Virus record (IMG/VR): IMGVR_UViG_3300043409_002481
Span: 1-64,000 of that record
Origin: a virus
DNA length: 64,000 bases
Direction: 5' to 3' (one strand)
Shown: in pieces, positions 1 to 64,000 of the stretch
Layout: every line of letters starts with the position of its first letter
How positions within the stretch are numbered: position 1 is the first letter of the stretch
Notes under the pieces: model-generated
What the model saw: only the letters and a program-made list of their open reading frames with translations
Databases searched by the model: none
What the model was told of the DNA's origin: nothing
Program-made: the position numbers and the translations under genes

Positions 1-48
1 AGTACATCAAAAAATGTCGCGCCGCAGGTGACATTATCGAGCTAGAAG

Positions 49-552
49 GTGAAAACCTTAGATATGGGATTGGGTAGCATGAACACCGATCAACTCTTAA
101 CCCATACTCGAAACTTGCTTGCATCACACGGTAAACCTGATGCAAGCGGTTACACGGGCGATCGCCGCATTGTATGGATTGGAGAACAGCCAAGATTTAC
201 AACTGATGTAGCCACGATACCCGCGTATCAGGACGCATATATTAAGGCGATCGCTACTGAGTTAAATCCAAAGCATGAGTTCATCCTCGTTGCGGGTGGT
301 GACTCAATCATCAAACCTCACAGAGATGCGACATTTGCTCATCCTGATGCAGTCTCTATTAACTTAGGCGGTAATGCTTATTTTGAGAGTGAGGACGGCG
401 ATCGCTTATTACGTCATGGCGATGTGACTAAGTTTAACTGCAAGCGATTGCACTCTGTATCTAAGGCTGATAGCGATCGCATTGTGATTGTAATTTGGCA
501 ACGCAACCCAAAATGGGTAGAGAAAAAATTTAAGCAAGGTGTATTGTTTTGA
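49..552 (+). CDS. 2OG-Fe(II) dioxygenase, AlkB-like fold (start may be ATG 79)
   Basis: HxD (PHRD), SINLG strand, distal His (LHSV) and Arg (DRIVIVIW) in the usual order. Confidence 0.75.
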   Translation: MKTLDMGLGSMNTDQLLTHTRNLLASHGKPDASGYTGDRRIVWIGEQPRFTTDVATIPAYQDAYIKAIATELNPKHEFILVAGGDSIIKPHRDATFAHPDAVSINLGGNAYFESEDGDRLLRHGDVTKFNCKRLHSVSKADSDRIVIVIWQRNPKWVEKKFKQGVLF

Positions 553-717
553 GTCAGCAATTAATCAATTTACTAGAAGCAAGTATTTCTGTGTAAATCG
601 AAAATAAAAGATACATCTTGATCACTGCTTTAACCATGAAAGGCGCTTTTCAAGTGCAATGCGAGTCTTATATAAGTTTAGATAATGGATTTGAAGGTCT
701 TTTAAAACTAATTAACA

Positions 718-927
718 ATGCCTAAATCACGTACCGCAATCTATCGCGATTGCTATCTAAAACGCACAGCACACATAGAGCGGCGTATATGCCCTCTATG
801 TGGCAAACGAGTCTACTCTAAGCTACGAGATATATGTCAGGCTTGCTGGCTTAAGACTGATGACGGTAGGGAGTATATGAGATTGAAACAAATTGAAGGT
901 AGGAGTAAGAGAAATCATGAGCAATAA
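718..927 (+). CDS. Small Cys4 zinc-finger protein, paralog of 15811..16026
   Basis: CPLC...CQAC; shares MPKSR, YLKRTA and ACWLKTDDGxxYMRLKQ with the paralog. Confidence 0.75.
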   Translation: MPKSRTAIYRDCYLKRTAHIERRICPLCGKRVYSKLRDICQACWLKTDDGREYMRLKQIEGRSKRNHEQ

Positions 928-1126
928 CACTAACAAATCGACTGAAGTACATGAAGAGTTTTGGGACTTAGCCGATGAATGGGGTTTAAGCATTTTGACA
1001 ATAAGCCAAGTGACAAGCGCCCCGATCAAAGTATTACTGAGTTGGCGGGACAACGGAACTACTCCAAAATCCGCGCTAAACGATTTAAACAAGTTTTTAG
1101 ATAGAGCAGGTTCATACCATGAATAA
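917..1126 (+). CDS. Small HTH-like protein
   Basis: XRE-like pattern GLSILTISQVTSAPIKVLLSWRDNGTTP; AGGAG upstream of ATG 917. Confidence 0.5.
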   Translation: MSNNTNKSTEVHEEFWDLADEWGLSILTISQVTSAPIKVLLSWRDNGTTPKSALNDLNKFLDRAGSYHE

Positions 1127-1207
1127 CACTGAAGACTACAAGCGCGATTTACAGGCTTTTATGTCTAAGTATTATCCAAATATGCAGCCCATTTATCCAG
1201 AGTTCGT

Positions 1208-1840
1208 ATGCTAAAGATTCAATACCCCATCGATGCAGTACCAGAAAACTCCGCAAACGGGCGCGGATTGTGGAAGCTACATCAAGCAGAAAAAAAACAG
1301 CAAAGGGAATCAGGAAAAGCTAAAACCTTTTTTGATTGGGACAAAAAATCACAGCTTAGGATCAGTTTACATAAGTTTGCGGCTCGTAATGTACCCATGG
1401 ACAGCGATGGATTAGCTAATGCTTTTAAGCCTATTCGTGATGGCATTGTTGATGGGTTAAACGAGTACTTTAATCAAAGCCCAAAATTTAAAGATGGTAA
1501 CGAGAGCTTATTCTTTTTTCAGTATTCGCAAAGCAAGGCTACTGAACCAGTATTTGCAGATACGATCATAGTGACGATTGATTTAATGTCTGATGATTCG
1601 CCTTACAAAGGTGACACAGCGATCGTGAAGCGATGGGGATACAATCCTGTACTCTTCGACAAAGCCTCACTCATCGCCACATTAGGCGAAATACGCGCCG
1701 CTAGGATTAATGAGATAGTTGCAGAGCTTAAGTGGTCAAAATCTGGGACTAAGAAAGTAGATAAGCTTAAATTAGAGTTAGCTAAAACTCAGAAAGCGAT
1801 CGCGCATTGTGTGGCTGAAACCGTGTTTGGAGTTAAGTAA
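1208..1840 (+). CDS. RusA-like Holliday junction resolvase
   Basis: MDSDGLANAFKPIRDGIVDGL resembles the RusA DxDN..K...D motif. Confidence 0.55.
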   Translation: MLKIQYPIDAVPENSANGRGLWKLHQAEKKQQRESGKAKTFFDWDKKSQLRISLHKFAARNVPMDSDGLANAFKPIRDGIVDGLNEYFNQSPKFKDGNESLFFFQYSQSKATEPVFADTIIVTIDLMSDDSPYKGDTAIVKRWGYNPVLFDKASLIATLGEIRAARINEIVAELKWSKSGTKKVDKLKLELAKTQKAIAHCVAETVFGVK

Positions 1841-1842
1841 TA

Positions 1843-1913
1843 TCCAAGAGGTAGGAATCGAACCTACATAGTCCCTTCCCATGAAGGTCGCGTAGCCATT
1901 TCGCTACTCTCGG
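1843..1913 (-). tRNA. Atypical tRNA, probably Pro(TGG)
   Basis: Acceptor CCGAGAG/CTCTTGG with A73; T-arm GTAGG-TTCGATT-CCTAC; anticodon loop CATGGGA (A rather than U at 33); C1:G72 and A73 fit Pro. Confidence 0.7.
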
Positions 1914-1927
1914 TTAAGGCGATCGCG

Positions 1928-2037
1928 TTTAAATAGTAGGATTTGAACCTACGAGCATGGAAGTATTGAGTCTCTAGCCTCACTTTCACACCTAAACTAG
2001 TTTAGCATTTGCCCTGAATCTCTCTGCCATACCTAAA
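1928..2037 (-). ncRNA. Elongated tRNA-like element (about 110 nt)
   Basis: Acceptor-like TTAGGTA/TATTTAA, TGGCAGAG D-arm start, T-arm GTAGG-TTCAAAT-CCTAC, non-canonical expanded middle. Confidence 0.5.
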
Positions 2038-2085
2038 GGCGATCGCATCTACAATATTAGCATTAATCTTTATCAACTCCCCATC

Positions 2086-2598
2086 GTGAAAACGTCGTTA
2101 CAACTCCGCACCGCAATACTAGAGGCAATACCTGAACTCATTGGTATTCGCTATTTTGGGTCAATAGTTCAACCCAGTATCTTGATGCTCCCAGATCCTG
2201 ATCTAGAAGATGGGGGATTAACTCTACCAGCAATCATTGATGGGAACGTGGTCAAATATCAGGGCGTAGAAGTAGTTGTATATCGACACAGAGTACTTGA
2301 CACATTTGCGCCTATGCTGAACTCAGAGGTGGATTTTAGAGCTAAGTCATGGATACTACTTAAGGATCATGGCAATCTTGATAACTTTAGCCTTACCCAA
2401 ATAAACGCATATAGAGATGCAGCAGGGCTTGATCCGATTGCTGAACAGAATCTAAGCGAGGGTTTATCACTAGCGGCGGCGAAAGTTGCTAAGCTTATGG
2501 ATTTATACAAGCAGCTAGCACCGCCATCGACAAAGCCAGATCAAGCGCCGCTACTGGATAGCATTATTTTTGAGTTTGATTATGCGGGTTGGATGTAG
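2086..2598 (+). CDS. Putative tail completion/terminator protein
   Basis: Size and position among neck/tail genes only; no diagnostic motif. Confidence 0.35.
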   Translation: MKTSLQLRTAILEAIPELIGIRYFGSIVQPSILMLPDPDLEDGGLTLPAIIDGNVVKYQGVEVVVYRHRVLDTFAPMLNSEVDFRAKSWILLKDHGNLDNFSLTQINAYRDAAGLDPIAEQNLSEGLSLAAAKVAKLMDLYKQLAPPSTKPDQAPLLDSIIFEFDYAGWM

Positions 2599-2668
2599 TT
2601 TGTAACGAAATGTAAATAGTTTGATTATGCGGGTTGGATGTAGTTTGTAACGAAATGTAAATAGTTTG
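2573..2668 (+). repeat. 45-bp perfect tandem duplication (2573-2617, 2618-2662, partial third copy)
   Basis: AGTTTGATTATGCGGGTTGGATGTAGTTTGTAACGAAATGTAAAT x2. Confidence 0.95.
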
Positions 2669-2677
2669 CTTACCCTG

Positions 2678-2707
2678 TTGACATCTTTTGTTTAGTGATG
2701 ATATCTT
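2678..2707 (+). promoter_or_regulatory. Sigma70-type promoter of an accessory cassette
   Basis: TTGACA-18 nt-TATCTT; near-identical copy at 3889. Confidence 0.7.
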
Positions 2708-2742
2708 TAGTACATCAAGAAAACACAAAGGAGCAAACGACC

Positions 2743-3042
2743 ATGACTGTTATCCAATTCGATCTATTTGGCGAAGACGAAGAAACTACTGAACTCAGCA
2801 CTATCTTGATCGAAACCGCAGAACAATTAGAAGCTTTCTGGACTAGTGTTTGTGGCAAGTCTGAAGAGCAAATCGCTTATGACAATGCCAAACAAGCTTG
2901 GGATGATTACTACCCTATCTGGACTAAAGCCCAAAACGACTACTATCAAAAAGACGCGATTTCTAAAGCTGAGTTTTTGGCAGCAAAAGCCATTTTTACG
3001 GAATTGGACAAAGCGTATAACGATGCTTGCAACGCTTTTTAA
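2743..3042 (+). CDS. Hypothetical accessory protein
   Basis: AAGGAG RBS before ATG 2743; first gene after promoter. Confidence 0.7.
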   Translation: MTVIQFDLFGEDEETTELSTILIETAEQLEAFWTSVCGKSEEQIAYDNAKQAWDDYYPIWTKAQNDYYQKDAISKAEFLAAKAIFTELDKAYNDACNAF

Positions 3043-3046
3043 TATT

Positions 3047-3341
3047 ACACATCAGGGGCTTAACCGCCCCCCTGTCAATCAACCAATCAACTAACAAAGA
3101 CTAACGACCATGTTTACTCAAACTATTACACCAGAATTGATTCAATCTCTCTCTTACTATAGCATCTGCAAACTTAGCGATTGTTTGATGATTGCTAACC
3201 CCCGTCAAGTTAATTTACGTGGAACGATAACTCTTGATGAGTTTGGAAATTACATAGATTCTGATGCTGAATACTATGCCTCTTTTATTGGGCAATGGGT
3301 TAAATAACCCCACTCGCACACATCAGGGGCTTAACCGCCCC
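3047..3341 (+). repeat. 24-bp intergenic direct repeat with hairpin (3047-3070, 3318-3341)
   Basis: ACACATCAGGGGCTTAACCGCCCC twice, flanking ORF 3110..3307. Confidence 0.9.
3110..3307 (+). CDS. Hypothetical accessory protein
   Basis: ORF between the two hairpin repeats. Confidence 0.6.
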   Translation: MFTQTITPELIQSLSYYSICKLSDCLMIANPRQVNLRGTITLDEFGNYIDSDAEYYASFIGQWVK

Positions 3342-3370
3342 TCTCTCAACCAACCAACTAAGGTAACGAC

Positions 3371-3598
3371 ATGCAAGCACTATTTATGATCCAAGCGTTC
3401 CTACAACGCTATGCCGAATTACATCCTGACAATATTGATGGCAAGATCGGCGAAGAGTATATTTTCTATTTGTGGACTAACGACATTCTCTCAGTACGCA
3501 TGGCTGATGAGGGTTACGAGTACTCATGGCAGTCAGACGGCATTTGGTACGCATTGGAAAGTGTAAGTAAGTTAAAGGAGTTGCTAAGCCATGCCTAA
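3371..3598 (+). CDS. Hypothetical accessory protein
   Basis: AAGGT RBS; coupled to next gene. Confidence 0.6.
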   Translation: MQALFMIQAFLQRYAELHPDNIDGKIGEEYIFYLWTNDILSVRMADEGYEYSWQSDGIWYALESVSKLKELLSHA

Positions 3599-3839
3599 CC
3601 CTGAATGCCCCTACTGCCATAAACCGATGTGCTTCAACTGCACAAAACCATCAGGCGCAAAACAATATCGCTGTAGGCGTGGTTGTCTTACCACTGAAGG
3701 GAAAACCGTAACCGTGACTGACAGCGATCGCAAACGTGGAGGTCAAACGATAGGTACAGAGCCTATGACTCAGCGCGAATATGACTTACGCTATCGCTTG
3801 GCACATCCTAAGAAGTATAAGGAGGTGCATAAGTATTAG
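3591..3839 (+). CDS. InsA-like zinc-ribbon DNA-binding protein
   Basis: CPYC...SGAKQYRCRRGC followed by basic RKRGG. Confidence 0.6.
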   Translation: MPNPECPYCHKPMCFNCTKPSGAKQYRCRRGCLTTEGKTVTVTDSDRKRGGQTIGTEPMTQREYDLRYRLAHPKKYKEVHKY

Positions 3840-3888
3840 CCAAAATCAAAGGATAAGTAGCTAATTGTAAACAAATATTACAAATAGC

Positions 3889-3918
3889 TTGCCATCTTTT
3901 ATTTAGTGATGATATATT
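3889..3918 (+). promoter_or_regulatory. Sigma70-type promoter, sister of 2678
   Basis: TTGCCA-18 nt-TATATT; 25/27 identical to 2678-2704. Confidence 0.7.
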
Positions 3919-4432
3919 GATTACACCAACAAAACAACAAAGGAGAAAGCAATTGACTACTCACCCTCAATCACCATTGATTACACCCCGCACAGGTAAG
4001 CATATATCCCCAGAGGTTAAAACAGAGATTATTGGCTTTGTTGCAACTCAAGGCAATATCGATCTTCCAATGATCGCCCAACATTTACTAGATATAGAAA
4101 TCGGTTCCACGCTCAACAGTAACGAAGATTTAGCTCTTGAGGCGCTTTACCAACTCGGTCTAATGACCCGCTTTACTGACAACGAAAAAGCGATCCTCAA
4201 AGGTGCTAGAGACAATGCATATGCCGATGCTTTTGATGGTGAGCTACCTTGGGTATTCGCTGTTATTAATGAGTCTGGCTTAGATCCGAAATCTGCTAGA
4301 GAGGTGATTGCTAGTTTGGTCAAGAAGGGGATTGTCGCTATTGAAGATTATAAGGGCAAAGGTCACGCTGATGACATGATTTTAGTAGTGACGGATCACG
4401 GATTGGCAGTTGCTAAGCATACAAAATTTTAA
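3917..4432 (+). CDS. Hypothetical protein with winged-helix-like C-terminus (true start probably downstream)
   Basis: SGLDPKSAREVIASLVKKGIV pattern. Confidence 0.5.
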   Translation: MITPTKQQRRKQLTTHPQSPLITPRTGKHISPEVKTEIIGFVATQGNIDLPMIAQHLLDIEIGSTLNSNEDLALEALYQLGLMTRFTDNEKAILKGARDNAYADAFDGELPWVFAVINESGLDPKSAREVIASLVKKGIVAIEDYKGKGHADDMILVVTDHGLAVAKHTKF

Positions 4433-4782
4433 CCACCACCCGCGCAAACGAGGGAGTAGCGCCCCTCTCAAAACTAACAAGGTAACAACAACGCAAACAC
4501 AAATTAACTGCCATTTCGCACACGCATGGGACAGCGAAACTCACCCCGATCTAGCTGACAGGAAAGCAGCGATCGCACTAGCTAAAAGCTTAGCTCCCAA
4601 TGTCAAGAGCTTTGAGTATAACGGTAGCCAATCAAATGGCTTTGAGTTCTACTTTACAGAGATTGTGACTGTGACAGTGGACTTTGAAGATGGCGACTGT
4701 CTCGCAGACTTTGATGAGGTGCAGAATGCACAGCCACTTATCGCAGGTGGAGAAATGACAACGGCTCGTAGGGCGAAAAACA

Positions 4783-5115
4783 ATGCTTAACACAAAACAA
4801 ATACGTTCGTATGTCAAGCCAATCGGGAAATACATTCATAGAGGTGCTTTATTCCAATTATGTTTGGATTTGAATAGTGTTTGGGGCTTAGCCAGTTATT
4901 CAAACAAGCAAATTAGAACAGAATTAAAATTTCTATGCAAAAACTGGAAAGCCATCCTTAAATACAATAGATTGGATGAAGACAATGTTTTGTATCAAGG
5001 TAAATGGCGAAAAGTGATTAGGCATTTTATTGGTTACTTTGGCAAAGAATTACCAATTACAGAAGAACAATTTAATATTTTTCTAGACAAGCATCCAACG
5101 AGATTTGCAAAATAA
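4783..5115 (+). CDS. Hypothetical protein
   Basis: ORF track; ends just before terminator. Confidence 0.55.
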   Translation: MLNTKQIRSYVKPIGKYIHRGALFQLCLDLNSVWGLASYSNKQIRTELKFLCKNWKAILKYNRLDEDNVLYQGKWRKVIRHFIGYFGKELPITEEQFNIFLDKHPTRFAK

Positions 5116-5121
5116 CCAAAC

Positions 5122-5156
5122 AAAAAAGCGCTTACCATAGAGTTAGCGCTTTTTTT
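5122..5156. terminator. Intrinsic terminator
   Basis: AAAAAAGCGCT...AGCGCTTTTTTT. Confidence 0.8.
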
Positions 5157-5316
5157 GTTGCCATCATGCTTAAATTCACCAACGCAAAACCAGTACACAA
5201 AATTGAGGTGATTAAATCTCATGATCAATTTTTAGTACAAATAACTTTAAAGCCGCCTACTCTATTCGCTGCTGTGTCAGGACTAGGGATAAAAGCTCTG
5301 GGATGGAAAACCTATA

Positions 5317-5733
5317 ATGCTTAAATTTACCCTACCTACCACCCCGATCGCCGCTAAGCTCCTATCCAAGTTGCAAAACATAGAGCCTGTAATTAAATCT
5401 GTCAGCGCCGATCATGTGATTGCTCTGCAAGATAATATTATTCGTGAGGGAGGCGATCCTGATACGGGCGCGGCGTGGAAAACGCTCTCATCTAAGTATG
5501 TTGCCCATAAGAAGATGATCGGGGCGTTTATAACCATCCTCAGAAATACCGATAAAATGCGTAAAGGGATAACGGTAATCAGTAACGATGGTAAGAGCTA
5601 TCGGATCAGCGTTGTGGGAGATGCAAAAAAGTACTTTGCGTATGCTAATGAGGCTAGGCGGTTTTTGGGTATGAGTCCAGAGACTAAGGATCGGGCTAAA
5701 ATGGCATTGAGTAAACATTTGAAGGGTAAGTAG
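5317..5733 (+). CDS. Virion morphogenesis/neck protein (Mu gpG / P2 gpS-like)
   Basis: DPDTGAAWKTLS...ILRNTDKMRKGI...ARRFLGMS pattern. Confidence 0.7.
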   Translation: MLKFTLPTTPIAAKLLSKLQNIEPVIKSVSADHVIALQDNIIREGGDPDTGAAWKTLSSKYVAHKKMIGAFITILRNTDKMRKGITVISNDGKSYRISVVGDAKKYFAYANEARRFLGMSPETKDRAKMALSKHLKGK

Positions 5734-5739
5734 AAAACA

Positions 5740-6093
5740 ATGAAATTACTGAATAGAGAAGAATTTTTAAAGCTGCCAGAAGGTACACTTTACTCTGAAT
5801 ATGATCCTTACGTTTTTGGTGATATTCGAGTTAAAGGAGTATCTGGAGAGGGTAATAATGTTTATGCTTTAGATTTAATCGGTCTTTCTTCTGTCGGATT
5901 TAATGATTTCAATGAAGCCGCCAATGCTTTTGGGGAAACTAAACAAGGTGACTTGGATTTTGACTGCTATTGCAGAGATAATATTTTAGAGGATCAATTG
6001 TTTGCGGTCTTCGAGGCTAAAGAGTTAAGCGAGATTACAAAGATTTTGCAAACCGCTATGAGATTAGCAATCAACAGCGAGAAGGTGTTATGA
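5740..6093 (+). CDS. Hypothetical phage protein
   Basis: ORF track, operon context. Confidence 0.6.
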   Translation: MKLLNREEFLKLPEGTLYSEYDPYVFGDIRVKGVSGEGNNVYALDLIGLSSVGFNDFNEAANAFGETKQGDLDFDCYCRDNILEDQLFAVFEAKELSEITKILQTAMRLAINSEKVL

Positions 6094-6280
6094 AAATAAC
6101 AGTTAGAGCCTACAGCAAAGACGATTACTACAAAGACATATTAGAGATGAGCGATCGCCAAGTTTGGATGAGTGATGTGCGGGTGACTAACAACCCATCC
6201 ACTGGCATTGGTGGAATTATATCGCCTCAAGATTTCCCAGAGATGGTTAAGTTTGAAGTTTTTGTGGAACAGGATTAATT

Positions 6281-6691
6281 ATGCAACTCCCTAACCTCAT
6301 CCCCCCATTTGCGCCCAAAAATAGCGATGGCAGTTACAAATATAACTGCAAGTTTTGGGTACGAAATAGCGTAAGCACTGGCACTACTAACGCGCTAGGC
6401 AATCCTGTATTAGATAGCGATACGAGAGCGGTACAGGGCTGGGCGGTACGTGAGACTAATCCTCAACTACTTGAGACGATCGGCGCTAGTGTAGAAGAAA
6501 CACCAATCAAAATTTGGATTCAAGATCCTAAATGCTTACCCGCAAACTTTGCATCGTTCAACAATGTGCGATGTGAGTTAGATTTAGGCGTGTTGCGTGT
6601 TGGTTTATTGCGTCCTGTACCTATGGCTCATCCGTTTGTGCCTAGTAACTTTCAGTTTGTTATTGGAGCTTTCAAAGGAGTTAACTCATGA
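6281..6691 (+). CDS. Putative head-closure/adaptor protein
   Basis: TTNALGNPV hairpin motif typical of head-tail joining proteins; position. Confidence 0.4.
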   Translation: MQLPNLIPPFAPKNSDGSYKYNCKFWVRNSVSTGTTNALGNPVLDSDTRAVQGWAVRETNPQLLETIGASVEETPIKIWIQDPKCLPANFASFNNVRCELDLGVLRVGLLRPVPMAHPFVPSNFQFVIGAFKGVNS

Positions 6692-7786
6692 ATATTACAG
6701 TAATAGAACAAAGCTATAAAAACTCTCGATTGCTAAAAGTGGCAGTGCGAACAGATAAACCCGTAGTATTGCCGATGGGCACATCGTTAATATTTAAACA
6801 ATATCCCTTGGCGAAGAAATCGCTTAAATATTTTGAGCAAAAGATCGAGGCGGCAACTAATTTATTTCTATCAGAGTCAGTCGGAATAGTTGTTACACTG
6901 ACTGAATCAATCACTTTAGATAGTGGTAATCTTTTTTTGCCTATAGCCCCTAATCACCCAGAAATACCTTGTGAGTATATCTGCTCAAATAGTTTAGATT
7001 TACTTGATATGGATATTTCGTTTGAGCAAGCTATGCAATGCTCACAGATGGCTGGTTTACTTAGATCGTAAAATCATGAAAAAATATCTACTACTCCCCT
7101 TCCTGTTTTTTGCCATCCCATCCCCCGCGATCGCAAACGAGCCGATTAACTATCCAGCCAACTTTATCGAATGGCGCGGCGTGGTCTACAACCTCGATCA
7201 TTTAGCTGGTACAGGTGTGCAAGTGATCGTCACAGTACAAGAGCAAAAGCCTGTTGAGAAAAGTGCGAAGCCCTTTGACGCGAATATGGAACGGGTAAAA
7301 TTCGAGAATGCTCGGAATCTGCTTTTGATTGAACAACTCGGGAATACAAGATAAAAATATGGCTGTGACATTACAATCAACATCTTTCGATAGTAACGGA
7401 AAACCAAAACACTTAATGAGTAAAGATGGCTCTTTAAGTGTTGATGGGATTAGTTGCACTGTTTCTGAGTTTGAAATTAGGGCATCTACGCAATCAATCA
7501 CCGCTTACAAGGCGGTAATTAAAGCGGATGAACGACAAGAAAATATTACTCTGTGCGCTTACATCAAAAATGATTTACAACGTTTACAGAGTGTTTTTAT
7601 TGCAGGATCTAACCCGTTTACAATTACTTCGGGTGATTATATTTTCAGGTGTTTGAGAGCAGTTTTAAGTTGCGGAGAAAAATGTTTTGAGATTGAAATT
7701 GAAGGAGCGTTTTTTATCAATCTCAATAGTGATATAATGCGTGAGTGAATGCGTCTTGTGTTTACCCTTTGTTAGTTTGTTGACTT

Positions 7787-7833
7787 AGCAGTTTGTCGTC
7801 CTGTGTTTCAGATGGACGACAAACTGCTTTTTT
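7787..7833. terminator. Long hairpin terminator between convergent genes
   Basis: AGCAGTTTGTCGTCC...GGACGACAAACTGCT followed by T tract. Confidence 0.8.
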
Positions 7834-8040
7834 ATTGATTAAATTTGTGGCGATACTTTACCAGCATCAACACAGTTGTAATTAACTTTAAATGACCAAA
7901 TATCAAGTTTGATATTTGCGATCGCCATTTCGCAATAAGTTTGATTTTCCATAGGAATAACAGCGATCGCTCTTGCATCATAGCTATAGGTTTGAATTAC
8001 TAAAAACCAAATAGTCAAAATACTGCAAATTAATTTCATC

Positions 8041-8268
8041 TCAACCTCTCCTTAAATTTAAATAATCTCGATTACTGCCATGATTTGGGCGCGGCTCTTG
8101 CTGTGATTTCGCTAGAGTAGCGCGAATAGTCTCATCTATAGCCCAATAGATCGGTGTTGTGTTTTGTCCATCTTTTTCATGATCTGGCATAAGTTCAAGT
8201 AACTTTTCAAGCTTTGCAGAGCCAATCCTGATTTTAATTACTATCACGCTAGGCTCTAAGCTTGCCAT
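8041..8268 (-). CDS. Small putative RHH-type regulator
   Basis: Beta strand VIKIRI then two helices; tandem GTCCCTATTGA repeats just upstream. Confidence 0.4.
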   Translation of the reverse strand: MASLEPSVIVIKIRIGSAKLEKLLELMPDHEKDGQNTTPIYWAIDETIRATLAKSQQEPRPNHGSNRDYLNLRRG

Positions 8269-8360
8269 AGTCCCTATTGAGTCCCTATTGAGTGCCTAAT
8301 CTAAATTATAGCTATTTATTGATGCAATCCTAGAGGGTAAAGTATCTAGGATTAAAAGTC

Positions 8361-9140
8361 ATGGCTGAGAAGCTAACAACATTTGAGACGGGCAACGGTG
8401 CAAAGGTTGAAATCGTGCCTCTAGGATTAGGCGATACAGCCTATCCTGAACGCATCACAATTACAGCTACCGATCCGTCAATCAAGAACGCTGCTACTGT
8501 CGTTTGTTCGGCTAGCTGTGCAGTATCTGGTCAAACCCTTAAATTACCATCTGGAACTGCTTTACCATTTACCGACCCCGTAACTGGTGCGATCGTAATG
8601 GTGACACTGGATGCAGCCGTAAGCGTTGCGCTTTCAACTGGTAGCGGACCATATACTGGCACTTTTACCGCTAACGTTGTACAAAATCACCTAGCAGTGG
8701 CTGACAACAGCACTTCCAGTAACTTTATCCCTCTCGGAGCGCGTTCAACTGCTACAGCGACAATCACTCTAAGCGATGAACAATTGCGAACCTTTGACTC
8801 AACTCTGTTCGACCAAGGTCAAGTAGTTGGTGCGGCTGGTGAGTTTAGCTGTGATGGTGTATTTAGCTCTATCGATGCTGGACTAAATACTGTTGCGAAC
8901 CTAACTAAGGGCGCGACTGATATTGACGGTACAACCGTAATTTCTACCCCTGGGAATTACATGTGGGTAGTTGTTACTACCCCACCCCCTGCGGCTGGTT
9001 ACACATCGGGCTTGGTTATTCGTGCAATTTGCTACTGTACCGATTTAACGATTGACGTACAAGCTGGGGCGATTTCTAAACAGGCGCTACCTTTCAAGGC
9101 TAACGGTACTGTCTACACAGACGCGGCAATCGTAACTTAA
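8361..9140 (+). CDS. Major tail (tube) protein
   Basis: Thr/Ala-rich 259 aa ending FKANGTV; upstream of chaperones and tape measure. Confidence 0.75.
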   Translation: MAEKLTTFETGNGAKVEIVPLGLGDTAYPERITITATDPSIKNAATVVCSASCAVSGQTLKLPSGTALPFTDPVTGAIVMVTLDAAVSVALSTGSGPYTGTFTANVVQNHLAVADNSTSSNFIPLGARSTATATITLSDEQLRTFDSTLFDQGQVVGAAGEFSCDGVFSSIDAGLNTVANLTKGATDIDGTTVISTPGNYMWVVVTTPPPAAGYTSGLVIRAICYCTDLTIDVQAGAISKQALPFKANGTVYTDAAIVT

Positions 9141-9345
9141 TGCATGAATATCTGATCTCTCCTAAAGTCTACGCAATAGGCTGCAAGCTAGACGGTAAGC
9201 AGCTTATTGCCGAAATGCTTTATTTGAAGGAAGAGTTTCTGCAAGACACGAAAGTGGATTTATACAGTGGCGATCGCGTTTTGGTTGCCACTGTATTAAT
9301 CCCTAAAACAGATATCAATACCCATACAAATATCACTTTGCAAAT

Positions 9346-9801
9346 ATGCTAATTTTTGAGATTGAGCAAAAGCCAAAATATAAACCTGTAACCGTCTTTG
9401 GTGTTGAAATCCCATTACTAGGGGAGCTAACTGTAGATGAAGTGATTGCAGTCGATAAAGCGATCGCTGTTGACATTAGCTCAACCAGTGCCAACACTGA
9501 ATGGAAAATCGTACAGGTATCAGCATGGCTAGCAGCTCGATTATCTGTAAGCCGTGAAGAAATTACAGCACAGCTCAAAAAGTCAATACCTTTAATCGAG
9601 GCTTTGTGGCTAACCTTTGTCTCAGAGCGTGAGGGAATTACAGAAAGCTATGAACTTGATGAACCTGTGACGGAGGGAAAGGAAGACGATCCAACCGTAC
9701 CGTTAAAGACATCGAAGAAGAATGGAACGCGATCTACCTCAAACTCACATCAAGTAGCTTTGCTCCAAAATTCAGAGATGGATTTGGACAGCAACGAATA
9801 A
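9346..9801 (+). CDS. Tail assembly chaperone (gpG-like)
   Basis: Between tube and tape measure; in-frame G GGA AAG slippery site at 9675-9681. Confidence 0.8.
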   Translation: MLIFEIEQKPKYKPVTVFGVEIPLLGELTVDEVIAVDKAIAVDISSTSANTEWKIVQVSAWLAARLSVSREEITAQLKKSIPLIEALWLTFVSEREGITESYELDEPVTEGKEDDPTVPLKTSKKNGTRSTSNSHQVALLQNSEMDLDSNE

Positions 9802-10094
9802 GTGTAATCAGATCGCATCTTGCTTATATCAATGAGCAAGAGTTACAGCGATCGACTGAGTTAGAGGTGATTGCAGCGCGAAACACCCTAGCTACTGGTG
9901 ATTTTAAAGACCGTGAGAAAGCATTCCGATCGCTTACTCCATCATTACAAGCATTACGTAGATCGCAAGCTAAAAAGCGGATGAGTGTTGGCTTTGCTAA
10001 GAAATTCGCAAAGCTATTTAAAGAGGGCAAGATTCCGAATTGGGTAGTTGAGATTTGCGATTTTGAGACGATTGAATTATTAGCGGGTGATTGA
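9346..10094 (+). CDS. Tail assembly chaperone, -1 frameshift product (gpGT-like)
   Basis: -1 frame is open from 9675 through ORF 9867..10094. Confidence 0.8.
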
Positions 10095-10095
10095 T

Positions 10096-13000
10096 ATGGC
10101 TGATGAGAATTATGCAATAAGAGTGAGTTTTGATGGCATCGACAAAGCGATCGGTGACATCAAAACTTTGCAATCCGCGATCGGTAATATCAAAGCACCC
10201 GTTTTAAATTTGGGCGGTGCGGAATCATCCAAAATTGCTGAGGCATCTCTCAAAAAACTACAGCTAGAAGTTGATGCACTAGAAGCAAAGAAAGCGCAAA
10301 GCGCTGCTAACGATCTGAATCGTGCTAACCAAGTAGCAGCTAAGCAAGAGGCTAATGGCGCAAAATTACTAGCTCAACTTGAGAGACAGGAAGCAGTTAG
10401 CCAAAGGCGATTAACCCAAGGCAATGTAAATGGCAATAATGCTGAAGATAAAGTCGCTGTTCGCAATGCCAAGATTTATGAGGAGCAAATCAGATTAAAG
10501 CAGCAATTAAATGCTATTCAAAACACAGCTTTTAGTGATGCTGACAGAGCTAGAGCGGAGGCTTTTGCTAACTCAATCAATAAAGTTAATGTTGAGAAAA
10601 TCAACAAAGAATTTGCAGCGACAAATGTCGGTACTCGTACCTTTATCGGCAATATGCAAGATGCGAGCGCACAGCTCCAAGTGCTTGCAGGTAAGCTAAA
10701 CGAGATTAAAGGTAGCGCACAAACAGCATTTTTAGAGCTAGATACTGCCAGAAAGAAATTATCAACAATCAGCGATGACGCTAACGGGCTTGTAAAAGCT
10801 TTAGCTAATGTTGCCAAGGAAAACGCAAACCAAGCCACTACAGCTCAATTAGCAGGGGCTGCGTATGAAGTTCAATCGGCTGGCTTTGCCAAAACTGCTG
10901 ACACGACCAAGATCCTCGAAGCATCATTAAGAGGCTCTGTTGGTGGATTTTCTGACGTAACTACAGTATCCAAGGCGGCAATTTCTGTACTCAATGCTTA
11001 TGGATTGGGGGCAGATCAGGCGGCTGCTACCATCGATAAATTTACAGCCGTTCAACAATCTGGTTTGATTACGGTTGACCAGTATGCTTCGCAGATCTCG
11101 CGAGTCGCTCCTGTAGCGGCGGCGGCGGGTGTATCGTTGGATCAACTCAATGGATTTATTGCCACTGCGACAGCTTCTGGTGTGCCTGTTGAATCTACAT
11201 TTAGCGGACTAAGACAAGCTTTAGCATCGACAATCAAGCCATCGGCACAAGCCACCGAAGAAGCGAAAAGATTAGGCATTCAGTTTGATGCGACTGCATT
11301 GAGAACCAAGGGGCTTAATGGTATTCTTGCTGATGTTAAAAACTCAGGACTGGCTACTGGCGACTCATTCAGTAAGCTATTTGGCAGTATTGAAGCTGTA
11401 GCAGCAATTCAACCAGCTATTAATGATTTAGGTAAGCTAGAAGCAAATATCAAGGCAAGCGGCGAAAGTGCAGGACTAACCGATAAGAACTTTAACAAAG
11501 CAAAATCATCTCTTAAAGGATTTGCTAACGAAGCTCAGGACGCACTTGCAACTTTGGGCGAAAGGATTAACCAGACCGCAAACTTTAACCCATTGGTATT
11601 AAGTGCGAGAGCTTTGGTTTCAGCTTTTCAGGCATTACCAGAACCAGCTCAAAACATTATTGCGATCGTCGTAGGATTGGGTGCTAGTTTTGTAGCGATT
11701 TCGGCTGCAATTACTGGTACTTTAGCAGTCGTCACCCCGACGATCGCTGCTTTTAAATTACTAGCAGGGGCAATCGTTGAGAAGACTGTTGCAGAAAATG
11801 CATCAGTAGCAGCTACCACAAGGTCAACGGCTGCTGTTGTTTCTCAAGGTGTTGCACAAGGCGCGACAGCCATCAAAACTAAAGCTAGCGCGATCGCGAC
11901 TGGCTTATATAGCCTTGCTACCACAAAGGTTACGGGTGATTTAATTCTAACTAATGCCCAATTAGCGATCAAGAATGTGCAACTAGGGTTGGTTGCTGCT
12001 AAGACAGCGATCGCCACAGGCGCGACGGCTTTATATTCTGGTGCTACGAATATACTTACGGGATCGTTAACGGCTGCTACAGGGGCGGCTAGTGCTTTGA
12101 TTATCCCTTTAGGTTTAGCGGCTGCCGCTGCTGGTGTTTTGTTCGCACAAATCAAAGCAAACCAGATCGCTGAATCGTTGGATGCACTTAACGCGACAGG
12201 TGTAGGCGTAAAAACTTTAGGTGATGAAGCAATTAGATCTGCTACCAAGGCTCAAACATTTAGTAACCAATTAAAAGGACTAACTGCTGATGGTAAAAAA
12301 GCCAGTGAGCAGCAAATCACTGACGCAAAAAATCTAGTAAAAGCCAATGAAGAAAGATTAAAGGCGATCGCTGAGCAAGAAAATAAAATCAAACAAGGTG
12401 GCGCGATTGATGAGACTAAAGGCACTCGCGAAGCTCAGCTATTAGATCTTAAGCAATCAGAAAATGCTTTAAAAGGACAAAACGACACACTCAAGGAGCA
12501 AATCAAATTAAATGAAACTAATGCAACTGCATCGGCAAAATTTGGGGCGGCTGCACAAGTAAATACCGAGGAACTCAAAAAACAAGCGATCGCACTAAAG
12601 GAAACCCAAAACCAAGACGCTGAAAAAGGTATCAAGCGCTCCTTTGATGATGGCAAGGCTAAACGCGATCGCGAGAATGCTGATGCAATCAAAGCAATCG
12701 AAGAGAAAAATGCACTCGCTAAAGGTGAACTAGATCGCAAGCAAGCGCTAGAAACTGAAGCGCTGAAAGAACGTCAAACCCTAGCTCTACAAGACAAGCA
12801 AAGGGCTTTTGATGAGACTCAGAACGCTAAAAAACTACAACTTGAAGATGCTCTTGACGCTAAAAAACGTGCAAATGAGGAGAAACTTAACGCGCTTAAA
12901 CAAGCATTTGACGATAAGCAAAACGCGCTCAAGGAGCAACGAGCAGAGAAGCAACGCAAAGATGATGAGGCATTTGCTAAGGCGCGTTCAGAACGTGATA

Positions 13001-14091
13001 AACAAGCATCTGAGGCTTTATCAGGTGCTAAGCAACTAATCAGTAACGAAGGTACGATCGCCACTGCCAAACCAGAAGATCGGGCTAAGATTGCGGCGCA
13101 ACTTGAAGAAGAAAACCGCATCAGAGCGCAGGCGGCGCAACAAGGTCAAGGCGGTGTGCAAAGTCAAGAGCAGTTAGTTGCACAAGCCAAGCAAATCGCG
13201 CAAGTATCAGCGATCGCCACGGGTGAAGAGCAGAAAAAAGTACAGCTTGCATTAGATGAGTTGGAGAAAGCAAATAAAGCTAAGCAAGCTGAAATTGATA
13301 AAGCTGAGGATGCAAAACGTACTGAAGAAAAACGAGCTAGTGACAAAGCTTTTGAAGCTGAGCTAAATGCGTCTAAACTCGCTTTCGATGCTGAGCAAAA
13401 CACCGCAAAACTCAACTTTGAGAACACTGTACTCAAACCTGAAAAACAAAAAATCGAAGCTGAGTTACAAGCGAGTAAATTAGCCTTTGAACGTGGCGAA
13501 TTAGCAGCGCTCAAAACACAGCAAGCAGCCGATGAACGGGCGCTTAAACTACAACAAACTAACGAGGATTTAGCAGCTAAGAAAGCGGCTGACGCTGAGT
13601 TAGAGTCGATTAAGCTAGCTCAAAAAGAGAAAGAGTTAGCACTAGATCGCGCCTTTGAAGATGCAAAGATTGAACGTGAGAGAGCATTTAAGGAGCAACA
13701 AAGGGCGCTAGACAAAGCATCTGCAATCGAGATACAGCAAATCCTTGGTAAGTCTGCACAGCAAATTATTAGCGCTTTGACATTGGCAACTAAAGGTGGT
13801 ACATCACTTAGCGCCGCTACTGGTGTTGGTGCTCCTAAACTTCCGTCATTTAGTGAAGGTGTTACCAATTTTAAAGGCGGTTTAGCTTTGGTGCATCAAG
13901 GCGAAGCGCTAGTAAATTTACCTAGAGGATCAGACGTTATTCCTGCCAATCAAACCAAGCAGATCATGAATAATAATTCGGGCGGTAACAAAACCTATAA
14001 CGTAAATGTGACGACTGGCGGCGGCGATCCTACTGAGATCGCCTTGCAGATTCAGAGAGAGATGGCGCGATCGGCGGCGTTGAGTAGTTAA
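10096..14091 (+). CDS. Tail tape measure protein
   Basis: About 1330 aa, Ala/Gln/Lys-rich helical; TP901-type core; C-terminal GLALVHQGEALVNLPRGSDVIP motif. Confidence 0.92.
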   Translation: MADENYAIRVSFDGIDKAIGDIKTLQSAIGNIKAPVLNLGGAESSKIAEASLKKLQLEVDALEAKKAQSAANDLNRANQVAAKQEANGAKLLAQLERQEAVSQRRLTQGNVNGNNAEDKVAVRNAKIYEEQIRLKQQLNAIQNTAFSDADRARAEAFANSINKVNVEKINKEFAATNVGTRTFIGNMQDASAQLQVLAGKLNEIKGSAQTAFLELDTARKKLSTISDDANGLVKALANVAKENANQATTAQLAGAAYEVQSAGFAKTADTTKILEASLRGSVGGFSDVTTVSKAAISVLNAYGLGADQAAATIDKFTAVQQSGLITVDQYASQISRVAPVAAAAGVSLDQLNGFIATATASGVPVESTFSGLRQALASTIKPSAQATEEAKRLGIQFDATALRTKGLNGILADVKNSGLATGDSFSKLFGSIEAVAAIQPAINDLGKLEANIKASGESAGLTDKNFNKAKSSLKGFANEAQDALATLGERINQTANFNPLVLSARALVSAFQALPEPAQNIIAIVVGLGASFVAISAAITGTLAVVTPTIAAFKLLAGAIVEKTVAENASVAATTRSTAAVVSQGVAQGATAIKTKASAIATGLYSLATTKVTGDLILTNAQLAIKNVQLGLVAAKTAIATGATALYSGATNILTGSLTAATGAASALIIPLGLAAAAAGVLFAQIKANQIAESLDALNATGVGVKTLGDEAIRSATKAQTFSNQLKGLTADGKKASEQQITDAKNLVKANEERLKAIAEQENKIKQGGAIDETKGTREAQLLDLKQSENALKGQNDTLKEQIKLNETNATASAKFGAAAQVNTEELKKQAIALKETQNQDAEKGIKRSFDDGKAKRDRENADAIKAIEEKNALAKGELDRKQALETEALKERQTLALQDKQRAFDETQNAKKLQLEDALDAKKRANEEKLNALKQAFDDKQNALKEQRAEKQRKDDEAFAKARSERDKQASEALSGAKQLISNEGTIATAKPEDRAKIAAQLEEENRIRAQAAQQGQGGVQSQEQLVAQAKQIAQVSAIATGEEQKKVQLALDELEKANKAKQAEIDKAEDAKRTEEKRASDKAFEAELNASKLAFDAEQNTAKLNFENTVLKPEKQKIEAELQASKLAFERGELAALKTQQAADERALKLQQTNEDLAAKKAADAELESIKLAQKEKELALDRAFEDAKIERERAFKEQQRALDKASAIEIQQILGKSAQQIISALTLATKGGTSLSAATGVGAPKLPSFSEGVTNFKGGLALVHQGEALVNLPRGSDVIPANQTKQIMNNNSGGNKTYNVNVTTGGGDPTEIALQIQREMARSAALSS

Positions 14092-14694
14092 AATATCTAA
14101 AAGCTAAGGTGAAGCGATGACAACTTTTAATCTACAACTCGAAGATAAAATCTACAAAATCGATCTGTATCCAGAAGTGCGAGTTGCTATAACCCGTCAC
14201 ATGGTGCAGCTATACACAGAGTTTTGCGCTGTGAATCCTAATAAGCCAGTGACCTTTGATGAGTATCTAGATTTTGTAGCAACGCAGTCACATCCCGAAA
14301 ATCATAGCCAAATAGTTGAGGCTGAAGTTATAAGCGACGATGAGATTAATATTTTGTGCGACCAAATGCGGCGCAAAGATAAGATGATCGATGCATTGCT
14401 AGAGGCGATCGGTAAGATGAAGTGATATCTAAATACTAAACAGAGTTGAGAGATCTATAACTTTCCCTAATCTATTTAGACAACCTTTGCGACCTCGACT
14501 GATAACAATTTGGCAACACCTTGTATAATGCAAATCCTTATTAGATACAGGTATATGCCGATTGCGATCGGCTGATAAGGAGATATTACCGTTAGTCTCT
14601 TCAGCGCCGCAAATATCGCAAACTTGCATAATCTTGTTTTGATAGGTTAGTTAATTATTGCAAGTATCTCGCAGGATTTTGTATAGGAAATTAC

Positions 14695-14734
14695 GCAACA
14701 AAAAAGCCGATCAAGCGATCGGCTTTTTTGTTGC
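14695..14734. terminator. Bidirectional terminator
   Basis: GCAACAAAAAAGCCGATC...GATCGGCTTTTTTGTTGC. Confidence 0.85.
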
Positions 14735-14941
14735 AAGGGGTGACTCACCGCTAAGAATAGGGTTTAACCTTGCATGGTTATTTTAGCTTAATCCCGAATT
14801 AACTTATGCTCTAATTCTGGATAATGCTTACGGATTGCTTGCTTTGTGAATTGTGTTGTATCAATGGGGAACGGATTATATACTTTGGGTTTGGGATCTG
14901 CCCTTGGTAGTATTTGCGTGATGTCGAATTGTTCCATGATG

Positions 14942-15724
14942 TTAACCGATTAACATCTGCCAATTTTTAACATCGCGCAAATAAGCGATCGCCTTGTCAG
15001 AACATTCCGATGGCACATAATCGGTAATGATTTTACGAGGTGCAGAGCCTAGTAAACTTTCACCTGTCTGAGCTTCAATTGCTTCTAAAACCTCTTTAAC
15101 GGCTTTACCTGTCTTAAAAGTAATCCCATAGCGTGATTTCATGTAGTCTTTGAGTTGAGCGCACGTTTGACCAATGTATTTAACTTGTTGCCCGTCGCGA
15201 TCGTCAAAGACTTCGATTGTCGGTTTCTCAATCTCGACTACTGCATCAGATTTACCCTCTAGCATCAAAGCAATAGGCAACCCATGAAGCGCGATTCTGT
15301 TATCTTGCCTTGTTGACCATTCAAGCATCAGACGCATATTCTCGTTGGCAAGTTCAAGCTCACGGATACGATCGTTTTGTTTTGGGATAACAGCCCTGAT
15401 AATTTGCTTAGCTTCAGAAAAAGCAGCTACTAAATCTAATTTGCAATCAACAACAGCATCAGTATTTTTACTGAATGTCATCAAAGTAGTAGCCTGATTT
15501 TCTGTGAGTAGTGCATATTTCTCAGGACGACCGCCCTGACTACCTTCTATGGGTTTATCGATTTCAAATCGCACAACCCCAAAACGATCTTCGATCCTTG
15601 TCTGGTAACGTTTTAGAGTCTTCATGAAACTCTGATGCTCAATATTTAATCTCGCAGCAATCAAACGGGAATCTACAACTAGATCACCGTTTTGCTCAGT
15701 AACTTGTAAACTTGAATTAGACAT
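14942..15724 (-). CDS. Rha-family phage regulatory protein
   Basis: VVDSRLIA...GGRPEKYALLTENQATTLMTFSKNT...KLDLVAAF. Confidence 0.85.
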   Translation of the reverse strand: MSNSSLQVTEQNGDLVVDSRLIAARLNIEHQSFMKTLKRYQTRIEDRFGVVRFEIDKPIEGSQGGRPEKYALLTENQATTLMTFSKNTDAVVDCKLDLVAAFSEAKQIIRAVIPKQNDRIRELELANENMRLMLEWSTRQDNRIALHGLPIALMLEGKSDAVVEIEKPTIEVFDDRDGQQVKYIGQTCAQLKDYMKSRYGITFKTGKAVKEVLEAIEAQTGESLLGSAPRKIITDYVPSECSDKAIAYLRDVKNWQMLIG

Positions 15725-15810
15725 ATAGCCTCGCTATTAGGTTATGTGGATAGCTTGCGTGATAACAAGCTGTAGGCGATTACTGTGATAAAGGTAGTCG
15801 CCTTAATATT

Positions 15811-16026
15811 TTAGCATTTTTCAGCTTTTATCTTAGCTCTTGACTCTGCTTGCTTTAGTCGCATGTATTGCTTGCCATCATCCGTTTTAAGCCAACAGGC
15901 GCGGCAAATAGTGAGAGGCGAGTCTGATCTGAGTTGGCGATCGCATTGCGTACAGTAGTAGCGTGGTTTGTCTGCTGTACGCTTTAGATAGGCGGCGCGA
16001 TCTATTTCGGCGCGTGATTTAGGCAT
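15811..16026 (-). CDS. Small Cys4 zinc-finger protein, paralog of 718..927
   Basis: CTQC...CRACWLKTDDGKQYMRLKQ; last gene of a promoter-led cassette. Confidence 0.75.
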   Translation of the reverse strand: MPKSRAEIDRAAYLKRTADKPRYYCTQCDRQLRSDSPLTICRACWLKTDDGKQYMRLKQAESRAKIKAEKC

Positions 16027-16508
16027 TTTTACTTTGCCCATGTAAAAGTTTTTGATTGATTTCTACATATTCCAACTCAGAAATAAATTCTGGGTTGTCG
16101 GTTTTATAGTCTGGAAGTAAATTAATCAATTCAGCGATTGCATTACAGTAATGTTGATCGCTAGAGCAAGGGGCGCAATCTGCTTTTATTCTCATTAAAA
16201 GCAGATTGTTTAAAACTTTAAGCAGAGATTTGTGCATATTTAGCGCTCTTTGCGATTTCAGTAATTAGTAAATTAGCTGCGGGGCTGCAATCAGTAATTT
16301 TTAGTAGTCTTTTCAAAGCTCTATAAGTTCTAGCTACAACCTTGCCAGACTCATCGCGAAAACTTCTACCTACTCCAATGAGCTTGCTGTCTGGGGTGAA
16401 AGAGAATGCTTGCAATGTTTCGTCATGCTCTTGAGGTGTAGCACCCGTAGATACATAAATAAAATGACCGTTTTTTTGGAAGCAATATTCAACTTGTAAT
16501 GTTTTCAT
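16019..16508 (-). other. Two coupled hypothetical accessory genes (16218..16508, 16019..16237)
   Basis: Overlapping ORFs downstream of a TTGACA promoter. Confidence 0.6.
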
Positions 16509-16524
16509 TGTCTTTTGCCTTGCA

Positions 16525-16570
16525 TGTTTAACTCAATGATCTATTATTGATCGATATCCTGTATTTGTCA
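16525..16570 (-). promoter_or_regulatory. Promoter/leader sharing 30 identical bp with 39524-39553
   Basis: TTGACA-17 nt-AATAAT; TCGATCAATAATAGATCATTGAGTTAAACA. Confidence 0.75.
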
Positions 16571-16775
16571 ACTACTATTTACAACTAATTTAGACACAAA
16601 AAAGACGACCTTGCGATCGCCTTCAAATTCTCAAAAAATCATTACAAATCCACAAATCAAAAAACAATCGGCTTTTTAGTTCGCTCCTTAGAATCTAGGT
16701 CAGTCGAAATTTAACGCGATCAAAATGTAGCATAGATTGATGTGCGATAATTAATCAAAATCCCTTGACTTACTC

Positions 16776-17405
16776 ATGGCAAAGTACTGGCTAGACACTG
16801 AATTTATTGAAGACGGCAAAACTATAGATTTGATTTCTATCGGTATTGTTTGCGAAGATGGGCGCAAATATTACGCGATTAATAGTTGGTGTGACTTTTC
16901 CAAGGCTAGTCAGTGGGTCAAGGAAAATGTTATAGCCAAATTACCTGATTCATTTGTTAATCCTCAAACCGCATCACCGTCAGAAGTTGAGGGAATGTTT
17001 TACTGGAAGGATAAACCGACGATCGCTAAAGAAGTCGCTGAGTTTTTTGAGTGCATTGGCAATCCAGAGTCAATTATTGATGATGGCTTATACCCTCGCT
17101 TTATGCGATGGCTAGGGTTTTCAAGTGTAGGAATTAAATTAAAATATCACTGGGAATGCGCAGAAAAGCCCGAAATTTGGGCTTACTATGCAGATTATGA
17201 TTGGGTCGTATTCTGTCAACTTTTTGGCGCAATGATGGATTTACCCAAAGGATTCCCCATGTATTGCCGTGATATTAAACAAGAATGCGATCGCCTTGGT
17301 AATCCTAAATTACCAGAGCAAGGCAAGGGTGAACACGATGCCTTAGCTGATGCTCTTTGGAATAAACAAGCTTATGAATTTTTGCAAGGTGTAGTGGTAA
17401 AGTAA
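16776..17405 (+). CDS. DEDDh 3'-5' exoribonuclease (Rv2179c/RNase AS-like)
   Basis: LDTEFIEDG..IDLISIGIV, YADYDWV, HDALADA motifs. Confidence 0.85.
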   Translation: MAKYWLDTEFIEDGKTIDLISIGIVCEDGRKYYAINSWCDFSKASQWVKENVIAKLPDSFVNPQTASPSEVEGMFYWKDKPTIAKEVAEFFECIGNPESIIDDGLYPRFMRWLGFSSVGIKLKYHWECAEKPEIWAYYADYDWVVFCQLFGAMMDLPKGFPMYCRDIKQECDRLGNPKLPEQGKGEHDALADALWNKQAYEFLQGVVVK

Positions 17406-18139
17406 TGGCTGCAGGCGATCTCACACTCGTATATTTTGGGCGTAGCTATACCTTTACATTTAGTGGTAGCGCCATAACCCCATCGACGCAAGTATTTGCG
17501 GTTGACGATATCGTGCGCTTTACCACCACAGGCACATTACCAACGGGATTAGCGTTAAACACTAGCTATTATGTCGCGAGTGTAGGCGCAACGATTACCG
17601 TATCAGCTACGCAGGGGGGATCGGCTATAAGTCTTAGCGGTGGCAGTGGTACGCACTCGATTCGCGTTTACCTGAGTGTGGTATTTAGGAATTTTAGCTC
17701 TGATTCTCCACCGCCCCGCCAAAGTTCTCGACTATCAGGAAATGGGACTTTTAGCGTAAATGGTGCTTTTGTTGATACGGGCATAAGCTTTGAAGATCCT
17801 CAGCAATATAATATTCAGTCAAAAGTATCTATTGCTGATGCGCTAAAGCTTAAAGCGATGTGGACTACTGCTAATAATATAAGGCGCGAAGCTCAAGTGC
17901 TAACGGGTTCGCCATACTTAGAATTGATTGATGAAATTACTTTATATTTTGAGGAAGGGAAAACATCAGCAACCAAAACGCGATCATCTGTTGGCACTCC
18001 CTTTCAGCAAAATGGCGGTGTAAATTATTACCCTAAGCTGCAAGTAAAAATGCCAATCGAGCCAACGTTTAGCCCAGATACTGGCGTTGGTAATGTGATG
18101 GCGGTGTTTGAATTACAGGAAACGGGGGTTAAAATATGA
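17405..18139 (+). CDS. Tail tip protein (distal-tail-like)
   Basis: Position after tape measure; beta-rich FTTTGTLPTGLALNTSYYV virion module. Confidence 0.6.
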   Translation: MAAGDLTLVYFGRSYTFTFSGSAITPSTQVFAVDDIVRFTTTGTLPTGLALNTSYYVASVGATITVSATQGGSAISLSGGSGTHSIRVYLSVVFRNFSSDSPPPRQSSRLSGNGTFSVNGAFVDTGISFEDPQQYNIQSKVSIADALKLKAMWTTANNIRREAQVLTGSPYLELIDEITLYFEEGKTSATKTRSSVGTPFQQNGGVNYYPKLQVKMPIEPTFSPDTGVGNVMAVFELQETGVKI

Positions 18140-20154
18140 CCGTTAATCTAAGCTCTCGCAATTTTTCTTTAACGATTGCTGGAGTAGATCGCACATCAGA
18201 ACTCGATTCCATCACCCTCTCGCAACCATCAACATTAGAGCAGCGTCATGCACCAACTACAGGATCGATAACTTTAACTTTTAACCCTCTCAGATATAAC
18301 GAATTTATAACTATTGGCAATCCTACAACAGCAGCTAATTGGGCGGTAGAGGCGGCTGTAGTTTATCAAGTTGCTAATGATTCAGGAACGCTCGTTAATT
18401 ATTTTACTGGCTTTATCCTCAAGGAGCCATCACCGCCAAATATAGGCTTTAACGAGGGGACATTACAGATTGATGTTGGTGATATCCTTGCTTATCAAAG
18501 TCAACGCACAGTCGATCGCGATGTCTCTGGCGTAACGATTGGTACTAATACCGATCGCGACGAGATTGTGGTTAGAGTGCTGGAAGATGCGGGAATTACA
18601 GCTCACTCTATCCCCTCACTTGGATACCCATTCAATACACCAATCCAAAAAACAGGCGGATCGCCTATTAAGTTTGTAGGCGATTTAGTAGGAGCCGATC
18701 GCCATGTGCTTTACTGCAATGCATCAGGCACGGTAATAGCGTCGCCTATTGATTTAGCTGCTACAGCGATCGCTACCCTCACAATTGGGCAAGATGAGGA
18801 AAAGTTTCCCCCTGTTGATGGCTCTTCTATTCCCACGGTTACAGAGCTTACGATTTCGGGTGTAGTGCAAGAGCCTGACCAAGGCGAATACCCGATCCTG
18901 TCGGTTTTAGAGCGCTATATAACTTATCGATCATTAGGGTTTTCTGCCGAATATCGAGTGCTAGTGAATCGCACGACAGAGGATATTCAGTCTGAAAATT
19001 ACAAAGCTTCTTATTCGGAAATACATTATTCTGTGATTGAAGCCGATCTGTTGCAAGGATTTGTACTGAGAGAGGGGGATTACTTTGCAATAAATTTACA
19101 AGAAGAGTTTACAGAATTTGATTTGCTTTTTAGGCTTAAACGAAAAACTTTAAAAAGATATTTAAGATTTAGCGTTGTTTCTAATTTAGTTGAAGTCAGT
19201 TTTCTAACTCCATTTTTAGAAAGCTATAGAGAGGTTGAAGAATACGAATACAACGAAGAGACAGGCGCGATTGCGGAAATTAAAACCACTATTTTTTATG
19301 GTGAGGTCACAACCACTAGCGTGAGTGCTAGCCTTACCTTGAACACCATAACCCGCACTGCATATCAGAAAAATGGAACTTTTTGGGCTAAAACAGTAAC
19401 CACGGAGCTGAACATTCAACCGCCTGACGTGTTTGCTGGTAACGAACGGAGGAATATAACAATTAATGGCGCTGTATTTCCTGTTGTAGGCTGCGTGGAT
19501 AATTTACAGCCTACAACAGAAGAAAGCACAAGTGTAATAGAGACTAAAAACGACAGCTCAACCCGCCCACCATCAATCACCTATAGCGAGGCAGTAAAAA
19601 CCAGAAACAAAGAAGTATCAGCAACAGTAACCGCAATCCCTTTAGCTGGTGTGCCTAGCAAAGAGAAACACGAGCCTCTAACTGTGGATTGGCTAACTAG
19701 CGATGCGCAAGCTCTTGAGTATGGACAATTAGAGATAGTGCTGATTAATGGGCGCAAACAATGCCGATTTATGGTCACAGCATTGACTGATGTCCTCTTA
19801 ACTTTGCGCCCTCGCAGTAGAATTGATATTGTTTTTAACGGGATTTTGTACAGGTGCTTAGCAGATGCGATTACATTTAGTCAAGATTTGACTAAGCGAA
19901 GCATCGGCTTTATGTGCGATGTCATCTCGACTAGCCCTGCTGATACGCCTAGCACGGTTTATCGTCCTGTTACTCCAATACTCTCTCTAAGAGGAGCTAT
20001 AACTATTGATGCGATCGCTTCGGGAGAATTTACTCAATCCTTTGATGTTGGCACGATCATTATTGATGCTGTTGTCAATGGAGTATTAGCGGTACAAGGT
20101 CAGATTGATGGTGAAATCACTATTGATGTAATCACTTTTGGAATATTAAATTAG
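18136..20154 (+). CDS. Tail tip/hub protein
   Basis: 672 aa, Thr-rich, coupled in tail operon. Confidence 0.6.
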   Translation: MTVNLSSRNFSLTIAGVDRTSELDSITLSQPSTLEQRHAPTTGSITLTFNPLRYNEFITIGNPTTAANWAVEAAVVYQVANDSGTLVNYFTGFILKEPSPPNIGFNEGTLQIDVGDILAYQSQRTVDRDVSGVTIGTNTDRDEIVVRVLEDAGITAHSIPSLGYPFNTPIQKTGGSPIKFVGDLVGADRHVLYCNASGTVIASPIDLAATAIATLTIGQDEEKFPPVDGSSIPTVTELTISGVVQEPDQGEYPILSVLERYITYRSLGFSAEYRVLVNRTTEDIQSENYKASYSEIHYSVIEADLLQGFVLREGDYFAINLQEEFTEFDLLFRLKRKTLKRYLRFSVVSNLVEVSFLTPFLESYREVEEYEYNEETGAIAEIKTTIFYGEVTTTSVSASLTLNTITRTAYQKNGTFWAKTVTTELNIQPPDVFAGNERRNITINGAVFPVVGCVDNLQPTTEESTSVIETKNDSSTRPPSITYSEAVKTRNKEVSATVTAIPLAGVPSKEKHEPLTVDWLTSDAQALEYGQLEIVLINGRKQCRFMVTALTDVLLTLRPRSRIDIVFNGILYRCLADAITFSQDLTKRSIGFMCDVISTSPADTPSTVYRPVTPILSLRGAITIDAIASGEFTQSFDVGTIIIDAVVNGVLAVQGQIDGEITIDVITFGILN

Positions 20155-20164
20155 GAGAATCAAA

Positions 20165-20548
20165 ATGGGACATGGCAACGCATTTGGAGATGATCAGGCG
20201 CAAAACATTCAGATAGCGATCGATCAAGGAACGGGCGCTGGTAAACTCAAGATTTATACCGCGGCTTTTGCAACCTTATTGGTCAATTTTACATTACCAG
20301 ATCCTTGCGCTCCCTCAGTCGTGACTAACTCAAAAAAGATAGTCTTTAATGCCATCACGCCTGTAAATGCGGCGGCATCAGGCACGGCAGCAGCCTATCG
20401 ATTGACCGATAGCGACGACGTAACTATTTATGAGCAAGATAATCAAGTAGGGGTAAATGGCAGTGGTAGACAGCTAATTATGAATACTACAACAATTACT
20501 TCTGGTGTACCTCAAAACGTTGTTAGCCTTGAAATTGGCTATGCATAA
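20165..20548 (+). CDS. Virion structural protein
   Basis: GAGKLKIYT...AAASGTAAAYRLTDSD pattern common in phage tail proteins; AGGAG RBS. Confidence 0.6.
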   Translation: MGHGNAFGDDQAQNIQIAIDQGTGAGKLKIYTAAFATLLVNFTLPDPCAPSVVTNSKKIVFNAITPVNAAASGTAAAYRLTDSDDVTIYEQDNQVGVNGSGRQLIMNTTTITSGVPQNVVSLEIGYA

Positions 20549-21840
20549 TGGATAATCTCACCCCAGCCCAAAAAGTACGATTACAACTTGAGAAACAAAT
20601 AACTCAAGATGCGATCGCTCGCGCGAGAAGGATTAATCGCGAATCAACTTCTATTTTGCCTACCTTCATGGGCGCTGATGGGAAAATCAAGAGGATTGGG
20701 CATGGTGAGCAAAGAACTGCGATCGCCACTAACTTGTTTTACAGCGAAGGAGAAGAAATGCGCCCTATCCCCGTTAGAGGTGGTTTGCCAATGGTGGATA
20801 ATAAACCTTTAATAGCTCCTAGCCTAGTTCCTATTCCTGTCGTATTAGCTGGTTTACCAATCAAAATACTGCTTCAAAATGGTAGTGATCTTTATATTGG
20901 AGGCGATCGCGATCCTGAGCAAATATACACAATCCCTAGTGGCAGATTTTTAAGTAATTCTTCGATAAAATCTACGGGATTAGCATCTAATGATTATGTT
21001 GTTAATTTTGTATTGAGTCCTGTTTCAGGGAATCTTTATGATTTTTGTTCTATAAAGAACGGCGTTTTTAGTAGTCGCGAAGTTGACTTGACTTGGACAT
21101 TTACTGCTGATGTCCTGAACTCTTCTGGCGATATAGTTACAGAAAGTTTTGACGGCTCTGGGCTTCAAGTCTCTACTTATTTTGATAATGATTTTTGCTT
21201 TATCGTCAACACAGTATTTTATTCGCTGGAAAATCAAGATATTGACGGGAACGTAATTGGATACAAGGATTCTCAGCTTTTTGCTAAAAGTCGATACGTT
21301 GATGTAAGAAACAATCTAAACGCCGATATAGATGAATTATCGGTGACACTAGCAGACAATGGGATAACGTCTAGCTTTGCATCACCATTAACACTACCGC
21401 TTAACCAAACTAAACGAGTTGATGGGCAAATAGTAATATTTGCACAAGATGACGGCTCTGGCGGATTTCTTCTTAGCGGTGGTACTAGCGATATTCTTTA
21501 TTCGACTGGTATAGATAATAATTCGGTGATATTTCAAAGTTATTTAAATAATACTATCCAATTATTTACGGGTGCAGCGCTAGATCTGACATCAAGCTAT
21601 CCTTCTTCGGTCATAAATCCGCCTAGTTATACTCTAAATGTTTTTGATGTTTTCCGAATCAATTTAATCGATAGCAGTAAATTCACTTTAATCAAAGAGC
21701 TAAAGCCTGACGGGACTGCTGATGTTTATGTAGCTAATTTAGGAGCGAATATTATTTATCAACCTTTACAGACAGTTGATTACACAACTTTTAACGAGAC
21801 TTACACTTTACTTTGTGCAACATCTTATACACCGCAATGA
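20548..21840 (+). CDS. Putative tail/receptor-binding protein
   Basis: Coupled to tail operon; beta-rich, AT-rich C-terminal part. Confidence 0.45.
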   Translation: MDNLTPAQKVRLQLEKQITQDAIARARRINRESTSILPTFMGADGKIKRIGHGEQRTAIATNLFYSEGEEMRPIPVRGGLPMVDNKPLIAPSLVPIPVVLAGLPIKILLQNGSDLYIGGDRDPEQIYTIPSGRFLSNSSIKSTGLASNDYVVNFVLSPVSGNLYDFCSIKNGVFSSREVDLTWTFTADVLNSSGDIVTESFDGSGLQVSTYFDNDFCFIVNTVFYSLENQDIDGNVIGYKDSQLFAKSRYVDVRNNLNADIDELSVTLADNGITSSFASPLTLPLNQTKRVDGQIVIFAQDDGSGGFLLSGGTSDILYSTGIDNNSVIFQSYLNNTIQLFTGAALDLTSSYPSSVINPPSYTLNVFDVFRINLIDSSKFTLIKELKPDGTADVYVANLGANIIYQPLQTVDYTTFNETYTLLCATSYTPQ

Positions 21841-22100
21841 GTACTTCAGAAACCATTCAAACCATTTTATCTCGCGCTTACACGCAAAGCATTGTGGCAA
21901 TGCGTATTCGTCTCACCCAAGACGATAATCAACAAACTTTTAGTGCTACTTATCTAGGAGCAAACAAAGTCCAGCTTGCTAATGGCGATATTCGACCAGC
22001 TCAAAATCAAGGCACAAAAGAGGTAGCAATAGGCGAGTCTGTGACAGTCATTTTCCCATTGCATTCTGGGATTGGGTTTTATACGAGTAAGATTTTTTGA
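21837..22100 (+). CDS. Small tail-associated protein
   Basis: ATGA overlap with previous gene. Confidence 0.5.
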   Translation: MSTSETIQTILSRAYTQSIVAMRIRLTQDDNQQTFSATYLGANKVQLANGDIRPAQNQGTKEVAIGESVTVIFPLHSGIGFYTSKIF

Positions 22101-22263
22101 ACAAAAAAGCCCATGATGCATATTCAGGATAGATATTCTTGGAGATCGCCAGCTCAGAGGCTCCAGCTACAACACCCAAAACGGTTAGCCATTGTGTAGA
22201 GTTCATTTGAAATTCCTTGAAAAAGTGTCATAATCATTCTAATACTTTCTTCCTGTTTCAATA

Positions 22264-23016
22264 ATGAAATCTTATATTGTTGTGGCTACATCACAGCCAC
22301 AATCTCAGCCTCAGCCTAATGGCTTACCCTCGCAAGGGATAGATCCTTTGTTTATCTATATAGCTGGGCTTCTAACTACTGGACTCGCAGGATTTGGGGC
22401 GTTTTTACTCAAAGCTGGCAATAGTGATGTGGTATCAAAAACTGTTGCGGCAAAAATTAATCAAAAACAAGCGGAAACCAATGCAGAGGTTGCTGAGAAG
22501 CTTACTGATATTAATATTGAGAAGCAAATAGAAGAAAGCCGTATCGATCAAGCAGTAGCACTCGCGGAAATCGCGAAAGCTGGGGTAAGCCATTCGGCTG
22601 ATACAACTAATTATTTACTCAGATTGGCTGAAGGGGCTTTAAACTCATCGGCTGCTAACGCTCAATCAACACAGGCATTATCAAGGGCTAGCGAATCGCA
22701 AGTACAAGCAACTGAAGACTTGATCAAAGCCACGACACACAACAGCGAAGCTTTAAAAGCCCTAAAAGAGGCAATAGAGGCAGTCCCAAAAGAGACAGCC
22801 TCTATACTAGAAATCCATGCAGCGGAATCAAGAATTGCTTTAGATAATATTGATCGTAGGATTGAGGAAAGCAATCAAATCAAGCATGAAGGTTACGAGC
22901 GAATCGAGAAAATTATCCACATAGCAGAAACCCGCATCATCGAACAATACACAGGTACGATCGCCCAGTTGCGGGTTGAGATAAAGGATTTAGAGAAAGT
23001 GGTTAAAGGTCAATAA
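22264..23016 (+). CDS. Membrane-anchored coiled-coil protein, possibly lysis-related
   Basis: One N-terminal TM segment (LFIYIAGLLTTGLAGFGAFLL) then coiled coil; end of late operon. Confidence 0.5.
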   Translation: MKSYIVVATSQPQSQPQPNGLPSQGIDPLFIYIAGLLTTGLAGFGAFLLKAGNSDVVSKTVAAKINQKQAETNAEVAEKLTDINIEKQIEESRIDQAVALAEIAKAGVSHSADTTNYLLRLAEGALNSSAANAQSTQALSRASESQVQATEDLIKATTHNSEALKALKEAIEAVPKETASILEIHAAESRIALDNIDRRIEESNQIKHEGYERIEKIIHIAETRIIEQYTGTIAQLRVEIKDLEKVVKGQ

Positions 23017-23038
23017 AACGCAAATACTAGGATGCTGC

Positions 23039-23746
23039 TCATAACTCAATAGATTGGCTAGGATCGAGCTTACAGATAGCATCGTAAATGACGCGCTTAA
23101 TCAGGGTTAGAGCGCCGCCCCATTTCTGGATTGGTACTGATTCCCATGCTTTCAGCATACGCATAATGCTTGTTAGCTCTGATAGGCGATCGCTTTCGGA
23201 GCGAGTGAGGTTGTCTTCTAGGATTTGAGTCTGTTGATATAGCTTTTTATATTCAATCGTGCTACCTCTCAGAGCCGCGTCTCTTCCATCGATCTGGACT
23301 TTGGCATCAGAACTAACAGTCTCTAAAGCTTCTCGCAGTCTTTCGATTTCTTTGTTCTTAGTGGTTAATTCTGCACATGCGGAATAAGCACCATCACAAA
23401 TTGCCTTCCAATTTGTGATTTGATGCCTCAACTCATCGCACTCATTTAACGCCAATTTAAGGCTGTGCTGTAACGCGATTGTGGGATCGGGAATGGGGAG
23501 AAGGAATTCAGCTAACTTATCAGCACAGTACGCAGAGAAATCAATATCACTAGCATTGCTAATATCTGTTACAAACGCACCAACAAGCCAAAATTCATCA
23601 CAATACTGCGATGCTGTAAAAAGCCCAGATTCTCCACCGCGTTCTAATGTTAATTTCACAGGAATTGATTGCCCTTCCTTCAAAATTCTGTCAGCTAATT
23701 TGTAATCTGTACTAAATTGATAATATTGGTTATTCATAATATTCAT
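23039..23746 (-). CDS. Hypothetical coiled-coil protein
   Basis: ORF track. Confidence 0.6.
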   Translation of the reverse strand: MNIMNNQYYQFSTDYKLADRILKEGQSIPVKLTLERGGESGLFTASQYCDEFWLVGAFVTDISNASDIDFSAYCADKLAEFLLPIPDPTIALQHSLKLALNECDELRHQITNWKAICDGAYSACAELTTKNKEIERLREALETVSSDAKVQIDGRDAALRGSTIEYKKLYQQTQILEDNLTRSESDRLSELTSIMRMLKAWESVPIQKWGGALTLIKRVIYDAICKLDPSQSIEL

Positions 23747-24096
23747 CCATAGTTTGTTTATACCAAGTCCTATCCAATCGCTCGACCATGCTCACCGCAT
23801 AGCAGCGGCGCAACCACGCGATCTTAATCTCTCTCAATCTGCGATCGCGGTATTCAATCTGCGAGTCCACAAATCGCGCATACCAGCGGCAAATAAAAGC
23901 GAAGACGATTAAGGAGATCGGGATTAAAAGTAAATTAGTCATAGCAGCTCCAAATAGTATCGATCGGTTTTCTTGTGGTAGTAATAATGGCTAGATTTTG
24001 GCTTTATTACTATGTTTTGCGGGTTTGGGATTTCCTGTAATTGGAGATAAAGTTTTGATGCTAGTGATCGCGTTAAGGGCGCTTCTGTCATATTTT

Positions 24097-24561
24097 TTAC
24101 GCGGCTTCAACTTGCGACAATTCAGGCAAGGGGAATAGATTTAAGTCCCCTTGCACTGGCAACGAATTATAAAAATCATCCCATTCAGCGATCGCAAAAT
24201 CGCTTAACGCTTCAATCAAATCAGAGTTGCGCTCTACGATTTGATGCGGTAATGAGGGGAAAGATATAGACATTTCACCGCAAGATTCATCATTAAACTT
24301 GAGAGAGAAATTTAACTTGCAAGGCTCTTTAAATTCATCGTAATCAAAAGAGATTTGATTAACGACAAAATCACAGGTTAGCTCTAAAGGGTAATGCCTC
24401 TCAATCAATCCATTTAGGAATTTTTCAACCTCATCAGCCAATGCATCAGAATTAAAGATAAGCCTCTCATGCGTTACCTTTTGGCTGTTGTGGTCAAGGT
24501 AAGAGATCTTAGTTATCAATTTCTCTTTGTCAAATTTAATAGCTGTTAAACGTCGTTTCAT
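24097..24561 (-). CDS. Hypothetical protein
   Basis: AAGGAG RBS; follows FtsK gene. Confidence 0.65.
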   Translation of the reverse strand: MKRRLTAIKFDKEKLITKISYLDHNSQKVTHERLIFNSDALADEVEKFLNGLIERHYPLELTCDFVVNQISFDYDEFKEPCKLNFSLKFNDESCGEMSISFPSLPHQIVERNSDLIEALSDFAIAEWDDFYNSLPVQGDLNLFPLPELSQVEAA

Positions 24562-24574
24562 GGTGTTTACTCCT

Positions 24575-26257
24575 TTAAATAATTTTCCTTGCTTCTAGTC
24601 CATTTCTTCCAGCGCTTCGAGTTTCCACATAGCCTTGCTCCTCTAAATACTGAAGATAGTTTTGTACTTCAGAGATCGGCGTTTTATTCCTTTTTAGGTC
24701 AGTGATTGACTCACGAATATGATTATCGCGCTCCCATCCCCTACCATTTAGAAAGTCAACAATTTTTAAAAATATTGGCTCTCTATCTTGCAGAAAATCA
24801 AAGTCAGAGTTATCAACAATCTCGCCAGATTTAACCGTGATTGTGTTGGATGGCTCTGCTAAATCATCAAGGGAGTAGACAGGATCGCCCTTGGTTAACT
24901 TCGCAAAGTCGCTAGGTTCGCAAAGCAAAGACTGTAAGCGATCGCCATTAAAAAATAGATCGCCACGTCCTAGCAAATCGCGTCCATCGTAAGGGACTTT
25001 ACCGAGTAAACACTCAGTATCGCCTTCTTCAAGTACCTTCAAAAGTGCTCTAGCTGGTAGATTAGAGCGAATCTTTTTATCGATCACATCAACAGCTTTT
25101 TGGGTAACGATACCCTCAGAGATTCCAGAAGCCCTAGCCATTTGACCTAATCGAATATTAATATTCATGATTTCAGCCCATTGCGCCTTACCCTCCTTAT
25201 CCTCTCCACAGGCAGATTTAAGATCGCCGTATTCGTCATTTAAGAAGAAAATACGTGGCAACTGCTCAGATTTAGAAACCCTTGCATTGTATTGATCAAT
25301 ATTTTCAACCTTATACTCTGCAAACAGCGCATAGCGCCGCATCATTTCAGCTATCAGCCATCTACCAATTAAAATTACTTCTTCAGGTGTGTGGATAATT
25401 GGGATTAGCAAATTAGCACAATCCTCAAAAGCAAAAAACGATACCCGTTTAGGATCGCAAATTACCACTAAGAACTCTTGAGGCGATCGCCCAATCAATA
25501 GCGACAATAATAAGCTCTGTAGCCATACAGACTTACCCGATCCTGTAGTTCCAGCCGCTAGGATGTGGCAAGTCTCAGGATGCGATAAATCAATAGATAC
25601 GAGTTTATTGTTAATATCAACACCGATCGCCGCTTCTACTTTTTGACTAGATTTCCAGTAGTCAGAAAATCTAGCAATTTGGCGATCGCTGCGAGGGGTA
25701 TCAATGGCGATCGCACCTTTACTGATAGAGATAATAGGCGGCGAATCAAGGGCTAACTCTAGGTGTAATTCCTTGCCAATCCCTAGCACTTTTTGCGCTG
25801 TGCAATTAGTAGGTTTTACCAATGTGCGAACAAACGATGGAGATTTTAATTCACCAGCAAAATCACACTCTAACTTTTGGTTGTATAGCGCTCTTAGAAT
25901 CGGATGCGATGGAACTGGCTTAACTTGCTCTGCTTGCATCAAAGTTACTTCACGCTTAGGCGGCGCATAGGATACCGCTAAATGATTAGATAAGCCCTCA
26001 TTAGCTCGATTAACAACACTTAGATGGTTTTCACTGGCTAAACTTTGATTAAGTCTTGAGAGCTTAAAACATGTTGCTGTAGCTGCTAATTGAGAGATAA
26101 AGATAAAGCCCTTTGCGAAATCATTGGACTGAAATGGAATAGATAGGAATAGCAAGAAAGCGATAAATGAACTCGAAAGGCTCCCATAGTGAGAATAGCG
26201 CTGAGTAATAAGTACTAGCGCTACCTGTGATACATGGAAATCTTTTGTTAAGTTCAA
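24575..26257 (-). CDS. FtsK/SpoIIIE-family DNA translocase
   Basis: HILAAGTTGSGKS Walker A, CDPKR, LPRIFFLNDEY Walker B, RLGQMARASGI, LLGRGDL; N-terminal TM segments; C-terminal winged helix. Confidence 0.92.
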   Translation of the reverse strand: MNLTKDFHVSQVALVLITQRYSHYGSLSSSFIAFLLFLSIPFQSNDFAKGFIFISQLAATATCFKLSRLNQSLASENHLSVVNRANEGLSNHLAVSYAPPKREVTLMQAEQVKPVPSHPILRALYNQKLECDFAGELKSPSFVRTLVKPTNCTAQKVLGIGKELHLELALDSPPIISISKGAIAIDTPRSDRQIARFSDYWKSSQKVEAAIGVDINNKLVSIDLSHPETCHILAAGTTGSGKSVWLQSLLLSLLIGRSPQEFLVVICDPKRVSFFAFEDCANLLIPIIHTPEEVILIGRWLIAEMMRRYALFAEYKVENIDQYNARVSKSEQLPRIFFLNDEYGDLKSACGEDKEGKAQWAEIMNINIRLGQMARASGISEGIVTQKAVDVIDKKIRSNLPARALLKVLEEGDTECLLGKVPYDGRDLLGRGDLFFNGDRLQSLLCEPSDFAKLTKGDPVYSLDDLAEPSNTITVKSGEIVDNSDFDFLQDREPIFLKIVDFLNGRGWERDNHIRESITDLKRNKTPISEVQNYLQYLEEQGYVETRSAGRNGLEARKII

Positions 26258-27122
26258 TGCCCTGCTCTCAATGCTTTTTCTAATTTGTGGTTAGCAGCTT
26301 TTAATCCTTCATCTGATACAGATCTAAGCTGCACATCGCTTTTAAATCCAGATTTATCCAGTAATTCACGATGCTTGTCTTCTAGTTGTTTGCGAGATTC
26401 CGAAACCTCTACTACTGCAACTTTAGGTTTGAGATAAGTCTCGTAAGCCCAACTACCAGCAAGCCAAGCAGCAGACAAAACACAAGAACTCATGGCGACT
26501 AAAAAGGCTGTGCCAATTGCTCTGACATGATTAAGGTTGTGTCTGTGATGAGTTGTAGCCATCTCGAATATCTCGCAATAATTGATTCTTTTTAAACGCA
26601 GATTTAGATTCCAAAATTTGCTCTGGTTGCGAGTTTAGGATGTAAGCTGCAAAGCCCAAATATCCTAAACTCGCAATAGTTAAAGCCGCTGAGACAATCT
26701 CTTTAATCTTCATGCTCTTGGCAATACTTATCTTGATATTCGTCGGAATCCCAATTTTTGGGAATGCTAATCAAAGCCCCAAAAGCTTGCAGGATTGCAT
26801 TGATAAGCCTGCTCATTTTGCCCTCTGTATTTGTGCGGATGTAGGGATAGCAACGAATGCGACAACAATTGAGACGCTTAAAATCGCGCCACAGATAACA
26901 AGCAAGGCAAGCATCACAATGATCTGATCTTTCTTTTGTAGTCGTCGGATCAGATCTTCGGTAGGAAGCGAGGCTAGATCAGGTGATGTCATCATTATTT
27001 TTCTTGCCTCTAAAAAGTAAAATTGGAATCATAATAACTCCAGCGATCGCAGCCGAGATGACGGCGAAAGGCTTGGCGATCGGATTGTGAATTGCGCCAT
27101 CTGATTCTTGGCTGCATCTCAT
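26254..27122 (-). other. Five coupled small hydrophobic ORFs: 26979..27122 (47 aa), 26813..26995, 26703..26816 (37 aa), 26531..26713, 26254..26562
   Basis: Four have a clear TM stretch, one is amphipathic; overlapping stop/start codons; two were translated by hand because they are below the track cutoff. Confidence 0.65.
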
Positions 27123-27589
27123 TATTTCAGCGCCCCTAAAGCCTTAAGCTTTGCTTCAACTTCATCCAATTCTGAGAGCTGCTCATCAGTAGCTTCAGAG
27201 CTTTTCTCTAATGCCACTAACTCATCGAATCGGGCTGTAAGTGCTTCGATTTCTGTAGGATTAGGCTCAACAGGGGAAGATGGAATGCACAAGAGCATAG
27301 GCGTATGACTCAGAGCGATCGGACTGTAGTTTTTCGACAAATTGGTAAAAAAATCAGGATCGATCTTTGGCTCTTCTAACGCACTATCGAACTCATCGCG
27401 CCATGCTTCAAATTTAATTCGTTGCACAACTGATCGGGCTTTATTGCGTTGATGGGTGTAAATCATCTCAAGACTACCTTCTAAGCCCTCAATAACGGGG
27501 ATAGAGGTACTATTTGCATCTTGAGATGGCTTATCTTGAGATGCTTGATCAGCTTTTACTTCAGCTTTGGTCTTGTATTGAGTGTTCAT
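27122..27589 (-). CDS. Hypothetical protein in the FtsK operon
   Basis: ORF track, coupled. Confidence 0.65.
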   Translation of the reverse strand: MNTQYKTKAEVKADQASQDKPSQDANSTSIPVIEGLEGSLEMIYTHQRNKARSVVQRIKFEAWRDEFDSALEEPKIDPDFFTNLSKNYSPIALSHTPMLLCIPSSPVEPNPTEIEALTARFDELVALEKSSEATDEQLSELDEVEAKLKALGALK

Positions 27590-27828
27590 AATGATCTTAA
27601 GATCCTTGCTATTTTTGTAGTATTTCTATTTCTCGAAGCGCCAAACGCTCTAGCAGCCTTGATTTGAGCGTTCTCAAGAATAATCTTTAACTCACTCTTT
27701 GTATAAGGTGGGTTGCCGACTCCTGAAAAAACTAAATCGCGCCATCTTTCAAATGTTTTTTGATTTAGTCCGTATGCCCTAATTATCTGCTGAACGCTAA
27801 GCTGTACCTCTGTTTGCGGGTGCGTCAT
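27586..27828 (-). CDS. MerR/excisionase-like HTH protein
   Basis: LSVQQIIRAYGLNQKTFERWRD...PYTKSEL. Confidence 0.6.
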   Translation of the reverse strand: MTHPQTEVQLSVQQIIRAYGLNQKTFERWRDLVFSGVGNPPYTKSELKIILENAQIKAARAFGASRNRNTTKIARILRSL

Positions 27829-27858
27829 GGCTTACGTCATGGCTTACGTCATGGCTTA
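27823..27858 (-). repeat. 12-bp tandem repeat x3 over the start codon
   Basis: TAAGCCATGACG x3 on the minus strand. Confidence 0.95.
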
Positions 27859-27923
27859 TACTACAGCGCTGTAGCAAATAACGTCAAGTGCTATATTTAT
27901 ATTTGTTTCTTAAGTGGTAATTT

Positions 27924-28166
27924 ATGGCAGGGCAACCTCGCAACATTAGGATCGATGATGATATCTATAGTGCGCTTATTCAGTGTGTAGCGGCGCGTAA
28001 TGCTAGGTTTGAAGCTGATGGCAGTAAAGAGCGAATCACTATTATTGATTTAATAAATGAGTCTTTGCGGTTACAGATGCCTATACATGTTTGGGATAAG
28101 CTAAATAATCGCGTGACCAAATTAGAGCAACAAGTAAGCAATATTGAGGAGAGATTAGACAAATAA
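27924..28166 (+). CDS. RHH-type regulator with coiled-coil tail, divergent from the FtsK operon
   Basis: PRNIRIDDDIYSAL...TIIDLINESL. Confidence 0.6.
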   Translation: MAGQPRNIRIDDDIYSALIQCVAARNARFEADGSKERITIIDLINESLRLQMPIHVWDKLNNRVTKLEQQVSNIEERLDK

Positions 28167-28596
28167 AAAAGGCGGATCGCTGTAGGGAGTGCGATCCGCC
28201 TTCACATCAAGAAAGTAACAAGTAACAAAGGTAACAATGCTCTTTTAGTATAGCTTTTAAATTTAAAAATAAAACATGCAACTACAATTAACCGAATATC
28301 AAGTACAAGAGTCTTACCCCGCTCTGCTAGCAAATACCCATGATGTGCGATCGCTGAAAGGCTGTCACAATTGCAGATTTAATAATTGGCGACTCTGCAC
28401 TAAAGTACCGTCTAGGGATAGCGCTAGTTTTTATGCTGCGAACGATTGCCATGATTGGCAAAACAAAAGTACTTAAAAGCTAATCTTGATTTTAACCATC
28501 GCGATTACTCAAAGCTTTGCGCTGTATAGAAAAAGTGCTTAAACGCTAATCGGTAAAAAGCGAATATTTGCGGATATAGCCAAATGACGGTCAAAT

Positions 28597-28639
28597 AAAA
28601 AAAAGAACTGCTCAAATAATTTGAGCAGTTCTTTTTTTT
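28597..28639. terminator. Bidirectional terminator
   Basis: A-tract GAACTGCTCAAA-TAA-TTTGAGCAGTTC T-tract. Confidence 0.85.
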
Positions 28640-29126
28640 ATATTTGCTTGAACGGTCTACCACGTTTTACCGTGCCGTCACCGCTCCTGCTTTTCCCGCA
28701 ATGCTTACAGATCCATTGCTGTATGCCTTTGCGTTTGCCGTTGCGTAGCCATTGGTGATCGCATTCTGGGAACTCAAAGAACTCAATCTTAAGACTGAGT
28801 TTTTGAACATATGGCGCAATTACGCGATCGCAATCATTAACTAATAAATCATTGCTGGCTGATGGCTCGATCCCATTACGATAGCTAACCGTAATGTGAG
28901 GTCTGGGCTTGTGGGGAATATTATCAGGCATTAACACAGAGATCGCTTGAATATCCTTATTCCAGATATTAGCGATCGCTGTTGCTTCAAACTCAGTGCC
29001 GACTAGGTGCTTATACTGAATCTTTTCCACATCATAAAACAGGGTGATGTGATGCGGACTGCCGTTTTTGAATATTGGCAGTACTACAAGGGGCGATCGT
29101 AGTACTGCCCAGAGAATACCTTTCAT
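28638..29126 (-). CDS. 2H phosphoesterase fused to an InsA-like zinc ribbon and AT-hook
   Basis: Two HxT motifs (HHITLF, PHITVS); CDH...GKRKGIQQWICKHC; KRGRP. Confidence 0.7.
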   Translation of the reverse strand: MKGILWAVLRSPLVVLPIFKNGSPHHITLFYDVEKIQYKHLVGTEFEATAIANIWNKDIQAISVLMPDNIPHKPRPHITVSYRNGIEPSASNDLLVNDCDRVIAPYVQKLSLKIEFFEFPECDHQWLRNGKRKGIQQWICKHCGKSRSGDGTVKRGRPFKQI

Positions 29127-29500
29127 TAAGCTGCTTTTGCTTTACGCGCTAGCATTTTACGGGGGGGGGTAACAACATTCTGCCATAAGCGGCAAATAGC
29201 CTCTTTTTGCCCCGTAATACGGAATAGATCGCGTCCTTCAGCGCCAAATCCAGCGGCGCTACTCCCAATTTTAAAAAGAATTTGGTATTCATTCTCCCGA
29301 TACCAATAAAGGTTTACGGACAGATGTATATTTCCCTCTAGTGAGAGGGAAAACCCATGGCTACCCCAACAATCAGCGAGACTGCTTAGGCTAGCCAACA
29401 GCGCCGCGCTGTTGATGGGACTGCCAACAGCGTTTTTTAAGTCGCGTAATATGCTGTCAGGTAGCATAAATGATTCTGCGTTGTCATAGTTATATCTCAT
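29126..29500 (-). CDS. Hypothetical accessory protein
   Basis: GGAGG RBS; TTGACA promoter near 29570. Confidence 0.65.
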   Translation of the reverse strand: MRYNYDNAESFMLPDSILRDLKNAVGSPINSAALLASLSSLADCWGSHGFSLSLEGNIHLSVNLYWYRENEYQILFKIGSSAAGFGAEGRDLFRITGQKEAICRLWQNVVTPPRKMLARKAKAA

Positions 29501-30901
29501 TTGTTTTGCGCCTCCCAGCGCTTGACTTGCTTATGTAAATTAAGTTATCAAGTATTTAACTATTTTGTCAAGCATTTAATTAAAATAGTTTTTACTCACT
29601 AACTCGTACTCGCAACGCGCCGCTAATAAAAACAAACATCGCAACGCCTGAAAGCCTTGATTCCTCGTTGCGATTTTTATTGTGTTTATATGTTTTGTTG
29701 GTTGGCGCATAGCGCCGCTACTTATTTCAAATACTCCTTGTTCATCGTTGGATATTTATCCACTGGTACATACTCGATCACGAACTCCTTCCACGGGCGC
29801 GATCGGTATCGCTCAATGGTCGGTGTTGGTGCGATCGCTAGTTCTTTCTTGGGCGCTGATTTTCTAGCCATTTTCCCTGCCAATCAATTCACAAACCAGC
29901 TCTTCATCATCACTGAAGAAAATATTGAGTCTTGTGCCATCAGTAAAATAAATAACGGTAAAGCCATCTTCACCCCGATTGGCAGATTTAATAACTTTAC
30001 CTACAAGCAATTCGTCAACAGTTGGTTTACTCATAATATAGACTCCACTTTTTTAATTAGTTCATCCAAAGGATCTCCAATGGATTTTTTGATAACTTTT
30101 CTTGCTACTTCTTCAAATAGTTCTGCACTTATCACGATCATATTGTCGTTAAGTGGTAGGTAAAATTCGATATTTAGCTCTGTGCATCGCTTGGCAAAAA
30201 GATCAAAAGTATTTTCTTCATCAGCCAGCCAAGCGTAATTAACACTTTTAGCATTGATGATCATCACTCTAGACTTCCAGTTGTAAGCACTCCCAACATC
30301 TCTACCTAATCGGCAATCAACTTCACAAGCTAAGCGATCGCCCTGCTGTATCAACTCCCATGCACGTGCATGGTCCTTACTCAGTTCATAAATCACAATC
30401 TCTACTCCTTAACAATTCTGGATAATATCTCTCAACCGCCTTACGCATCCAATCACCTAAATCTGCAAAGGGATCTACTTTTGGCTTAGGCTTAGGCGGA
30501 TCATCGCGGAGTACAACTTTGGTAATGTCAAAGCTCAGTGGTTCGTCCATACTTTTGCTCCATATCAGCTCTATAACAAAGCTCTCTCATGCGCGATCTC
30601 GTTTCTCGCTCGTGCTCAATCATGTATTCAGCAAACGGGACTTTGAGCGATCGCGATCCATAGCAGGATAGCATCTTTGGGGATTGCATCGCGATCAACT
30701 TTAGTCACGTCAAGAGCAAGAGAGTTTGTGTCGTATTGAGCGACAAATTTAGCATCTTCCCAAGAGTAGGCTTCGTAGTAATTGCGATAACCTTTTTCTC
30801 GATCTTCAACTAGAAAATACTTTGATTTCGGCATGTTATAATTCCTTTCAAGTTACTGAACAGGGTATTTATAAGCGATCGCGTGACATGCGATCGCTTA
30901 T

Positions 30902-31861
30902 TTAATTTTTAAAGGTTTCCGCTAATCTTTCTGCGCGTTGCAATAAATTAATTTCGCGATCGCCGAACATCTGATAAATGGCATAAGTCACTATCGGATA
31001 ATGAGAGCAAATGTCACAGAAGGCGATCGCCTTGTCACGGTTAAAAGTTCGGGAATGTGGAAGCATAAACCCACTTAAGTGAACTACAGCAAAATGGTTA
31101 GTCCATTGGAGTTTTACAACTTTCAATCCTTCATTTTGATGAAGGACTGGGTAATGCTTTAACTCGCTATTGACAATGACAAACACATCCTGTTTTGCGA
31201 GGCTGGTACAATCGTTTGCAATTAGCCAGTCGCCAATCCAACTTGCGGTTAGCAAATCTTGCTCTGGCGTGTCTATATCTGGCTCCCACCAGCTAGAGCC
31301 GTAGCAGCCAGAATAAAGCGACAATAGCCAATTTACGGCTTGAGTAATCTCTCCCTGATTATCAAGATCATCGTCAAAAACAGGGGCAAAATAAGGATTG
31401 GCATGGATAACGCGATCGCCTACAAACCAAGTAGCATTTATTCTCTCAACACCAAAAATCGACCCGCTAAATTGGTGATGGTATTTGTGATTCTCTAGCG
31501 ATGCTTTTAAGGCGATCGCTGCTTCGCGCCCAATCAGATTAAGCAATGAAAAGAAGGGGTATTTATTCTCTTCCCAATTACTGCGATAAGTACCACTACC
31601 ATTGAGTTCACCGTTATCATCGTAGTAAAGATGTCTGCACAATGGTTCATCACTAGTATGGGTTTCACAAACGTTGCACCATTGGTAATGACTATCGCAA
31701 TCATCACAAATAACGCAGTTTTCAAAATCATAGCTACTGCTTTCGGCTTCAGTGAGTTCACCGCACTGAGAGCATTCTGATGTTAGAGGTATTAGATCAA
31801 AAGCTCTTTGATAAGCAGGACTTAGAGTTATTCTTTGAGAATCACGATTAAATTCAAACAT
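30902..31861 (-). CDS. Cys-rich hypothetical protein
   Basis: CSQC, CDDC, CNVC pairs; GAGG RBS favours ATG 31861 over 31936. Confidence 0.65.
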   Translation of the reverse strand: MFEFNRDSQRITLSPAYQRAFDLIPLTSECSQCGELTEAESSSYDFENCVICDDCDSHYQWCNVCETHTSDEPLCRHLYYDDNGELNGSGTYRSNWEENKYPFFSLLNLIGREAAIALKASLENHKYHHQFSGSIFGVERINATWFVGDRVIHANPYFAPVFDDDLDNQGEITQAVNWLLSLYSGCYGSSWWEPDIDTPEQDLLTASWIGDWLIANDCTSLAKQDVFVIVNSELKHYPVLHQNEGLKVVKLQWTNHFAVVHLSGFMLPHSRTFNRDKAIAFCDICSHYPIVTYAIYQMFGDREINLLQRAERLAETFKN

Positions 31862-32342
31862 TAGCGATCGCCTCAACAGTATCTTTAAAAAATGAAATAG
31901 CTTTGTCCATAGTTGCTTGCTCCGATGCCCTGACAAAAGACAGTTTGAGCGATGTAGGGGAACATGGCGCGATCGTTAGTTGGATCTTTTTGGCATGGCA
32001 TAGCAGTATTAGCAAGGTTAGAGATCCACCAAAATAGCCAGTTGTTAATTTACATGGGTAATTTAAATCAATGCGATTACCTTTACCTGTCCAGCCTTTA
32101 TAAGAAACAACATTTTCCCAGTGGTATAACCCCGCATGAGATACTTCTTCGCGAGTGCCGCCTTTAGGCATTTGGACGTTAGAGATTTCAAATCTTATAC
32201 ATCCAAACCTTTGCTCTACCTTAGTTTGATACTTGCGAATCGTTTTGATAAAACTCTTGTGATCAATATCAAGACGATCAGCAATCAAACGAGAATCTAC
32301 AACAAAAACTCTATCAACTTCTATTACAGTCAACTTACTCAT
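31854..32342 (-). pseudogene. Truncated or chimeric Rha-family gene
   Basis: First ~70 aa match 14942..15724 (VVDSRLIA, RFG..RFEI), then similarity stops. Confidence 0.55.
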
Positions 32343-32838
32343 TAGTTGCAACCTCACCAGCTTTCATAATTGCGTGGTACATTTCAGCAGCTTCCACAAT
32401 TCTATGGAATGTCATATAAATGTATTCTCCTTCGCGCCGCAATGCTTTTAGCTTGTCTAGGTCAGATGCTAAGACAAGCAAGCAAATCTTGCCATTTGGT
32501 TTTGTCTTTCTTACTCTTTTTACTGGTTTAACAAAAACTTTTTTGCCACTAACATTTAACGGTGGCTTAAACCAAGCGATTAAAGCTTTTTCAATTTCTG
32601 GCAACAAATCAGAGCAGCTAACCTCTAACCAAGCGATTGAAGAATCAGGTTGCAAATCTTTGTAATGGTGATGACACTCGGCACTCCACCGACTGCGGGG
32701 ATTTACAGCTCTCCCAATATACTGAATAGATCCGTTGGATATTGCAAAATATATACACGGAGCCGTAGGCAATTTCAAGCGATCTCTAAGTGGTACTGAT
32801 GGCAGTGTAGTTAAATCTAGTGATTCAGGATCGCTCAT
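32335..32838 (-). CDS. GIY-YIG nuclease-domain protein
   Basis: CIYF...YIGRAVNPRSRW...EKALIAWFKPPLN; GAGG RBS before ATG 32838. Confidence 0.85.
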   Translation of the reverse strand: MSDPESLDLTTLPSVPLRDRLKLPTAPCIYFAISNGSIQYIGRAVNPRSRWSAECHHHYKDLQPDSSIAWLEVSCSDLLPEIEKALIAWFKPPLNVSGKKVFVKPVKRVRKTKPNGKICLLVLASDLDKLKALRREGEYIYMTFHRIVEAAEMYHAIMKAGEVATNE

Positions 32839-33056
32839 GATAAAACCTCTAACAAATCTTCTGGCAAACATTCAAACACCTTGCAAAGCTTTGCAACACG
32901 TTCAATAGACTTTCTATTGTTCTTACCTTTCTCCCAATTCTGGAAACCAGCAACAGTCATTCCTAGCTCATCGGCTAGATCTTTTTGAGTCAAACCTTTT
33001 CTTTGCCTAAGCTCTGAAATTTTTGATAAAGCCATATACTCCTCTGTGTAATTCAA
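32835..33056 (-). CDS. XRE-family (CI/Cro-like) HTH regulator
   Basis: ISELRQRKGLTQKDLADELGMTVAGFQNWEKG. Confidence 0.9.
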   Translation of the reverse strand: MNYTEEYMALSKISELRQRKGLTQKDLADELGMTVAGFQNWEKGKNNRKSIERVAKLCKVFECLPEDLLEVLS

Positions 33057-33239
33057 TTATCAGTAAAGCATAAAAAACTTTATAAGTCAACAAAATATTT
33101 GACTAAAAAACTTATTGACTTATTCAAAATACTATGTAATACTTGAATTATTGAATCGCAAAACAAAAAGCGCGGTCGCCCCTTAACAGCAACCGCGCTT
33201 AGTACAAAATCTAATTCTCTCTTCTAACGGTATCTTATC
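33057..33239. promoter_or_regulatory. Divergent promoter region, candidate genetic switch
   Basis: AT-rich with TTGACT hexamers on both strands between the XRE gene and the rightward early operon. Confidence 0.6.
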
Positions 33240-33701
33240 ATGATCAGTCAAAAAGTTAAAAAGTTCGCAAATGATAACGGGTTTGACTTCTATGTTTCTA
33301 GATTGGGTTACAGCACTACAGCACAAATCACCAATCTCGACGGCTCTGTAAATATCACCCGTTGCAGTAATAACTCTAAATTGGCACTGCAAGCCATCAA
33401 CACTCTAATTGCACAACGCAAGCTTGATGCTAAATCCGATGATGCGATCGTCACTGAATCCGAGCAAGCCATCACCGATCTCTTGCCCCCTACCGTCACC
33501 ATCTGCGAAGTAGAAGCAGAGCAAGCTTATCAAGAGCTTTTACCAGTAGTTGATGAGTGGGAATTGAATCGCCAAGAACGTATCGCGGCACAAGGCACAC
33601 TTACCGCCGATGATTTTCAATCTACCTACTCACCACGCGATAACTACGGTGACAATGCATTTTCGATGAGCATGAGCTATGGTTGCGGAGCATTGATCTA
33701 A
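33240..33701 (+). CDS. Hypothetical early protein
   Basis: First ORF of rightward operon. Confidence 0.6.
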   Translation: MISQKVKKFANDNGFDFYVSRLGYSTTAQITNLDGSVNITRCSNNSKLALQAINTLIAQRKLDAKSDDAIVTESEQAITDLLPPTVTICEVEAEQAYQELLPVVDEWELNRQERIAAQGTLTADDFQSTYSPRDNYGDNAFSMSMSYGCGALI

Positions 33702-34143
33702 TGTACAAACCCCTTCAACAAACGCGCTACCAAGGCGCGATCGCCACAATAATCGATACTCTTGGTAACGTCGCAGGATACGATTCTTTGATTAACTGGA
33801 ACGGGATACACAAACCCGTCGCACACGATGAGCTTAAGGAGGTTTAGCAATGGCAGAGTTAGGCGAATTTTGGCGTGATGTCAAAGATGCTCGTAAAGAG
33901 TTCAAAGCACAGCACGGTATCCCCTGCCCTGAGTGCCAACGCTTGCTACCTAAAAGCATTCCCACAATCCTACTACCACAGCAACGATGCAAGGTGGATG
34001 GGTATAGAGATCCAAGGCAACGTATTAACGAGATTTAGCATGACCCCTTACGACTACTACCATCAACAAATGGTTTACTGGCTGTCTGTCGCGTTCCTAT
34101 CGCCTATTATTTTGGCGATCGCTATTAATATCAATCCACACAG

Positions 34144-34491
34144 GTGAACATCATGAGATTAGAAAAAGTTGGAGCCGAATATAAGCGTAAGTTCAATTTA
34201 GGTAACTACGAAGCAGCAGAGATCGGCGCTATCATTTGGGCTAGTTGCGATGAAGGCGATGACATTGGCGAAGTGTTCGACACTTTGTTTGAAGTAGCTA
34301 AAGAGACGGTTAAAATCAATGTACCGCCAAGCTACAAGAAGCACACCCCGGACTATACAGAATCATTTACCAAGTATGGTCAAAAGGTTGACAAATCTGA
34401 GCTTATTGCTTCTATCGCTAATGATTCTGAGTTGGTTGATAATGACAGACTTTTAGATGAATTAGCAGAGGTGGATAATGGAAAAGCTTGA
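34144..34491 (+). CDS. Conserved-looking phage hypothetical protein
   Basis: YKRKFNLGNYE motif. Confidence 0.6.
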   Translation: MNIMRLEKVGAEYKRKFNLGNYEAAEIGAIIWASCDEGDDIGEVFDTLFEVAKETVKINVPPSYKKHTPDYTESFTKYGQKVDKSELIASIANDSELVDNDRLLDELAEVDNGKA

Positions 34492-34744
34492 TTTACTTGA
34501 CGGTCAATACACCGTTATTTACGATCCCGAAACTGAACTAATCTCTGAGGTTTTGCGGCACGGAGAAAAGTGGAGAACTGTGCATGGCGACAATCTTATT
34601 CATGCTTTATTCTGGAAGGTGTTAGAGTTAAGCAAAAAATAACCACCACCGCCCCTACAGCGCTTTGTAGGTTTTGCACCGTAGCGAGTTGCGAGTAAAA
34701 AAGAGCTAAATTAAACGAAATAAAAGACGGAAACAAAAGACATT

Positions 34745-35785
34745 ATGGCTATTCAATTTTCACTAAAAACAATGCCCTTTGCTGCCAATCTTCTTACCCA
34801 AGATGAATGGACACAAGTTGGGTATGGAGAACTAGCAGCTACAGCCGAAATTACGGCTGGTGATTACTCTGAGATCTTCTATGCTATTCTTGCAATCCTT
34901 TGCGGTGCTAACAACAATAAGTACTCAATGGACGAGCTTTTTTCTGAGATTTTCTCAGTTCGCAGCTCCGCGACTGATACTGATCGCCGCTTGGTTGAAG
35001 ACATTTATGGCGGTCGTATCAAAAAGAAAGATGATGAGTTGCTTCTAATCTTTGGTAATCGTCAATTCCCGATCGTTCAGGATGGCGAAAATCTAATCTG
35101 TGGCAATATTACAGGTCGCCTCACTTCCACTCCTAAGAAGGATATAAACGATAAACAATACTATGTCTTGGAATGGTCGCCTAAAGCTTCTTACGAAGAT
35201 AAATCTTTTCGCTACATTATCCCTGTAGCGATCGCTAAGGTTGACGACAAGTTCCCATCAATGGACTTGGATCGACTTGATGACATTGCTGAGAAAAATA
35301 ATCTCATTAATTGGGTTGAAACCGTTGGAGCTGGTGGAAGTTTTTTCAAGGCTTACCAGCTTTTTGAAGGCACTGGCATCCAATCTTTTAAGGTTATAGA
35401 TGTATCTGTCACACCTTCTAATAAGGAAGGTTTTAAGGATAATGTGCTGTTTACTCTTGAAGATGGTCGTAAAGTCAATGCAAACAGCAACGCTCAAACC
35501 TATTTTATTGAACTGAGTGAAGCCGATCGCAAAGCCGCGATCCCTTGCATGTGGACTATCAACAAATACGAAGAGAAAAAGTGTTCTTCATCTGTTGAGT
35601 CTTTAGGTAGGAAGATTGGCTCTACTAAGATTCCTTCATTTGCTAATTTGATAGGCGGCTCTACTGCCGATTTCGAGAAATTGGAAGCAGCGCAAACTAG
35701 AGTAGCTGTAGCACCCGTTGCAGTGATTGAACCTAGTAAGAGCGCTAGTCCTAATGCTGTTGATTTGGATGACCTTCCCTTTTGA
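34745..35785 (+). CDS. Putative single-stranded DNA-binding protein
   Basis: Acidic C-terminal tip DLDDLPF; early/replication region. Confidence 0.5.
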   Translation: MAIQFSLKTMPFAANLLTQDEWTQVGYGELAATAEITAGDYSEIFYAILAILCGANNNKYSMDELFSEIFSVRSSATDTDRRLVEDIYGGRIKKKDDELLLIFGNRQFPIVQDGENLICGNITGRLTSTPKKDINDKQYYVLEWSPKASYEDKSFRYIIPVAIAKVDDKFPSMDLDRLDDIAEKNNLINWVETVGAGGSFFKAYQLFEGTGIQSFKVIDVSVTPSNKEGFKDNVLFTLEDGRKVNANSNAQTYFIELSEADRKAAIPCMWTINKYEEKKCSSSVESLGRKIGSTKIPSFANLIGGSTADFEKLEAAQTRVAVAPVAVIEPSKSASPNAVDLDDLPF

Positions 35786-37598
35786 TCGCCACTAAGAGGG
35801 CGGTATAACACCGCCCTTAAACAAACAACAACTAAAACCATGACCAAAGAAGAAGAATTGTGGAATAGATTCAAGGAAATTGAAATAGAGATTTCTCATT
35901 TGAAGTTTATTATTCAAAATCCTATTTCTGAGTATCCCCTACGACCTGACGACATTACCTCTTGGCAAAGCGAAGCCAAAGCCGCTATTGAACACTTAAA
36001 ATTTATCGTTACCAAAACAGATAAATTTGTTAACAGCTAACTCACACTCACAGGCGGCGCAATGCCGCCTTAACATTACAACATTATGACTAAAACCTAC
36101 GCAGAAAAAGCCATTGGCGAACTAATGCAAGGCGGCATTATCAAGATTGATGATCACGAATACATCTATCAAGATGGTCAATTCTCTACCAAAGCTATCA
36201 GAATTGAGAATGGTATCGAGTCTGAAGTATGGCTTGGCGGTATGTGCGCTGATATGAGTTTTGAGTACTTCTTACAGTACTGCGAAACTAAAACTTTTGA
36301 CGACATTGTTAAAGATTTTCCGATTAAAATTCCCGCAAAACTACGCTAAACATCATGTACCAATTTGAACAAATCATTGACCTGTACGAAGATGAATCCC
36401 ATAATCTTTCGGGATTTATTGCAAGCTATAAGAATCTCGGCACTGAAGCATTGGAAGATATTATCCTGAGCTTTCAAGCGCTTTACCAATCTGGTGATAC
36501 AGATTGCGAAACAAACGCTTTCATTCATCAGGATGATTGGCTTGCATTTAGTCACTGGCAACCAAGCGATCAGTCTGATTTTTTGGCTTACCTCGCTATT
36601 AAGATTGCGATTGCAAGGAGTTGATTATGTTTCTACTAACAGCGATCGGGTTTTGTCTACTCCTTCTTGGTATGTTCTTGCTCCTGTTTTGGCTTGGCTA
36701 CACTATTGGAAAAAGAAGATGATTGACAAGCAATTTAAACTCATCCGCACCATCCGCAAAACAGAAGACGTAACCAAGTACACCGCAAGACTTGATGTAC
36801 TACGCCTCATGATGGAACGCCATCAAAACAGCAATCCCGATTATGATTACGCGATCGTTGACGAACAAGACAACCCCGCCGAATTAGCCGATTTCCTTGA
36901 ATCGGAGCTAGCCCATCCTGTGGCTAAGGCGAAGCGGGTTAAGGAAGAGAAGAAAGAGCAGTACAAAGCTAATGTAGTTAAGAGGTTGAAGCAATGCTAG
37001 ACGTAATTAAAGTCGCCATCACCGCCGCACACATCGCGGCTGCAAAGTATCCCAGTAATTCGCCATTAGCTCTTGCCCTGCGAGAAATTGGCTATGCCGA
37101 TGCTCACGTTACACAGCGCTACGCATATATCGGTAACAAGGTTTATGCACTACCAGAGAATGCGATCGCATCAGAGCGTTGTTTTGATTACTTGGCTAAA
37201 GGCGGATCAACGCAAGGTGAGATTGCTGAGAATATTTTTGCTTATGAGTGCGAGTTGGTGGAGTTGGTGCAGTGACTTTAAACGAAGTTTTACAAATCAT
37301 CAAAAAAGCGATAGAAGATGGCACTATAACTATTTAGGAGCGATCGCATCATGAAATCATGGGAACAGAAATCACTCGCAATCATTAACCCAACTGTGCA
37401 TTTATTGCGGAGCGATTGCGAGAACGGGACTATTACAGAGAAAGACTTGCGAAGGATTTTATCTAAAAAATATCCTTTCGGGCAAAGGGTAAACCATCCT
37501 TACAAAATTTGGTGCAAGTGTGTAAATCTTGCGATTGAGGATGTGTTTGCAGCAAAGCAAGAATCGCTAGAACAGCTTCCATTATTTGAGGTTGCGTC

Positions 37599-38506
37599 AT
37601 GAGACGGCTCAAAATGATCAGCCTGTTCTCTGGCATAGGCGGATTTGAAGTAGCAGGGGAATGGGTCGGAATTGAAACACTTGAATCGGTTGAAATTAAC
37701 CCATTCTGCCAAAAAGTATTAAAGAAAAACTTTCCAAACACACCAATTTACAACGATGTCACCACATACAAGCCTCCGTCATACTGCGATCTCGTTGTTG
37801 GCGGATCGCCTTGTCAAGACCTTTCAATCGCAGGAGCGCAAAAAGGTATCATTGAAGGCAAACGATCAAGCCTATGGTTTGAGCAGCTACGAATCTACAA
37901 GGAAAGTGGAGCAACTTTCCTTATTTGGGAAAACGTCACAGGAGCTTTTCGCAACGGATTTAGAGAAGTTCTCAGGAGCCTTTCCGAAAGCGGGTACGAT
38001 GCGGAATGGCAAGTTATCAGCGCAGCCGCCCTTGGAGCGCCACACCTTAGAGAGCGAATTTTTCTCATTGCCTACCCCACAAGCTTACAGTTTTCAGCAG
38101 AGCCGCAGACCTGGGCAGACCAAATTGGATGTCAAGCTGCGATCGCTGCTTCCTACCCCTACAGTTTGCGGGAACCACAACCGCAAAGGAGCCAGCAAAA
38201 AAAGCGGAGACGGTCTAGTGACTGCATTGCAAAAGTTGCTCCCTACCCCAGATGCAAACGAAGGGAAGCGAGGAACTTGCTCAATAACAAGATTTCTCAA
38301 CACAAAAAAGCAAACTCATTTAGTGGATTATGTGAAACACAACCTGGGGCTACCTACTGGTCAAGTATTGAACCCCCAATTTGTGGAGTGGATGCAGGCT
38401 TCCCCATAGGGTGGACAGACTTGCAGCTTTAGGTAATGCGATCGTACCTCAGTGTGCGGTTGTTCCATTACTTAGAGTTAAATATCTAGCGTCATTGCTC
38501 CAATAA
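37599..38506 (+). CDS. C5 cytosine DNA methyltransferase, large polypeptide, frameshifted near 38396
   Basis: SLFSGIGG, GSPCQDLS, ENV, RERIF; motif X (RVDRLAALGNAIVPQ) lies in another frame ending TAA 38506. Confidence 0.85.
37756..38432 (+). CDS. Nested small (beta-type) methyltransferase polypeptide in the +1 frame, frameshifted near 38396
   Basis: Three LPTP repeats and LNPQFVEWMQ; continuation GFPIGWTD is one base out of frame. Confidence 0.75.
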
Positions 38507-38577
38507 AAATCAGCGATCGCCCCATGACAAGCGATCGCTGAATACCCGAAAACTGCATTTCTACCAAGTATTAAACC

Positions 38578-38796
38578 ATGAAACTATTACTAATCACTCT
38601 TGCATTGCTTTCTATATCCACCCCTGCGATCGCACAAGTTAACCGCACCGCTGGCGATCGCGTTTCTAATCTTGGCACTGTATCAGCCAAAAACAATCGC
38701 GAGGCTGCTAAATTGTGCCGCAAAAAGGGCGGTAACGTTGTGATTAAATCTGGTAAAACCTACACATGCACTTATGTGCAGAGGTTAGCAAGATGA
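38578..38796 (+). CDS. Small secreted protein
   Basis: Signal peptide MKLLLITLALLSISTPAIA; two Cys. Confidence 0.6.
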   Translation: MKLLLITLALLSISTPAIAQVNRTAGDRVSNLGTVSAKNNREAAKLCRKKGGNVVIKSGKTYTCTYVQRLAR

Positions 38797-39266
38797 TGGA
38801 TTATATTTTTACCCGTCGCGAAGTCTTAGCAGTCACTAAATCTACATCTAATCAGCTTCAGTATTTAGAGCGTAAAGTCTTAATCAACCCCGTTCGTGTA
38901 GAGAAAACTGGTAAACCTACAGTGCTTTACTCTTTGGGGCAAATGATGGCGATCACCCTGAATAAACGGCTTAAAAATATTGACAGTGATTGCGCTACTT
39001 CATTGGTTTATTTTCTAGGAAACTTTAATAAGCCTGTAGATTTTGATTATGCTGGTACATCGCTTTACTGCATAGGTGGTTATGTCAGTTTCGATATTAC
39101 GGATTTAGTGCCAGACATCAAAGCTGTAACCCCTTACACCAAAAACCCAAGTCAGCACATACTCGCTATGGTTCCAGACTTAGGCGAAATCCTAGCAGAA
39201 ATTATCGTCAATGCTAAAAGTTCTGATGTGATTGATTTCGATTCATTTAGAGGTCGTATAAGATGA
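38793..39266 (+). CDS. MerR-like HTH protein
   Basis: FTRREVLAVTKSTSNQLQYLERKVLINP...VLYS. Confidence 0.65.
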   Translation: MMDYIFTRREVLAVTKSTSNQLQYLERKVLINPVRVEKTGKPTVLYSLGQMMAITLNKRLKNIDSDCATSLVYFLGNFNKPVDFDYAGTSLYCIGGYVSFDITDLVPDIKAVTPYTKNPSQHILAMVPDLGEILAEIIVNAKSSDVIDFDSFRGRIR

Positions 39267-39505
39267 CAGACCTAACCCGCCTCTATGCCCTAACCGACGA
39301 AATGAAATACGCCGCCCAAAACAAAGGCTTGGACGAGAAAGCGTTACGGGCGCAACTGATGCAACTACGCAGCAAAATCAACCGCGAATTGGCTGCGATC
39401 GTTGCGGCTAATGCGCGGATTGAGTAAAATAAACTAACTTCACATTCCCCAAGCCGTTGCACCCGTGACGGCTTTTTTTGTGGATAAAATAGTTTGGTTT
39501 TACTA

Positions 39506-39553
39506 TTGACAAAACCTATAGACTCGATCAATAATAGATCATTGAGTTAAACA
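39506..39553 (+). promoter_or_regulatory. Promoter/leader, sister of 16525-16570
   Basis: TTGACA-18 nt-AATAAT plus 30-bp identity. Confidence 0.75.
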
Positions 39554-39558
39554 AGGCG

Positions 39559-39876
39559 ATGACTAATCTGACAAAAGAGAATTACACGGTTGAGTTAAAA
39601 GAACATGTTACTGGGCTGGGAGTTGATAGCCGTAATCGTGAGATCGGTGTTTTAATTGAAAAATTTATATCTATTTTTACTCCCACAGATACTAGCTATG
39701 GGTGGACGAAAAAGGCTGGTACTTACTATGGTTTTAAACCACACTCCACACGCAATAGTCAAACTTATGGGGCTTCCCAAGAGCGTCGCTATTTTAATAC
39801 TCCAGAAGAGAGAGACAAAGCGGTAGCTAAGTATATGAATACTAAATGCAAACGGGAGAAAGCACCTAATGCCTAG
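39559..39876 (+). CDS. Hypothetical accessory protein
   Basis: First gene after promoter. Confidence 0.65.
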   Translation: MTNLTKENYTVELKEHVTGLGVDSRNREIGVLIEKFISIFTPTDTSYGWTKKAGTYYGFKPHSTRNSQTYGASQERRYFNTPEERDKAVAKYMNTKCKREKAPNA

Positions 39877-40174
39877 AGGCGGCGCTCACGGAGGCGGTAG
39901 ACCCAAAATACCGCCCGAAATAAAGGCTAAAACAGTAACCTACTATATAAGCCCTATCCTGATTGATGCGATCGCCGCATCAGGTGAAAATAAATCTCAT
40001 CTAGTCGAAAAAGCTTTGCTCAAGCATTTTGGCATTACTCCTTTGCAATGGGAGATATACACAGTTTGGATTGAATGCGATCGCAGGGTCATCGCAGCAG
40101 CCGAAAAGTTAGGGCGCGATCCTGAGAACGTAAGGCAAGTTGTTGCAAAGGTTGAACGGAAATTAAAAACATAG
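39869..40174 (+). CDS. DNA-binding protein (AT-hook-like, RHH and HTH)
   Basis: GGGRPK, TVTYYIS..NKSHLVEKAL, AAEKLGRDPENVRQ. Confidence 0.65.
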   Translation: MPRGGAHGGGRPKIPPEIKAKTVTYYISPILIDAIAASGENKSHLVEKALLKHFGITPLQWEIYTVWIECDRRVIAAAEKLGRDPENVRQVVAKVERKLKT

Positions 40175-40709
40175 TTTTGAGAGCTGCTATCTAAGCAGCT
40201 TTTTTGTGCTGATTATCCGCAGCCAATTGCTGATTATCAACACCACACATAGAGAATTATCTATGCTTTGCGGGGTTGGGATTATGGATTTGATGCATAT
40301 AGTTTTGCTTATGATAATCGTCAAAATCATTTGGAAGTAATGCTTTACAATTATAGGAATAAGGTATATATTTATATAGTAAGCAAGTAAAACAAAGAGC
40401 TAACTACCATGACTAGTCAAATTAAAGAAATTTTTTCCTATGACGATCTCATTGATGCGATTGAATATTTAGGCGAAACAGGTCGAGTATTTCCCTTTGC
40501 CTCTGGTGGTTCAATTCAATTTCAACGCCATGAAAACAGCGATCGCTTATATGCGGGTCAAGCTGCCGATAATTTTGAATTGAATGATGCTGATATGGAG
40601 CAATTGCATATTGATTTAGTTTCAATTAACCAATAATTCTAACTGATGTTTTTAGCGATCGTCATCGCAGCGATCGCTAAGTAAATTTATTTAACTAAGG
40701 AGTAAAAAC

Positions 40710-40889
40710 ATGGCAAAGAAAAAGTATGAGGATCGGGTTTTGGTGACTGCATGGGTTGACGAAGACTTGCGGACTCAGGCAAACATCGCAGGGCAACTGC
40801 TCAAGAAGTCTGTAACTGACATGGTGATCGAAGCATTAGAAGCGGCGATCGCTGAAGCAAAAGCTAAGTCTGATGAGGTGGCGGCGTGA
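40710..40889 (+). CDS. Small RHH-type protein (59 aa, not in ORF track)
   Basis: AAGGAG RBS; MAKKKYEDRVLVTAWVDEDLR...SVTDMVIEAL. Confidence 0.7.
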   Translation: MAKKKYEDRVLVTAWVDEDLRTQANIAGQLLKKSVTDMVIEALEAAIAEAKAKSDEVAA

Positions 40890-41416
40890 CTAGTTGTCTT
40901 AAATGCAAGTACTTACAAACCAGAGACGAAATAGATTTGCTGTATCGCATCGGTAAAACCACTTTGTCATGCAGTAATGGTGATGCTGTTTTCGCAGGAT
41001 ACAAGGAATGGGAACGGCTAGATCCCAAGCTCGTGAAAGATTATCCTAAAACTTGTAGACAGTTTGAAAAGACAATTGCGAATAAGGAGCATATAGCATG
41101 AGATTTTTTACACACGAAATCAATTCACGCAACGATGGCATGAAATCGATCAAAAGATTGATACCATCTTGGAGCAAAAACAAGAGCGTATTGAGCTAAT
41201 CCTAGAGGGCAAACGTAAGACTTTACGCGGTATTGGTTCACCCGCAGACATCGCTCAAGAGCTTTGTGAAGATATTCTTGCTAAAGGCAAGAAAAAATAA
41301 AGCTTACCTACTTTGCATAGAGTTCTATTTATGCAAAGTAGGTAAATGATTATTAAATTAATCGGACTATTTAGAACTATAGAACTATACTTAGAGAGTA
41401 GAAATCAATCAAAACT

Positions 41417-41587
41417 ATGGAAACTCAAACCCAAGAATCAACTATTGAGTGGTATCAAGCCAAGGCGCGACTTCCTAAAAAGTTGCATCAACCAAGCAAG
41501 ATCGCGCTAGCCAAGCTAAATAAATCCTTGGCAGAAGTTTTTGAAGAAGCCCTTGAACGTGTTATTGCTGAAGCAGGGGTACAGTAA
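41417..41587 (+). CDS. Small RHH-type protein before the initiator (56 aa, not in ORF track)
   Basis: YQAKARLPKKLH...SLAEVFEEAL; stop abuts ATG 41588. Confidence 0.65.
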   Translation: METQTQESTIEWYQAKARLPKKLHQPSKIALAKLNKSLAEVFEEALERVIAEAGVQ

Positions 41588-42550
41588 ATGTCAACACATC
41601 TTTTGTTGAATGAGCGCCCTTTACAGGTTTTGCCGACGCTAGCAGCGATATTTGGGATTAATGAAGCGATCGCAATTCAACAAATTCACTGGGTTATTAC
41701 GATCAAGCATGAACACCAAGACGATAAAACTTTTTACGAAGATTTTATGTGGTGTAAATACACATTAGTTCAATGGGGCGAAAAAATGCCTTGGCTTTCA
41801 GGCTCTAGTATTTTCCGACTTTTCAAAAAGCTTGAAAATGAAGGAATTGTGAAGACCGTTCAACCCTATGCATCAAGCAGAGATCAGACGAAATGGTACA
41901 GGATCGATTATGACGTTTTGCATGTCAGATCGAAAACTGCATCTAGTCAATTTGACGATCTCCCATCTAGTCAAAATGACCAAATCAGATCTAGTCAAAA
42001 TGACTACATGATCAATAGATCTAAAGATCTTAAAAATTTAAATAAAAAACAGAGTTTGCAAGATCAGAAAAAATTACCACCTGAACAAAAAACAGATCCC
42101 CTCTTGGATCTAGGTAAACCTGAATCCGAGGATCTTGAGAAGACCCCCCCCATAGCCCCCCCCGCCGTGCCGCGAAATTATGCTCAAGAGATGAGCGATC
42201 GCTTTAACAACAAAACAAATCGATTTGCTCCTAAAGGTTTAGACTTGCAGGGTTTTGCTAATTGGCACTTAGGCGGTAAGCGCAATAACTGGCATCTAGA
42301 TTTGATTGCGATCGCCAAAGCTCATTTAAAGAAGCATGAAAAGCCTTTTGGTGATGGCGACGCGATTAATTTTATTAACGGTATTTGCATGAAAGAAGAT
42401 TGGGCAAAATTCGAGCTTTTTGCGGATGAAGCTAAAGTCCATCAGCAAAAGTCCCAAGCTCAAACACAGCGATCGCCCGCACCAATACCGCAAGAATTAA
42501 CCGCAACAGCACCCCCCGCACACATTAGAGAGAGATTTAAGACAGCATGA
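41588..42550 (+). CDS. Replication initiator (lambda O-like)
   Basis: LA..FGINEAIAIQQIHW, DQTKWYRIDY; internal iterons; followed by DnaB. Confidence 0.85.
   Translation: MSTHLLLNERPLQVLPTLAAIFGINEAIAIQQIHWVITIKHEHQDDKTFYEDFMWCKYTLVQWGEKMPWLSGSSIFRLFKKLENEGIVKTVQPYASSRDQTKWYRIDYDVLHVRSKTASSQFDDLPSSQNDQIRSSQNDYMINRSKDLKNLNKKQSLQDQKKLPPEQKTDPLLDLGKPESEDLEKTPPIAPPAVPRNYAQEMSDRFNNKTNRFAPKGLDLQGFANWHLGGKRNNWHLDLIAIAKAHLKKHEKPFGDGDAINFINGICMKEDWAKFELFADEAKVHQQKSQAQTQRSPAPIPQELTATAPPAHIRERFKTA
41941..42050 (+). repeat. Putative replication origin: three iterons plus AT-rich tract
   Basis: ATCTAGTCAA(AA/TT)TGAC at 41941, 41965, 41989 (24-bp period). Confidence 0.8.
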
Positions 42551-43902
42551 ACGATTTAAGCACGCCCGATCTGCTATGTTCTAACGTTTCAGAAATCAAC
42601 GTGGTTGCCACTTTTTTGCAGAGTGGAGACTGGTTACCCCCCCTCACCGCTATACTCACACCTGAAATGTTTTTCAACCACCTTCACGGCGCTATTTTTG
42701 GCATGGCTTTGAAATTGCATCAACAAGGTTGTCAAATAACACCCGAAATCGTCGCTCAAGAGTTGGAAACCAAAAGCCAAATGGCAGGGGCAGGTATTTT
42801 TGATTATCGCGGCAAAATTTATGAGATCATGGAGAGCACGTTTCCAACACCTAGCTGTTTGGAGTATGCCCATTTAATCCGAGATAAATATAAATCTCGC
42901 AAGTATCGCGATTTCTGCAAACAATCGGCTGGACTATTTCAAGAATTGCCAATTGATGAAGCTAAAGAAAAGTTTGAGTCTGGACTTGTAGAGCTATCAA
43001 AAATCAGCTCTAGTGATCATACAGTCCCTCTCTCTAAGCCGATGGCTGATGTGTTTACTGATTTAATGGAAGTCTACGATCGTAAGCAAGCGGGATTAAT
43101 GCATGAAGTACTTTTGCCTACTGGTATTAGAGACTTTGACGCTTTGATCGGTGGTGGAATTGGTGAGGAACAATTCATTACAATCCTTGCTGATACAGGG
43201 ATCGGCAAAACTACCGTACTCAGAAAAATCATCAAAACGGCTGCTTCTTTGGGAGTTCCTACCCTTGAGTTCAGTATTGAAATGAGCGCAGAAAGCATGT
43301 CTCAAAAGATTTACTCAGACTTGGCTCAAATCCCTACAACAGCTTTACGAAATGGCGCGATCCGTGATGACCAATGGGAAAAACTAGCACAAGTTAGAGA
43401 ATCTTATATTGATCTTCCTTCGCTGATTAATGATCAAGTTCGCAACATCGAAGATATAATCTCTATCTCAAGAAATTATTATGCTAAGTATGGAAAGATT
43501 GGCATCATTGCAATCGATTATTTACAGCTAATCGAATCGACTAGGAAGGAATTACAGTATGACGATCGCCGTCGCTTTGTCTATGCTTGCAACGAATTGA
43601 ATGCACTCAAGAAAGAGCTAAAAACTCGCATCATTTTACTATCGCAGATTGGGCGCAACGTAAAAGATAGATCCGATAAACGCCCGACTCTTCACGATGC
43701 TGCTGAGTCTGGAAGGATTGAGCAAACGAGCGACATTTTGATATCCGCTTACCGCGATGAACATTACAACATAGATACTACTGATCGAGGAATCATGGAG
43801 ATATCCGTACTGAAGGGGCGATCGGTTCCTAGAGGGACAGTCAAGGTTTTATTTGATGGTCAATACTCAACTATTCAGGATCTAAAATATGGATCTTTCT
43901 AA
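42547..43902 (+). CDS. dnaB: Replicative DNA helicase, DnaB family
   Basis: ADTGIGKT, FSIEMS, IDYLQL, LLSQIGR, KRPTLHDAAESGRIEQ. Confidence 0.95.
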   Translation: MNDLSTPDLLCSNVSEINVVATFLQSGDWLPPLTAILTPEMFFNHLHGAIFGMALKLHQQGCQITPEIVAQELETKSQMAGAGIFDYRGKIYEIMESTFPTPSCLEYAHLIRDKYKSRKYRDFCKQSAGLFQELPIDEAKEKFESGLVELSKISSSDHTVPLSKPMADVFTDLMEVYDRKQAGLMHEVLLPTGIRDFDALIGGGIGEEQFITILADTGIGKTTVLRKIIKTAASLGVPTLEFSIEMSAESMSQKIYSDLAQIPTTALRNGAIRDDQWEKLAQVRESYIDLPSLINDQVRNIEDIISISRNYYAKYGKIGIIAIDYLQLIESTRKELQYDDRRRFVYACNELNALKKELKTRIILLSQIGRNVKDRSDKRPTLHDAAESGRIEQTSDILISAYRDEHYNIDTTDRGIMEISVLKGRSVPRGTVKVLFDGQYSTIQDLKYGSF

Positions 43903-44332
43903 ATTTGAATCTGATTTTTCTCCATACATCACCACCAAACAGACAGAATTGGAACTGATCGCCGCATACGTCGGTAAAGATGAAGCCCAAAACATCTTGA
44001 TAACAGCACTGCAGGAAATAGGCGAAATCTCTCCCCCTGTGGTTACTACAACCGCAATGATTAAAGATCCTTACGACTATATTTTATTAGCTGGAAAGCT
44101 AGTAGAAAAGCGTAAAACTTTAGTAAATCAGCGCAAAGAATTAGACAACGAACTCAAACAAAATCTATCTCTACTGGAAAAGAAATTAGGCGAAATCCCA
44201 GTAAGCGATCGCCTTGCTGCTTGGCTCTCTAAGTTCAAATTGCGAACTGGTTCAGAAGTTCAGACTGTTTCCCAAATTGCCGATATCGCCACGATTGAAA
44301 AATTAATTAGCTCTTTAAAATCTTTATTATGA
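43889..44332 (+). CDS. Hypothetical protein
   Basis: Coupled to dnaB. Confidence 0.6.
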   Translation: MDLSKFESDFSPYITTKQTELELIAAYVGKDEAQNILITALQEIGEISPPVVTTTAMIKDPYDYILLAGKLVEKRKTLVNQRKELDNELKQNLSLLEKKLGEIPVSDRLAAWLSKFKLRTGSEVQTVSQIADIATIEKLISSLKSLL

Positions 44333-45462
44333 AACCATCCCTACCCATCTGCATCCCCTCGCTCCCATCACCTGACACCAGCCCCGAAATATGGCGACAA
44401 GTTGCGCCGATCCTAAGTGCGATCGCAGAACGTGAACGCAATGATGAGAACCTATACCCATATGAAAAGATTGCATATAGTGCGCTTTCCTTTGCTACTT
44501 GGAACGCAAATAAAAAGCAATGGAGGACTTTGTGGCAATACCTACTAGATCGGCAAATTGTGCAGATTGGCATGATCGCAACGCCACCGCCAAAACCAAA
44601 AAGCGATCGCCCAAAGACAAAGCCGCCTAAGAATGTTGCGGCAACGCCAAAACCAAAGGCAACTACGAAGAAAAAGCCACGTAAACGGGTACGCAATCGC
44701 AAAAGATTATCTGATCGCAAATCACCAACGTACCTATATGTTTTTGCGTGTTTAAAGCCTTGTCTAAGTGGTTTGCAATTAATCCTGAATCTATACAGCT
44801 TTTTTGCCTACAGTGCCCCGTTATGCCCAAGGCAAAAACCACCGATCGCAATTCGTCCTGATGGTCAACGCATTAAAGCTTTGCTTGCATATAAAACGAG
44901 CAGCGGCGAATATGCGAGTCTAAAAGTGTATCTCCCATCGCTCAAAAAGCGGTACAGAATGAACTCTGATGTTTTGCGTCTTTTACTAGATTGGAGTAAT
45001 CCAATGAGAACTCGCACCAGAAAAAAGGTTGAATCTGACAAAAAGAAGGGAGTCGCTAAGCGGATTATCTCGACTGAGCAGATTAACCAAGTGCTAACAG
45101 ACAAATGGCAAGATGCTGTAACTATCTCTTTTAAGTTAAACGAGCTGTTAGGCGAGAATATTGAGTTAAGGAGGTTATCGAAGCTACTCTACAATCGCTC
45201 CGTAGCAGGTGAGATCTATCGCTACAATCGCGATCACCATGAGATTTCATATTTCTCGAAGGTACAAGCTACTGAGTTTGAGAACGAGTGGATGACCTTA
45301 GAGATGGCTTATCAGCTTGCAGTATCTAGAGGCTGCCCATTTGCTAGACATACATTCAGGAAAACCCATAGATTCGATTACAGCGCTTATGGGTTAGAGT
45401 TTCGCAAAGTCGCCCCTGATAACGAGTGCAGTCTATTACGGTATCGCGATATCCAGCTATAG
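44329..45462 (+). CDS. Basic hypothetical protein, possible nucleic-acid binder
   Basis: Lys/Pro-rich linker; winged-helix-like C-terminal part. Confidence 0.5.
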   Translation: MKPSLPICIPSLPSPDTSPEIWRQVAPILSAIAERERNDENLYPYEKIAYSALSFATWNANKKQWRTLWQYLLDRQIVQIGMIATPPPKPKSDRPKTKPPKNVAATPKPKATTKKKPRKRVRNRKRLSDRKSPTYLYVFACLKPCLSGLQLILNLYSFFAYSAPLCPRQKPPIAIRPDGQRIKALLAYKTSSGEYASLKVYLPSLKKRYRMNSDVLRLLLDWSNPMRTRTRKKVESDKKKGVAKRIISTEQINQVLTDKWQDAVTISFKLNELLGENIELRRLSKLLYNRSVAGEIYRYNRDHHEISYFSKVQATEFENEWMTLEMAYQLAVSRGCPFARHTFRKTHRFDYSAYGLEFRKVAPDNECSLLRYRDIQL

Positions 45463-46139
45463 ATTCAAGTCTATGCTTTGCGGGTTTATTGCGGTAGATA
45501 ACTATGATTAGGGTATTGTATGTTTGTATTGTTTGTACTATTGTGTAAACAGTTGAGAGATTAACGAGTAAATAAGTAAATCAAGGGAGTAAATATTATG
45601 GCTGTTTGGAACTCACTAAAAAATACTGTTGACGAAGCTTTGAGCTTGCCAGAAGGTGGCTTTGCTGCTGACTTTGGCTTCCTTGTAGAGCAATCAGTAA
45701 GCCCTGACATGGTACTTGAAGTTGTGACCGAATTAAAAGAAAAACAAATTGATGTCACGGTTGCAAGCCAATCAGGAATTTTGGTCAAGGCTAAAGAAAA
45801 AGGGTTGCTTGAGAATTGGGCGGCACTAGTTCTGCTTTAAAGCTCCCCTTCTCTCACTAAGAAGTATCACCTGCGGTCAAGTTGTGAGCGCGATCGCGTC
45901 TAAAAAGATACGTAGACACGTATTGGTAATATATCCCCTTCCCCTACTGGAAGCCACATCACGCGATCAAGGGTAGGCGCGATCGCATTATTAAATTATT
46001 TGGAGAGAGTATGCAATTTCTAACTATTTTTGCAGTTTATATAGGTTGCTATTTGGTATCAGTTGGATGGAATTGGGCATTGATAGCGAGTGGAATATTC
46101 TTTTTAGCTGTCTTATTTGATTGGCTAAAAGATTACGCG

Positions 46140-46432
46140 AATGCAAACTGGTAAATACAATGATTGCAGAATACCTCACAATCTCAGACTTCCGTAAAGC
46201 CCCTACCCGCCTATGTCGCCCCGTGGCGGCTGGTAAAAAAGAGTATATCGTGACCTCTAACGAGTTGCCTATATTCACGGTTGTTAAAGTTAAACCCAAT
46301 ACTCAGGACAAACAGATCGGAGTTGACGCAATGCGAAAAAGCTTATTTGATTTCCAGAATCTATTGGAAGAATATGGAGCTGTAACTCTGACGGCGTATG
46401 GCAAACCACTTGCAAGGTGTGTGAAATTATGA
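46140..46432 (+). CDS. Tandem Phd/YefM-like domain protein
   Basis: LTISDFRK...YIVTSNELPIFTVV and IGVDAMRK...VTLTAYGKPLARCV. Confidence 0.6.
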
Positions 46433-47151
46433 AACCAGAAATCAGACAAGACGCGATCACAGGTACAGAGCAAGCCATTGATAAGATCGTAGAATCGGTA
46501 CGCGATCGCATGGCAGATCACGCAATTGGTAAAACTGTAGTTGATTGCCAAATTAATCAGGACTTGGCTGCGTATCGGATGCTGAAGGAAGAATGGAAGG
46601 AGTTGAAGGGATTATGAGTAAAATTATCGACAAAATCGCAACCACCATGCAAACCTCGCACGATTGCAGCCAGTGCGCTCTTCGCAACTCATGCGATCGC
46701 ACTCCGTTAGAGAATGCATGGCGCGATCAAAATAAACGCTGTAGTTTGTGGAAGGTGTGGAATGGATAAGCGATCGTTTTTTGTGAAAGTAGCAGGATTT
46801 GAGGACGCTTTAATATTTGCGGAAACACATGGCAAAGCAAAACTTCAAGTAGCTAGAACATTGAAAGAATGTGGTTACGCAGTTTCTGTTAAAGATGGGT
46901 TTAGTCAGATTAATTCTTGCAAACTCTCTACAGCTGAAACGATGGCAGAATACATGAAAGCCCATACTTGGAGCTAAAAGCATGAGTAACTTATCGCCCG
47001 AAAAAGAATTCACTCACATGATGTTTTGCCAACAAATCCAAAACATCGATCTAGATGCAGCTAAGCAGCTACTCACTGAGCTACATTTGCTGTATTTGGG
47101 GCAGCAAGCAGTATTTGCGAAGATTGCGAAAAATGAGTTTTTAGGAGGTAT

Positions 47152-47712
47152 TTGATTGTGATCACTTTACAGCCTAATCTATTCTCAATGTCTTTAGTCG
47201 TTACTGAAGAAGACAAAGACAACGATGAGAACTATACACCAGACCGAATCGTAAAACCATTCCGCGACTTGGTTGGAGGTTTCCACCTTGACGCTTTTTC
47301 ATGCGCTAGAGCTAACGAAATCATCCAAGCTAAACTTTATTTTACAAAAGCCGATGATGCATTTAGTCAGGATTTAACGGAGTTCTACAACAAGTGGTTT
47401 AATCCACCGTATTCAAAGGGCAACATTGACAGGGCTGTAGAGTTAGTTTTGAGCTATGCCCATATTGGGAATAGCTTTTTATTGGTCAACTCAAATACCT
47501 CTAGCAATTGGTTTATAGACGCTCAAAAATATTGTGTATGCCAACTAACTTTTGATCAAAGAATTGAGTTCACAAACCCTAAAAATGATGGGACTAAAAA
47601 AGATTCTGGCAACACCAAAGGGCAGACATTATTTTACCTTGGAGTGGACTACACACCCAAGCAAATCAAGGCTTGCTGTAAGCATCTTGGCAATGTATCG
47701 GTAACTATTTAG
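47152..47712 (+). CDS. Phage DNA N6-adenine methyltransferase
   Basis: DENYTP, LDAFS, WFNPPYS, RIEF. Confidence 0.88.
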   Translation: MIVITLQPNLFSMSLVVTEEDKDNDENYTPDRIVKPFRDLVGGFHLDAFSCARANEIIQAKLYFTKADDAFSQDLTEFYNKWFNPPYSKGNIDRAVELVLSYAHIGNSFLLVNSNTSSNWFIDAQKYCVCQLTFDQRIEFTNPKNDGTKKDSGNTKGQTLFYLGVDYTPKQIKACCKHLGNVSVTI

Positions 47713-47991
47713 GATCAAAAATGTCAACAACTACACTAATAATAATCATCTTTACGATCGCTCTTTCTCTAGCGAGTCTAGCAATTTCGCTATTCTCAAT
47801 TATTTATTCTTTGAGGATCAAAAAATGAAATACTACAAAGCAACTACTGGCGAATATTACTCCGCCAAAAATATCCTAGATGCATTGGCAGCAGCTAGAC
47901 ACAAACATCCAAACACGACTCCATCCCTGAAGCTAATTGACAGAGGCGAAATCCCCTCAGACGCAAAAATAATCGAGACTGGCGAAATAAT

Positions 47992-48720
47992 CTAGCAAGC
48001 CAACAGCATTAATGGTGACGCATTGTACACAGGCGCAGCTAGCGATCGCTTGGGGTAAACCAAAGGATTATGTACTAACCCTGAATAGCCCTGCACAAAT
48101 GAAACAGAGCCGTTTTCTGTCCAGTTATACCCATTGCCCGAATAATCCTTGCTCCTTTGGGCATCGGATGGTGATGGCATGTAGCGGACTAGATTTGCTG
48201 TACGCTGTGGAGTTGATCTCCACATCTGATTGAGTATTTCCGTATTTGTAAGCGCGGCTGAATATTGATAGAGCTGATCTATATTGCCATCCAATTCATA
48301 GGGGAACGCAGCATTTAAAGCTCCTACAATATTTTTCCCTACAGCAGCCCGACCAGTGATATTAGTGCTATTAGTGGCTACAGATACGCCATTTTCGTAA
48401 ACGATTAAGGCAGTTGCAGACTCTCTAACCACTGCCACATGTACCCACACACCAAAGCCAGAAGTGAATGAGGGTTGAATATTATTAGATCCTGCGATCC
48501 CTACATCAATATAGAAATTAGTTGAACTAATCAGAGCAACGTAATCGTAATTATTTAGACTGCCTGTGTCGTTACCGTCTGTTATGCCAAAAAATGACAA
48601 AGCCGCGTCTGGTTGGCTATTGATAAAAAACCATGCCATCAGCGTATATGGCAGGTTGTAATCAATCAGATTCGTTGTTACTTGGAGGTCTTCGCCAGAA
48701 GCGTTTAATAATACAGCCAT
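47992..48720 (-). CDS. LamG/concanavalin A-like virion protein
   Basis: YTLMAWF, WVHVAVVR, LDGNIDQLYQYSAALT, DYSGNG. Confidence 0.85.
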   Translation of the reverse strand: MAVLLNASGEDLQVTTNLIDYNLPYTLMAWFFINSQPDAALSFFGITDGNDTGSLNNYDYVALISSTNFYIDVGIAGSNNIQPSFTSGFGVWVHVAVVRESATALIVYENGVSVATNSTNITGRAAVGKNIVGALNAAFPYELDGNIDQLYQYSAALTNTEILNQMWRSTPQRTANLVRYMPSPSDAQRSKDYSGNGYNWTENGSVSFVQGYSGLVHNPLVYPKRSLAAPVYNASPLMLLAC

Positions 48721-48726
48721 GATTCT

Positions 48727-50124
48727 TTAGCTCGCGTCATAAATTCCAGCCGATAGCAAAGCAACCGTAGCAGCTACATTTGACCCCACACTGATATCTC
48801 GATCTAGGCGGAAAATCACGTATTCCCCTGCTGCAACAGAGTCTCTATTGGTTAGGGTGATAGATATCTCTTTCGGATTGAAGGTAGTCCCTGCAACCGC
48901 TATAGAGCCGCTTGAGTTAGCAGTGTCAAAACTATTACTCGTATCGATATTGATTGCCTCCAAGGAGGCGATCGCCTCAACTTGTACCCGAAATTGCATA
49001 TTACCAGTTGTAGCTGAACAGGCTGTGAGAGCTTTAAAAGTTAAATCGCCTGTGAATAATGGCATCGGCATACAGGCAGAGCGAAGAACCTCTGATACGC
49101 TCTGTCTAAAACCCCATGCACTACGTTCAGCGCCGCCTGTTGCGGTTTTGATGTACACGGGAAAATTTGCGCCAAGTGGCAAGAAAATTTCATTTGGCAG
49201 TGGAAGGATAAGAGCCATTACAAAACCCTCCTCAGATTGTATTTTTTGAGTGAAGCGTTAACTGTTGTGCGGTCTTGAACGTTAAGACTAGCTGCTGTAG
49301 CTAAAGCTGCTAACGCAAAGTAAAAACCGTTATCATTAGCAGGGGCGCGAAGTTTAAATACTGAAGAAGAGCCTAATCCAGCTTTGCCAACTCCAAACAA
49401 TCTAAACCCAAGGCTAGGTTTTACATCTATTTGATCCATCAGTAGTCTGCCGATGCGATCGCGATTAGCGTTAGCAGTATCAAAATAATCAGCTAGGAAC
49501 GCTGTAGGATTGCCAACTGCATCTAAATCTAAGGCGACTACTACCCAAGTTTTTGTAGCTGTTTGCGCCTCTAGATCGATGACTGGTGTTCCCTCGTCTA
49601 ATCTCTCTATATCAGGATCGATTGTTGGACGATCACTAATTATTTGAGGTAAATAATATCCATCAACAATCTCTGACCCCGACTCAAGTTTCACCCATTT
49701 CTCGAATGTGCGATCGGGTGTGAGGAGAGCATATATTCCTGTTGTTTCGATAATCATATTTTTTTGTCTAAAGGTTAGCCGCCTGACATGACGGCTTTGT
49801 TGATTAAAGTTCAGAAGTAGGCACAAACATTGTTGTAATTTCTCCAGCCATCCGCACATCGTAATCGCCTGTGAGGTAGCGAACAAAATAATCGAGAGGC
49901 AAGACCAATCGAGGACTACCACTTAGCACAATAGAGAATACGCGGATGATATTCTCGCCTGTGGTTTCCACATCAAAAACTTCTTGAGTTTGAGTGTTGT
50001 ACCAACGAGAACACTGATTATATAGAGTGGTTCCTAGGAATGTTTCGATCTCTGAGTAGTTTGAGCCTGTAAATTCCACGTAATCAACAAAGTGATCTCT
50101 ATAACCAGCTCTTACAATTGCCAT
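48727..50124 (-). other. Three fibre-associated genes (49804..50124, about 49218..49757, 48727..49218)
   Basis: Coupled ORFs inside the fibre cluster. Confidence 0.55.
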
Positions 50125-50181
50125 GAGTTTTTGCTCCTATAGTTTTTAGCGTTACACCCGCACTATTCGGGACTGAAAATC

Positions 50182-51084
50182 TTACCAAGATGCAATGCAA
50201 ATATAGCCATCACCGCCTCGACCTCCAGCTCCACCAGTGACACCGCCACCGCCACCGCCACCACCTGAACCTAGTCCAGCCGATCCACCAGCACCACCAA
50301 CACCAGCCGCGCCATTAGAACCGCCGCCTGATCCCCCTGCTGTATAAAATGTGGGGAAAAACGAGGAATAGCCATCAATTCCAGCTCCACCACCAGCAAC
50401 ACCGCCTGAGATTACAGGATAGATACCAGCCGCTGTAATATTTCCCCCTGCGTTATTTGTGTTTGCAGTGGGAGTACTTCCACCACCAGCGCCGCCGCAA
50501 GTAATACTAGTGGCGAATTGAGTAATACTGCCACCAGCAGCACCACCAACAGCACCACCAGCACCGCCGCTCATACCTGCAACTGAGGTAAAAATACCTA
50601 AAGCAATATATGCCGCTTGGGTTGCACCCGATACCGTCTCACCAGCACCAGCCGTACCAGCTACAGCTCCACCACCAGCTACAGCATTACCAGAAGCTAA
50701 AACTACATTATGACTAGCCGCCGCCGCCGCATTGGTTCGCAATATCAGCGATCGTTGCCCAGCCGTGCCTGCTCCGTTAGCTGCACCACCAGCTCCACCA
50801 GCACCAACTTGGATATACAAAAGATCGGGCAATAAAAAAGCTGGTATCAGTAATCGTGCCTGCCCACCTGCACCGCCGCCACCACCGCCTGTTCTACCAG
50901 TACCAGCCGCGCCCGTTGCACCACCAGCACCACCAGCACCAGAGCCGATCGCAAGCATATAAACAAACGTACAACCTTGAGGTTTTACCCAAGCCTGAAA
51001 AGTGGCGTTACCAGTGGCGAAAAACTCTTTAATTTCACCGCCAAAACCGCCTTGTCTTTGAGAAGTTTGGAATCCTGCAAACAT
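50182..51084 (-). CDS. Glycine-rich adhesin/fibre tip protein
   Basis: WVKPQG start, many poly-Gly segments, GGRGGDGYICIASW end. Confidence 0.8.
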   Translation of the reverse strand: MFAGFQTSQRQGGFGGEIKEFFATGNATFQAWVKPQGCTFVYMLAIGSGAGGAGGATGAAGTGRTGGGGGGAGGQARLLIPAFLLPDLLYIQVGAGGAGGAANGAGTAGQRSLILRTNAAAAASHNVVLASGNAVAGGGAVAGTAGAGETVSGATQAAYIALGIFTSVAGMSGGAGGAVGGAAGGSITQFATSITCGGAGGGSTPTANTNNAGGNITAAGIYPVISGGVAGGGAGIDGYSSFFPTFYTAGGSGGGSNGAAGVGGAGGSAGLGSGGGGGGGGVTGGAGGRGGDGYICIASW

Positions 51085-51524
51085 TACAAATCACCGCCCC
51101 ATCCAGTAAAGTACCAACCCAAAGCCGCGCCAACGGTTGTACCTAAACAGACATTTATTTTGTAGCCGTTTGGGAGCATCTTAAATACGGGGAGTACGAA
51201 CTCTTGAATAGCTGCGTTTGCCGAACCTGTAGTAGCTTGCAGAGCTAACTCTGCAAAGAATGAATTATTGGCTGCCGTTGTGTTAGCTGAGCCATTATTA
51301 ACAAAAAATCTAGCCACATTAGCAACGTTATTAGAGCCTGTATGACTAACAGGTTTTACGGTAATAGTTTGGACAAAACCGCCTTCAGCTTCTGCCCCGT
51401 TAGCTGTCCATATTGTTGCTACTGTACCCGTCCCATCGGTAGCTGTATTCGCCGCCGTATTGATGATCGACACCCATTGGACATTAGGTCTGCGACAAAA
51501 GATTGGTGATGTATTTGCTGCCAT
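51084..51524 (-). CDS. Virion structural protein
   Basis: MAANTSPIF...GGDL pattern, coupled to Gly-rich gene. Confidence 0.6.
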   Translation of the reverse strand: MAANTSPIFCRRPNVQWVSIINTAANTATDGTGTVATIWTANGAEAEGGFVQTITVKPVSHTGSNNVANVARFFVNNGSANTTAANNSFFAELALQATTGSANAAIQEFVLPVFKMLPNGYKINVCLGTTVGAALGWYFTGWGGDL

Positions 51525-51592
51525 TTGGTTTGCCTTTGATATACTTGATTTGTATTTAATTAGTAATTCTAGAAAAAACTAGTTAAATGTCA

Positions 51593-51657
51593 GGTGTGCT
51601 AGCTCAAGGGAGCGTACTGGTGGACAGTAAGGTAGGTTCGATTCCTAATGCACATCA
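51593..51657 (+). tRNA. Shortened tRNA-like gene (65 nt), identity uncertain
   Basis: GGTGTGC/GCACATC acceptor with A; GCTC/GAGC D-stem; TACTG-GTGGA-CAGTA arm with 5-nt loop; TAGG-TTCGATT-CCTA. Confidence 0.6.
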
Positions 51658-52227
51658 TTAAAAAAAGTTAGCTCTTGCCGCTAAAACTGAACCTAAAGCC
51701 AATGGCACGACAGCCGCAGGATAAGCCCCAATCGTCGTACCAATTAGATCCCATTTAGAATCTGTTGAGTTATACCGAAATCCGATATAGTCTTCAGCGC
51801 TCGATCCTGTGGTAGCAGTTGGCAAAGAGAGGGAGCTAGCAGCCTGATAGGCAGTGCCAAAAGAAATCGCCCTTGAAGTGCTACTTGTAATCCTGATTTG
51901 GAGTAATTGTCCATTAGTGGGACTGCCTGTCGGATTAGCGAAAGTAGTCGTTTGAGAGAGGCTAGTAAGTATGCCAAGATCCGTTGTATCGGCGTTTGGG
52001 GTAACAGTGGCTGCATCGGTGAGGGTGACAACTCTCAAAGAGCCGCCCGATCCCCCAACGTTTTCCCATGTTGAACCATTGCTAATTTGCAATACGCCGC
52101 CACTAATTCGCAACGCATCCGCACCAGCACTAGCGGCAGAGATACTTGATTCTGTACCAATGCCGCGCAAAACATTTGATTGATTGTCTAGACCGAATCT
52201 AGCTCTTAGAGGCGTTTGAGTTCCCAT
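51658..52227 (-). CDS. Fibre protein
   Basis: NPTGSPTNGQ...DYIGFRYNSTDSKWD module; GGAAGG RBS. Confidence 0.65.
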   Translation of the reverse strand: MGTQTPLRARFGLDNQSNVLRGIGTESSISAASAGADALRISGGVLQISNGSTWENVGGSGGSLRVVTLTDAATVTPNADTTDLGILTSLSQTTTFANPTGSPTNGQLLQIRITSSTSRAISFGTAYQAASSLSLPTATTGSSAEDYIGFRYNSTDSKWDLIGTTIGAYPAAVVPLALGSVLAARANFF

Positions 52228-52258
52228 AAAGTTCCCTTCCCTTTATAGATTGAATTGA

Positions 52259-53707
52259 TTAAGCAGCGATCGCACGATAAGTCACGCGATACACAGTCAC
52301 CGCGTTTGTTGGAGTCACAAGCAGGCGAAGGTTACCGCCATTAATATCGGTGTTAATCGTGGTTAGCGAAGCACCTGTAAAAATGTCGCCATACTGAGTA
52401 TGAGAAGGAGTTGTCCCATCATGAATCATAGGCACAGTAAGCGTGTGATAGCTCGATCCACTAACAATACTAATATCGGCAATAAGAGATCTGTAAAGAG
52501 TTGCAGAAACAGAGAGCAGAACTTGGTCGGCGGTTGTTGCTGCCGTGGTCAGTGTTGCAGATCCTAGTAAAGCTTGAGCTAGTCCAAGGCTGACGGCTGT
52601 AGGAGTATTGAGTACAGGCGATCCTGTGAAGGTTGGAGTACCGCCACTAAAAATTACAGAGCCAGCCGTCCCACTTTCATCGGTCAAAGCCGCCGCTAAG
52701 TTGGCGCTTGAAGGAGTGGCTAGGAAGGTTGCGATGTTAGCGCCTAAGCCAGATACACCTGTACTGATAGGCAGTCCAGTAGCATTTGTGAGAGTTGCGC
52801 TTGATGGCGTTCCTAACGCACCGTTAAAGGTTGTAAATGCACCAGCCGAGCCGATGGCAACAGCCAAGGCAGTAGCAACACCCGTCCCAAGCCCAGATAT
52901 ACCCGTCGATACGGGTAAGCCTGTTGCATTGGTCAAAGTTCCGCCTGATGGAGTGCCAAGAGCGCCACCATTGACAACTACTGATCCAGCCGTGCCAATA
53001 TTGACCGCTAATGCTGTTGCGACACTAGTTCCAAGCCCACTGACCCCTGTGGCTATGGGCAGCCCTGTAGCATTAGTAAGTGTTCCGCTAGATGGAGTAC
53101 CAAGCGCTCCATTAAAAGTGACAAAAGCACCTGCCGAACCAACGTTTACACCAAGGGCTGTAGCTACGCCTGTACCCATCGTAAGTGCAGAAGCTACCCC
53201 AGATGTCAGGTTTAAAAGCCCTGTCCCCGTTGATCTTTTAAGTAGTTTCCCTGACGTATCAGCAAATAATGCAACTTCATCAACTACTGATGTAGCCGTA
53301 TTTGTCGATGCATCACCACCAGCGCCACCAACAAGAGCAGCACCCGATCGCCTTGAGTAGAATAGGCAGCGCCAATTACCCGATCCTTCGGATACAAACA
53401 AGGCTGTATCACCTGCGGCAGTTGTGATGCTCGCGCTAGTTGGCAGGATTAGCGAAGTTGCGTTATAGGTGAGAGTTAATACACCTGTAAAGGTGACGTT
53501 TCTCCATACGCCAGCCGCGCTAGTGCCAAGCCCTGTAATGCTTGTAGTACCTGTAATCTGTACATAGTTACCAAGCGCCGCCCCTATGTCAGTCGTGGTA
53601 GCTGATGCAATATCAGCACCCTTTGCCATATTTACAGCACGGTCAAAAGTACTGGTTAGATCGGCTCTAATCCCTAACGGAAATCTTGTTGCTACTGGTG
53701 TTCCCAT
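52259..53707 (-). CDS. Fibre protein with three 48-aa repeats
   Basis: GTGVATALxVxxGxAG...NGALGTPSSGTLTNATGLP repeats. Confidence 0.8.
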   Translation of the reverse strand: MGTPVATRFPLGIRADLTSTFDRAVNMAKGADIASATTTDIGAALGNYVQITGTTSITGLGTSAAGVWRNVTFTGVLTLTYNATSLILPTSASITTAAGDTALFVSEGSGNWRCLFYSRRSGAALVGGAGGDASTNTATSVVDEVALFADTSGKLLKRSTGTGLLNLTSGVASALTMGTGVATALGVNVGSAGAFVTFNGALGTPSSGTLTNATGLPIATGVSGLGTSVATALAVNIGTAGSVVVNGGALGTPSGGTLTNATGLPVSTGISGLGTGVATALAVAIGSAGAFTTFNGALGTPSSATLTNATGLPISTGVSGLGANIATFLATPSSANLAAALTDESGTAGSVIFSGGTPTFTGSPVLNTPTAVSLGLAQALLGSATLTTAATTADQVLLSVSATLYRSLIADISIVSGSSYHTLTVPMIHDGTTPSHTQYGDIFTGASLTTINTDINGGNLRLLVTPTNAVTVYRVTYRAIAA

Positions 53708-53709
53708 TT

Positions 53710-54339
53710 CTATACCTCCATAGTGGTTCTAAACACTTTTATTTTTGTATTCGCAGAAACTGGCGTAACCAATAACCGCACATTCGCCCCGTTTAATTCA
53801 AATCTAAAAGTAGCTAGATCGCCACTACTTTTGATGTTTGCGTACTGAGTATATGGAGGCGGATCGAGTCCATTATTTGAAACCAAGATTTCTGAAGCAT
53901 GGGTATCGGAGCCTGAAGAAATTTGGATTAAATATTTAGCAGTGCGATACAAAGTTCCATCAAAGCTATCAACTACTTGATCGGCTGTAGTGCTAGAAGT
54001 AGTTAATTGCGCCCCTGTAATCCTTCCTATATTTGGGATTGAGAGGGTAGCAAAATCAATATTAGTAATCGCAAACGAGCCGCTAGAATTACGCTGTACT
54101 AAGGTGTTTGCTGTATTTAAAGCCGAATAAGCAGCCGTGGCTATTTTGGCTAGAGTTACCGATACAGCATTGATCGCCCAATTAGAACCGCCACTAGATA
54201 CCGTAATATCGCCTTTGTTACCATCGGTTACACCACCACCATTAATCTGAACAGGCGCAGTCTGGATTATTAGAGTCGCCTGATTAGGACGCTCAATAAT
54301 CTGTAACAGTGGCTCTGTGACTTTCAGTATTTGCGTCAT
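53710..54339 (-). CDS. Fibre protein sharing its C-terminal domain with 52259..53707
   Basis: TTADQV...TLYR...TQY...NGxNxRLLVTP in both. Confidence 0.7.
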   Translation of the reverse strand: MTQILKVTEPLLQIIERPNQATLIIQTAPVQINGGGVTDGNKGDITVSSGGSNWAINAVSVTLAKIATAAYSALNTANTLVQRNSSGSFAITNIDFATLSIPNIGRITGAQLTTSSTTADQVVDSFDGTLYRTAKYLIQISSGSDTHASEILVSNNGLDPPPYTQYANIKSSGDLATFRFELNGANVRLLVTPVSANTKIKVFRTTMEV

Positions 54340-54701
54340 GGCGACACCACAGGATCAATGACCAAAATCTCTAGCTGAGTTTTAAATGTTGGCACAGGAT
54401 CAGAGATTAAAGATAGAAAGCAATGTCCCACCCATGTACCCGCACTCATAGCTTCGGTTTGAGTGTCGCTAAATTCAAATGTTGCAAGACCATCGTCATA
54501 CCTCGTAATAGTTGGAATCACGATGTTGGTAGAAATCAAAGCAGAGGCGATCGCAAAGTAAATATCGTATAAATCTAAATCCAAATAAACAGGAGCCGCT
54601 AGCGTACCTGTCGCAAAAGTAAATTGATCGCGCCAAGGAAAGCCCTTAAGGATAGGGTTATTCTTAAATTTATTTACGGGTAACGGTTCAGCGCAACTCA
54701 T
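54336..54701 (-). CDS. BppU-like fibre attachment protein
   Basis: Size, QTEAMSAGTW pattern, first gene of fibre cluster. Confidence 0.45.
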   Translation of the reverse strand: MSCAEPLPVNKFKNNPILKGFPWRDQFTFATGTLAAPVYLDLDLYDIYFAIASALISTNIVIPTITRYDDGLATFEFSDTQTEAMSAGTWVGHCFLSLISDPVPTFKTQLEILVIDPVVSP

Positions 54702-54748
54702 TTATTTATTAAAATAGGCGACCTTGCGATCGCCTATTCCATTTAGAT

Positions 54749-54946
54749 TTATTCGGGATCTACAGGGACTGCTAACGTAGTAGCCTTAGCCTTTTTCTTA
54801 GGTGCGATCGCTTCTGGTTCGCCCTCAACAATCGGACTTAAATCAGGCGGTGACGTTAGCCATCCGTCTGCAATCCAGCCTTCAACATCATGGTGATGGA
54901 TTCGTCTTAATTCCCCTGTTTTAGGGTGATAAAGATTCATTTTCAT
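54749..54946 (-). CDS. Small capsid-adjacent protein
   Basis: Directly follows decoration gene; Lys-rich tail. Confidence 0.5.
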   Translation of the reverse strand: MKMNLYHPKTGELRRIHHHDVEGWIADGWLTSPPDLSPIVEGEPEAIAPKKKAKATTLAVPVDPE

Positions 54947-54948
54947 GA

Positions 54949-55395
54949 TTAGCAACCAGATGGAACGAGGTATGCACCAAAAGTGAGGTTTCCTGCTGTG
55001 CTGAGTTTGGTAGCTACAATTCGTAAAAACCTTGCATTAGCAAAAGTTTTATTAATTTGTTCGCCGCTCAAGAATACCTCTTGACCATTGAGAGCCGCGC
55101 CAGCCGCTACAGTAGGAGCGATAGAGGCGACTTGACGATAAGTACCGCCAACAGTGTCGCAAACTTCAAGAGATAAAGTCCAGCTAACCGATCCAGCCGA
55201 ATAGCTAGAGTAAGCAGCCTGATTGATGATCACTTTTACCGATTCTTCAGCAGTAAAAGGATATTCAATGGGAGTACCTGTGAAAGTTGAACTAGCAGCA
55301 GCAGCCGTGTAATCGCGCAAAGTAGTAAGAGCGTCAATCTGCGACGTATTCGCAGGACGTGGCAATGTAGATTTGAAAGCGCCTGAGTAGACCAT
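54949..55395 (-). CDS. Head decoration/cement protein
   Basis: Directly downstream of capsid; beta-rich, RFLRIV...LTFGAYLV; likely start MVYSG. Confidence 0.6.
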   Translation of the reverse strand: MVYSGAFKSTLPRPANTSQIDALTTLRDYTAAAASSTFTGTPIEYPFTAEESVKVIINQAAYSSYSAGSVSWTLSLEVCDTVGGTYRQVASIAPTVAAGAALNGQEVFLSGEQINKTFANARFLRIVATKLSTAGNLTFGAYLVPSGC

Positions 55396-55464
55396 AATTT
55401 TCTCTTTAATTGGGTTGAAAGCATTGCAAAATATCAATTACGGGAAATCCCATAATTGATATTT

Positions 55465-56418
55465 TTAAGCGACAAAAGCAGCGTCCTTTACACCAGCAAG
55501 GCGAACAAAGGAGCGAGGGTTGTAGGTTGCGAAATTATTGAGCCAATCCATGCGAATCAAGCGCTTGGTTTCGGTTTGCATCTCACCCATGTCGCGCACA
55601 TCGATACCGCCTGTTTGGATACCTGTAAGATCTTCAGGGCTAAACGCAACGACGTAGATCGAAGAGGTTACAGCCGATCCGCCACCGCTTCCAGTTTCTG
55701 CAAAGCCAAGGATTTGATCGCCTTCAGCGTCTTCTTCAATTGCGTACCAAGGAATACCCTTAAATGTAGGAGCTTCTACGCCTACGTCATTTTTGGTCTG
55801 CACAACATAACCAGAAATCGAAGGGTTAGAGATTGCATCTTGGTAGCGCAAAGCCAACTCTAGATTAGAGTAGATACGAAGTTGAGCGCGAGGATTAACA
55901 GGACGTACCTTAGCGATCGCACGACGTAAAGAGCTGAGAGATAAAGCGTCACCGCCTGAAGTACTGCCAGCTTGGATTAGTTGAGTACCGCCTGCACGGG
56001 TTTTAAGCCCTGAAAATTCTTTGGGGTTAGCAGCATGATCGCCATTAAAGAAATCACCATGCCATTTCAATTGCAACGACTTGAGAGCCATCGAAATTTG
56101 AGTGGTCAAGACGTTTTCGCCATACAGCTTTAAGCCAGCCGTATCGATCTTGATTTCGCCACCAGCGATAACCACTTTCTCGATCCGTCTTTCAACTTCA
56201 CCGATATCTGCTGTAAAACCTTCATTGATGGAGCGGTTAGCCATTACAGGAAGTCGCTTTTCTTGTAACCACTCAACGACACCGCCCGCACGTTCTTCAA
56301 ACGTAATTACGTCAAGGATCGGAGAATTACCCGCATACTGCTCGACAATACCAGCCTTTAAGATGTCACCCATCTCACGGGCTTGTTTCGCCATTTCTAA
56401 TAGTGTTAAAGCTGCCAT
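55465..56418 (-). CDS. Major capsid protein
   Basis: 317 aa; ALTLLEMAK, RSINEG, FFNGD..NPKEFSGLKTR, RLAGV; phage/encapsulin-like HK97 pattern. Confidence 0.9.
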   Translation of the reverse strand: MAALTLLEMAKQAREMGDILKAGIVEQYAGNSPILDVITFEERAGGVVEWLQEKRLPVMANRSINEGFTADIGEVERRIEKVVIAGGEIKIDTAGLKLYGENVLTTQISMALKSLQLKWHGDFFNGDHAANPKEFSGLKTRAGGTQLIQAGSTSGGDALSLSSLRRAIAKVRPVNPRAQLRIYSNLELALRYQDAISNPSISGYVVQTKNDVGVEAPTFKGIPWYAIEEDAEGDQILGFAETGSGGGSAVTSSIYVVAFSPEDLTGIQTGGIDVRDMGEMQTETKRLIRMDWLNNFATYNPRSFVRLAGVKDAAFVA

Positions 56419-56586
56419 ATTTATGATTCCTAACTTTGAGTGCTTTGCTGTGTAGCGGGGGCATCACGCTCAAAGGTAGAAATCACTTCTAATCTTTTCC
56501 GCAATCTTTTATTAATTAGGGCATCACGCCCCATTAACTTGGATTAACCTGATAATATCATATTAATAATTAATGTTGCAAAAGCC

Positions 56587-56949
56587 GTGAAAGTTTTTAT
56601 CGGATGGACAAAAAGCAAAGAAGCGATCGCTACTCATAAATACCCTGAGTCTGGTTTACATCCCAAAGAATTTATTGAATGGGCTTTAACTACGCAGTTT
56701 AGCGAAACAGATCTCATCCTCACCAATTGCCCATCGCTTTTGTTTGCTTTAGCTATAAGGTTTACAGATTCGCTAGAAGCATTTTATGTTTTTGATGATG
56801 GCAACGTACTGCAATTATTGATAGACGATGAAGGCTACTTCATCGAGAATCGCCCCGAAAACTGGGGGGATGAGATACATCAATTAGCATCAGGATCTTA
56901 TGGTGATTTCAAGGAATTTTTTAAATCTGGTACTAGGGAGTTGATCTAA
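56587..56949 (+). CDS. Degenerate C-terminal fragment of an ABC/AAA_21-type ATPase (DUF3696-like tail)
   Basis: YPESGLHP, LILTNCPSLL, LLIDDEGYFIENRPENW; no Walker A. Confidence 0.55.
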   Translation: MKVFIGWTKSKEAIATHKYPESGLHPKEFIEWALTTQFSETDLILTNCPSLLFALAIRFTDSLEAFYVFDDGNVLQLLIDDEGYFIENRPENWGDEIHQLASGSYGDFKEFFKSGTRELI

Positions 56950-58572
56950 ATGGCAACAACAGAAACTTTAATCACGCTACAGCCAAATCAATTGCCAGAG
57001 GCGATCGCTAAAGGCTATCGTGGCGGTAATATCCTTGGCGATGACAACAACCCAACATTAAAGAGCATTGCTTATCAAAGACAGCAAGCTAATGTAAGGC
57101 GTTGTATCGATTTCTACGAAGGTCAAAGCGCTTGGATCTATGGCGAAAACCTCGATCAGATTATTGATAATTTGGCAGAAGAGTATCTACCCCTTATGCC
57201 AAGCGAAACACCGAAAGAGTGGTATTTCAGATTAAGGCGATCGCTATTCGTTAACTTCTTTAAACCAGCCGTCAAGATTGTATCTAGCTTGCTAAGTAAA
57301 TGGGTGCTTAGTGGCAATGTACCTGAATCGGTTGTCAATGCATCTAAGAACTTTGACAAGCGCGGCACATCAATTAGAGCATTCTTTCTTGAAGCCGATC
57401 GCATGGCTGTACGTGATGGCTTTGTGGGAGTGCTTACCCTCTATCCTAATTTTGGCGAAATTCCTAATCGAGCCGTAGAACAACAATTGGATTTACGCCC
57501 CTACTCAGTACTAATTCCCCGCCTTGATATTGATATCAAGGATTACGAATACACTAATGACGGATCAGTATTGCTTAAGCATGTGACCATTGATCGTAGT
57601 GAGGTGATTAGCGAAACCCGTTACAAGCAATCGATGAAAAATTATTGCTGGGAATACGAGCTAATCAAGGTACAGGAAGAAGATCGTATTTATTATGCGG
57701 TCATGCGATCGGTAACTTGCATCGAAACTAACGACAAAGGCGAAAAGGAATATATAGAGGTGGAAGCACCCAAACCATTGCTAGACACCAATGGTAAGCC
57801 ATTGAGTCAAATCCCCTTTGTTCTTTACTCAGTAACCAGCGCTAACCCTTGGGATACGATACCGCCGTTGCTTGATTTGCAGCAAAAAAATCATACTTAT
57901 TACCAAGTATCTAGTGATTGGCTTGCAACGGTTCGCAAGATGCAACCCACGGCTGTACGTGAGCATATTGATTTTATTCCTAAAACCTTGTCACCTCTAT
58001 CCACAGGCGGCGCGTCTGTTATCGAGACGGTGATAACTCAGATTGGAGCTGCTAAGGTTTACTATTTGCAAGCTGATGCCAATAGTGTCGCGCCTATGAT
58101 TCAAGCGCTAGACCGATTAGAGGCATTGATTAAGCAGACTGTTTTCAACTTTTTAGGCGAGTCATTTGTCCAACAATCTGCTACTGAGGTAAGCATCAAA
58201 GCAGGGCAAAATGAAGCTGGTTTACAAGAGTATGAGGTCAATAAAGAGTCATTCTCTCAGCAAATTTTCTGTCATTGGGCTATGTGGGAAGGTGAAGACG
58301 TAACCGAGGATCGCGGTACAATTGACGTAGATTTGAGCTTTATTCTTGCCCCTGCGGATGTGAATCTGATTCGCACTATATTTGAGGTGATCAATAAAGG
58401 ACTAACAGAAGAAGCAGCTACCGAGATTTTACACAGGATTAACTTCCTACCAAAAGATCAGAAGATTGTGGCGATCGCTTCACCTGTTGAGATGGTTGCT
58501 AATACTAATCAAAGCCAATCGATAGAGACTGAAGAAGATGATAATGATGACGAATCGGAGTCGGAATCATGA
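56950..58572 (+). CDS. Portal protein (DUF4055-like)
   Basis: EYLP...E..KEWYFRLRRSLFVNFF, IPFV, PPLLDL, SATE; 540 aa with acidic tail. Confidence 0.85.
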   Translation: MATTETLITLQPNQLPEAIAKGYRGGNILGDDNNPTLKSIAYQRQQANVRRCIDFYEGQSAWIYGENLDQIIDNLAEEYLPLMPSETPKEWYFRLRRSLFVNFFKPAVKIVSSLLSKWVLSGNVPESVVNASKNFDKRGTSIRAFFLEADRMAVRDGFVGVLTLYPNFGEIPNRAVEQQLDLRPYSVLIPRLDIDIKDYEYTNDGSVLLKHVTIDRSEVISETRYKQSMKNYCWEYELIKVQEEDRIYYAVMRSVTCIETNDKGEKEYIEVEAPKPLLDTNGKPLSQIPFVLYSVTSANPWDTIPPLLDLQQKNHTYYQVSSDWLATVRKMQPTAVREHIDFIPKTLSPLSTGGASVIETVITQIGAAKVYYLQADANSVAPMIQALDRLEALIKQTVFNFLGESFVQQSATEVSIKAGQNEAGLQEYEVNKESFSQQIFCHWAMWEGEDVTEDRGTIDVDLSFILAPADVNLIRTIFEVINKGLTEEAATEILHRINFLPKDQKIVAIASPVEMVANTNQSQSIETEEDDNDDESESES

Positions 58573-58720
58573 GTATCAACGAATCAATAAATCATCAGCT
58601 AATTATTAAAAATGGTTGCGAGTATTTCAAAAACTCACAGCCAGTTACTGATCGCAATCATTTTACTGGTTACATGGTTCGATATTCCCCATCTACTTAT
58701 TTGCCATCAAGGAAACCGTT

Positions 58721-59092
58721 ATGACACAAACATGGACAGACAACGATCGCGATCGCATCGTGAAATATCTCAATCTCACACGCGATTACTACGCATTGAT
58801 TGAAAGTACACTTACAACCTATGAAACCACATATGGGGTAAGTGCTATAACTGAGGTACAATCAAAGCTTGATGAACTTGACGCATACAAAACTACTATT
58901 GATGGTCAGATGACCGATGGGAGTATTGGAGTAACATCAGTAGCTGTGACAGGATTTCACAGCTACTCACAAACAGGAGGCTCTAACATTAGAGCTACAA
59001 TGACTTTGTATAAAGGCGATCAGCAATGGCTTATCGACAATTTGCAACTACAGAATTATGCGAGTCTATCAGGTAAACATACTAGAGCTTAA
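58721..59092 (+). CDS. Putative head-tail adaptor
   Basis: Helical 123 aa between portal and scaffold. Confidence 0.5.
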   Translation: MTQTWTDNDRDRIVKYLNLTRDYYALIESTLTTYETTYGVSAITEVQSKLDELDAYKTTIDGQMTDGSIGVTSVAVTGFHSYSQTGGSNIRATMTLYKGDQQWLIDNLQLQNYASLSGKHTRA

Positions 59093-59094
59093 AT

Positions 59095-59841
59095 ATGCGA
59101 TTTAAATATAGAAATTATTTCTGCCAGAACGAAGCAACAGACGGAGATGTGATTGATGTAGATGCATCTAGCGGCGCAACAGATGAGGTGAAACCAGAAC
59201 CAGAAGAAAATGAAACAGTAAAAATCACGCTCAAAAAACTGAGATTGCAAGCCGAAGCAGCAGAGAAAAGAGCGAAACAAGCTGAGGCTCAACTCAAGGA
59301 AAGGGAGCGCTTAGATGAAGAAGAACGCGCAAAACGGACAGGCGATTTCGAGACCTTAAAAGAGCGTTTACTGACCGAAACAGCAGCTAAGGAAACAGCA
59401 GCTAAGAAGCGTGAAGAAGAAGCTTTAGCAAGGCTAGAAGAGAAAGACGCAAAGGTTAAGCAGCAATTTATCAAAAAGGAAATCAAAGCCGCCTTTGCTC
59501 AGGTCTTTAAATCTGAATTTCTTGACGATCTAACCAACAATCCAGCTTACGCTAAGCAGTTGGAAGCGATCGAGAATGAAGATGGTGAGTACGAGGTAAT
59601 TGTGGTTGAGTCCGTCAAAGATCGCACTCAGCGATTCAAGGTAGTGGACAAAAAGACTGTCCCCTTCACGATTGAAGATTGGGCTAACGAGATTGCAGCT
59701 AAAAAGCCGTCGGCAGCAAAGCCACTTAATCGCGCTAGTGGTGACAATATCCCTAATGGCAGTGGCAAACGTCAAACGAGTGATTTTAATCGCACCGCAG
59801 ATCCGATGGACTTGGTGAAGAAGGGTTTAGGACTCAGCTAA
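59095..59841 (+). CDS. Capsid scaffolding protein
   Basis: Acidic N-terminus, charged coiled coil, Gly-containing tail ending KKGL. Confidence 0.75.
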   Translation: MRFKYRNYFCQNEATDGDVIDVDASSGATDEVKPEPEENETVKITLKKLRLQAEAAEKRAKQAEAQLKERERLDEEERAKRTGDFETLKERLLTETAAKETAAKKREEEALARLEEKDAKVKQQFIKKEIKAAFAQVFKSEFLDDLTNNPAYAKQLEAIENEDGEYEVIVVESVKDRTQRFKVVDKKTVPFTIEDWANEIAAKKPSAAKPLNRASGDNIPNGSGKRQTSDFNRTADPMDLVKKGLGLS

Positions 59842-59855
59842 TTAGCTAACAAAAT

Positions 59856-59893
59856 CAACAAAAAAGCGCTGTAGTTATGGCGCTTTTTTGTTG
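59856..59893. terminator. Bidirectional terminator between scaffold and terminase
   Basis: CAACAAAAAAGCGC...GCGCTTTTTTGTTG. Confidence 0.85.
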
Positions 59894-59895
59894 CG

Positions 59896-61347
59896 TTACA
59901 TAGCTCTACTACTGCCAAAGCTTGATTGACGATTAACAGGAGGCATAGATGCGATCGCATATCGCAAACAGTCGATACCATGTGTCACTTGGTTATCCGC
60001 CTCCTCCTCAGTGATGTTGCCATATTTATCCTTTTTGCGGTGATACGATTGGCACTCTTCAAAAAACTGAGGCAATGTGTCCACAATCTTGATTCGTTCG
60101 TGGTAAAAATCACTGCTCATTAAGTCAATGCCCTTGATAAAATCATTTACCGCGCCCCTGACTTCTGAGCAGTAATTCTTAAATGGCTCTTTAAATATTT
60201 GACCCTCTTTCGGTTTCCATACTCGCAATGATTTGATTGCATCTGGTCTAGATGGGTCACCAAAGGCTCTGTTAACTTGCCACTTCATTGCTAATTTATG
60301 GCACTCGTACAAAAAGTCATCTTCTAATATAGCCTGACCTTGCATTGTCCTAGGTACACGCCACTCATCAACTACAAACCAATGATAAAAGCCATCTTTG
60401 ATAAAGGCGCAAACCACTAAAGCCCTTGGATTTACCGCGCCCCAATCCACTGACAATATGCGATATGCAAACTCATTAGGTAAGTCGCGATCGCTGATGA
60501 TATGCCTAGCGCTTAGCGTCTCAAAGAATTGCCCCTCAAACATCTCAAAAGATGCTTCCATTTCTTGACGGAATAGCCTTGGTGACAAGCTTTGTCTAAG
60601 CAACTCAATGTCTTCTGGCTTGAGGTGTGGATTGTCTACGCTTTTAAATTTAAAAGCTTGCCATACCATCGGATCGGCTATGAGTGCATTTTCGTAAGCA
60701 TCATAGGTATGATTACTTTTACCTTTAGGTGTATAAGTGAATAGCGCTGTACTGCCTTGCGTATCAGATAATGCTGGCTGAATAATTTCAGGGAAAATAC
60801 TAGCTTTCCAGTCTTGCCACTCATCACCGCCAAAATGCCATAGGCGCAAACCACGAGCGCGATCGCCATCACCATCATTCAAACCCATAATCATGAGATC
60901 GGGCATATAGAACTTATACGGATCGGGGTTCTTAAAGGTAATCGTAAACTCTGATTTACTAACATTCTCGACAGCTTTGTGATTGCGTAGGATGTTTTGC
61001 AACTGCTTCCATAGCAGTCGCCTAGCCATAACCAAGGTAGGAGCAGCTAACACTACTACAGGCGGCGACACTGGATTGTATGGCGCACCAATCGCAACGC
61101 GCTCTAGGGCTTTGTATATCTGCAATACAGTTTTACCAAAACGCCGCCCTGACACTGCGATCGTGTATTTGGCGTGGCTATTGGCTATCGTTTGCTGTAA
61201 TGGATGTAACTGTATCTTCTGCTGTTGCGAGTATGTCTGAGAACGGGTTTGTTTCTGAGCTATCTGAGTCTCTACCTTTTCCCAAGCTCTTTCCATCCGA
61301 GCCTGTGTCGCTGGTAAGAGTTCTAGGATCGGTGAGAAGGTAGCCAA
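59896..61347 (-). CDS. terL: Terminase large subunit
   Basis: SGRRFGKT Walker A, RGLR..GGDE Walker B, TPKG, VDWG and HGIDCLRY nuclease motifs. Confidence 0.95.
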   Translation of the reverse strand: MATFSPILELLPATQARMERAWEKVETQIAQKQTRSQTYSQQQKIQLHPLQQTIANSHAKYTIAVSGRRFGKTVLQIYKALERVAIGAPYNPVSPPVVVLAAPTLVMARRLLWKQLQNILRNHKAVENVSKSEFTITFKNPDPYKFYMPDLMIMGLNDGDGDRARGLRLWHFGGDEWQDWKASIFPEIIQPALSDTQGSTALFTYTPKGKSNHTYDAYENALIADPMVWQAFKFKSVDNPHLKPEDIELLRQSLSPRLFRQEMEASFEMFEGQFFETLSARHIISDRDLPNEFAYRILSVDWGAVNPRALVVCAFIKDGFYHWFVVDEWRVPRTMQGQAILEDDFLYECHKLAMKWQVNRAFGDPSRPDAIKSLRVWKPKEGQIFKEPFKNYCSEVRGAVNDFIKGIDLMSSDFYHERIKIVDTLPQFFEECQSYHRKKDKYGNITEEEADNQVTHGIDCLRYAIASMPPVNRQSSFGSSRAM

Positions 61348-61789
61348 GTTTTAATGCCTCATTTACGATTTTGTCTGGCGACCATGTATCAAGGTCTAAT
61401 GCTGTCCGTCCGATGCGTTGGATAGTGGATAGAGAGCCAGATAACAGGCTTATATCCTTTGTTGCTAACAGTGTTTTATTAACCTTAGCTTCATTCAAAT
61501 GTCCAATTATCTGCCCTTGTAATGCCCTCGCAACAGTCAAGATATCAGCATCAAACTTAGTTTGCTCCCCTGCTAGGCTTGATACTTTTTCTTGCTTTGA
61601 CTCTTGAGATACACGCCTCAAGAATATCTTAGATTGCTCTACCCATTTGTCTTTTGACGATCTTTGCTGAATATAATTAAGGCTCATCCCATACTTTGTA
61701 GCTAAACTTTGCAAAGATGGGCGTGTATCATCGCTAGGGGCTTCTATATACTCCTTACTAATTTTATCCCAATCATGTTTTGATGCCAT
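61178..61789 (-). CDS. terS: Terminase small subunit
   Basis: DWDKISKEY...SLQSLATKYGMS...KDKW HTH, directly upstream of terL. Confidence 0.8.
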   Translation of the reverse strand: MASKHDWDKISKEYIEAPSDDTRPSLQSLATKYGMSLNYIQQRSSKDKWVEQSKIFLRRVSQESKQEKVSSLAGEQTKFDADILTVARALQGQIIGHLNEAKVNKTLLATKDISLLSGSLSTIQRIGRTALDLDTWSPDKIVNEALKLGYLLTDPRTLTSDTGSDGKSLGKGRDSDSSETNPFSDILATAEDTVTSITANDSQ

Positions 61790-61865
61790 ATCAAGTACTT
61801 GACATTAAACCTTATATTATTTTATCAGCTAGCTTATATTAGCTAATCTAACTAATTTACTGCGA

Positions 61866-62216
61866 TTATCTAGAAGTTCCATATTTCGCAAATTCAGATC
61901 CCGCATCATAAATTTTCCCAGAACCTCCACCCATGCCATTAGTACCAGTAGCGCTTCTAGCATTCACTGTAATCAACCGTTTAGCCTTACCTCGTTCTTG
62001 CTGGGTAGAATTCGGGTTTTTAAGAATAGCTTGATTTTTAGCAATATTACCAGCCGACGCTCCAAACTTAGACTCAACACTACTACGCTGACCTACAGCG
62101 CTACGCTTAGCGCCGCCTCCACCACCGCCTCCCTTCTTGAACCGACCACTCATCTTTGCGGGATCATTACCACCGTAATACTGAACACCGTTGCTATTGT
62201 CTAATGATTCCAACAT
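61866..62216 (-). CDS. Small basic Gly-rich protein A (116 aa), candidate radical SAM substrate
   Basis: GAGGT RBS before ATG 62216; N-terminal SLDNSNGVQYYGGNDPAKMSGRFKKGG. Confidence 0.8.
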   Translation of the reverse strand: MLESLDNSNGVQYYGGNDPAKMSGRFKKGGGGGGGAKRSAVGQRSSVESKFGASAGNIAKNQAILKNPNSTQQERGKAKRLITVNARSATGTNGMGGGSGKIYDAGSEFAKYGTSR

Positions 62217-63438
62217 AATCGACCTCATTAATTTCATTATCATCATACTCAATCATAGTATGAGTCCATCCATCCGCGCCATAACATAGTATAGGCAATT
62301 TATCCACATCATCTAACAAATAATTACCATTGCTGTCTACAGCATAGCTGAAAGCAGCTTTGTTGACTGGATGAAAAGGTACGTTATGAGACTTCAAAGA
62401 GCATTTTAAGATTGTCTCAAATGTTGGATTCTTAGGCACTTTAAAACCTAACGCTTTCTCAGGACACATTCTAACATTGCTATCGATATAGTGATAATTT
62501 TGTGATGTAACAAATGTGGGTAGTAATGGAGTAAAGAACTCTACCCATTCCCGTTGCGTGAAAAACTCACGGTTTAACGTAGCACACCGATTAATAAATT
62601 GCTGAACAACTGGGAATAATTTCGGGTACATCTTATAAGCGTCAAAAAAGTTTGAATACTTACCATTAGCAATACTGTAATTCTCTAACCCTATTGAGCT
62701 TGAATATTCACGACACATCTCTACAAATTCTTTCCTGTAAGGATCGCTATGTTTCTTCTTGAGGCAATCACTAATTAAATCTTCGCCTAATAACTTGCGA
62801 TCGCGATCTGACATTACCTTTTTCTGCTTAGTATTGATGTGCAGATTCTCCATCCATGTACCAAACACACCGATCTCTTTTAGCCGATCAAAGAACGGGA
62901 TAGGGTCTAATAACCAGTCAGGCTCGCAAGGGTTACATCCAACGATTACCGTATGACCTTTTGCGATCAAAGCTTCTAATAATTCATAGCGATGCTCTAA
63001 AGGCGGTGCGCTAGGCTCTATGGATTTGCGTGTTTCATCATCAGAGAAAGAGATCGACACATACCAAACACCAATCGGCATAAACTCTAATACCTTTTCC
63101 CATCCTTTACCGCCCTTGGTTTGCACAGAGTAAGGTATACCAAGCTCTGTCATGGTTCCCATAAAAGGAACCATTTGACGATAATTTGAAGCACTAAACG
63201 GGTCTATGTGGTTGCTAACAATTACAGGATAGCCGTCTCTCAGTAAATATCCCTCTATGGTATTTCTATTTTGATAATCAGCTAATAGCCTTGATACGCC
63301 CTTAACGTCAAGTGTACGAGTAGGACTATTAAGATTTGCGAAACAGTAGGCGCAAGCGTGAGCACACCAATTACCGCTTAATTCTAGGGGTGCGGGTATC
63401 TTAAGCAAACCGCCGTAAAGAGGCTTTAATCCATCCAT
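62194..63438 (-). CDS. Radical SAM enzyme, spore photoproduct lyase-like
   Basis: CAHACAYC (CxxxCxxC), SNHIDPF, QTKG, SIEPSAPPLEHR; no SPASM Cys cluster. Confidence 0.9.
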   Translation of the reverse strand: MDGLKPLYGGLLKIPAPLELSGNWCAHACAYCFANLNSPTRTLDVKGVSRLLADYQNRNTIEGYLLRDGYPVIVSNHIDPFSASNYRQMVPFMGTMTELGIPYSVQTKGGKGWEKVLEFMPIGVWYVSISFSDDETRKSIEPSAPPLEHRYELLEALIAKGHTVIVGCNPCEPDWLLDPIPFFDRLKEIGVFGTWMENLHINTKQKKVMSDRDRKLLGEDLISDCLKKKHSDPYRKEFVEMCREYSSSIGLENYSIANGKYSNFFDAYKMYPKLFPVVQQFINRCATLNREFFTQREWVEFFTPLLPTFVTSQNYHYIDSNVRMCPEKALGFKVPKNPTFETILKCSLKSHNVPFHPVNKAAFSYAVDSNGNYLLDDVDKLPILCYGADGWTHTMIEYDDNEINEVDYVGIIRQ

Positions 63439-63441
63439 GTT

Positions 63442-63801
63442 TTATTTAAAAAGGTTGAGTTGTCCTTGCCTTTCAAGTCTAGCGGATTGAATACTAGCAT
63501 TACGAGAAATATCACCTGAAGTCATGGCGCGTTTTTGAAATAGTGTTTTCTCTCCTTTGACGCGAGTATATGCCCGTTTACCCTTCCCTTGTATTGTGGC
63601 AATCGCGATTTTGTTGTTACGAATATCTCTAAGCAATTTACCAGTTTTTTTCTTTATACCTCTTTTGTTTAGACCCTTTACATTCATTAACAGTCGAGTC
63701 CCCCCCCCCGATCCTCCCTTCTTGAACCGACCACTCATCTTCTTAGGATCGTTCCCGCCGTAATACTGAGTACCGTCACTGTTGTCTAGCGATCGCACCA
63801 T
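63442..63801 (-). CDS. Small basic protein B (119 aa), candidate radical SAM substrate
   Basis: AAGGTG RBS before ATG 63801; N-terminal SLDNSDGTQYYGGNDPKKMSGRFKKGG. Confidence 0.8.
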   Translation of the reverse strand: MVRSLDNSDGTQYYGGNDPKKMSGRFKKGGSGGGTRLLMNVKGLNKRGIKKKTGKLLRDIRNNKIAIATIQGKGKRAYTRVKGEKTLFQKRAMTSGDISRNASIQSARLERQGQLNLFK

Positions 63802-63811
63802 AATAATCACC

Positions 63812-64000
63812 TTAGATCTCTTGAGATTCTAGCAGCATTTCAAACGCAGCAGTATCATTTTTTATCCCAATACTTTCCTTATACTCATTCCATCTTTGCA
63901 TAGTGCGACTGCCAACGACAATCGGTATAGGCTGCTTGTTGCCGCCACTGCGATCGCTTGCGTATGCTGGTAAGTCATTATTGTCTGAGAACTTGAGAAA
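63812..64000 (-). CDS. 3' end of an upstream gene cut by the window edge
   Basis: Open frame ...KQPIPIVVGSRTMQRWNEYKESIGIKNDTAAFEMLLESQEI-stop. Confidence 0.65.
   Translation of the reverse strand, partial: FLKFSDNNDLPAYASDRSGGNKQPIPIVVGSRTMQRWNEYKESIGIKNDTAAFEMLLESQEI

Follow-up and report, generated by a model that had tools for sequence, protein, structure and literature searches.

Why should a tailed phage that encodes its own terminase also carry an FtsK-like ATPase preceded by a row of small membrane proteins? The question is raised by a locus in the window analysed here, a 64,000-nucleotide stretch (positions 1 to 64,000) of the virus record IMGVR_UViG_3300043409_002481. The record is a 75.7-kb IMG/VR tailed-phage contig that encodes portal, capsid and tape measure, a replication module and the terminase already recognised in an earlier sequence-only reading. 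That reading had assigned the phage to a cyanobacterium, and the host is indeed cyanobacterial: the contig is rich in the cyanobacterial HIP1 palindrome, all named relatives belong to filamentous genera, and those of the window's phage are from Pseudanabaena. Neither the 75.7-kb record over its full length nor a complete sister genome of 80 kb, with repeats at its termini, yielded a tyrosine or serine recombinase, which extends the earlier remark that the window lacks an integrase.

The locus is a minus-strand operon (27828-24575) whose first two genes encode a helix-turn-helix (HTH) protein and an acidic soluble one; genes for three to five small membrane proteins follow, and then that for the FtsK-like ATPase, with an overlap of 1 to 32 nt at every gene junction (Table 1). 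Compared with the sister phage L008, every conserved gene is under purifying selection (dN/dS 0.10-0.40), which supports their being real genes. The genes listed in the sequence-only reading were all found in place, but not all five small peptides proved hydrophobic enough: a TM-grade stretch is present in 4 of the 5, the exception being the amphipathic p37. As to its HTH and ribbon-helix-helix (RHH) labels, the small genes are present and the labels correspond to weak HMM matches. HTH80 is 64% identical in seven sister phages (dN/dS 0.38), with a homologue in locus L125. The RHH-like protein of the window gave no significant Pfam match; positional homologues occur in all sister loci (40-91% identity), and its plasmid counterpart matches RHH_5/CopG at 0.002. 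Searches of Pfam, PHROG, NCBIfam and Atlas returned no match for sol155.

Table 1. Features of the module and its flanks, in window coordinates
Feature	Position	Strand	Remarks
RHH-like regulator, 80 aa	27924-28166	+	ORF; divergent from operon
Sigma-70-like promoter sequence TTGACG-18-TAGTAT	27858-27887	-	Palindrome CTACAGCGCTGTAG (27861-27874) covers the -10 hexamer
Three exact tandem copies of 12-bp unit CGTCATGGCTTA	27823-27858		5' leader; repeat search
HTH80, small helix-turn-helix protein	27586-27828	-	First operon gene; HTH_23 E 0.0023, under Pfam cut-off
TCTTGAGA(T) cluster, 3 exact and 3 one-mismatch sites	27465-27679		Spans HTH80/sol155 junction; candidate cis site
sol155, acidic soluble protein, 155 aa	27122-27589	-	85-88% identity in sister phages; dN/dS 0.13
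p47, one-TM mini-ORF	26979-27122	-	Hydropathy 2.65; confined to this window
p60a, single-pass membrane protein	26813-26995	-	Hydropathy 2.96
p37, amphipathic acidic mini-protein	26703-26816	-	Hydropathy 1.28, below TM grade
p60b, membrane protein with N-terminal anchor	26531-26713	-	66-74% identity in sister phages; dN/dS 0.34
p102, bitopic: basic N-terminus, TM, helical C-domain	26254-26562	-	Always immediately before the ATPase
FtsK-like ATPase, 560 aa	24575-26257	-	TTG start; N-terminal hydrophobic hairpin, motor, C-terminal winged helix
Membrane-anchor domain, aa 1-103	25949-26257	-	AF2 helices; hydropathy 1.6
FtsK alpha/beta motor, aa 115-460	24878-25915	-	Walker A GTTGSGKS and Walker B DEYGD intact
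C-terminal winged helix, aa 487-558	24584-24799	-	AF2: three to four helices and a beta hairpin, pLDDT 85-90
d154 and d50, window-specific insert between ATPase and d70	23939-24561	-	Outside conserved module
d70, TM protein	23730-23942	-	Kept directly downstream in sister phages
d235, coiled-coil protein	23039-23746	-	Kept directly downstream in sister phages

The combination of promoter-like sequence and palindrome is repeated in L004, L008 and L010; it is at most consistent with a role as promoter, since promoter-like sites in the region are no commoner than in shuffled sequence. At the other end, d70 and d235 possibly form the tail of the operon; their identity in sister phages (tblastn) is 62-83% and 32-49%, respectively, and L008 has a single fused 208-aa ORF. 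No match to d154 or d50 was found in any sister locus, and this insert has its own promoter-like site at 24533-24506. Among the small proteins, p102 is 78-81% identical in sister phages (dN/dS 0.21), and its position is taken by a protein with the same layout and motif on plasmid ABRG53g (108 aa) as well as in loci L011 (119 aa) and L125 (120 aa). p60a is less conserved (45-52% identity, dN/dS 0.27), and p37 has a 36-aa positional counterpart in L008 (dN/dS 0.40). For p47, tblastn gave no match in any sister locus, and its status as a gene is doubtful.

In the AF2 model of the ATPase (pLDDT 78), helices at residues 9-39, 46-73 and 76-96 precede the alpha/beta motor, and residues 487-558 form a winged helix. 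Of the anchor helices, the second is hydrophobic only to a moderate degree; sister phages whose motors differ keep the anchor domain at 67-94% identity. The motor matched PF01580 at 2.4e-29 (102.8 bits against a cut-off of 24) and solved FtsK structures at 7.6e-53 in PDB searches and 9e-28 in Foldseek (6t8b); the ATPase motifs, which for this class are Walker A, Walker B and an arginine finger, are invariant across 25 aligned sequences. The sequence-only reading had suggested a phylogeny against TraB and TcpA, and the resulting tree does not support descent from TraB, nor is the motor a TcpA: it nests inside FtsK, beside cyanobacterial nuclease-FtsK fusions, and Tra and TcpA are distant long-branch outgroups. 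The family core HMM scored true FtsKs at 165-300 bits and pIJ101 Tra at 41 bits, and did not match pCQ3 TraB. Since the motor is not a relative of TraB, any likeness to the TraB/Spd system is one of organisation only.

Three other assignments were rejected. With no more than one or two hydrophobic helices up to residue 75, the N-terminus is not the four-TM division domain of FtsK, and no FtsK_4TM match was obtained. The winged helix is not FtsK gamma, as judged by the lack of a Pfam FtsK_gamma match and by an hhalign probability of 0.2% against six FtsKs. Type VII secretion ATPases (EssC/EccC) carry FtsK-like ATPase domains in tandem, two or three per protein, and are accompanied by WXG100 substrates; the phage protein has one such domain and scored 74 bits against the TIGR03928 cut-off of 778.

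We propose, with a probability of about 35%, that the module is a self-contained membrane apparatus under the control of a repressor, by which the element passes its double-stranded DNA from cell to cell. From its parts we infer a hexameric FtsK-type pump that would be anchored in the cytoplasmic membrane through the N-terminal hairpin and docked to the small membrane proteins, with p102 as the constant partner. The C-terminal winged helix would place this pump on phage or plasmid DNA at short repeats, and the DNA would be driven across the septal membranes into the adjoining trichome cell. Copies of phage or plasmid could thus travel the filament without virions, as Streptomyces plasmids do in hyphae by means of TraB and Spd proteins. 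Several points count in favour of such movement: the organisation agrees with TraB/Spd in each of its parts, small plasmids without relaxase or VirB4 carry the module too, and the winged-helix family is shared with hexameric helicase proteins of plasmids. Against it, the motor is no relative of TraB, homology between the small membrane proteins and Spd could not be detected, and no hydrolase was seen in the module, although septal peptidoglycan would have to be crossed.

Identities along the ATPase form a checkerboard, which also counts in favour of the proposal, as it is the pattern expected of a generic motor whose flanking ends confer specificity for partner and DNA. Three different FtsK/HerA-superfamily motors occur among sister phages that share anchor and winged helix at 65-94% identity; conversely, the plasmid form keeps the same motor at 79% while its ends have diverged to 33% and 57%. 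L125 encodes the anchor on its own, as a 108-aa membrane protein whose gene precedes that of a soluble FtsK, which also counts in favour of cell-to-cell movement. The other motors found in sister phages and on plasmids, type 2 and type 3, have the RecA-like P-loop fold of FtsK/HerA type: the type-2 profile matched FtsK (5.9e-5), HerA and TcpA (both 1.4e-3) in the PDB, the AF2 model of a 441-aa variant was closest to the FtsK motor (2.8e-7), EssC and TcpA, and the type-3 motor matched mad8 and HerA models.

The label "plasmid-like" given in the sequence-only reading turned out to be apt, as homologous modules are carried by Pseudanabaena plasmids of the CyRepA1 kind, among them ABRG53g of Pseudanabaena ABRG5-3. 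One plasmid with the module measures 12.5 kb. PLSDB lists neither relaxase nor mating-pair formation genes for ABRG53g, and a search for VirB4 (PF03135) was negative for the phage record, for ABRG53g and for the complete sister genome. The same layout of HTH protein, small TM proteins and anchored FtsK was found in phage Cr-LKS4, whose host Cylindrospermopsis is another filamentous genus. The gene is not universal in phages of filamentous cyanobacteria, with only two cyanophage records matching in the phage collection, and phages of non-filamentous hosts such as Listeria, Staphylococcus and Ralstonia commonly have FtsK genes too, which counts against a function in filament spread. Pseudanabaena sp. 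ABRG5-3, which holds the plasmid form, is in culture, and Cr-LKS4 and its host are an isolated pair.

Repeats that could address such a pump to DNA were seen next to the module. Exact TCTTGAGA(T) sites number six in the 64-kb window, three of them inside the cluster at the HTH80/sol155 junction, which is one of only eight heptamer clusters in the window and is conserved in L004, L007, L008 and L010. On ABRG53g, a cluster of the TCTTGAGA heptamer lies immediately after the ATPase gene, so that such clusters adjoin the module in both the phages and the plasmid having this winged-helix type. The loci with the other type (L011 and L012) instead have nine GTCAGC repeats across all three reading frames of the linker. 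Both repeat clusters are candidate loading sites for the pump, noticed post hoc by a scan that gave no interpretable control in pIJ101 or pCQ3. Against this role, the phage TCTTGAGA repeats fall in DNA coding for a repeated SQD peptide, and the plasmid cluster could instead be a terminator, iterons or a centromere.

A possible but doubtful alternative is segregation. A pump at the closing septum of a host without FtsK would pull copies of a non-integrating phage-plasmid or small plasmid clear of the septum and into both daughters, and the small membrane proteins would direct it to the divisome. This is the canonical task of FtsK, and the motor nests among true FtsKs. No FtsK-like match was found in 352 of the 401 cyanobacterial genomes sampled, nor any FtsK beyond the element's own copy in the Pseudanabaena MAG searched, which makes a comparison with host FtsK moot. 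An episomal state is plausible given the lack of an integrase or serine recombinase in the record and the complete sister genome and the presence of the replication module; in addition, family members lie on separate 20-44-kb contigs in Pseudanabaena assemblies. However, ABRG53g encodes its own ParA-type ATPase alongside the module, so partition is already covered there. Segregation of a prophage would be irrelevant to Cr-LKS4 if that phage is lytic, and this explanation accounts neither for three to five extra membrane proteins nor for motor swapping.

We consider it unlikely that the module acts from the membrane to exclude, or defend against, competing mobile DNA, for example by expelling or blocking incoming DNA. 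FtsK/HerA-type ATPases do occur in defence proteins, and at the domain level the ATPase matched the PADLOC models SspH (7.7e-40), mad8 (2e-12) and HerA. Its nearest cellular relatives, at about 300 bits, are cyanobacterial fusions of about 850 aa joining a 3'-5' exonuclease and a PD-(D/E)XK nuclease to FtsK; they form the sister clade to the phage motor with support of 90/89, under the tree tool's threshold for starred support. Quick domain shuffling, patchy spread (the type-2 motor occurs in 6 of 400 genomes) and carriage in accessory regions are typical of conflict genes as well. Yet no nuclease, toxin or other effector domain was found anywhere in the module, there was no full-length match to any PADLOC system, and a predicted sequence-specific winged helix that is kept with the element is better suited to recognising the element's own DNA than foreign DNA. 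Membership in the SspH, mad8 or HerA systems was rejected, the ATPase domain alone being aligned (positions 1471-1736 of the 1766-position SspH model), and the other operon proteins had no PADLOC match. The nuclease-FtsK fusions and SspH-like proteins have nucleases and lack anchor and winged helix, whereas the phage protein has no nuclease.

Very improbable, finally, is another membrane role in the phage cycle (lysis by holin-like peptides, aid to genome entry or membrane-attached replication): the small membrane-protein genes adjoin tail genes and so resemble lysis cassettes, and the same winged-helix family follows DUF3987 helicase domains in plasmid replication primase-helicases, but the 12.5-kb plasmid needs neither lysis nor injection, the module lies mid-genome in the complete 80-kb sister rather than at the end that would enter first, and FtsK alpha/beta is the fold of a double-strand translocase, not of a helicase.

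Movement of the element's DNA between cells is thus the reading that we prefer, and the module looks like a Streptomyces-style DNA-moving machine of independent origin. If DNA does move, phages and plasmids would have a way to spread through bloom-forming filamentous cyanobacteria without virions, and double-strand conjugation of the Streptomyces type would have evolved more than once. A bolder version is rather unlikely: that phages and small plasmids of filamentous cyanobacteria share a septal machine that takes over the trichome after one adsorption, the first TraB-like double-stranded DNA transfer outside Actinobacteria, which would have arisen on its own from a cyanobacterial line of FtsK and use plug-in motors. 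Swapped motors, carriage by CyRepA1 plasmids, the split anchor, the Cylindrospermopsis phage layout, the FtsK ancestry and the repeat clusters are new findings. Whatever its function, the module is a natural DNA motor of exchangeable parts (anchor, engine and address label), it ties the gene pool of tailed phages to that of CyRepA1 plasmids, and it draws attention to the absence of FtsK from most cyanobacterial genomes searched.

Among known systems, chromosomal FtsK/SpoIIIE gives the best sequence and fold match and has the same order of membrane part, linker, motor and C-terminal DNA-binding domain; the module differs in lacking the 4-TM N-domain, in a winged helix unrelated to gamma and in being encoded by phages and plasmids. 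Other phages have FtsK/SpoIIIE-like proteins (PHROG 1358 and 3551) as accessory motors beside their terminase, but these fall in other clades of the tree and lack the anchor/winged-helix pair; gp203 of Mycobacterium phage Omega has no anchor, and neither it nor the FtsK motors of Bacillus phage BSP9 and Cylindrospermopsis phages Cr-LKS4 and RM-2018a have a described function. TcpA of pCW3 and Tn916-type elements, the second-best structural match, is likewise an N-terminally anchored FtsK-like ATPase on mobile elements; it acts with a relaxase and a VirB4-type T4SS, neither of which was found in the elements carrying the module, and is a distant outgroup in the tree. In the crenarchaeal Ced system, an FtsK/HerA-superfamily ATPase and small membrane proteins move double-stranded DNA between cells without a classical T4SS. 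Thermus TdtA is an ATPase of the same superfamily that likewise moves double-stranded DNA between cells, by transjugation and with no classical T4SS (PMC5365140). Ced and TdtA are chromosomal or ICE-borne, not phage-borne.

The closest parallel in organisation is TraB/Spd of pSVH1, pIJ101 and pCQ3, with TraB homologues reported from Actinobacteria only (PMC3548315). The likeness drawn in the sequence-only reading agrees with the description by Thoma et al. 2015 (PMC4447253) of a repressor read divergently, an array of diverse small membrane proteins coupled in translation, their stop and start codons overlapping, and a lone FtsK-like translocase with an N-terminal membrane part and a C-terminal winged helix. 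The TraB winged helix recognises repeats of the element, and the repeat clusters seen here are candidates for such sites. Both systems occur on small plasmids without relaxase or T4SS in filamentous hosts, and pIJ101 and pCQ3 are typed "non-mobilizable", like the small plasmids carrying the module. Common descent is not detectable, and the small membrane proteins precede the translocase here but follow it in TraB/Spd. In contrast to the Streptomyces-type systems, the machinery described here belongs to a tailed phage of a diderm cyanobacterial host and comes with three interchangeable kinds of motor.

The operon layout proposed in the sequence-only reading agreed with our ORF map and hydropathy analysis. 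A string of minus-strand genes, whose neighbours overlap by 1-32 nt, encodes HTH80, an acidic 155-aa protein (sol155), p47, p60a, p37, p60b, p102 and a 560-aa ATPase, in that order, with a small RHH-like gene running divergently. Five small hydrophobic peptides had been described; a TM-grade stretch was found in four of the five, p37 being amphipathic instead. The intergenic span of the divergent genes carries a promoter-like TTGACG-18-TAGTAT, with the palindrome CTACAGCGCTGTAG overlying the -10 hexamer; a 12-bp unit in three exact tandem copies comes next. The dN/dS ratios against the sister phage L008 were 0.10-0.40 across all conserved genes, and the conserved operon genes are therefore real. 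Searches of Pfam, PHROGs, NCBIfam, PADLOC and the ESM Atlas gave no match for sol155, p102 or the other small proteins. Beyond the RHH gene lies a perfect inverted repeat of 23 bp, flanked on both sides by A and T runs, which looks like a bidirectional terminator closing that side of the region. Between the ATPase gene and a conserved downstream TM gene lie two genes (d154 and d50, of 154 and 50 aa) that are absent from 7/7 sister loci, have their own promoter-like site and gave no family match; p47 likewise has no counterpart in the sister phages.

Coordinates of the operon and of other features in the window
Feature	Position	Strand	Remark
tRNA-Pro (TGG)	1843-1913	-	single gene
Tape measure	10087-14091
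209-aa protein	16776-17405		within tail-gene region
d154 and d50	23939-24561
Promoter-like site of d154/d50	24533-24506		TTGACA-16-TAAGAT
Operon	27828-24575	-	HTH80 to ATPase
ATPase start codon	26257	-	TTG
TCTTGAGA(T) cluster	27465-27679		six sites
RHH-like gene	27924-28166	+	divergent from operon
Inverted repeat	28595-28641		23 bp, perfect
DnaD-like initiator and DnaB helicase	41588-43902
Major head protein	55465-56418
Portal	56950-58572
Large terminase	59896-61347

The window makes up the first 64 kb of an IMG/VR virus record that is linear, 75.7 kb long and 72% complete by CheckV. The phage encodes its own large terminase, as had been read from the sequence, and antirepressors are also encoded in the window. 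The earlier remark that no integrase is seen can be extended: neither tyrosine nor serine recombinases were detected anywhere in the record, in a sister genome of 80,032 bp that is 100% complete with direct terminal repeats, or in another sister that is 95% complete. An AAA_31-type ParA was likewise not found. The HIP1 palindrome GCGATCGC occurs 96 times in the 64-kb window against about one expected, and the host is therefore a cyanobacterium. For an uncultivated phage, such a density points strongly to the host, and the more distant phage contig L125 is comparably dense. Only freshwater and lake metagenomes were listed among the sequencing runs matching the phage, with no RNA run among the matches listed; the single strong match may be the sample from which the phage came. 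No endolysin was detected among the 30 larger ORFs scanned. The 209-aa protein has a Rv2179c-like 3'-5' exoribonuclease domain match (1.2e-11).

The last operon gene had been described as an FtsK ATPase with an N-terminal membrane part and a C-terminal winged helix, and both profile and model bear this out. The protein matched PF01580 (2.4e-29), solved FtsK motors (7.6e-53) and PHROG 1358. Its AlphaFold model (pLDDT 78) opens with long helices at residues 9-39 and 46-73; a disordered linker connects these to the alpha and beta motor domains, and another linker leads on to the winged helix (487-558). The best fold match was FtsK with DNA (9e-28), followed by TcpA (1e-19). A T7SS identity was rejected because the ATPase domain is single.

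FtsK-like genes are widespread in phages (284 records in the phage collection, mostly Bacillus and Mycobacterium phages, and at least 98 IMG/VR contigs), so finding one in a tailed phage is no novelty as such. The main new finding is that the motors are exchangeable. The same operon was found on seven IMG/VR contigs from seven different metagenomes, and in the sister phages the last gene keeps the anchor (the N-terminal part) and the winged helix while the engine between them differs: FtsK alpha/beta as in the window (type 1), a 441-aa form with the motifs GNSGSAKSS and FVICDELNA (type 2), or a 419-aa form with GETGSGKST and LVILDEF (type 3). Domain-wise identities across pairs form a checkerboard: for anchor, motor and winged helix respectively, they were 94, 26 and 90% between the window and L004, 84, 35 and 65% between the window and L008, 33, 79 and 57% between L008 and the plasmid ABRG53g, and 64, 93 and 62% between L004 and the homologous protein P0067. 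Types 2 and 3 are minimal FtsK/HerA-superfamily ATPases; their joint profile matched FtsK at 5.9e-5 and both HerA and TcpA at 1.4e-3, a model of the 441-aa form matched the FtsK motor (2.8e-7), EssC and TcpA, and the type 3 motor matched mad8 and HerA models. In L125, the operon again has an RHH gene, an HTH80 homologue, a soluble protein and TM proteins, but here a separate 108-aa multi-TM protein stands before a soluble FtsK with the winged helix. This split, together with motor exchange between conserved ends, suggests that specificity lies in the ends and that the motor is a plug-in part.

The module is not confined to phages. ABRG53g, a circular 12.5-kb plasmid of Pseudanabaena sp. ABRG5-3 with a CyRepA1 replication protein, encodes an RHH protein and a 450-aa type 2 ATPase with the same winged helix as the phage module. 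It also has four small genes, of which two code for membrane proteins and the last is p102-like. The same module was present on a 9.5-kb metagenome contig with CyRepA1 (4.4e-87) and on a 5.4-kb contig without a recognisable replication gene. Many type 2 homologues lie on 10-17 kb contigs, with Pseudanabaena, Rivularia and Microcoleus as named sources, and the type 2 ATPase occurred in only 6 of 400 other cyanobacterial species genomes. About 50 full-length relatives (43-92% identity) were found in metagenomes, all named ones being from Pseudanabaena or Pseudanabaenaceae; among 185,579 species genomes, the only full-length members were in one Pseudanabaena MAG and one uncultured cyanobacterium.

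The origin of the motor was assessed with an HMM of the family's motor region. The family itself scored about 630 bits, a soluble 470-aa clade about 375, cyanobacterial fusions of an exonuclease, a PD-(D/E)XK nuclease and FtsK about 300, a Pseudanabaena PCC 7367 plasmid FtsK 283, phage Cr-LKS4 214, ordinary FtsKs 165-224, phage Omega gp203 167, TcpA 90 and pIJ101 Tra 41; pCQ3 TraB gave no match. In the ML tree the family was monophyletic (100/100), with the soluble clade as sister (100/98) and the cyanobacterial clade next (90/89), and TcpA and Tra were long-branch outgroups. The motor is therefore an FtsK, and neither a TraB nor a TcpA. The phylogeny called for by the sequence-only reading thus supports FtsK origin and not TraB or TcpA membership; its host comparison fell away, since in the Pseudanabaena MAG the element's own copy is the only PF01580 match above the cut-off, which leaves no host FtsK to compare. 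A Streptomyces plasmid match first taken as TraB turned out to be EccC. The nearest cellular relative of the phage motor is the nuclease fusion (850-930 aa; 3'-5' exonuclease, PD-(D/E)XK nuclease and FtsK alpha/beta motor; loci L102-L112, proteins P0063-P0120), present in about 38 of 401 cyanobacterial genomes sampled. It looks like a defence or repair protein with an SspH-like ATPase domain.

By hhalign, the C-terminal winged helix is unrelated to FtsK gamma (probability 0.2%). Among 1.84 billion representatives searched with a profile, 134 proteins had this domain, some of them translocases and many short. It also directly follows the DUF3987 helicase domain in 660-1135-aa Prim-Pol or Toprim primase-helicases (for example P0261, P0268, P0273, P0274 and P0304, of roughly 1000 aa), which suggests that ring ATPases of mobile elements share it as a domain for site-specific loading. 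The TCTTGAGA(T) cluster in the window is kept in the sister phages and holds three of the six exact copies in 64 kb; the phage TCTTGAGA sites code for a repeated SQD peptide. On ABRG53g, 4/4 copies of the same heptamer and five CAAGACA lie in the 130-bp spacer directly after the ATPase gene, where they might serve as a terminator, as iterons or as a centromere. The heptamer is missing from elements of the other winged-helix subtype (type B); there, the stretch of the gene that codes for the linker contains nine GTCAGC or TCAGCA repeats spaced by 8-11 bp. In the element L011 (9380-9463), nine GTCAGC are spaced alternately by 8 and 11 bp (a 19-bp unit) inside the FtsK linker, and the element L012 has nine TCAGCA at the matching place; the L011 copies are spread over all three frames, evidence for a repeat at the level of DNA and not of peptide. 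As post hoc leads, TCTTGAGAT would be the candidate loading site for the window's winged helix and the GTCAGC array that for its type B counterpart. Run on pIJ101 and pCQ3 to provide a positive control for clt, the TraB-bound repeat locus, the repeat-cluster scan gave nothing interpretable. A search of the 75.7-kb genome for KOPS-like over-represented, strand-skewed 7- to 9-mers found nothing beyond HIP1.

Taken together, the membrane module is conserved and regulated, and its motor for double-stranded DNA is intact. Tailed phages and small plasmids from filamentous cyanobacteria share this module, whose parts are exchangeable. It would translocate the element's own DNA across a membrane. We rank cell-to-cell DNA spread first, at a tentative probability of about 0.35, because the plasmid already has a partition ATPase, because the layout mirrors TraB/Spd, the translocase and small membrane proteins of Streptomyces plasmids, and because an isolated phage from a different filamentous host has the module too. 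Close behind, though doubtful, comes segregation in a host that has no FtsK. At 1e-10, 352 of the 401 cyanobacterial genomes sampled across the phylum gave no FtsK-like match. The partition ATPase of ABRG53g is a separate 461-aa ParA-type (AAA_31) protein with a long N-terminal extension (L091:8160-9545). A role in conflict or exclusion is rather unlikely but a serious rival, favoured by the part shuffling, the patchy distribution and the defence-type relatives of the motor. Lysis was ruled out because a 12.5-kb plasmid carries the module, and first-step transfer during genome entry because the module sits mid-genome in a complete sister phage and also on plasmids.

The literature search found no paper on the cyanobacterial module, nor on Pseudanabaena or Cylindrospermopsis phages and FtsK. 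The only matching records from isolated cyanophages were the two from Cylindrospermopsis. One of them, Cr-LKS4, repeats the window's layout: a Cro-like gene and an HTH protein accompany three small TM proteins, and its FtsK bears a hydrophobic segment at the N-terminus. VirB4 is absent from the phage and from ABRG53g. MOB-suite labels ABRG53g 'non-mobilizable', and equally pIJ101 and pCQ3, both of which transfer by TraB. TraB has been found in Actinobacteria only (Guglielmini et al. 2012, PMC3548315), and the accompanying spd genes are 3-7 in number, overlapping and too diverse for sequence matching (Thoma et al. 2015, PMC4447253).

Follow-up and report, generated by a model that had tools for sequence, protein, structure and literature searches.

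Phage M6 gp53 is a radical SAM (rSAM) enzyme that abstracts the glycine Cα hydrogen of Nα-glycinyl-thymidine in DNA (PMC8989533). Like gp53, the rSAM enzyme of the locus described here is phage-encoded and has a CxxxCxxC core, and glycine, at whose Cα hydrogen the gp53 chemistry begins, is the hallmark of the short tags borne by proteins of the module. The two enzymes differ in architecture and in company. Gp53 has an N-terminal extension of about 118 residues, whereas the present family has a C-terminal extension of about 150 residues; the P-loop kinase, aGPT-Pplase and PLP enzyme that partner gp53 on 5-hmdU DNA are all absent here; and gp53 has neither the ParB partner nor the tagged proteins of the module. 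In type IV CBASS, the QueC-like Cap9 and the TGT-like Cap10, enzymes recruited from nucleic-acid modification pathways, carry out N-terminal deazaguanylation, in which a nucleobase is joined to the glycine-rich N-terminal tail GGSGGSFGSG... (bioRxiv 10.1101/2025.04.06.647259). That tail looks similar to tags found in relatives of the present locus, such as MASAGGSFKKGGG, but CBASS is a host defence and not a phage packaging module, and at the present locus the glycine-rich part of the tag does not lie at the very N-terminus. The source genome (G000) gave no match to QueC, TGT or DUF4417 in searches of which those for QueC and TGT matched all 14 control genomes.

In phage T4 the scaffold core recognises a capsid targeting signal that the prohead protease cleaves off, and no enzyme partner is known for it. 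This short N-terminal sequence is common to the internal proteins IPI-III and the ADP-ribosyltransferase Alt, which travel with the genome (reviewed in PMC9026906). The present module likewise has a short N-terminal peptide on unrelated cargo that is often basic or ADP-ribosylating, but its tag goes with an rSAM/ParB pair, is independent of the head genes, and is accompanied by no recognised protease. Jamet et al. in 2017 reportedly described MuF-fused polymorphic toxins and polyvalent proteins of phages. As in those systems, swappable effector domains (ADP-ribosyltransferase and others) are found beside head and packaging genes; delivery there is through a whole MuF or portal-associated domain, whereas the present module would use a peptide of 10-30 residues and an enzyme. 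Leader-guided rSAM RiPP maturases and spliceases share with the locus an rSAM gene adjoining genes with a conserved N-terminus and a variable remainder; the module differs in having no SPASM domain, peptidase or exporter, in its large enzyme cargo, and in its place in a packaging operon with ParB.

The locus and its tagged proteins

The window, by which we mean the whole 64,000-nucleotide stretch analysed, comes from a cyanophage and carries on its minus strand the gene order ParB-like, tagged protein A, rSAM, tagged protein B, terS, terL. Only the 3' part of the ParB-like gene lies within the window (63812-64000, minus strand); the whole gene, at 63812-64459 of G000, encodes 215 aa and extends past the window end. 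The sequence-only reading had omitted this gene, which is the most constant partner of the rSAM. Its stop codon is separated by 10 nt from the ATG (63801) of the gene for protein A (63442-63801, minus strand; 119 aa), which consists of the N-terminal tag, a glycine run and a basic tail (pI 11.75). The stop codon of this gene lies 3 nt from the ATG of the rSAM gene (62194-63438, minus strand; 414 aa), and the ATG for protein B (62216), preceded by GAGG, falls inside the 3' end of the rSAM gene with a 23-nt overlap. Protein B (61866-62216, minus strand; 116 aa) has the tag, a Gly7 run and a basic tail (pI 10.8). A gap of 76 nt leads from its gene to that for the small terminase TerS (61178-61789, minus strand), which is weakly matched to PHROG terS families (best E 1e-4) and is the last gene of a block that moves together, so that the tight coupling claimed earlier for the three genes directly upstream of terS is borne out by these spacings. 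The large terminase TerL (59896-61347, minus strand) is strongly matched (PHROG 2, E 7e-32; Pfam Terminase_6N). Its listed start overlaps terS, and its true start is uncertain.

The same reading had stated that both genes flanking the rSAM open with a common 27-residue motif followed by unrelated basic tails, and this proved correct. The tag occupies codons 4-30 of protein A (63712-63792, minus strand; SLDNSDGTQYYGGNDPKKMSGRFKKGG) and of protein B (62127-62207, minus strand; SLDNSNGVQYYGGNDPAKMSGRFKKGG). BLASTP aligns the N-terminus alone (29/35 identical, E 1e-19), while the best global alignment of the tails gives 17 identities over about 80 residues. Compared by codon, the two tags show 9 synonymous and 3 replacement differences, a recount that agrees exactly with the earlier one made by hand, and the Nei-Gojobori estimates (dS 1.2, dN 0.08, dN/dS 0.068) uphold the view that the peptide rather than the DNA is conserved. 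Across 11 tag copies in six related phages, which have 22 invariant columns, pairwise codon differences amount to 524 synonymous against 140 replacement, and synonymous variants are present at nearly every motif codon. The tag peptide, including its SLDNS..QYYGGNDP portion, is therefore translated and under strong purifying selection, and copies A and B have not been recently homogenised. Two other causes of the tag similarity, an RNA element conserved at the nucleotide level and recent gene conversion, were rejected, dS between the copies being about 1.2.

Searches of Pfam, PHROG and NCBIfam gave no family for the tail of either protein, and an ESM Atlas search with the tail of protein A returned nothing usable. 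Both proteins are probably DNA-binding. An orthologue of protein A with the same tail is present in locus L010, and different tails fill the protein A slot in other phages whose rSAM is 87-98% identical; orthologous protein B tails, with 65-74% identity, occur in L010-L013.

The shape of the tag varies between clades of the enzyme. The YYGG segment is found in the window clade only, and tags of other clades open directly with MA-x-x-G-G-(aromatic or basic)-K/R-x-G. The only part of the window tag that resembles them is MSGRFKKGG, whose likeness to MASAGGSFKKGGG and similar tags extends over a short stretch of low complexity and does not prove homology. YYGG, put forward earlier as a target of modification, is unlikely to be a general one because it is restricted to this clade and the tags of other clades do without it. 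In the window tag a 21-residue extension specific to the clade precedes the family-wide glycine/basic segment, which is thus internal, and models that call for a free N-terminus are therefore not directly applicable.

The radical SAM enzyme and its ParB-like partner

The rSAM protein is matched by Pfam Radical_SAM (E 1e-6). Its motif for the [4Fe-4S] cluster and SAM, C25-x3-C29-x2-C32 (63343-63366, minus strand), contains the only invariant or nearly invariant cysteines in an alignment of 35 diverse family members, among which no SPASM/twitch auxiliary-cluster cysteines are conserved in the C-terminal half. The earlier description of the enzyme as SPL-like rather than a SPASM enzyme holds at the level of sequence. 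An AlphaFold model (pLDDT 91) is closest in fold, over its residues 1-257, to PFL-activating enzyme (Z 17.7) and to SPL (Z 16.9), and the match to SPL 4fhc (rmsd 3.4 over 237 residues) is tied with that to PFL-activating enzyme. Residues from about 260 to 414 make up an extra C-terminal region without an assigned fold. No RRE/PqqD-like domain was matched in Pfam, and fold searches, mainly with residues 1-362, matched rSAM cores only.

Sequence comparison did not place the family among SPL enzymes, a family profile run against PDB sequences having retrieved no rSAM chain at E<=1. Alignment with M6 gp53 by hhalign gave 97.8% probability (E 1e-12, 223 columns, about 22% identity), and a phmmer search with gp53 retrieved rSAM ORFs of more than 50 loci, down to 3.5e-9; the control, E. 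coli PflA, gave 3.7% probability with hhalign and no phmmer hit. These comparisons show a remote but specific homology between the enzyme and M6 gp53. The PflA value, together with the lack of a glycyl-radical enzyme in the operon, argues against membership of the glycyl-radical activating enzymes. Weak HMM links lead to Rv2578c, PA0069 and UDG-linked 'DNA modification/repair' rSAM families, and family members carry the JGI label 'DNA repair photolyase'. The median pI of the enzyme family is 6.2, and net charge, tried as a discriminator between DNA and peptide binding, was uninformative. When the rSAM, loaded with 4Fe-4S and SAM, was modelled in complex with the N-terminal 45 residues of the tagged protein, the median score was 0.17, against a mark of 0.32, which counts neither for nor against an interaction. 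A search for fused forms of at least 726 aa found none; two representatives of 708-759 aa owe their length to extra sequence inserted directly behind the cluster motif, which in one of them is intein-like, and not to a fusion.

The ParB-like protein matches PHROG 498 (ParB-like N-domain of phage DNA methyltransferases; E 1.4e-12) and PHROG 620 (ParB-like; E 8e-12). Pfam ParB_N is absent for the window protein and is below the gathering cut-off or absent in its relatives. Homology to the ParB N-terminal domain places the window protein in the ParB/Srx superfamily. Homologues adjoin the rSAM in 83 of 100 loci, in 68 of which they lie immediately upstream in the same orientation, so that the ParB-like gene is a near-universal partner of the enzyme. 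In the sister clade of the window rSAM, the ParB-domain protein itself bears the tag. Together, the closest relatives of the rSAM and its ParB-like partner point towards DNA, and the enzyme may act on DNA, an outcome that the sequence-only reading had set against its own proposal.

Association of the tag with the enzyme

The sequence-only reading had suggested that co-occurrence of motif and enzyme be examined across phage genomes. The full motif was found in seven stretches of IMG/VR, all on six contigs that carry this rSAM, and in 13 metagenome contigs, 12 of which have an adjacent rSAM (all 12 that are informative, since in the 13th the contig ends at this point). No copy beyond the close clade was found by an HMM built from the window tag. 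About a third to half of the distant homologues (30-45% identity) adjoin other glycine/basic N-terminal tags, with 2-7 genes per phage having a common tag and unrelated remainders (multi-tag loci L016, L018, L019, L023, L030, L034, L035, L054/L075, L085, L092, L093 and L101). A blind rule for tag-like starts picked out 66 ATG starts among the 5718 on the strand of the rSAM and 1 among the 2782 on the opposite strand; most of those selected lie no more than about 40 nt from the stop codon of the rSAM. An adjacent tag is present in 22-23 of 75 clusters by a strict rule, and in about half by eye. Multi-copy GGxWKxG tags in IMG/VR are confined to rSAM contigs. A degenerate DNA scan for GGxWKxG also gave isolated look-alikes, possibly true tags, that lack an rSAM in the surrounding 5 kb (L117/L124, L120, L129/131/132) and N-termini of the type KGQ(G/S)G(K/N)PKG (L122, L123, L128, L136); they count neither for nor against tags that are independent of the enzyme. 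Tag and rSAM are genetically linked well beyond the window. Tag classes also group together on the rSAM tree, although shared descent alone can yield such clustering.

We tentatively favour, at a little under even confidence, the proposal that the region from ParB to terS represents a phage module, widespread but so far undescribed, in which tagged proteins are clients of the rSAM. Its core would be the ParB-like protein and the gp53-related rSAM, and its clients would be proteins with a short N-terminal tag rich in Gly and Lys/Arg: two basic proteins in the window, and elsewhere proteins with ADP-ribosyltransferase, NUDIX, GNAT or ParB domains. The 5'-deoxyadenosyl radical would take a hydrogen from a glycine Cα in the tag, in the window within or next to MSGRFKKGG and the Gly run, and the ParB-like protein would assist by binding nucleotides or DNA. 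Once modified, the tagged proteins would be destined for a fate linked to packaging, which would most likely be to accompany the genome into the next host. We infer the role of the tag as substrate, the site and type of chemistry, and loading into the virion; taken together, they look like an undescribed way of handling proteins that accompany the phage genome. Should the tag prove to be the substrate, no earlier rSAM would be known with phage effector or internal proteins as its targets, and the module would embody a new principle for choosing the proteins that accompany a phage genome. A short portable tag, independent of capsid type, could in principle be used for cargo loading. The link to M6 gp53 makes the proposed chemistry a concrete, testable hypothesis.

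The ParB-like protein and the rSAM may alternatively be a DNA-modification pair to which the tags are unrelated, the ParB domain bringing a gp53-like enzyme to phage DNA around packaging, where a base modification is installed or remodelled, and the tagged basic proteins being merely DNA-binding or co-packaged neighbours. The sole characterised relative, gp53, is indeed a DNA-modifying rSAM (PMC8989533), and the weak HMM links, the JGI label and the resemblance of the partner to the N-terminal domain of phage DNA methyltransferases agree with such a pair, as do a dCTP deaminase-like gene and several methyltransferase genes in the genome. ParB is moreover the constant neighbour, and convincing tags are missing from roughly half of the clusters with ParB and rSAM and from some genomes, including one complete genome of 46 kb; the substrate of the rSAM may thus be something other than the tagged proteins, which are possibly optional clients. 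In L023, L034, L085 and L093 tagged genes lie kilobases from the rSAM. We nevertheless think a DNA-modification pair unlikely, if the most serious of the alternatives to be weighed. No homologue of the M6 neighbour proteins (5-hmdU kinase, aGPT-Pplase and PLP decarboxylase) was found in G000 or in 99 related loci at E<=0.01, and G000 has no Thymidylat_synt or Thy1 match, the test made for a dUMP hydroxymethylase, and hence no ThyA- or ThyX-type enzyme to make 5-hmdU. Nor does such a pair explain why same-strand tag-like starts are concentrated immediately after the rSAM stop (66 against 1), or why the enzyme accompanies the full tag in every case.

Cargo and mobility of the block

In relatives of the locus, tagged proteins with enzyme domains are folded enzymes of 200-751 aa. 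The cargo domains found are ADPrib_exo_Tox (in three proteins), NUDIX, GNAT and ParB_N, and the tagged proteins of 508-751 aa have NUDIX or ADP-ribosyltransferase domains. Among these, the ADP-ribosyltransferases and the NUDIX and GNAT enzymes that bear tags are candidate effectors for host takeover or for countering defence. The earlier suggestion that the basic proteins are packaged or injected with the genome fits these effector-type domains, and the part of it that concerns loading into the virion stands as an extrapolation.

Phages whose portal and major head proteins are only 33-34% identical nevertheless share the block from ParB to terS (ParB 95%, rSAM 97-99% and terS 81-84% identical) and keep the tag, and their TerL proteins are unrelated; over phages with a different TerL, portal and capsid, terS identity is 81-90%. 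In L012 and L013, TerL similarity goes no further than residue 39-40, where the overlap with terS ends. The tag does not track head-gene type, and because the block is kept while head genes differ, the partner of the tag is more likely to lie inside the block than in the head. These observations weigh against a T4-like capsid-targeting or ejection signal read by head, portal or TerS, with the rSAM uninvolved. Such a signal would account for a common short N-terminal peptide on unrelated cargo that includes ADP-ribosyltransferases, as on T4 IPI-III and Alt, and would suit basic cargo encoded in the packaging/head region. It is made improbable by the constancy of the tag across unlike heads, by the lack of a recognised prohead protease in the head module (portal, scaffold, major head protein), and by the strict co-occurrence of tag and rSAM, for which it offers no explanation.

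We give equally little credence to a bolder form of chemistry, in which the gp53-like rSAM and the ParB-like protein would link the glycine-rich tag covalently to phage DNA, a nucleobase or a nucleotide, and the terminase would reel the tagged cargo into the capsid for delivery with the genome. This also uses radical chemistry at a glycine Cα. It has parallels in the amino-acid:thymidine conjugates of M6 and in the N-terminal deazaguanylation of type IV CBASS, and, if true, would constitute a protein-DNA conjugation route for loading injected proteins.

The classical RiPP frame, to whose layout the sequence-only reading had likened the locus, would make precursors of the flanking gene products, with a conserved leader directing an rSAM maturase, possibly splicease-like action at YG or cleavage at GG, and a small peptide as the product. 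It suits the conserved N-terminal region and variable remainder next to the rSAM and one proteobacterial-type clade whose downstream gene encodes only 46-80 residues, but is highly improbable given a family without SPASM/twitch cysteines, an operon without leader peptidase or exporter, folded-enzyme cargo of up to 751 aa, a YYGG segment in one clade only, and a module set inside a packaging operon with ParB and TerS.

The module that we favour, with tagged proteins as clients, has an enzyme that recurs in hundreds of uncultivated phages, often next to toxin-like enzymes with similar tags. The rSAM family comprises 354 clusters at 50% identity (E<=1e-30), in phages and prophages with assigned hosts in Cyanobacteriota, Bacteroidota, Chloroflexota, Acidobacteriota, Pseudomonadota and others. 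A tblastn search of 50,697 GenBank phages with the window rSAM and a distant member found nothing, nor did blastn of the locus, and absence from these deposited genomes may be why the module went unnoticed; we found no paper describing it. It is, however, present in prophage-like regions of two cultured cyanobacteria, Oculatella sp. LEGE 06141 and Nodosilinea sp. FACHB-131, so that experiments are feasible.

The tagged proteins and their operon

The radical SAM enzyme (rSAM; 414 residues, 62194-63438) belongs to a minus-strand operon headed by a ParB-like gene, which was read as an open reading frame at 63812-64459 of the 75.7-kb IMG/VR virus record (G000) and extends beyond the window, bases 1-64000 of that record. 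Downstream follow the genes for tagged protein A (63442-63801), rSAM, tagged protein B (61866-62216), terS (61178-61789) and terL (59896-61347). The tight coupling claimed in the sequence-only reading is borne out from the ParB-like gene to terS, with successive gaps of 10 nt and 3 nt, an overlap of 23 nt and a gap of 76 nt. The genes for portal, scaffold and major head protein are convergent with the operon.

The same reading had held that A and B share a start conserved as peptide rather than as DNA, and this too stands. The two proteins are identical at 29 of 35 residues (E = 1e-19) in an alignment confined to their N-termini; the tails, both very basic (pI 11.75 and 10.8), show no relationship to each other. 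The count of 9 synonymous and 3 replacement differences over codons 4-30 is exact, with dS of 1.2, dN of 0.08 and dN/dS of 0.068. Comparison of 11 copies of the tag, taken from six related phages, shows 22 invariant columns together with synonymous variation at almost every codon, pairwise codon differences amounting to 524 synonymous versus 140 replacement. Given these invariant columns, the synonymous variation and the low dN/dS, the 27-residue tag, translated throughout, is selected as a peptide. The synonymous divergence of the copies rules out both an RNA element and recent gene conversion as the cause of the similarity. Because the enzymes of the window's clade (87-98% identity) are accompanied by at least four unrelated tails in the upstream slot, the tag is a constant head to which different bodies are attached.

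The association of tag and enzyme was followed with a degenerate DNA pattern for QYYGGNDP over IMG/VR and JGI metagenome contigs. All seven stretches in IMG/VR lie on the six contigs that carry the closely related rSAM. The metagenome contigs gave 19, of which six are chance eight-residue matches and 13 contain the full tag, directly adjacent to rSAM in 12 cases and ending at a contig edge in the thirteenth. Wherever context can be read in these two collections, the full tag is thus always found with the enzyme, and no copy of it was found outside the window's own clade.

Relatives of the enzyme, its partner and the tags

The rSAM family comprises 354 clusters at 50% identity (E <= 1e-30), mostly viral; it has no match in 50,697 deposited phage genomes, but members are encoded in regions resembling prophages in Oculatella, Nodosilinea, Chitinophaga and several MAG lineages. 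In a survey of 100 rSAM loci, a ParB-like gene stands beside the enzyme in 83, and in 68 it is directly upstream on the same strand, frequently overlapping the rSAM start; loci that lack the usual arrangement are mostly at contig edges, or belong to a clade with a ParB domain downstream. The window's ParB-like protein finds its best match in the N-terminal ParB domain of phage DNA methyltransferases. In the clade that is sister to the window's rSAM, it is the ParB-domain protein itself that bears the tag. Full-text literature searches found no published description of such a module.

At many distant loci, sets of two to seven otherwise unrelated genes have in common an N-terminal peptide unlike that of the window, such as MAASGGHWKxGxF, MASKGGSWKSGKF, MASxGGHWxK, MASAGGSFKKG, MAGNGSRGGxGRG, MASSAVRSKVGRKFGG or MAGSNGTAKGTAKG. 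A blind rule for tag-like starts selected 66 of 5718 ATG starts on the rSAM strand versus 1 of 2782 on the opposite strand, mostly within about 40 nt downstream of the rSAM stop and including a whole clade of Gly/Arg proteins of 46-80 residues. By this strict rule an adjacent tag is present in 22-23 of 75 clusters, and by eye in about half. The tagged proteins include ADP-ribosyltransferase (three cases), NUDIX, GNAT and ParB_N domains. Common to the tags is the pattern M-A-(small)-x-G-G-(aromatic or basic)-K/R-x-G, which in the window's tag is resembled only by MSGRFKKGG and the Gly run, so that the case for YYGG as the focus of enzyme action is weakened: it falls in the preceding SLDNS..QYYGGNDPxK, which is an extension specific to the clade. 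Tag classes change 13 times on the rSAM tree, versus 35.5 expected from shuffling, a clustering that shared descent alone could explain.

Three paralogues of an uncultured cyanobacterium MAG (L101; 4595-5173, 5282-5869 and 7297-7881) start MAGS(S/N)GTAKGTAKGSKS and have a GNAT-like region at the other end; two are encoded upstream of rSAM and the third downstream. Four IMG/VR contigs (L122, L123, L128, L136) encode proteins about 92-94 residues long with the start MA(R/K)SGGTWKKGQ(G/S)G(K/N)PKG, an N-terminal arm possibly related to the tags, and have no rSAM nearby. In the complete 46-kb phage G004 (L138), three paralogues of 225 aa are encoded in tandem at about 32.6-34.9 kb; their ..RGGSW.. 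motifs resemble, by eye, formylglycine-generating-enzyme/sulfatase-modifying-factor domains.

The kind of enzyme

The AlphaFold model of rSAM is of high confidence (pLDDT 91), and its core resembles PFL-activating enzyme (Z 17.7) and, about equally well, spore photoproduct lyase (Z 16.9). The family conserves no cysteines other than the three of the cluster, and the enzyme therefore has no SPASM domain. HMM links to the Rv2578c, PA0069 and UDG-linked rSAM families are weak. The family profile matches gp53 of Pseudomonas phage M6 with 97.8% probability (E = 1e-12, 223 columns), and phmmer with gp53 alone retrieves the rSAM reading frames of more than 50 loci (best E = 3.5e-9); the control, E. 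coli PflA, reached 3.7% probability against the profile and gave no phmmer match. M6 gp53 is SPL-like; in its proposed reaction it removes the C-alpha hydrogen from the glycine of N-alpha-glycinyl-thymidine in DNA, and a rearrangement follows (PMC8989533). Since none of the other genes of that pathway is present here, and G000 has no thymidylate-synthase-type gene, rSAM is a gp53 relative in a different context, outside the gp53 pathway.

Two family members, P0189 (708 aa) and P0159 (759 aa), have insertions of roughly 310-345 residues directly after CxxxCxxC. That of P0189 contains a LAGLIDADG domain and for this reason resembles an intein placed in the active-site region, which recalls the intein-containing Rv2578c rSAM family of NCBIfam.

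What the module may act on

The best-supported reading, still a tentative one, is that the ParB-like protein and the gp53-like rSAM act on the glycine-rich tags of proteins meant to travel with the genome. The main rival, that the pair modifies nothing but DNA, with the tags as bystanders, is rather unlikely. In its favour, relatives of both proteins are DNA-directed, and genomes G001, G002 and the complete G004 have the pair without a convincing tag; against it, tags are enriched by position and strand near rSAM, the full tag co-occurs strictly with the enzyme, and the precursor pathway is missing.

That the tag is instead a capsid-targeting signal of the T4 type seems improbable in view of three related contigs, L013, L111 and L112. 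These retain the tag along with ParB (95% identity), rSAM (97-99%) and terS (81-84%), whereas portal and major head protein are only 33% and 34% identical to those of the window, and the likeness of TerL stops at residue 39, with the end of the terS overlap. The stretch from ParB to terS is thus transferred as one block, independently of the head genes, and the tag goes with it, which argues against a signal read purely by the capsid. The tag's partner is likely to lie inside the block (rSAM, the ParB-like protein or TerS) or on DNA. In L012, L013, L111 and L112, a recombination breakpoint lies at the end of terS, in its overlap with terL (window 61178-61347), past which their TerL is unrelated. 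As the first 39 or so residues of the listed TerL reading frame are conserved only through this overlap, the true start is probably further downstream.

It is similarly doubtful that the module joins the tag covalently to DNA or a nucleobase. A precedent is type IV CBASS, in which enzymes drawn from nucleic-acid modification attach a nucleobase to a glycine-rich N-terminus (bioRxiv 10.1101/2025.04.06.647259); its QueC- and TGT-type enzymes are both absent from G000, and DUF4417 has no match there, a weak result since control genomes gave none either. A classical RiPP system, to which the layout had originally been likened, is very improbable.

Window bases 1-126 recur exactly at G000 75558-75683, 16 bases short of the record's last base. 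Although listed as linear, the record is probably a complete genome, either circularly permuted or with terminal redundancy, and about 75.56 kb long. The module's strand also carries, a few kb further upstream, a gene resembling dCTP deaminase (Pfam DCD, E = 4e-20), which may hint at altered nucleotide pools and adjoins an AAA_28 P-loop protein (G000 67594-69136; contig L003 6595-8137, minus). Reading frames at G000 64615-65148 (L003 3616-4149) and 72625-73173 (L003 11626-12174) have similar N-terminal sequences, the former being a NUMOD4/HNH_3 homing-type endonuclease (Pfam) just upstream of the ParB-like gene and divergent from it.
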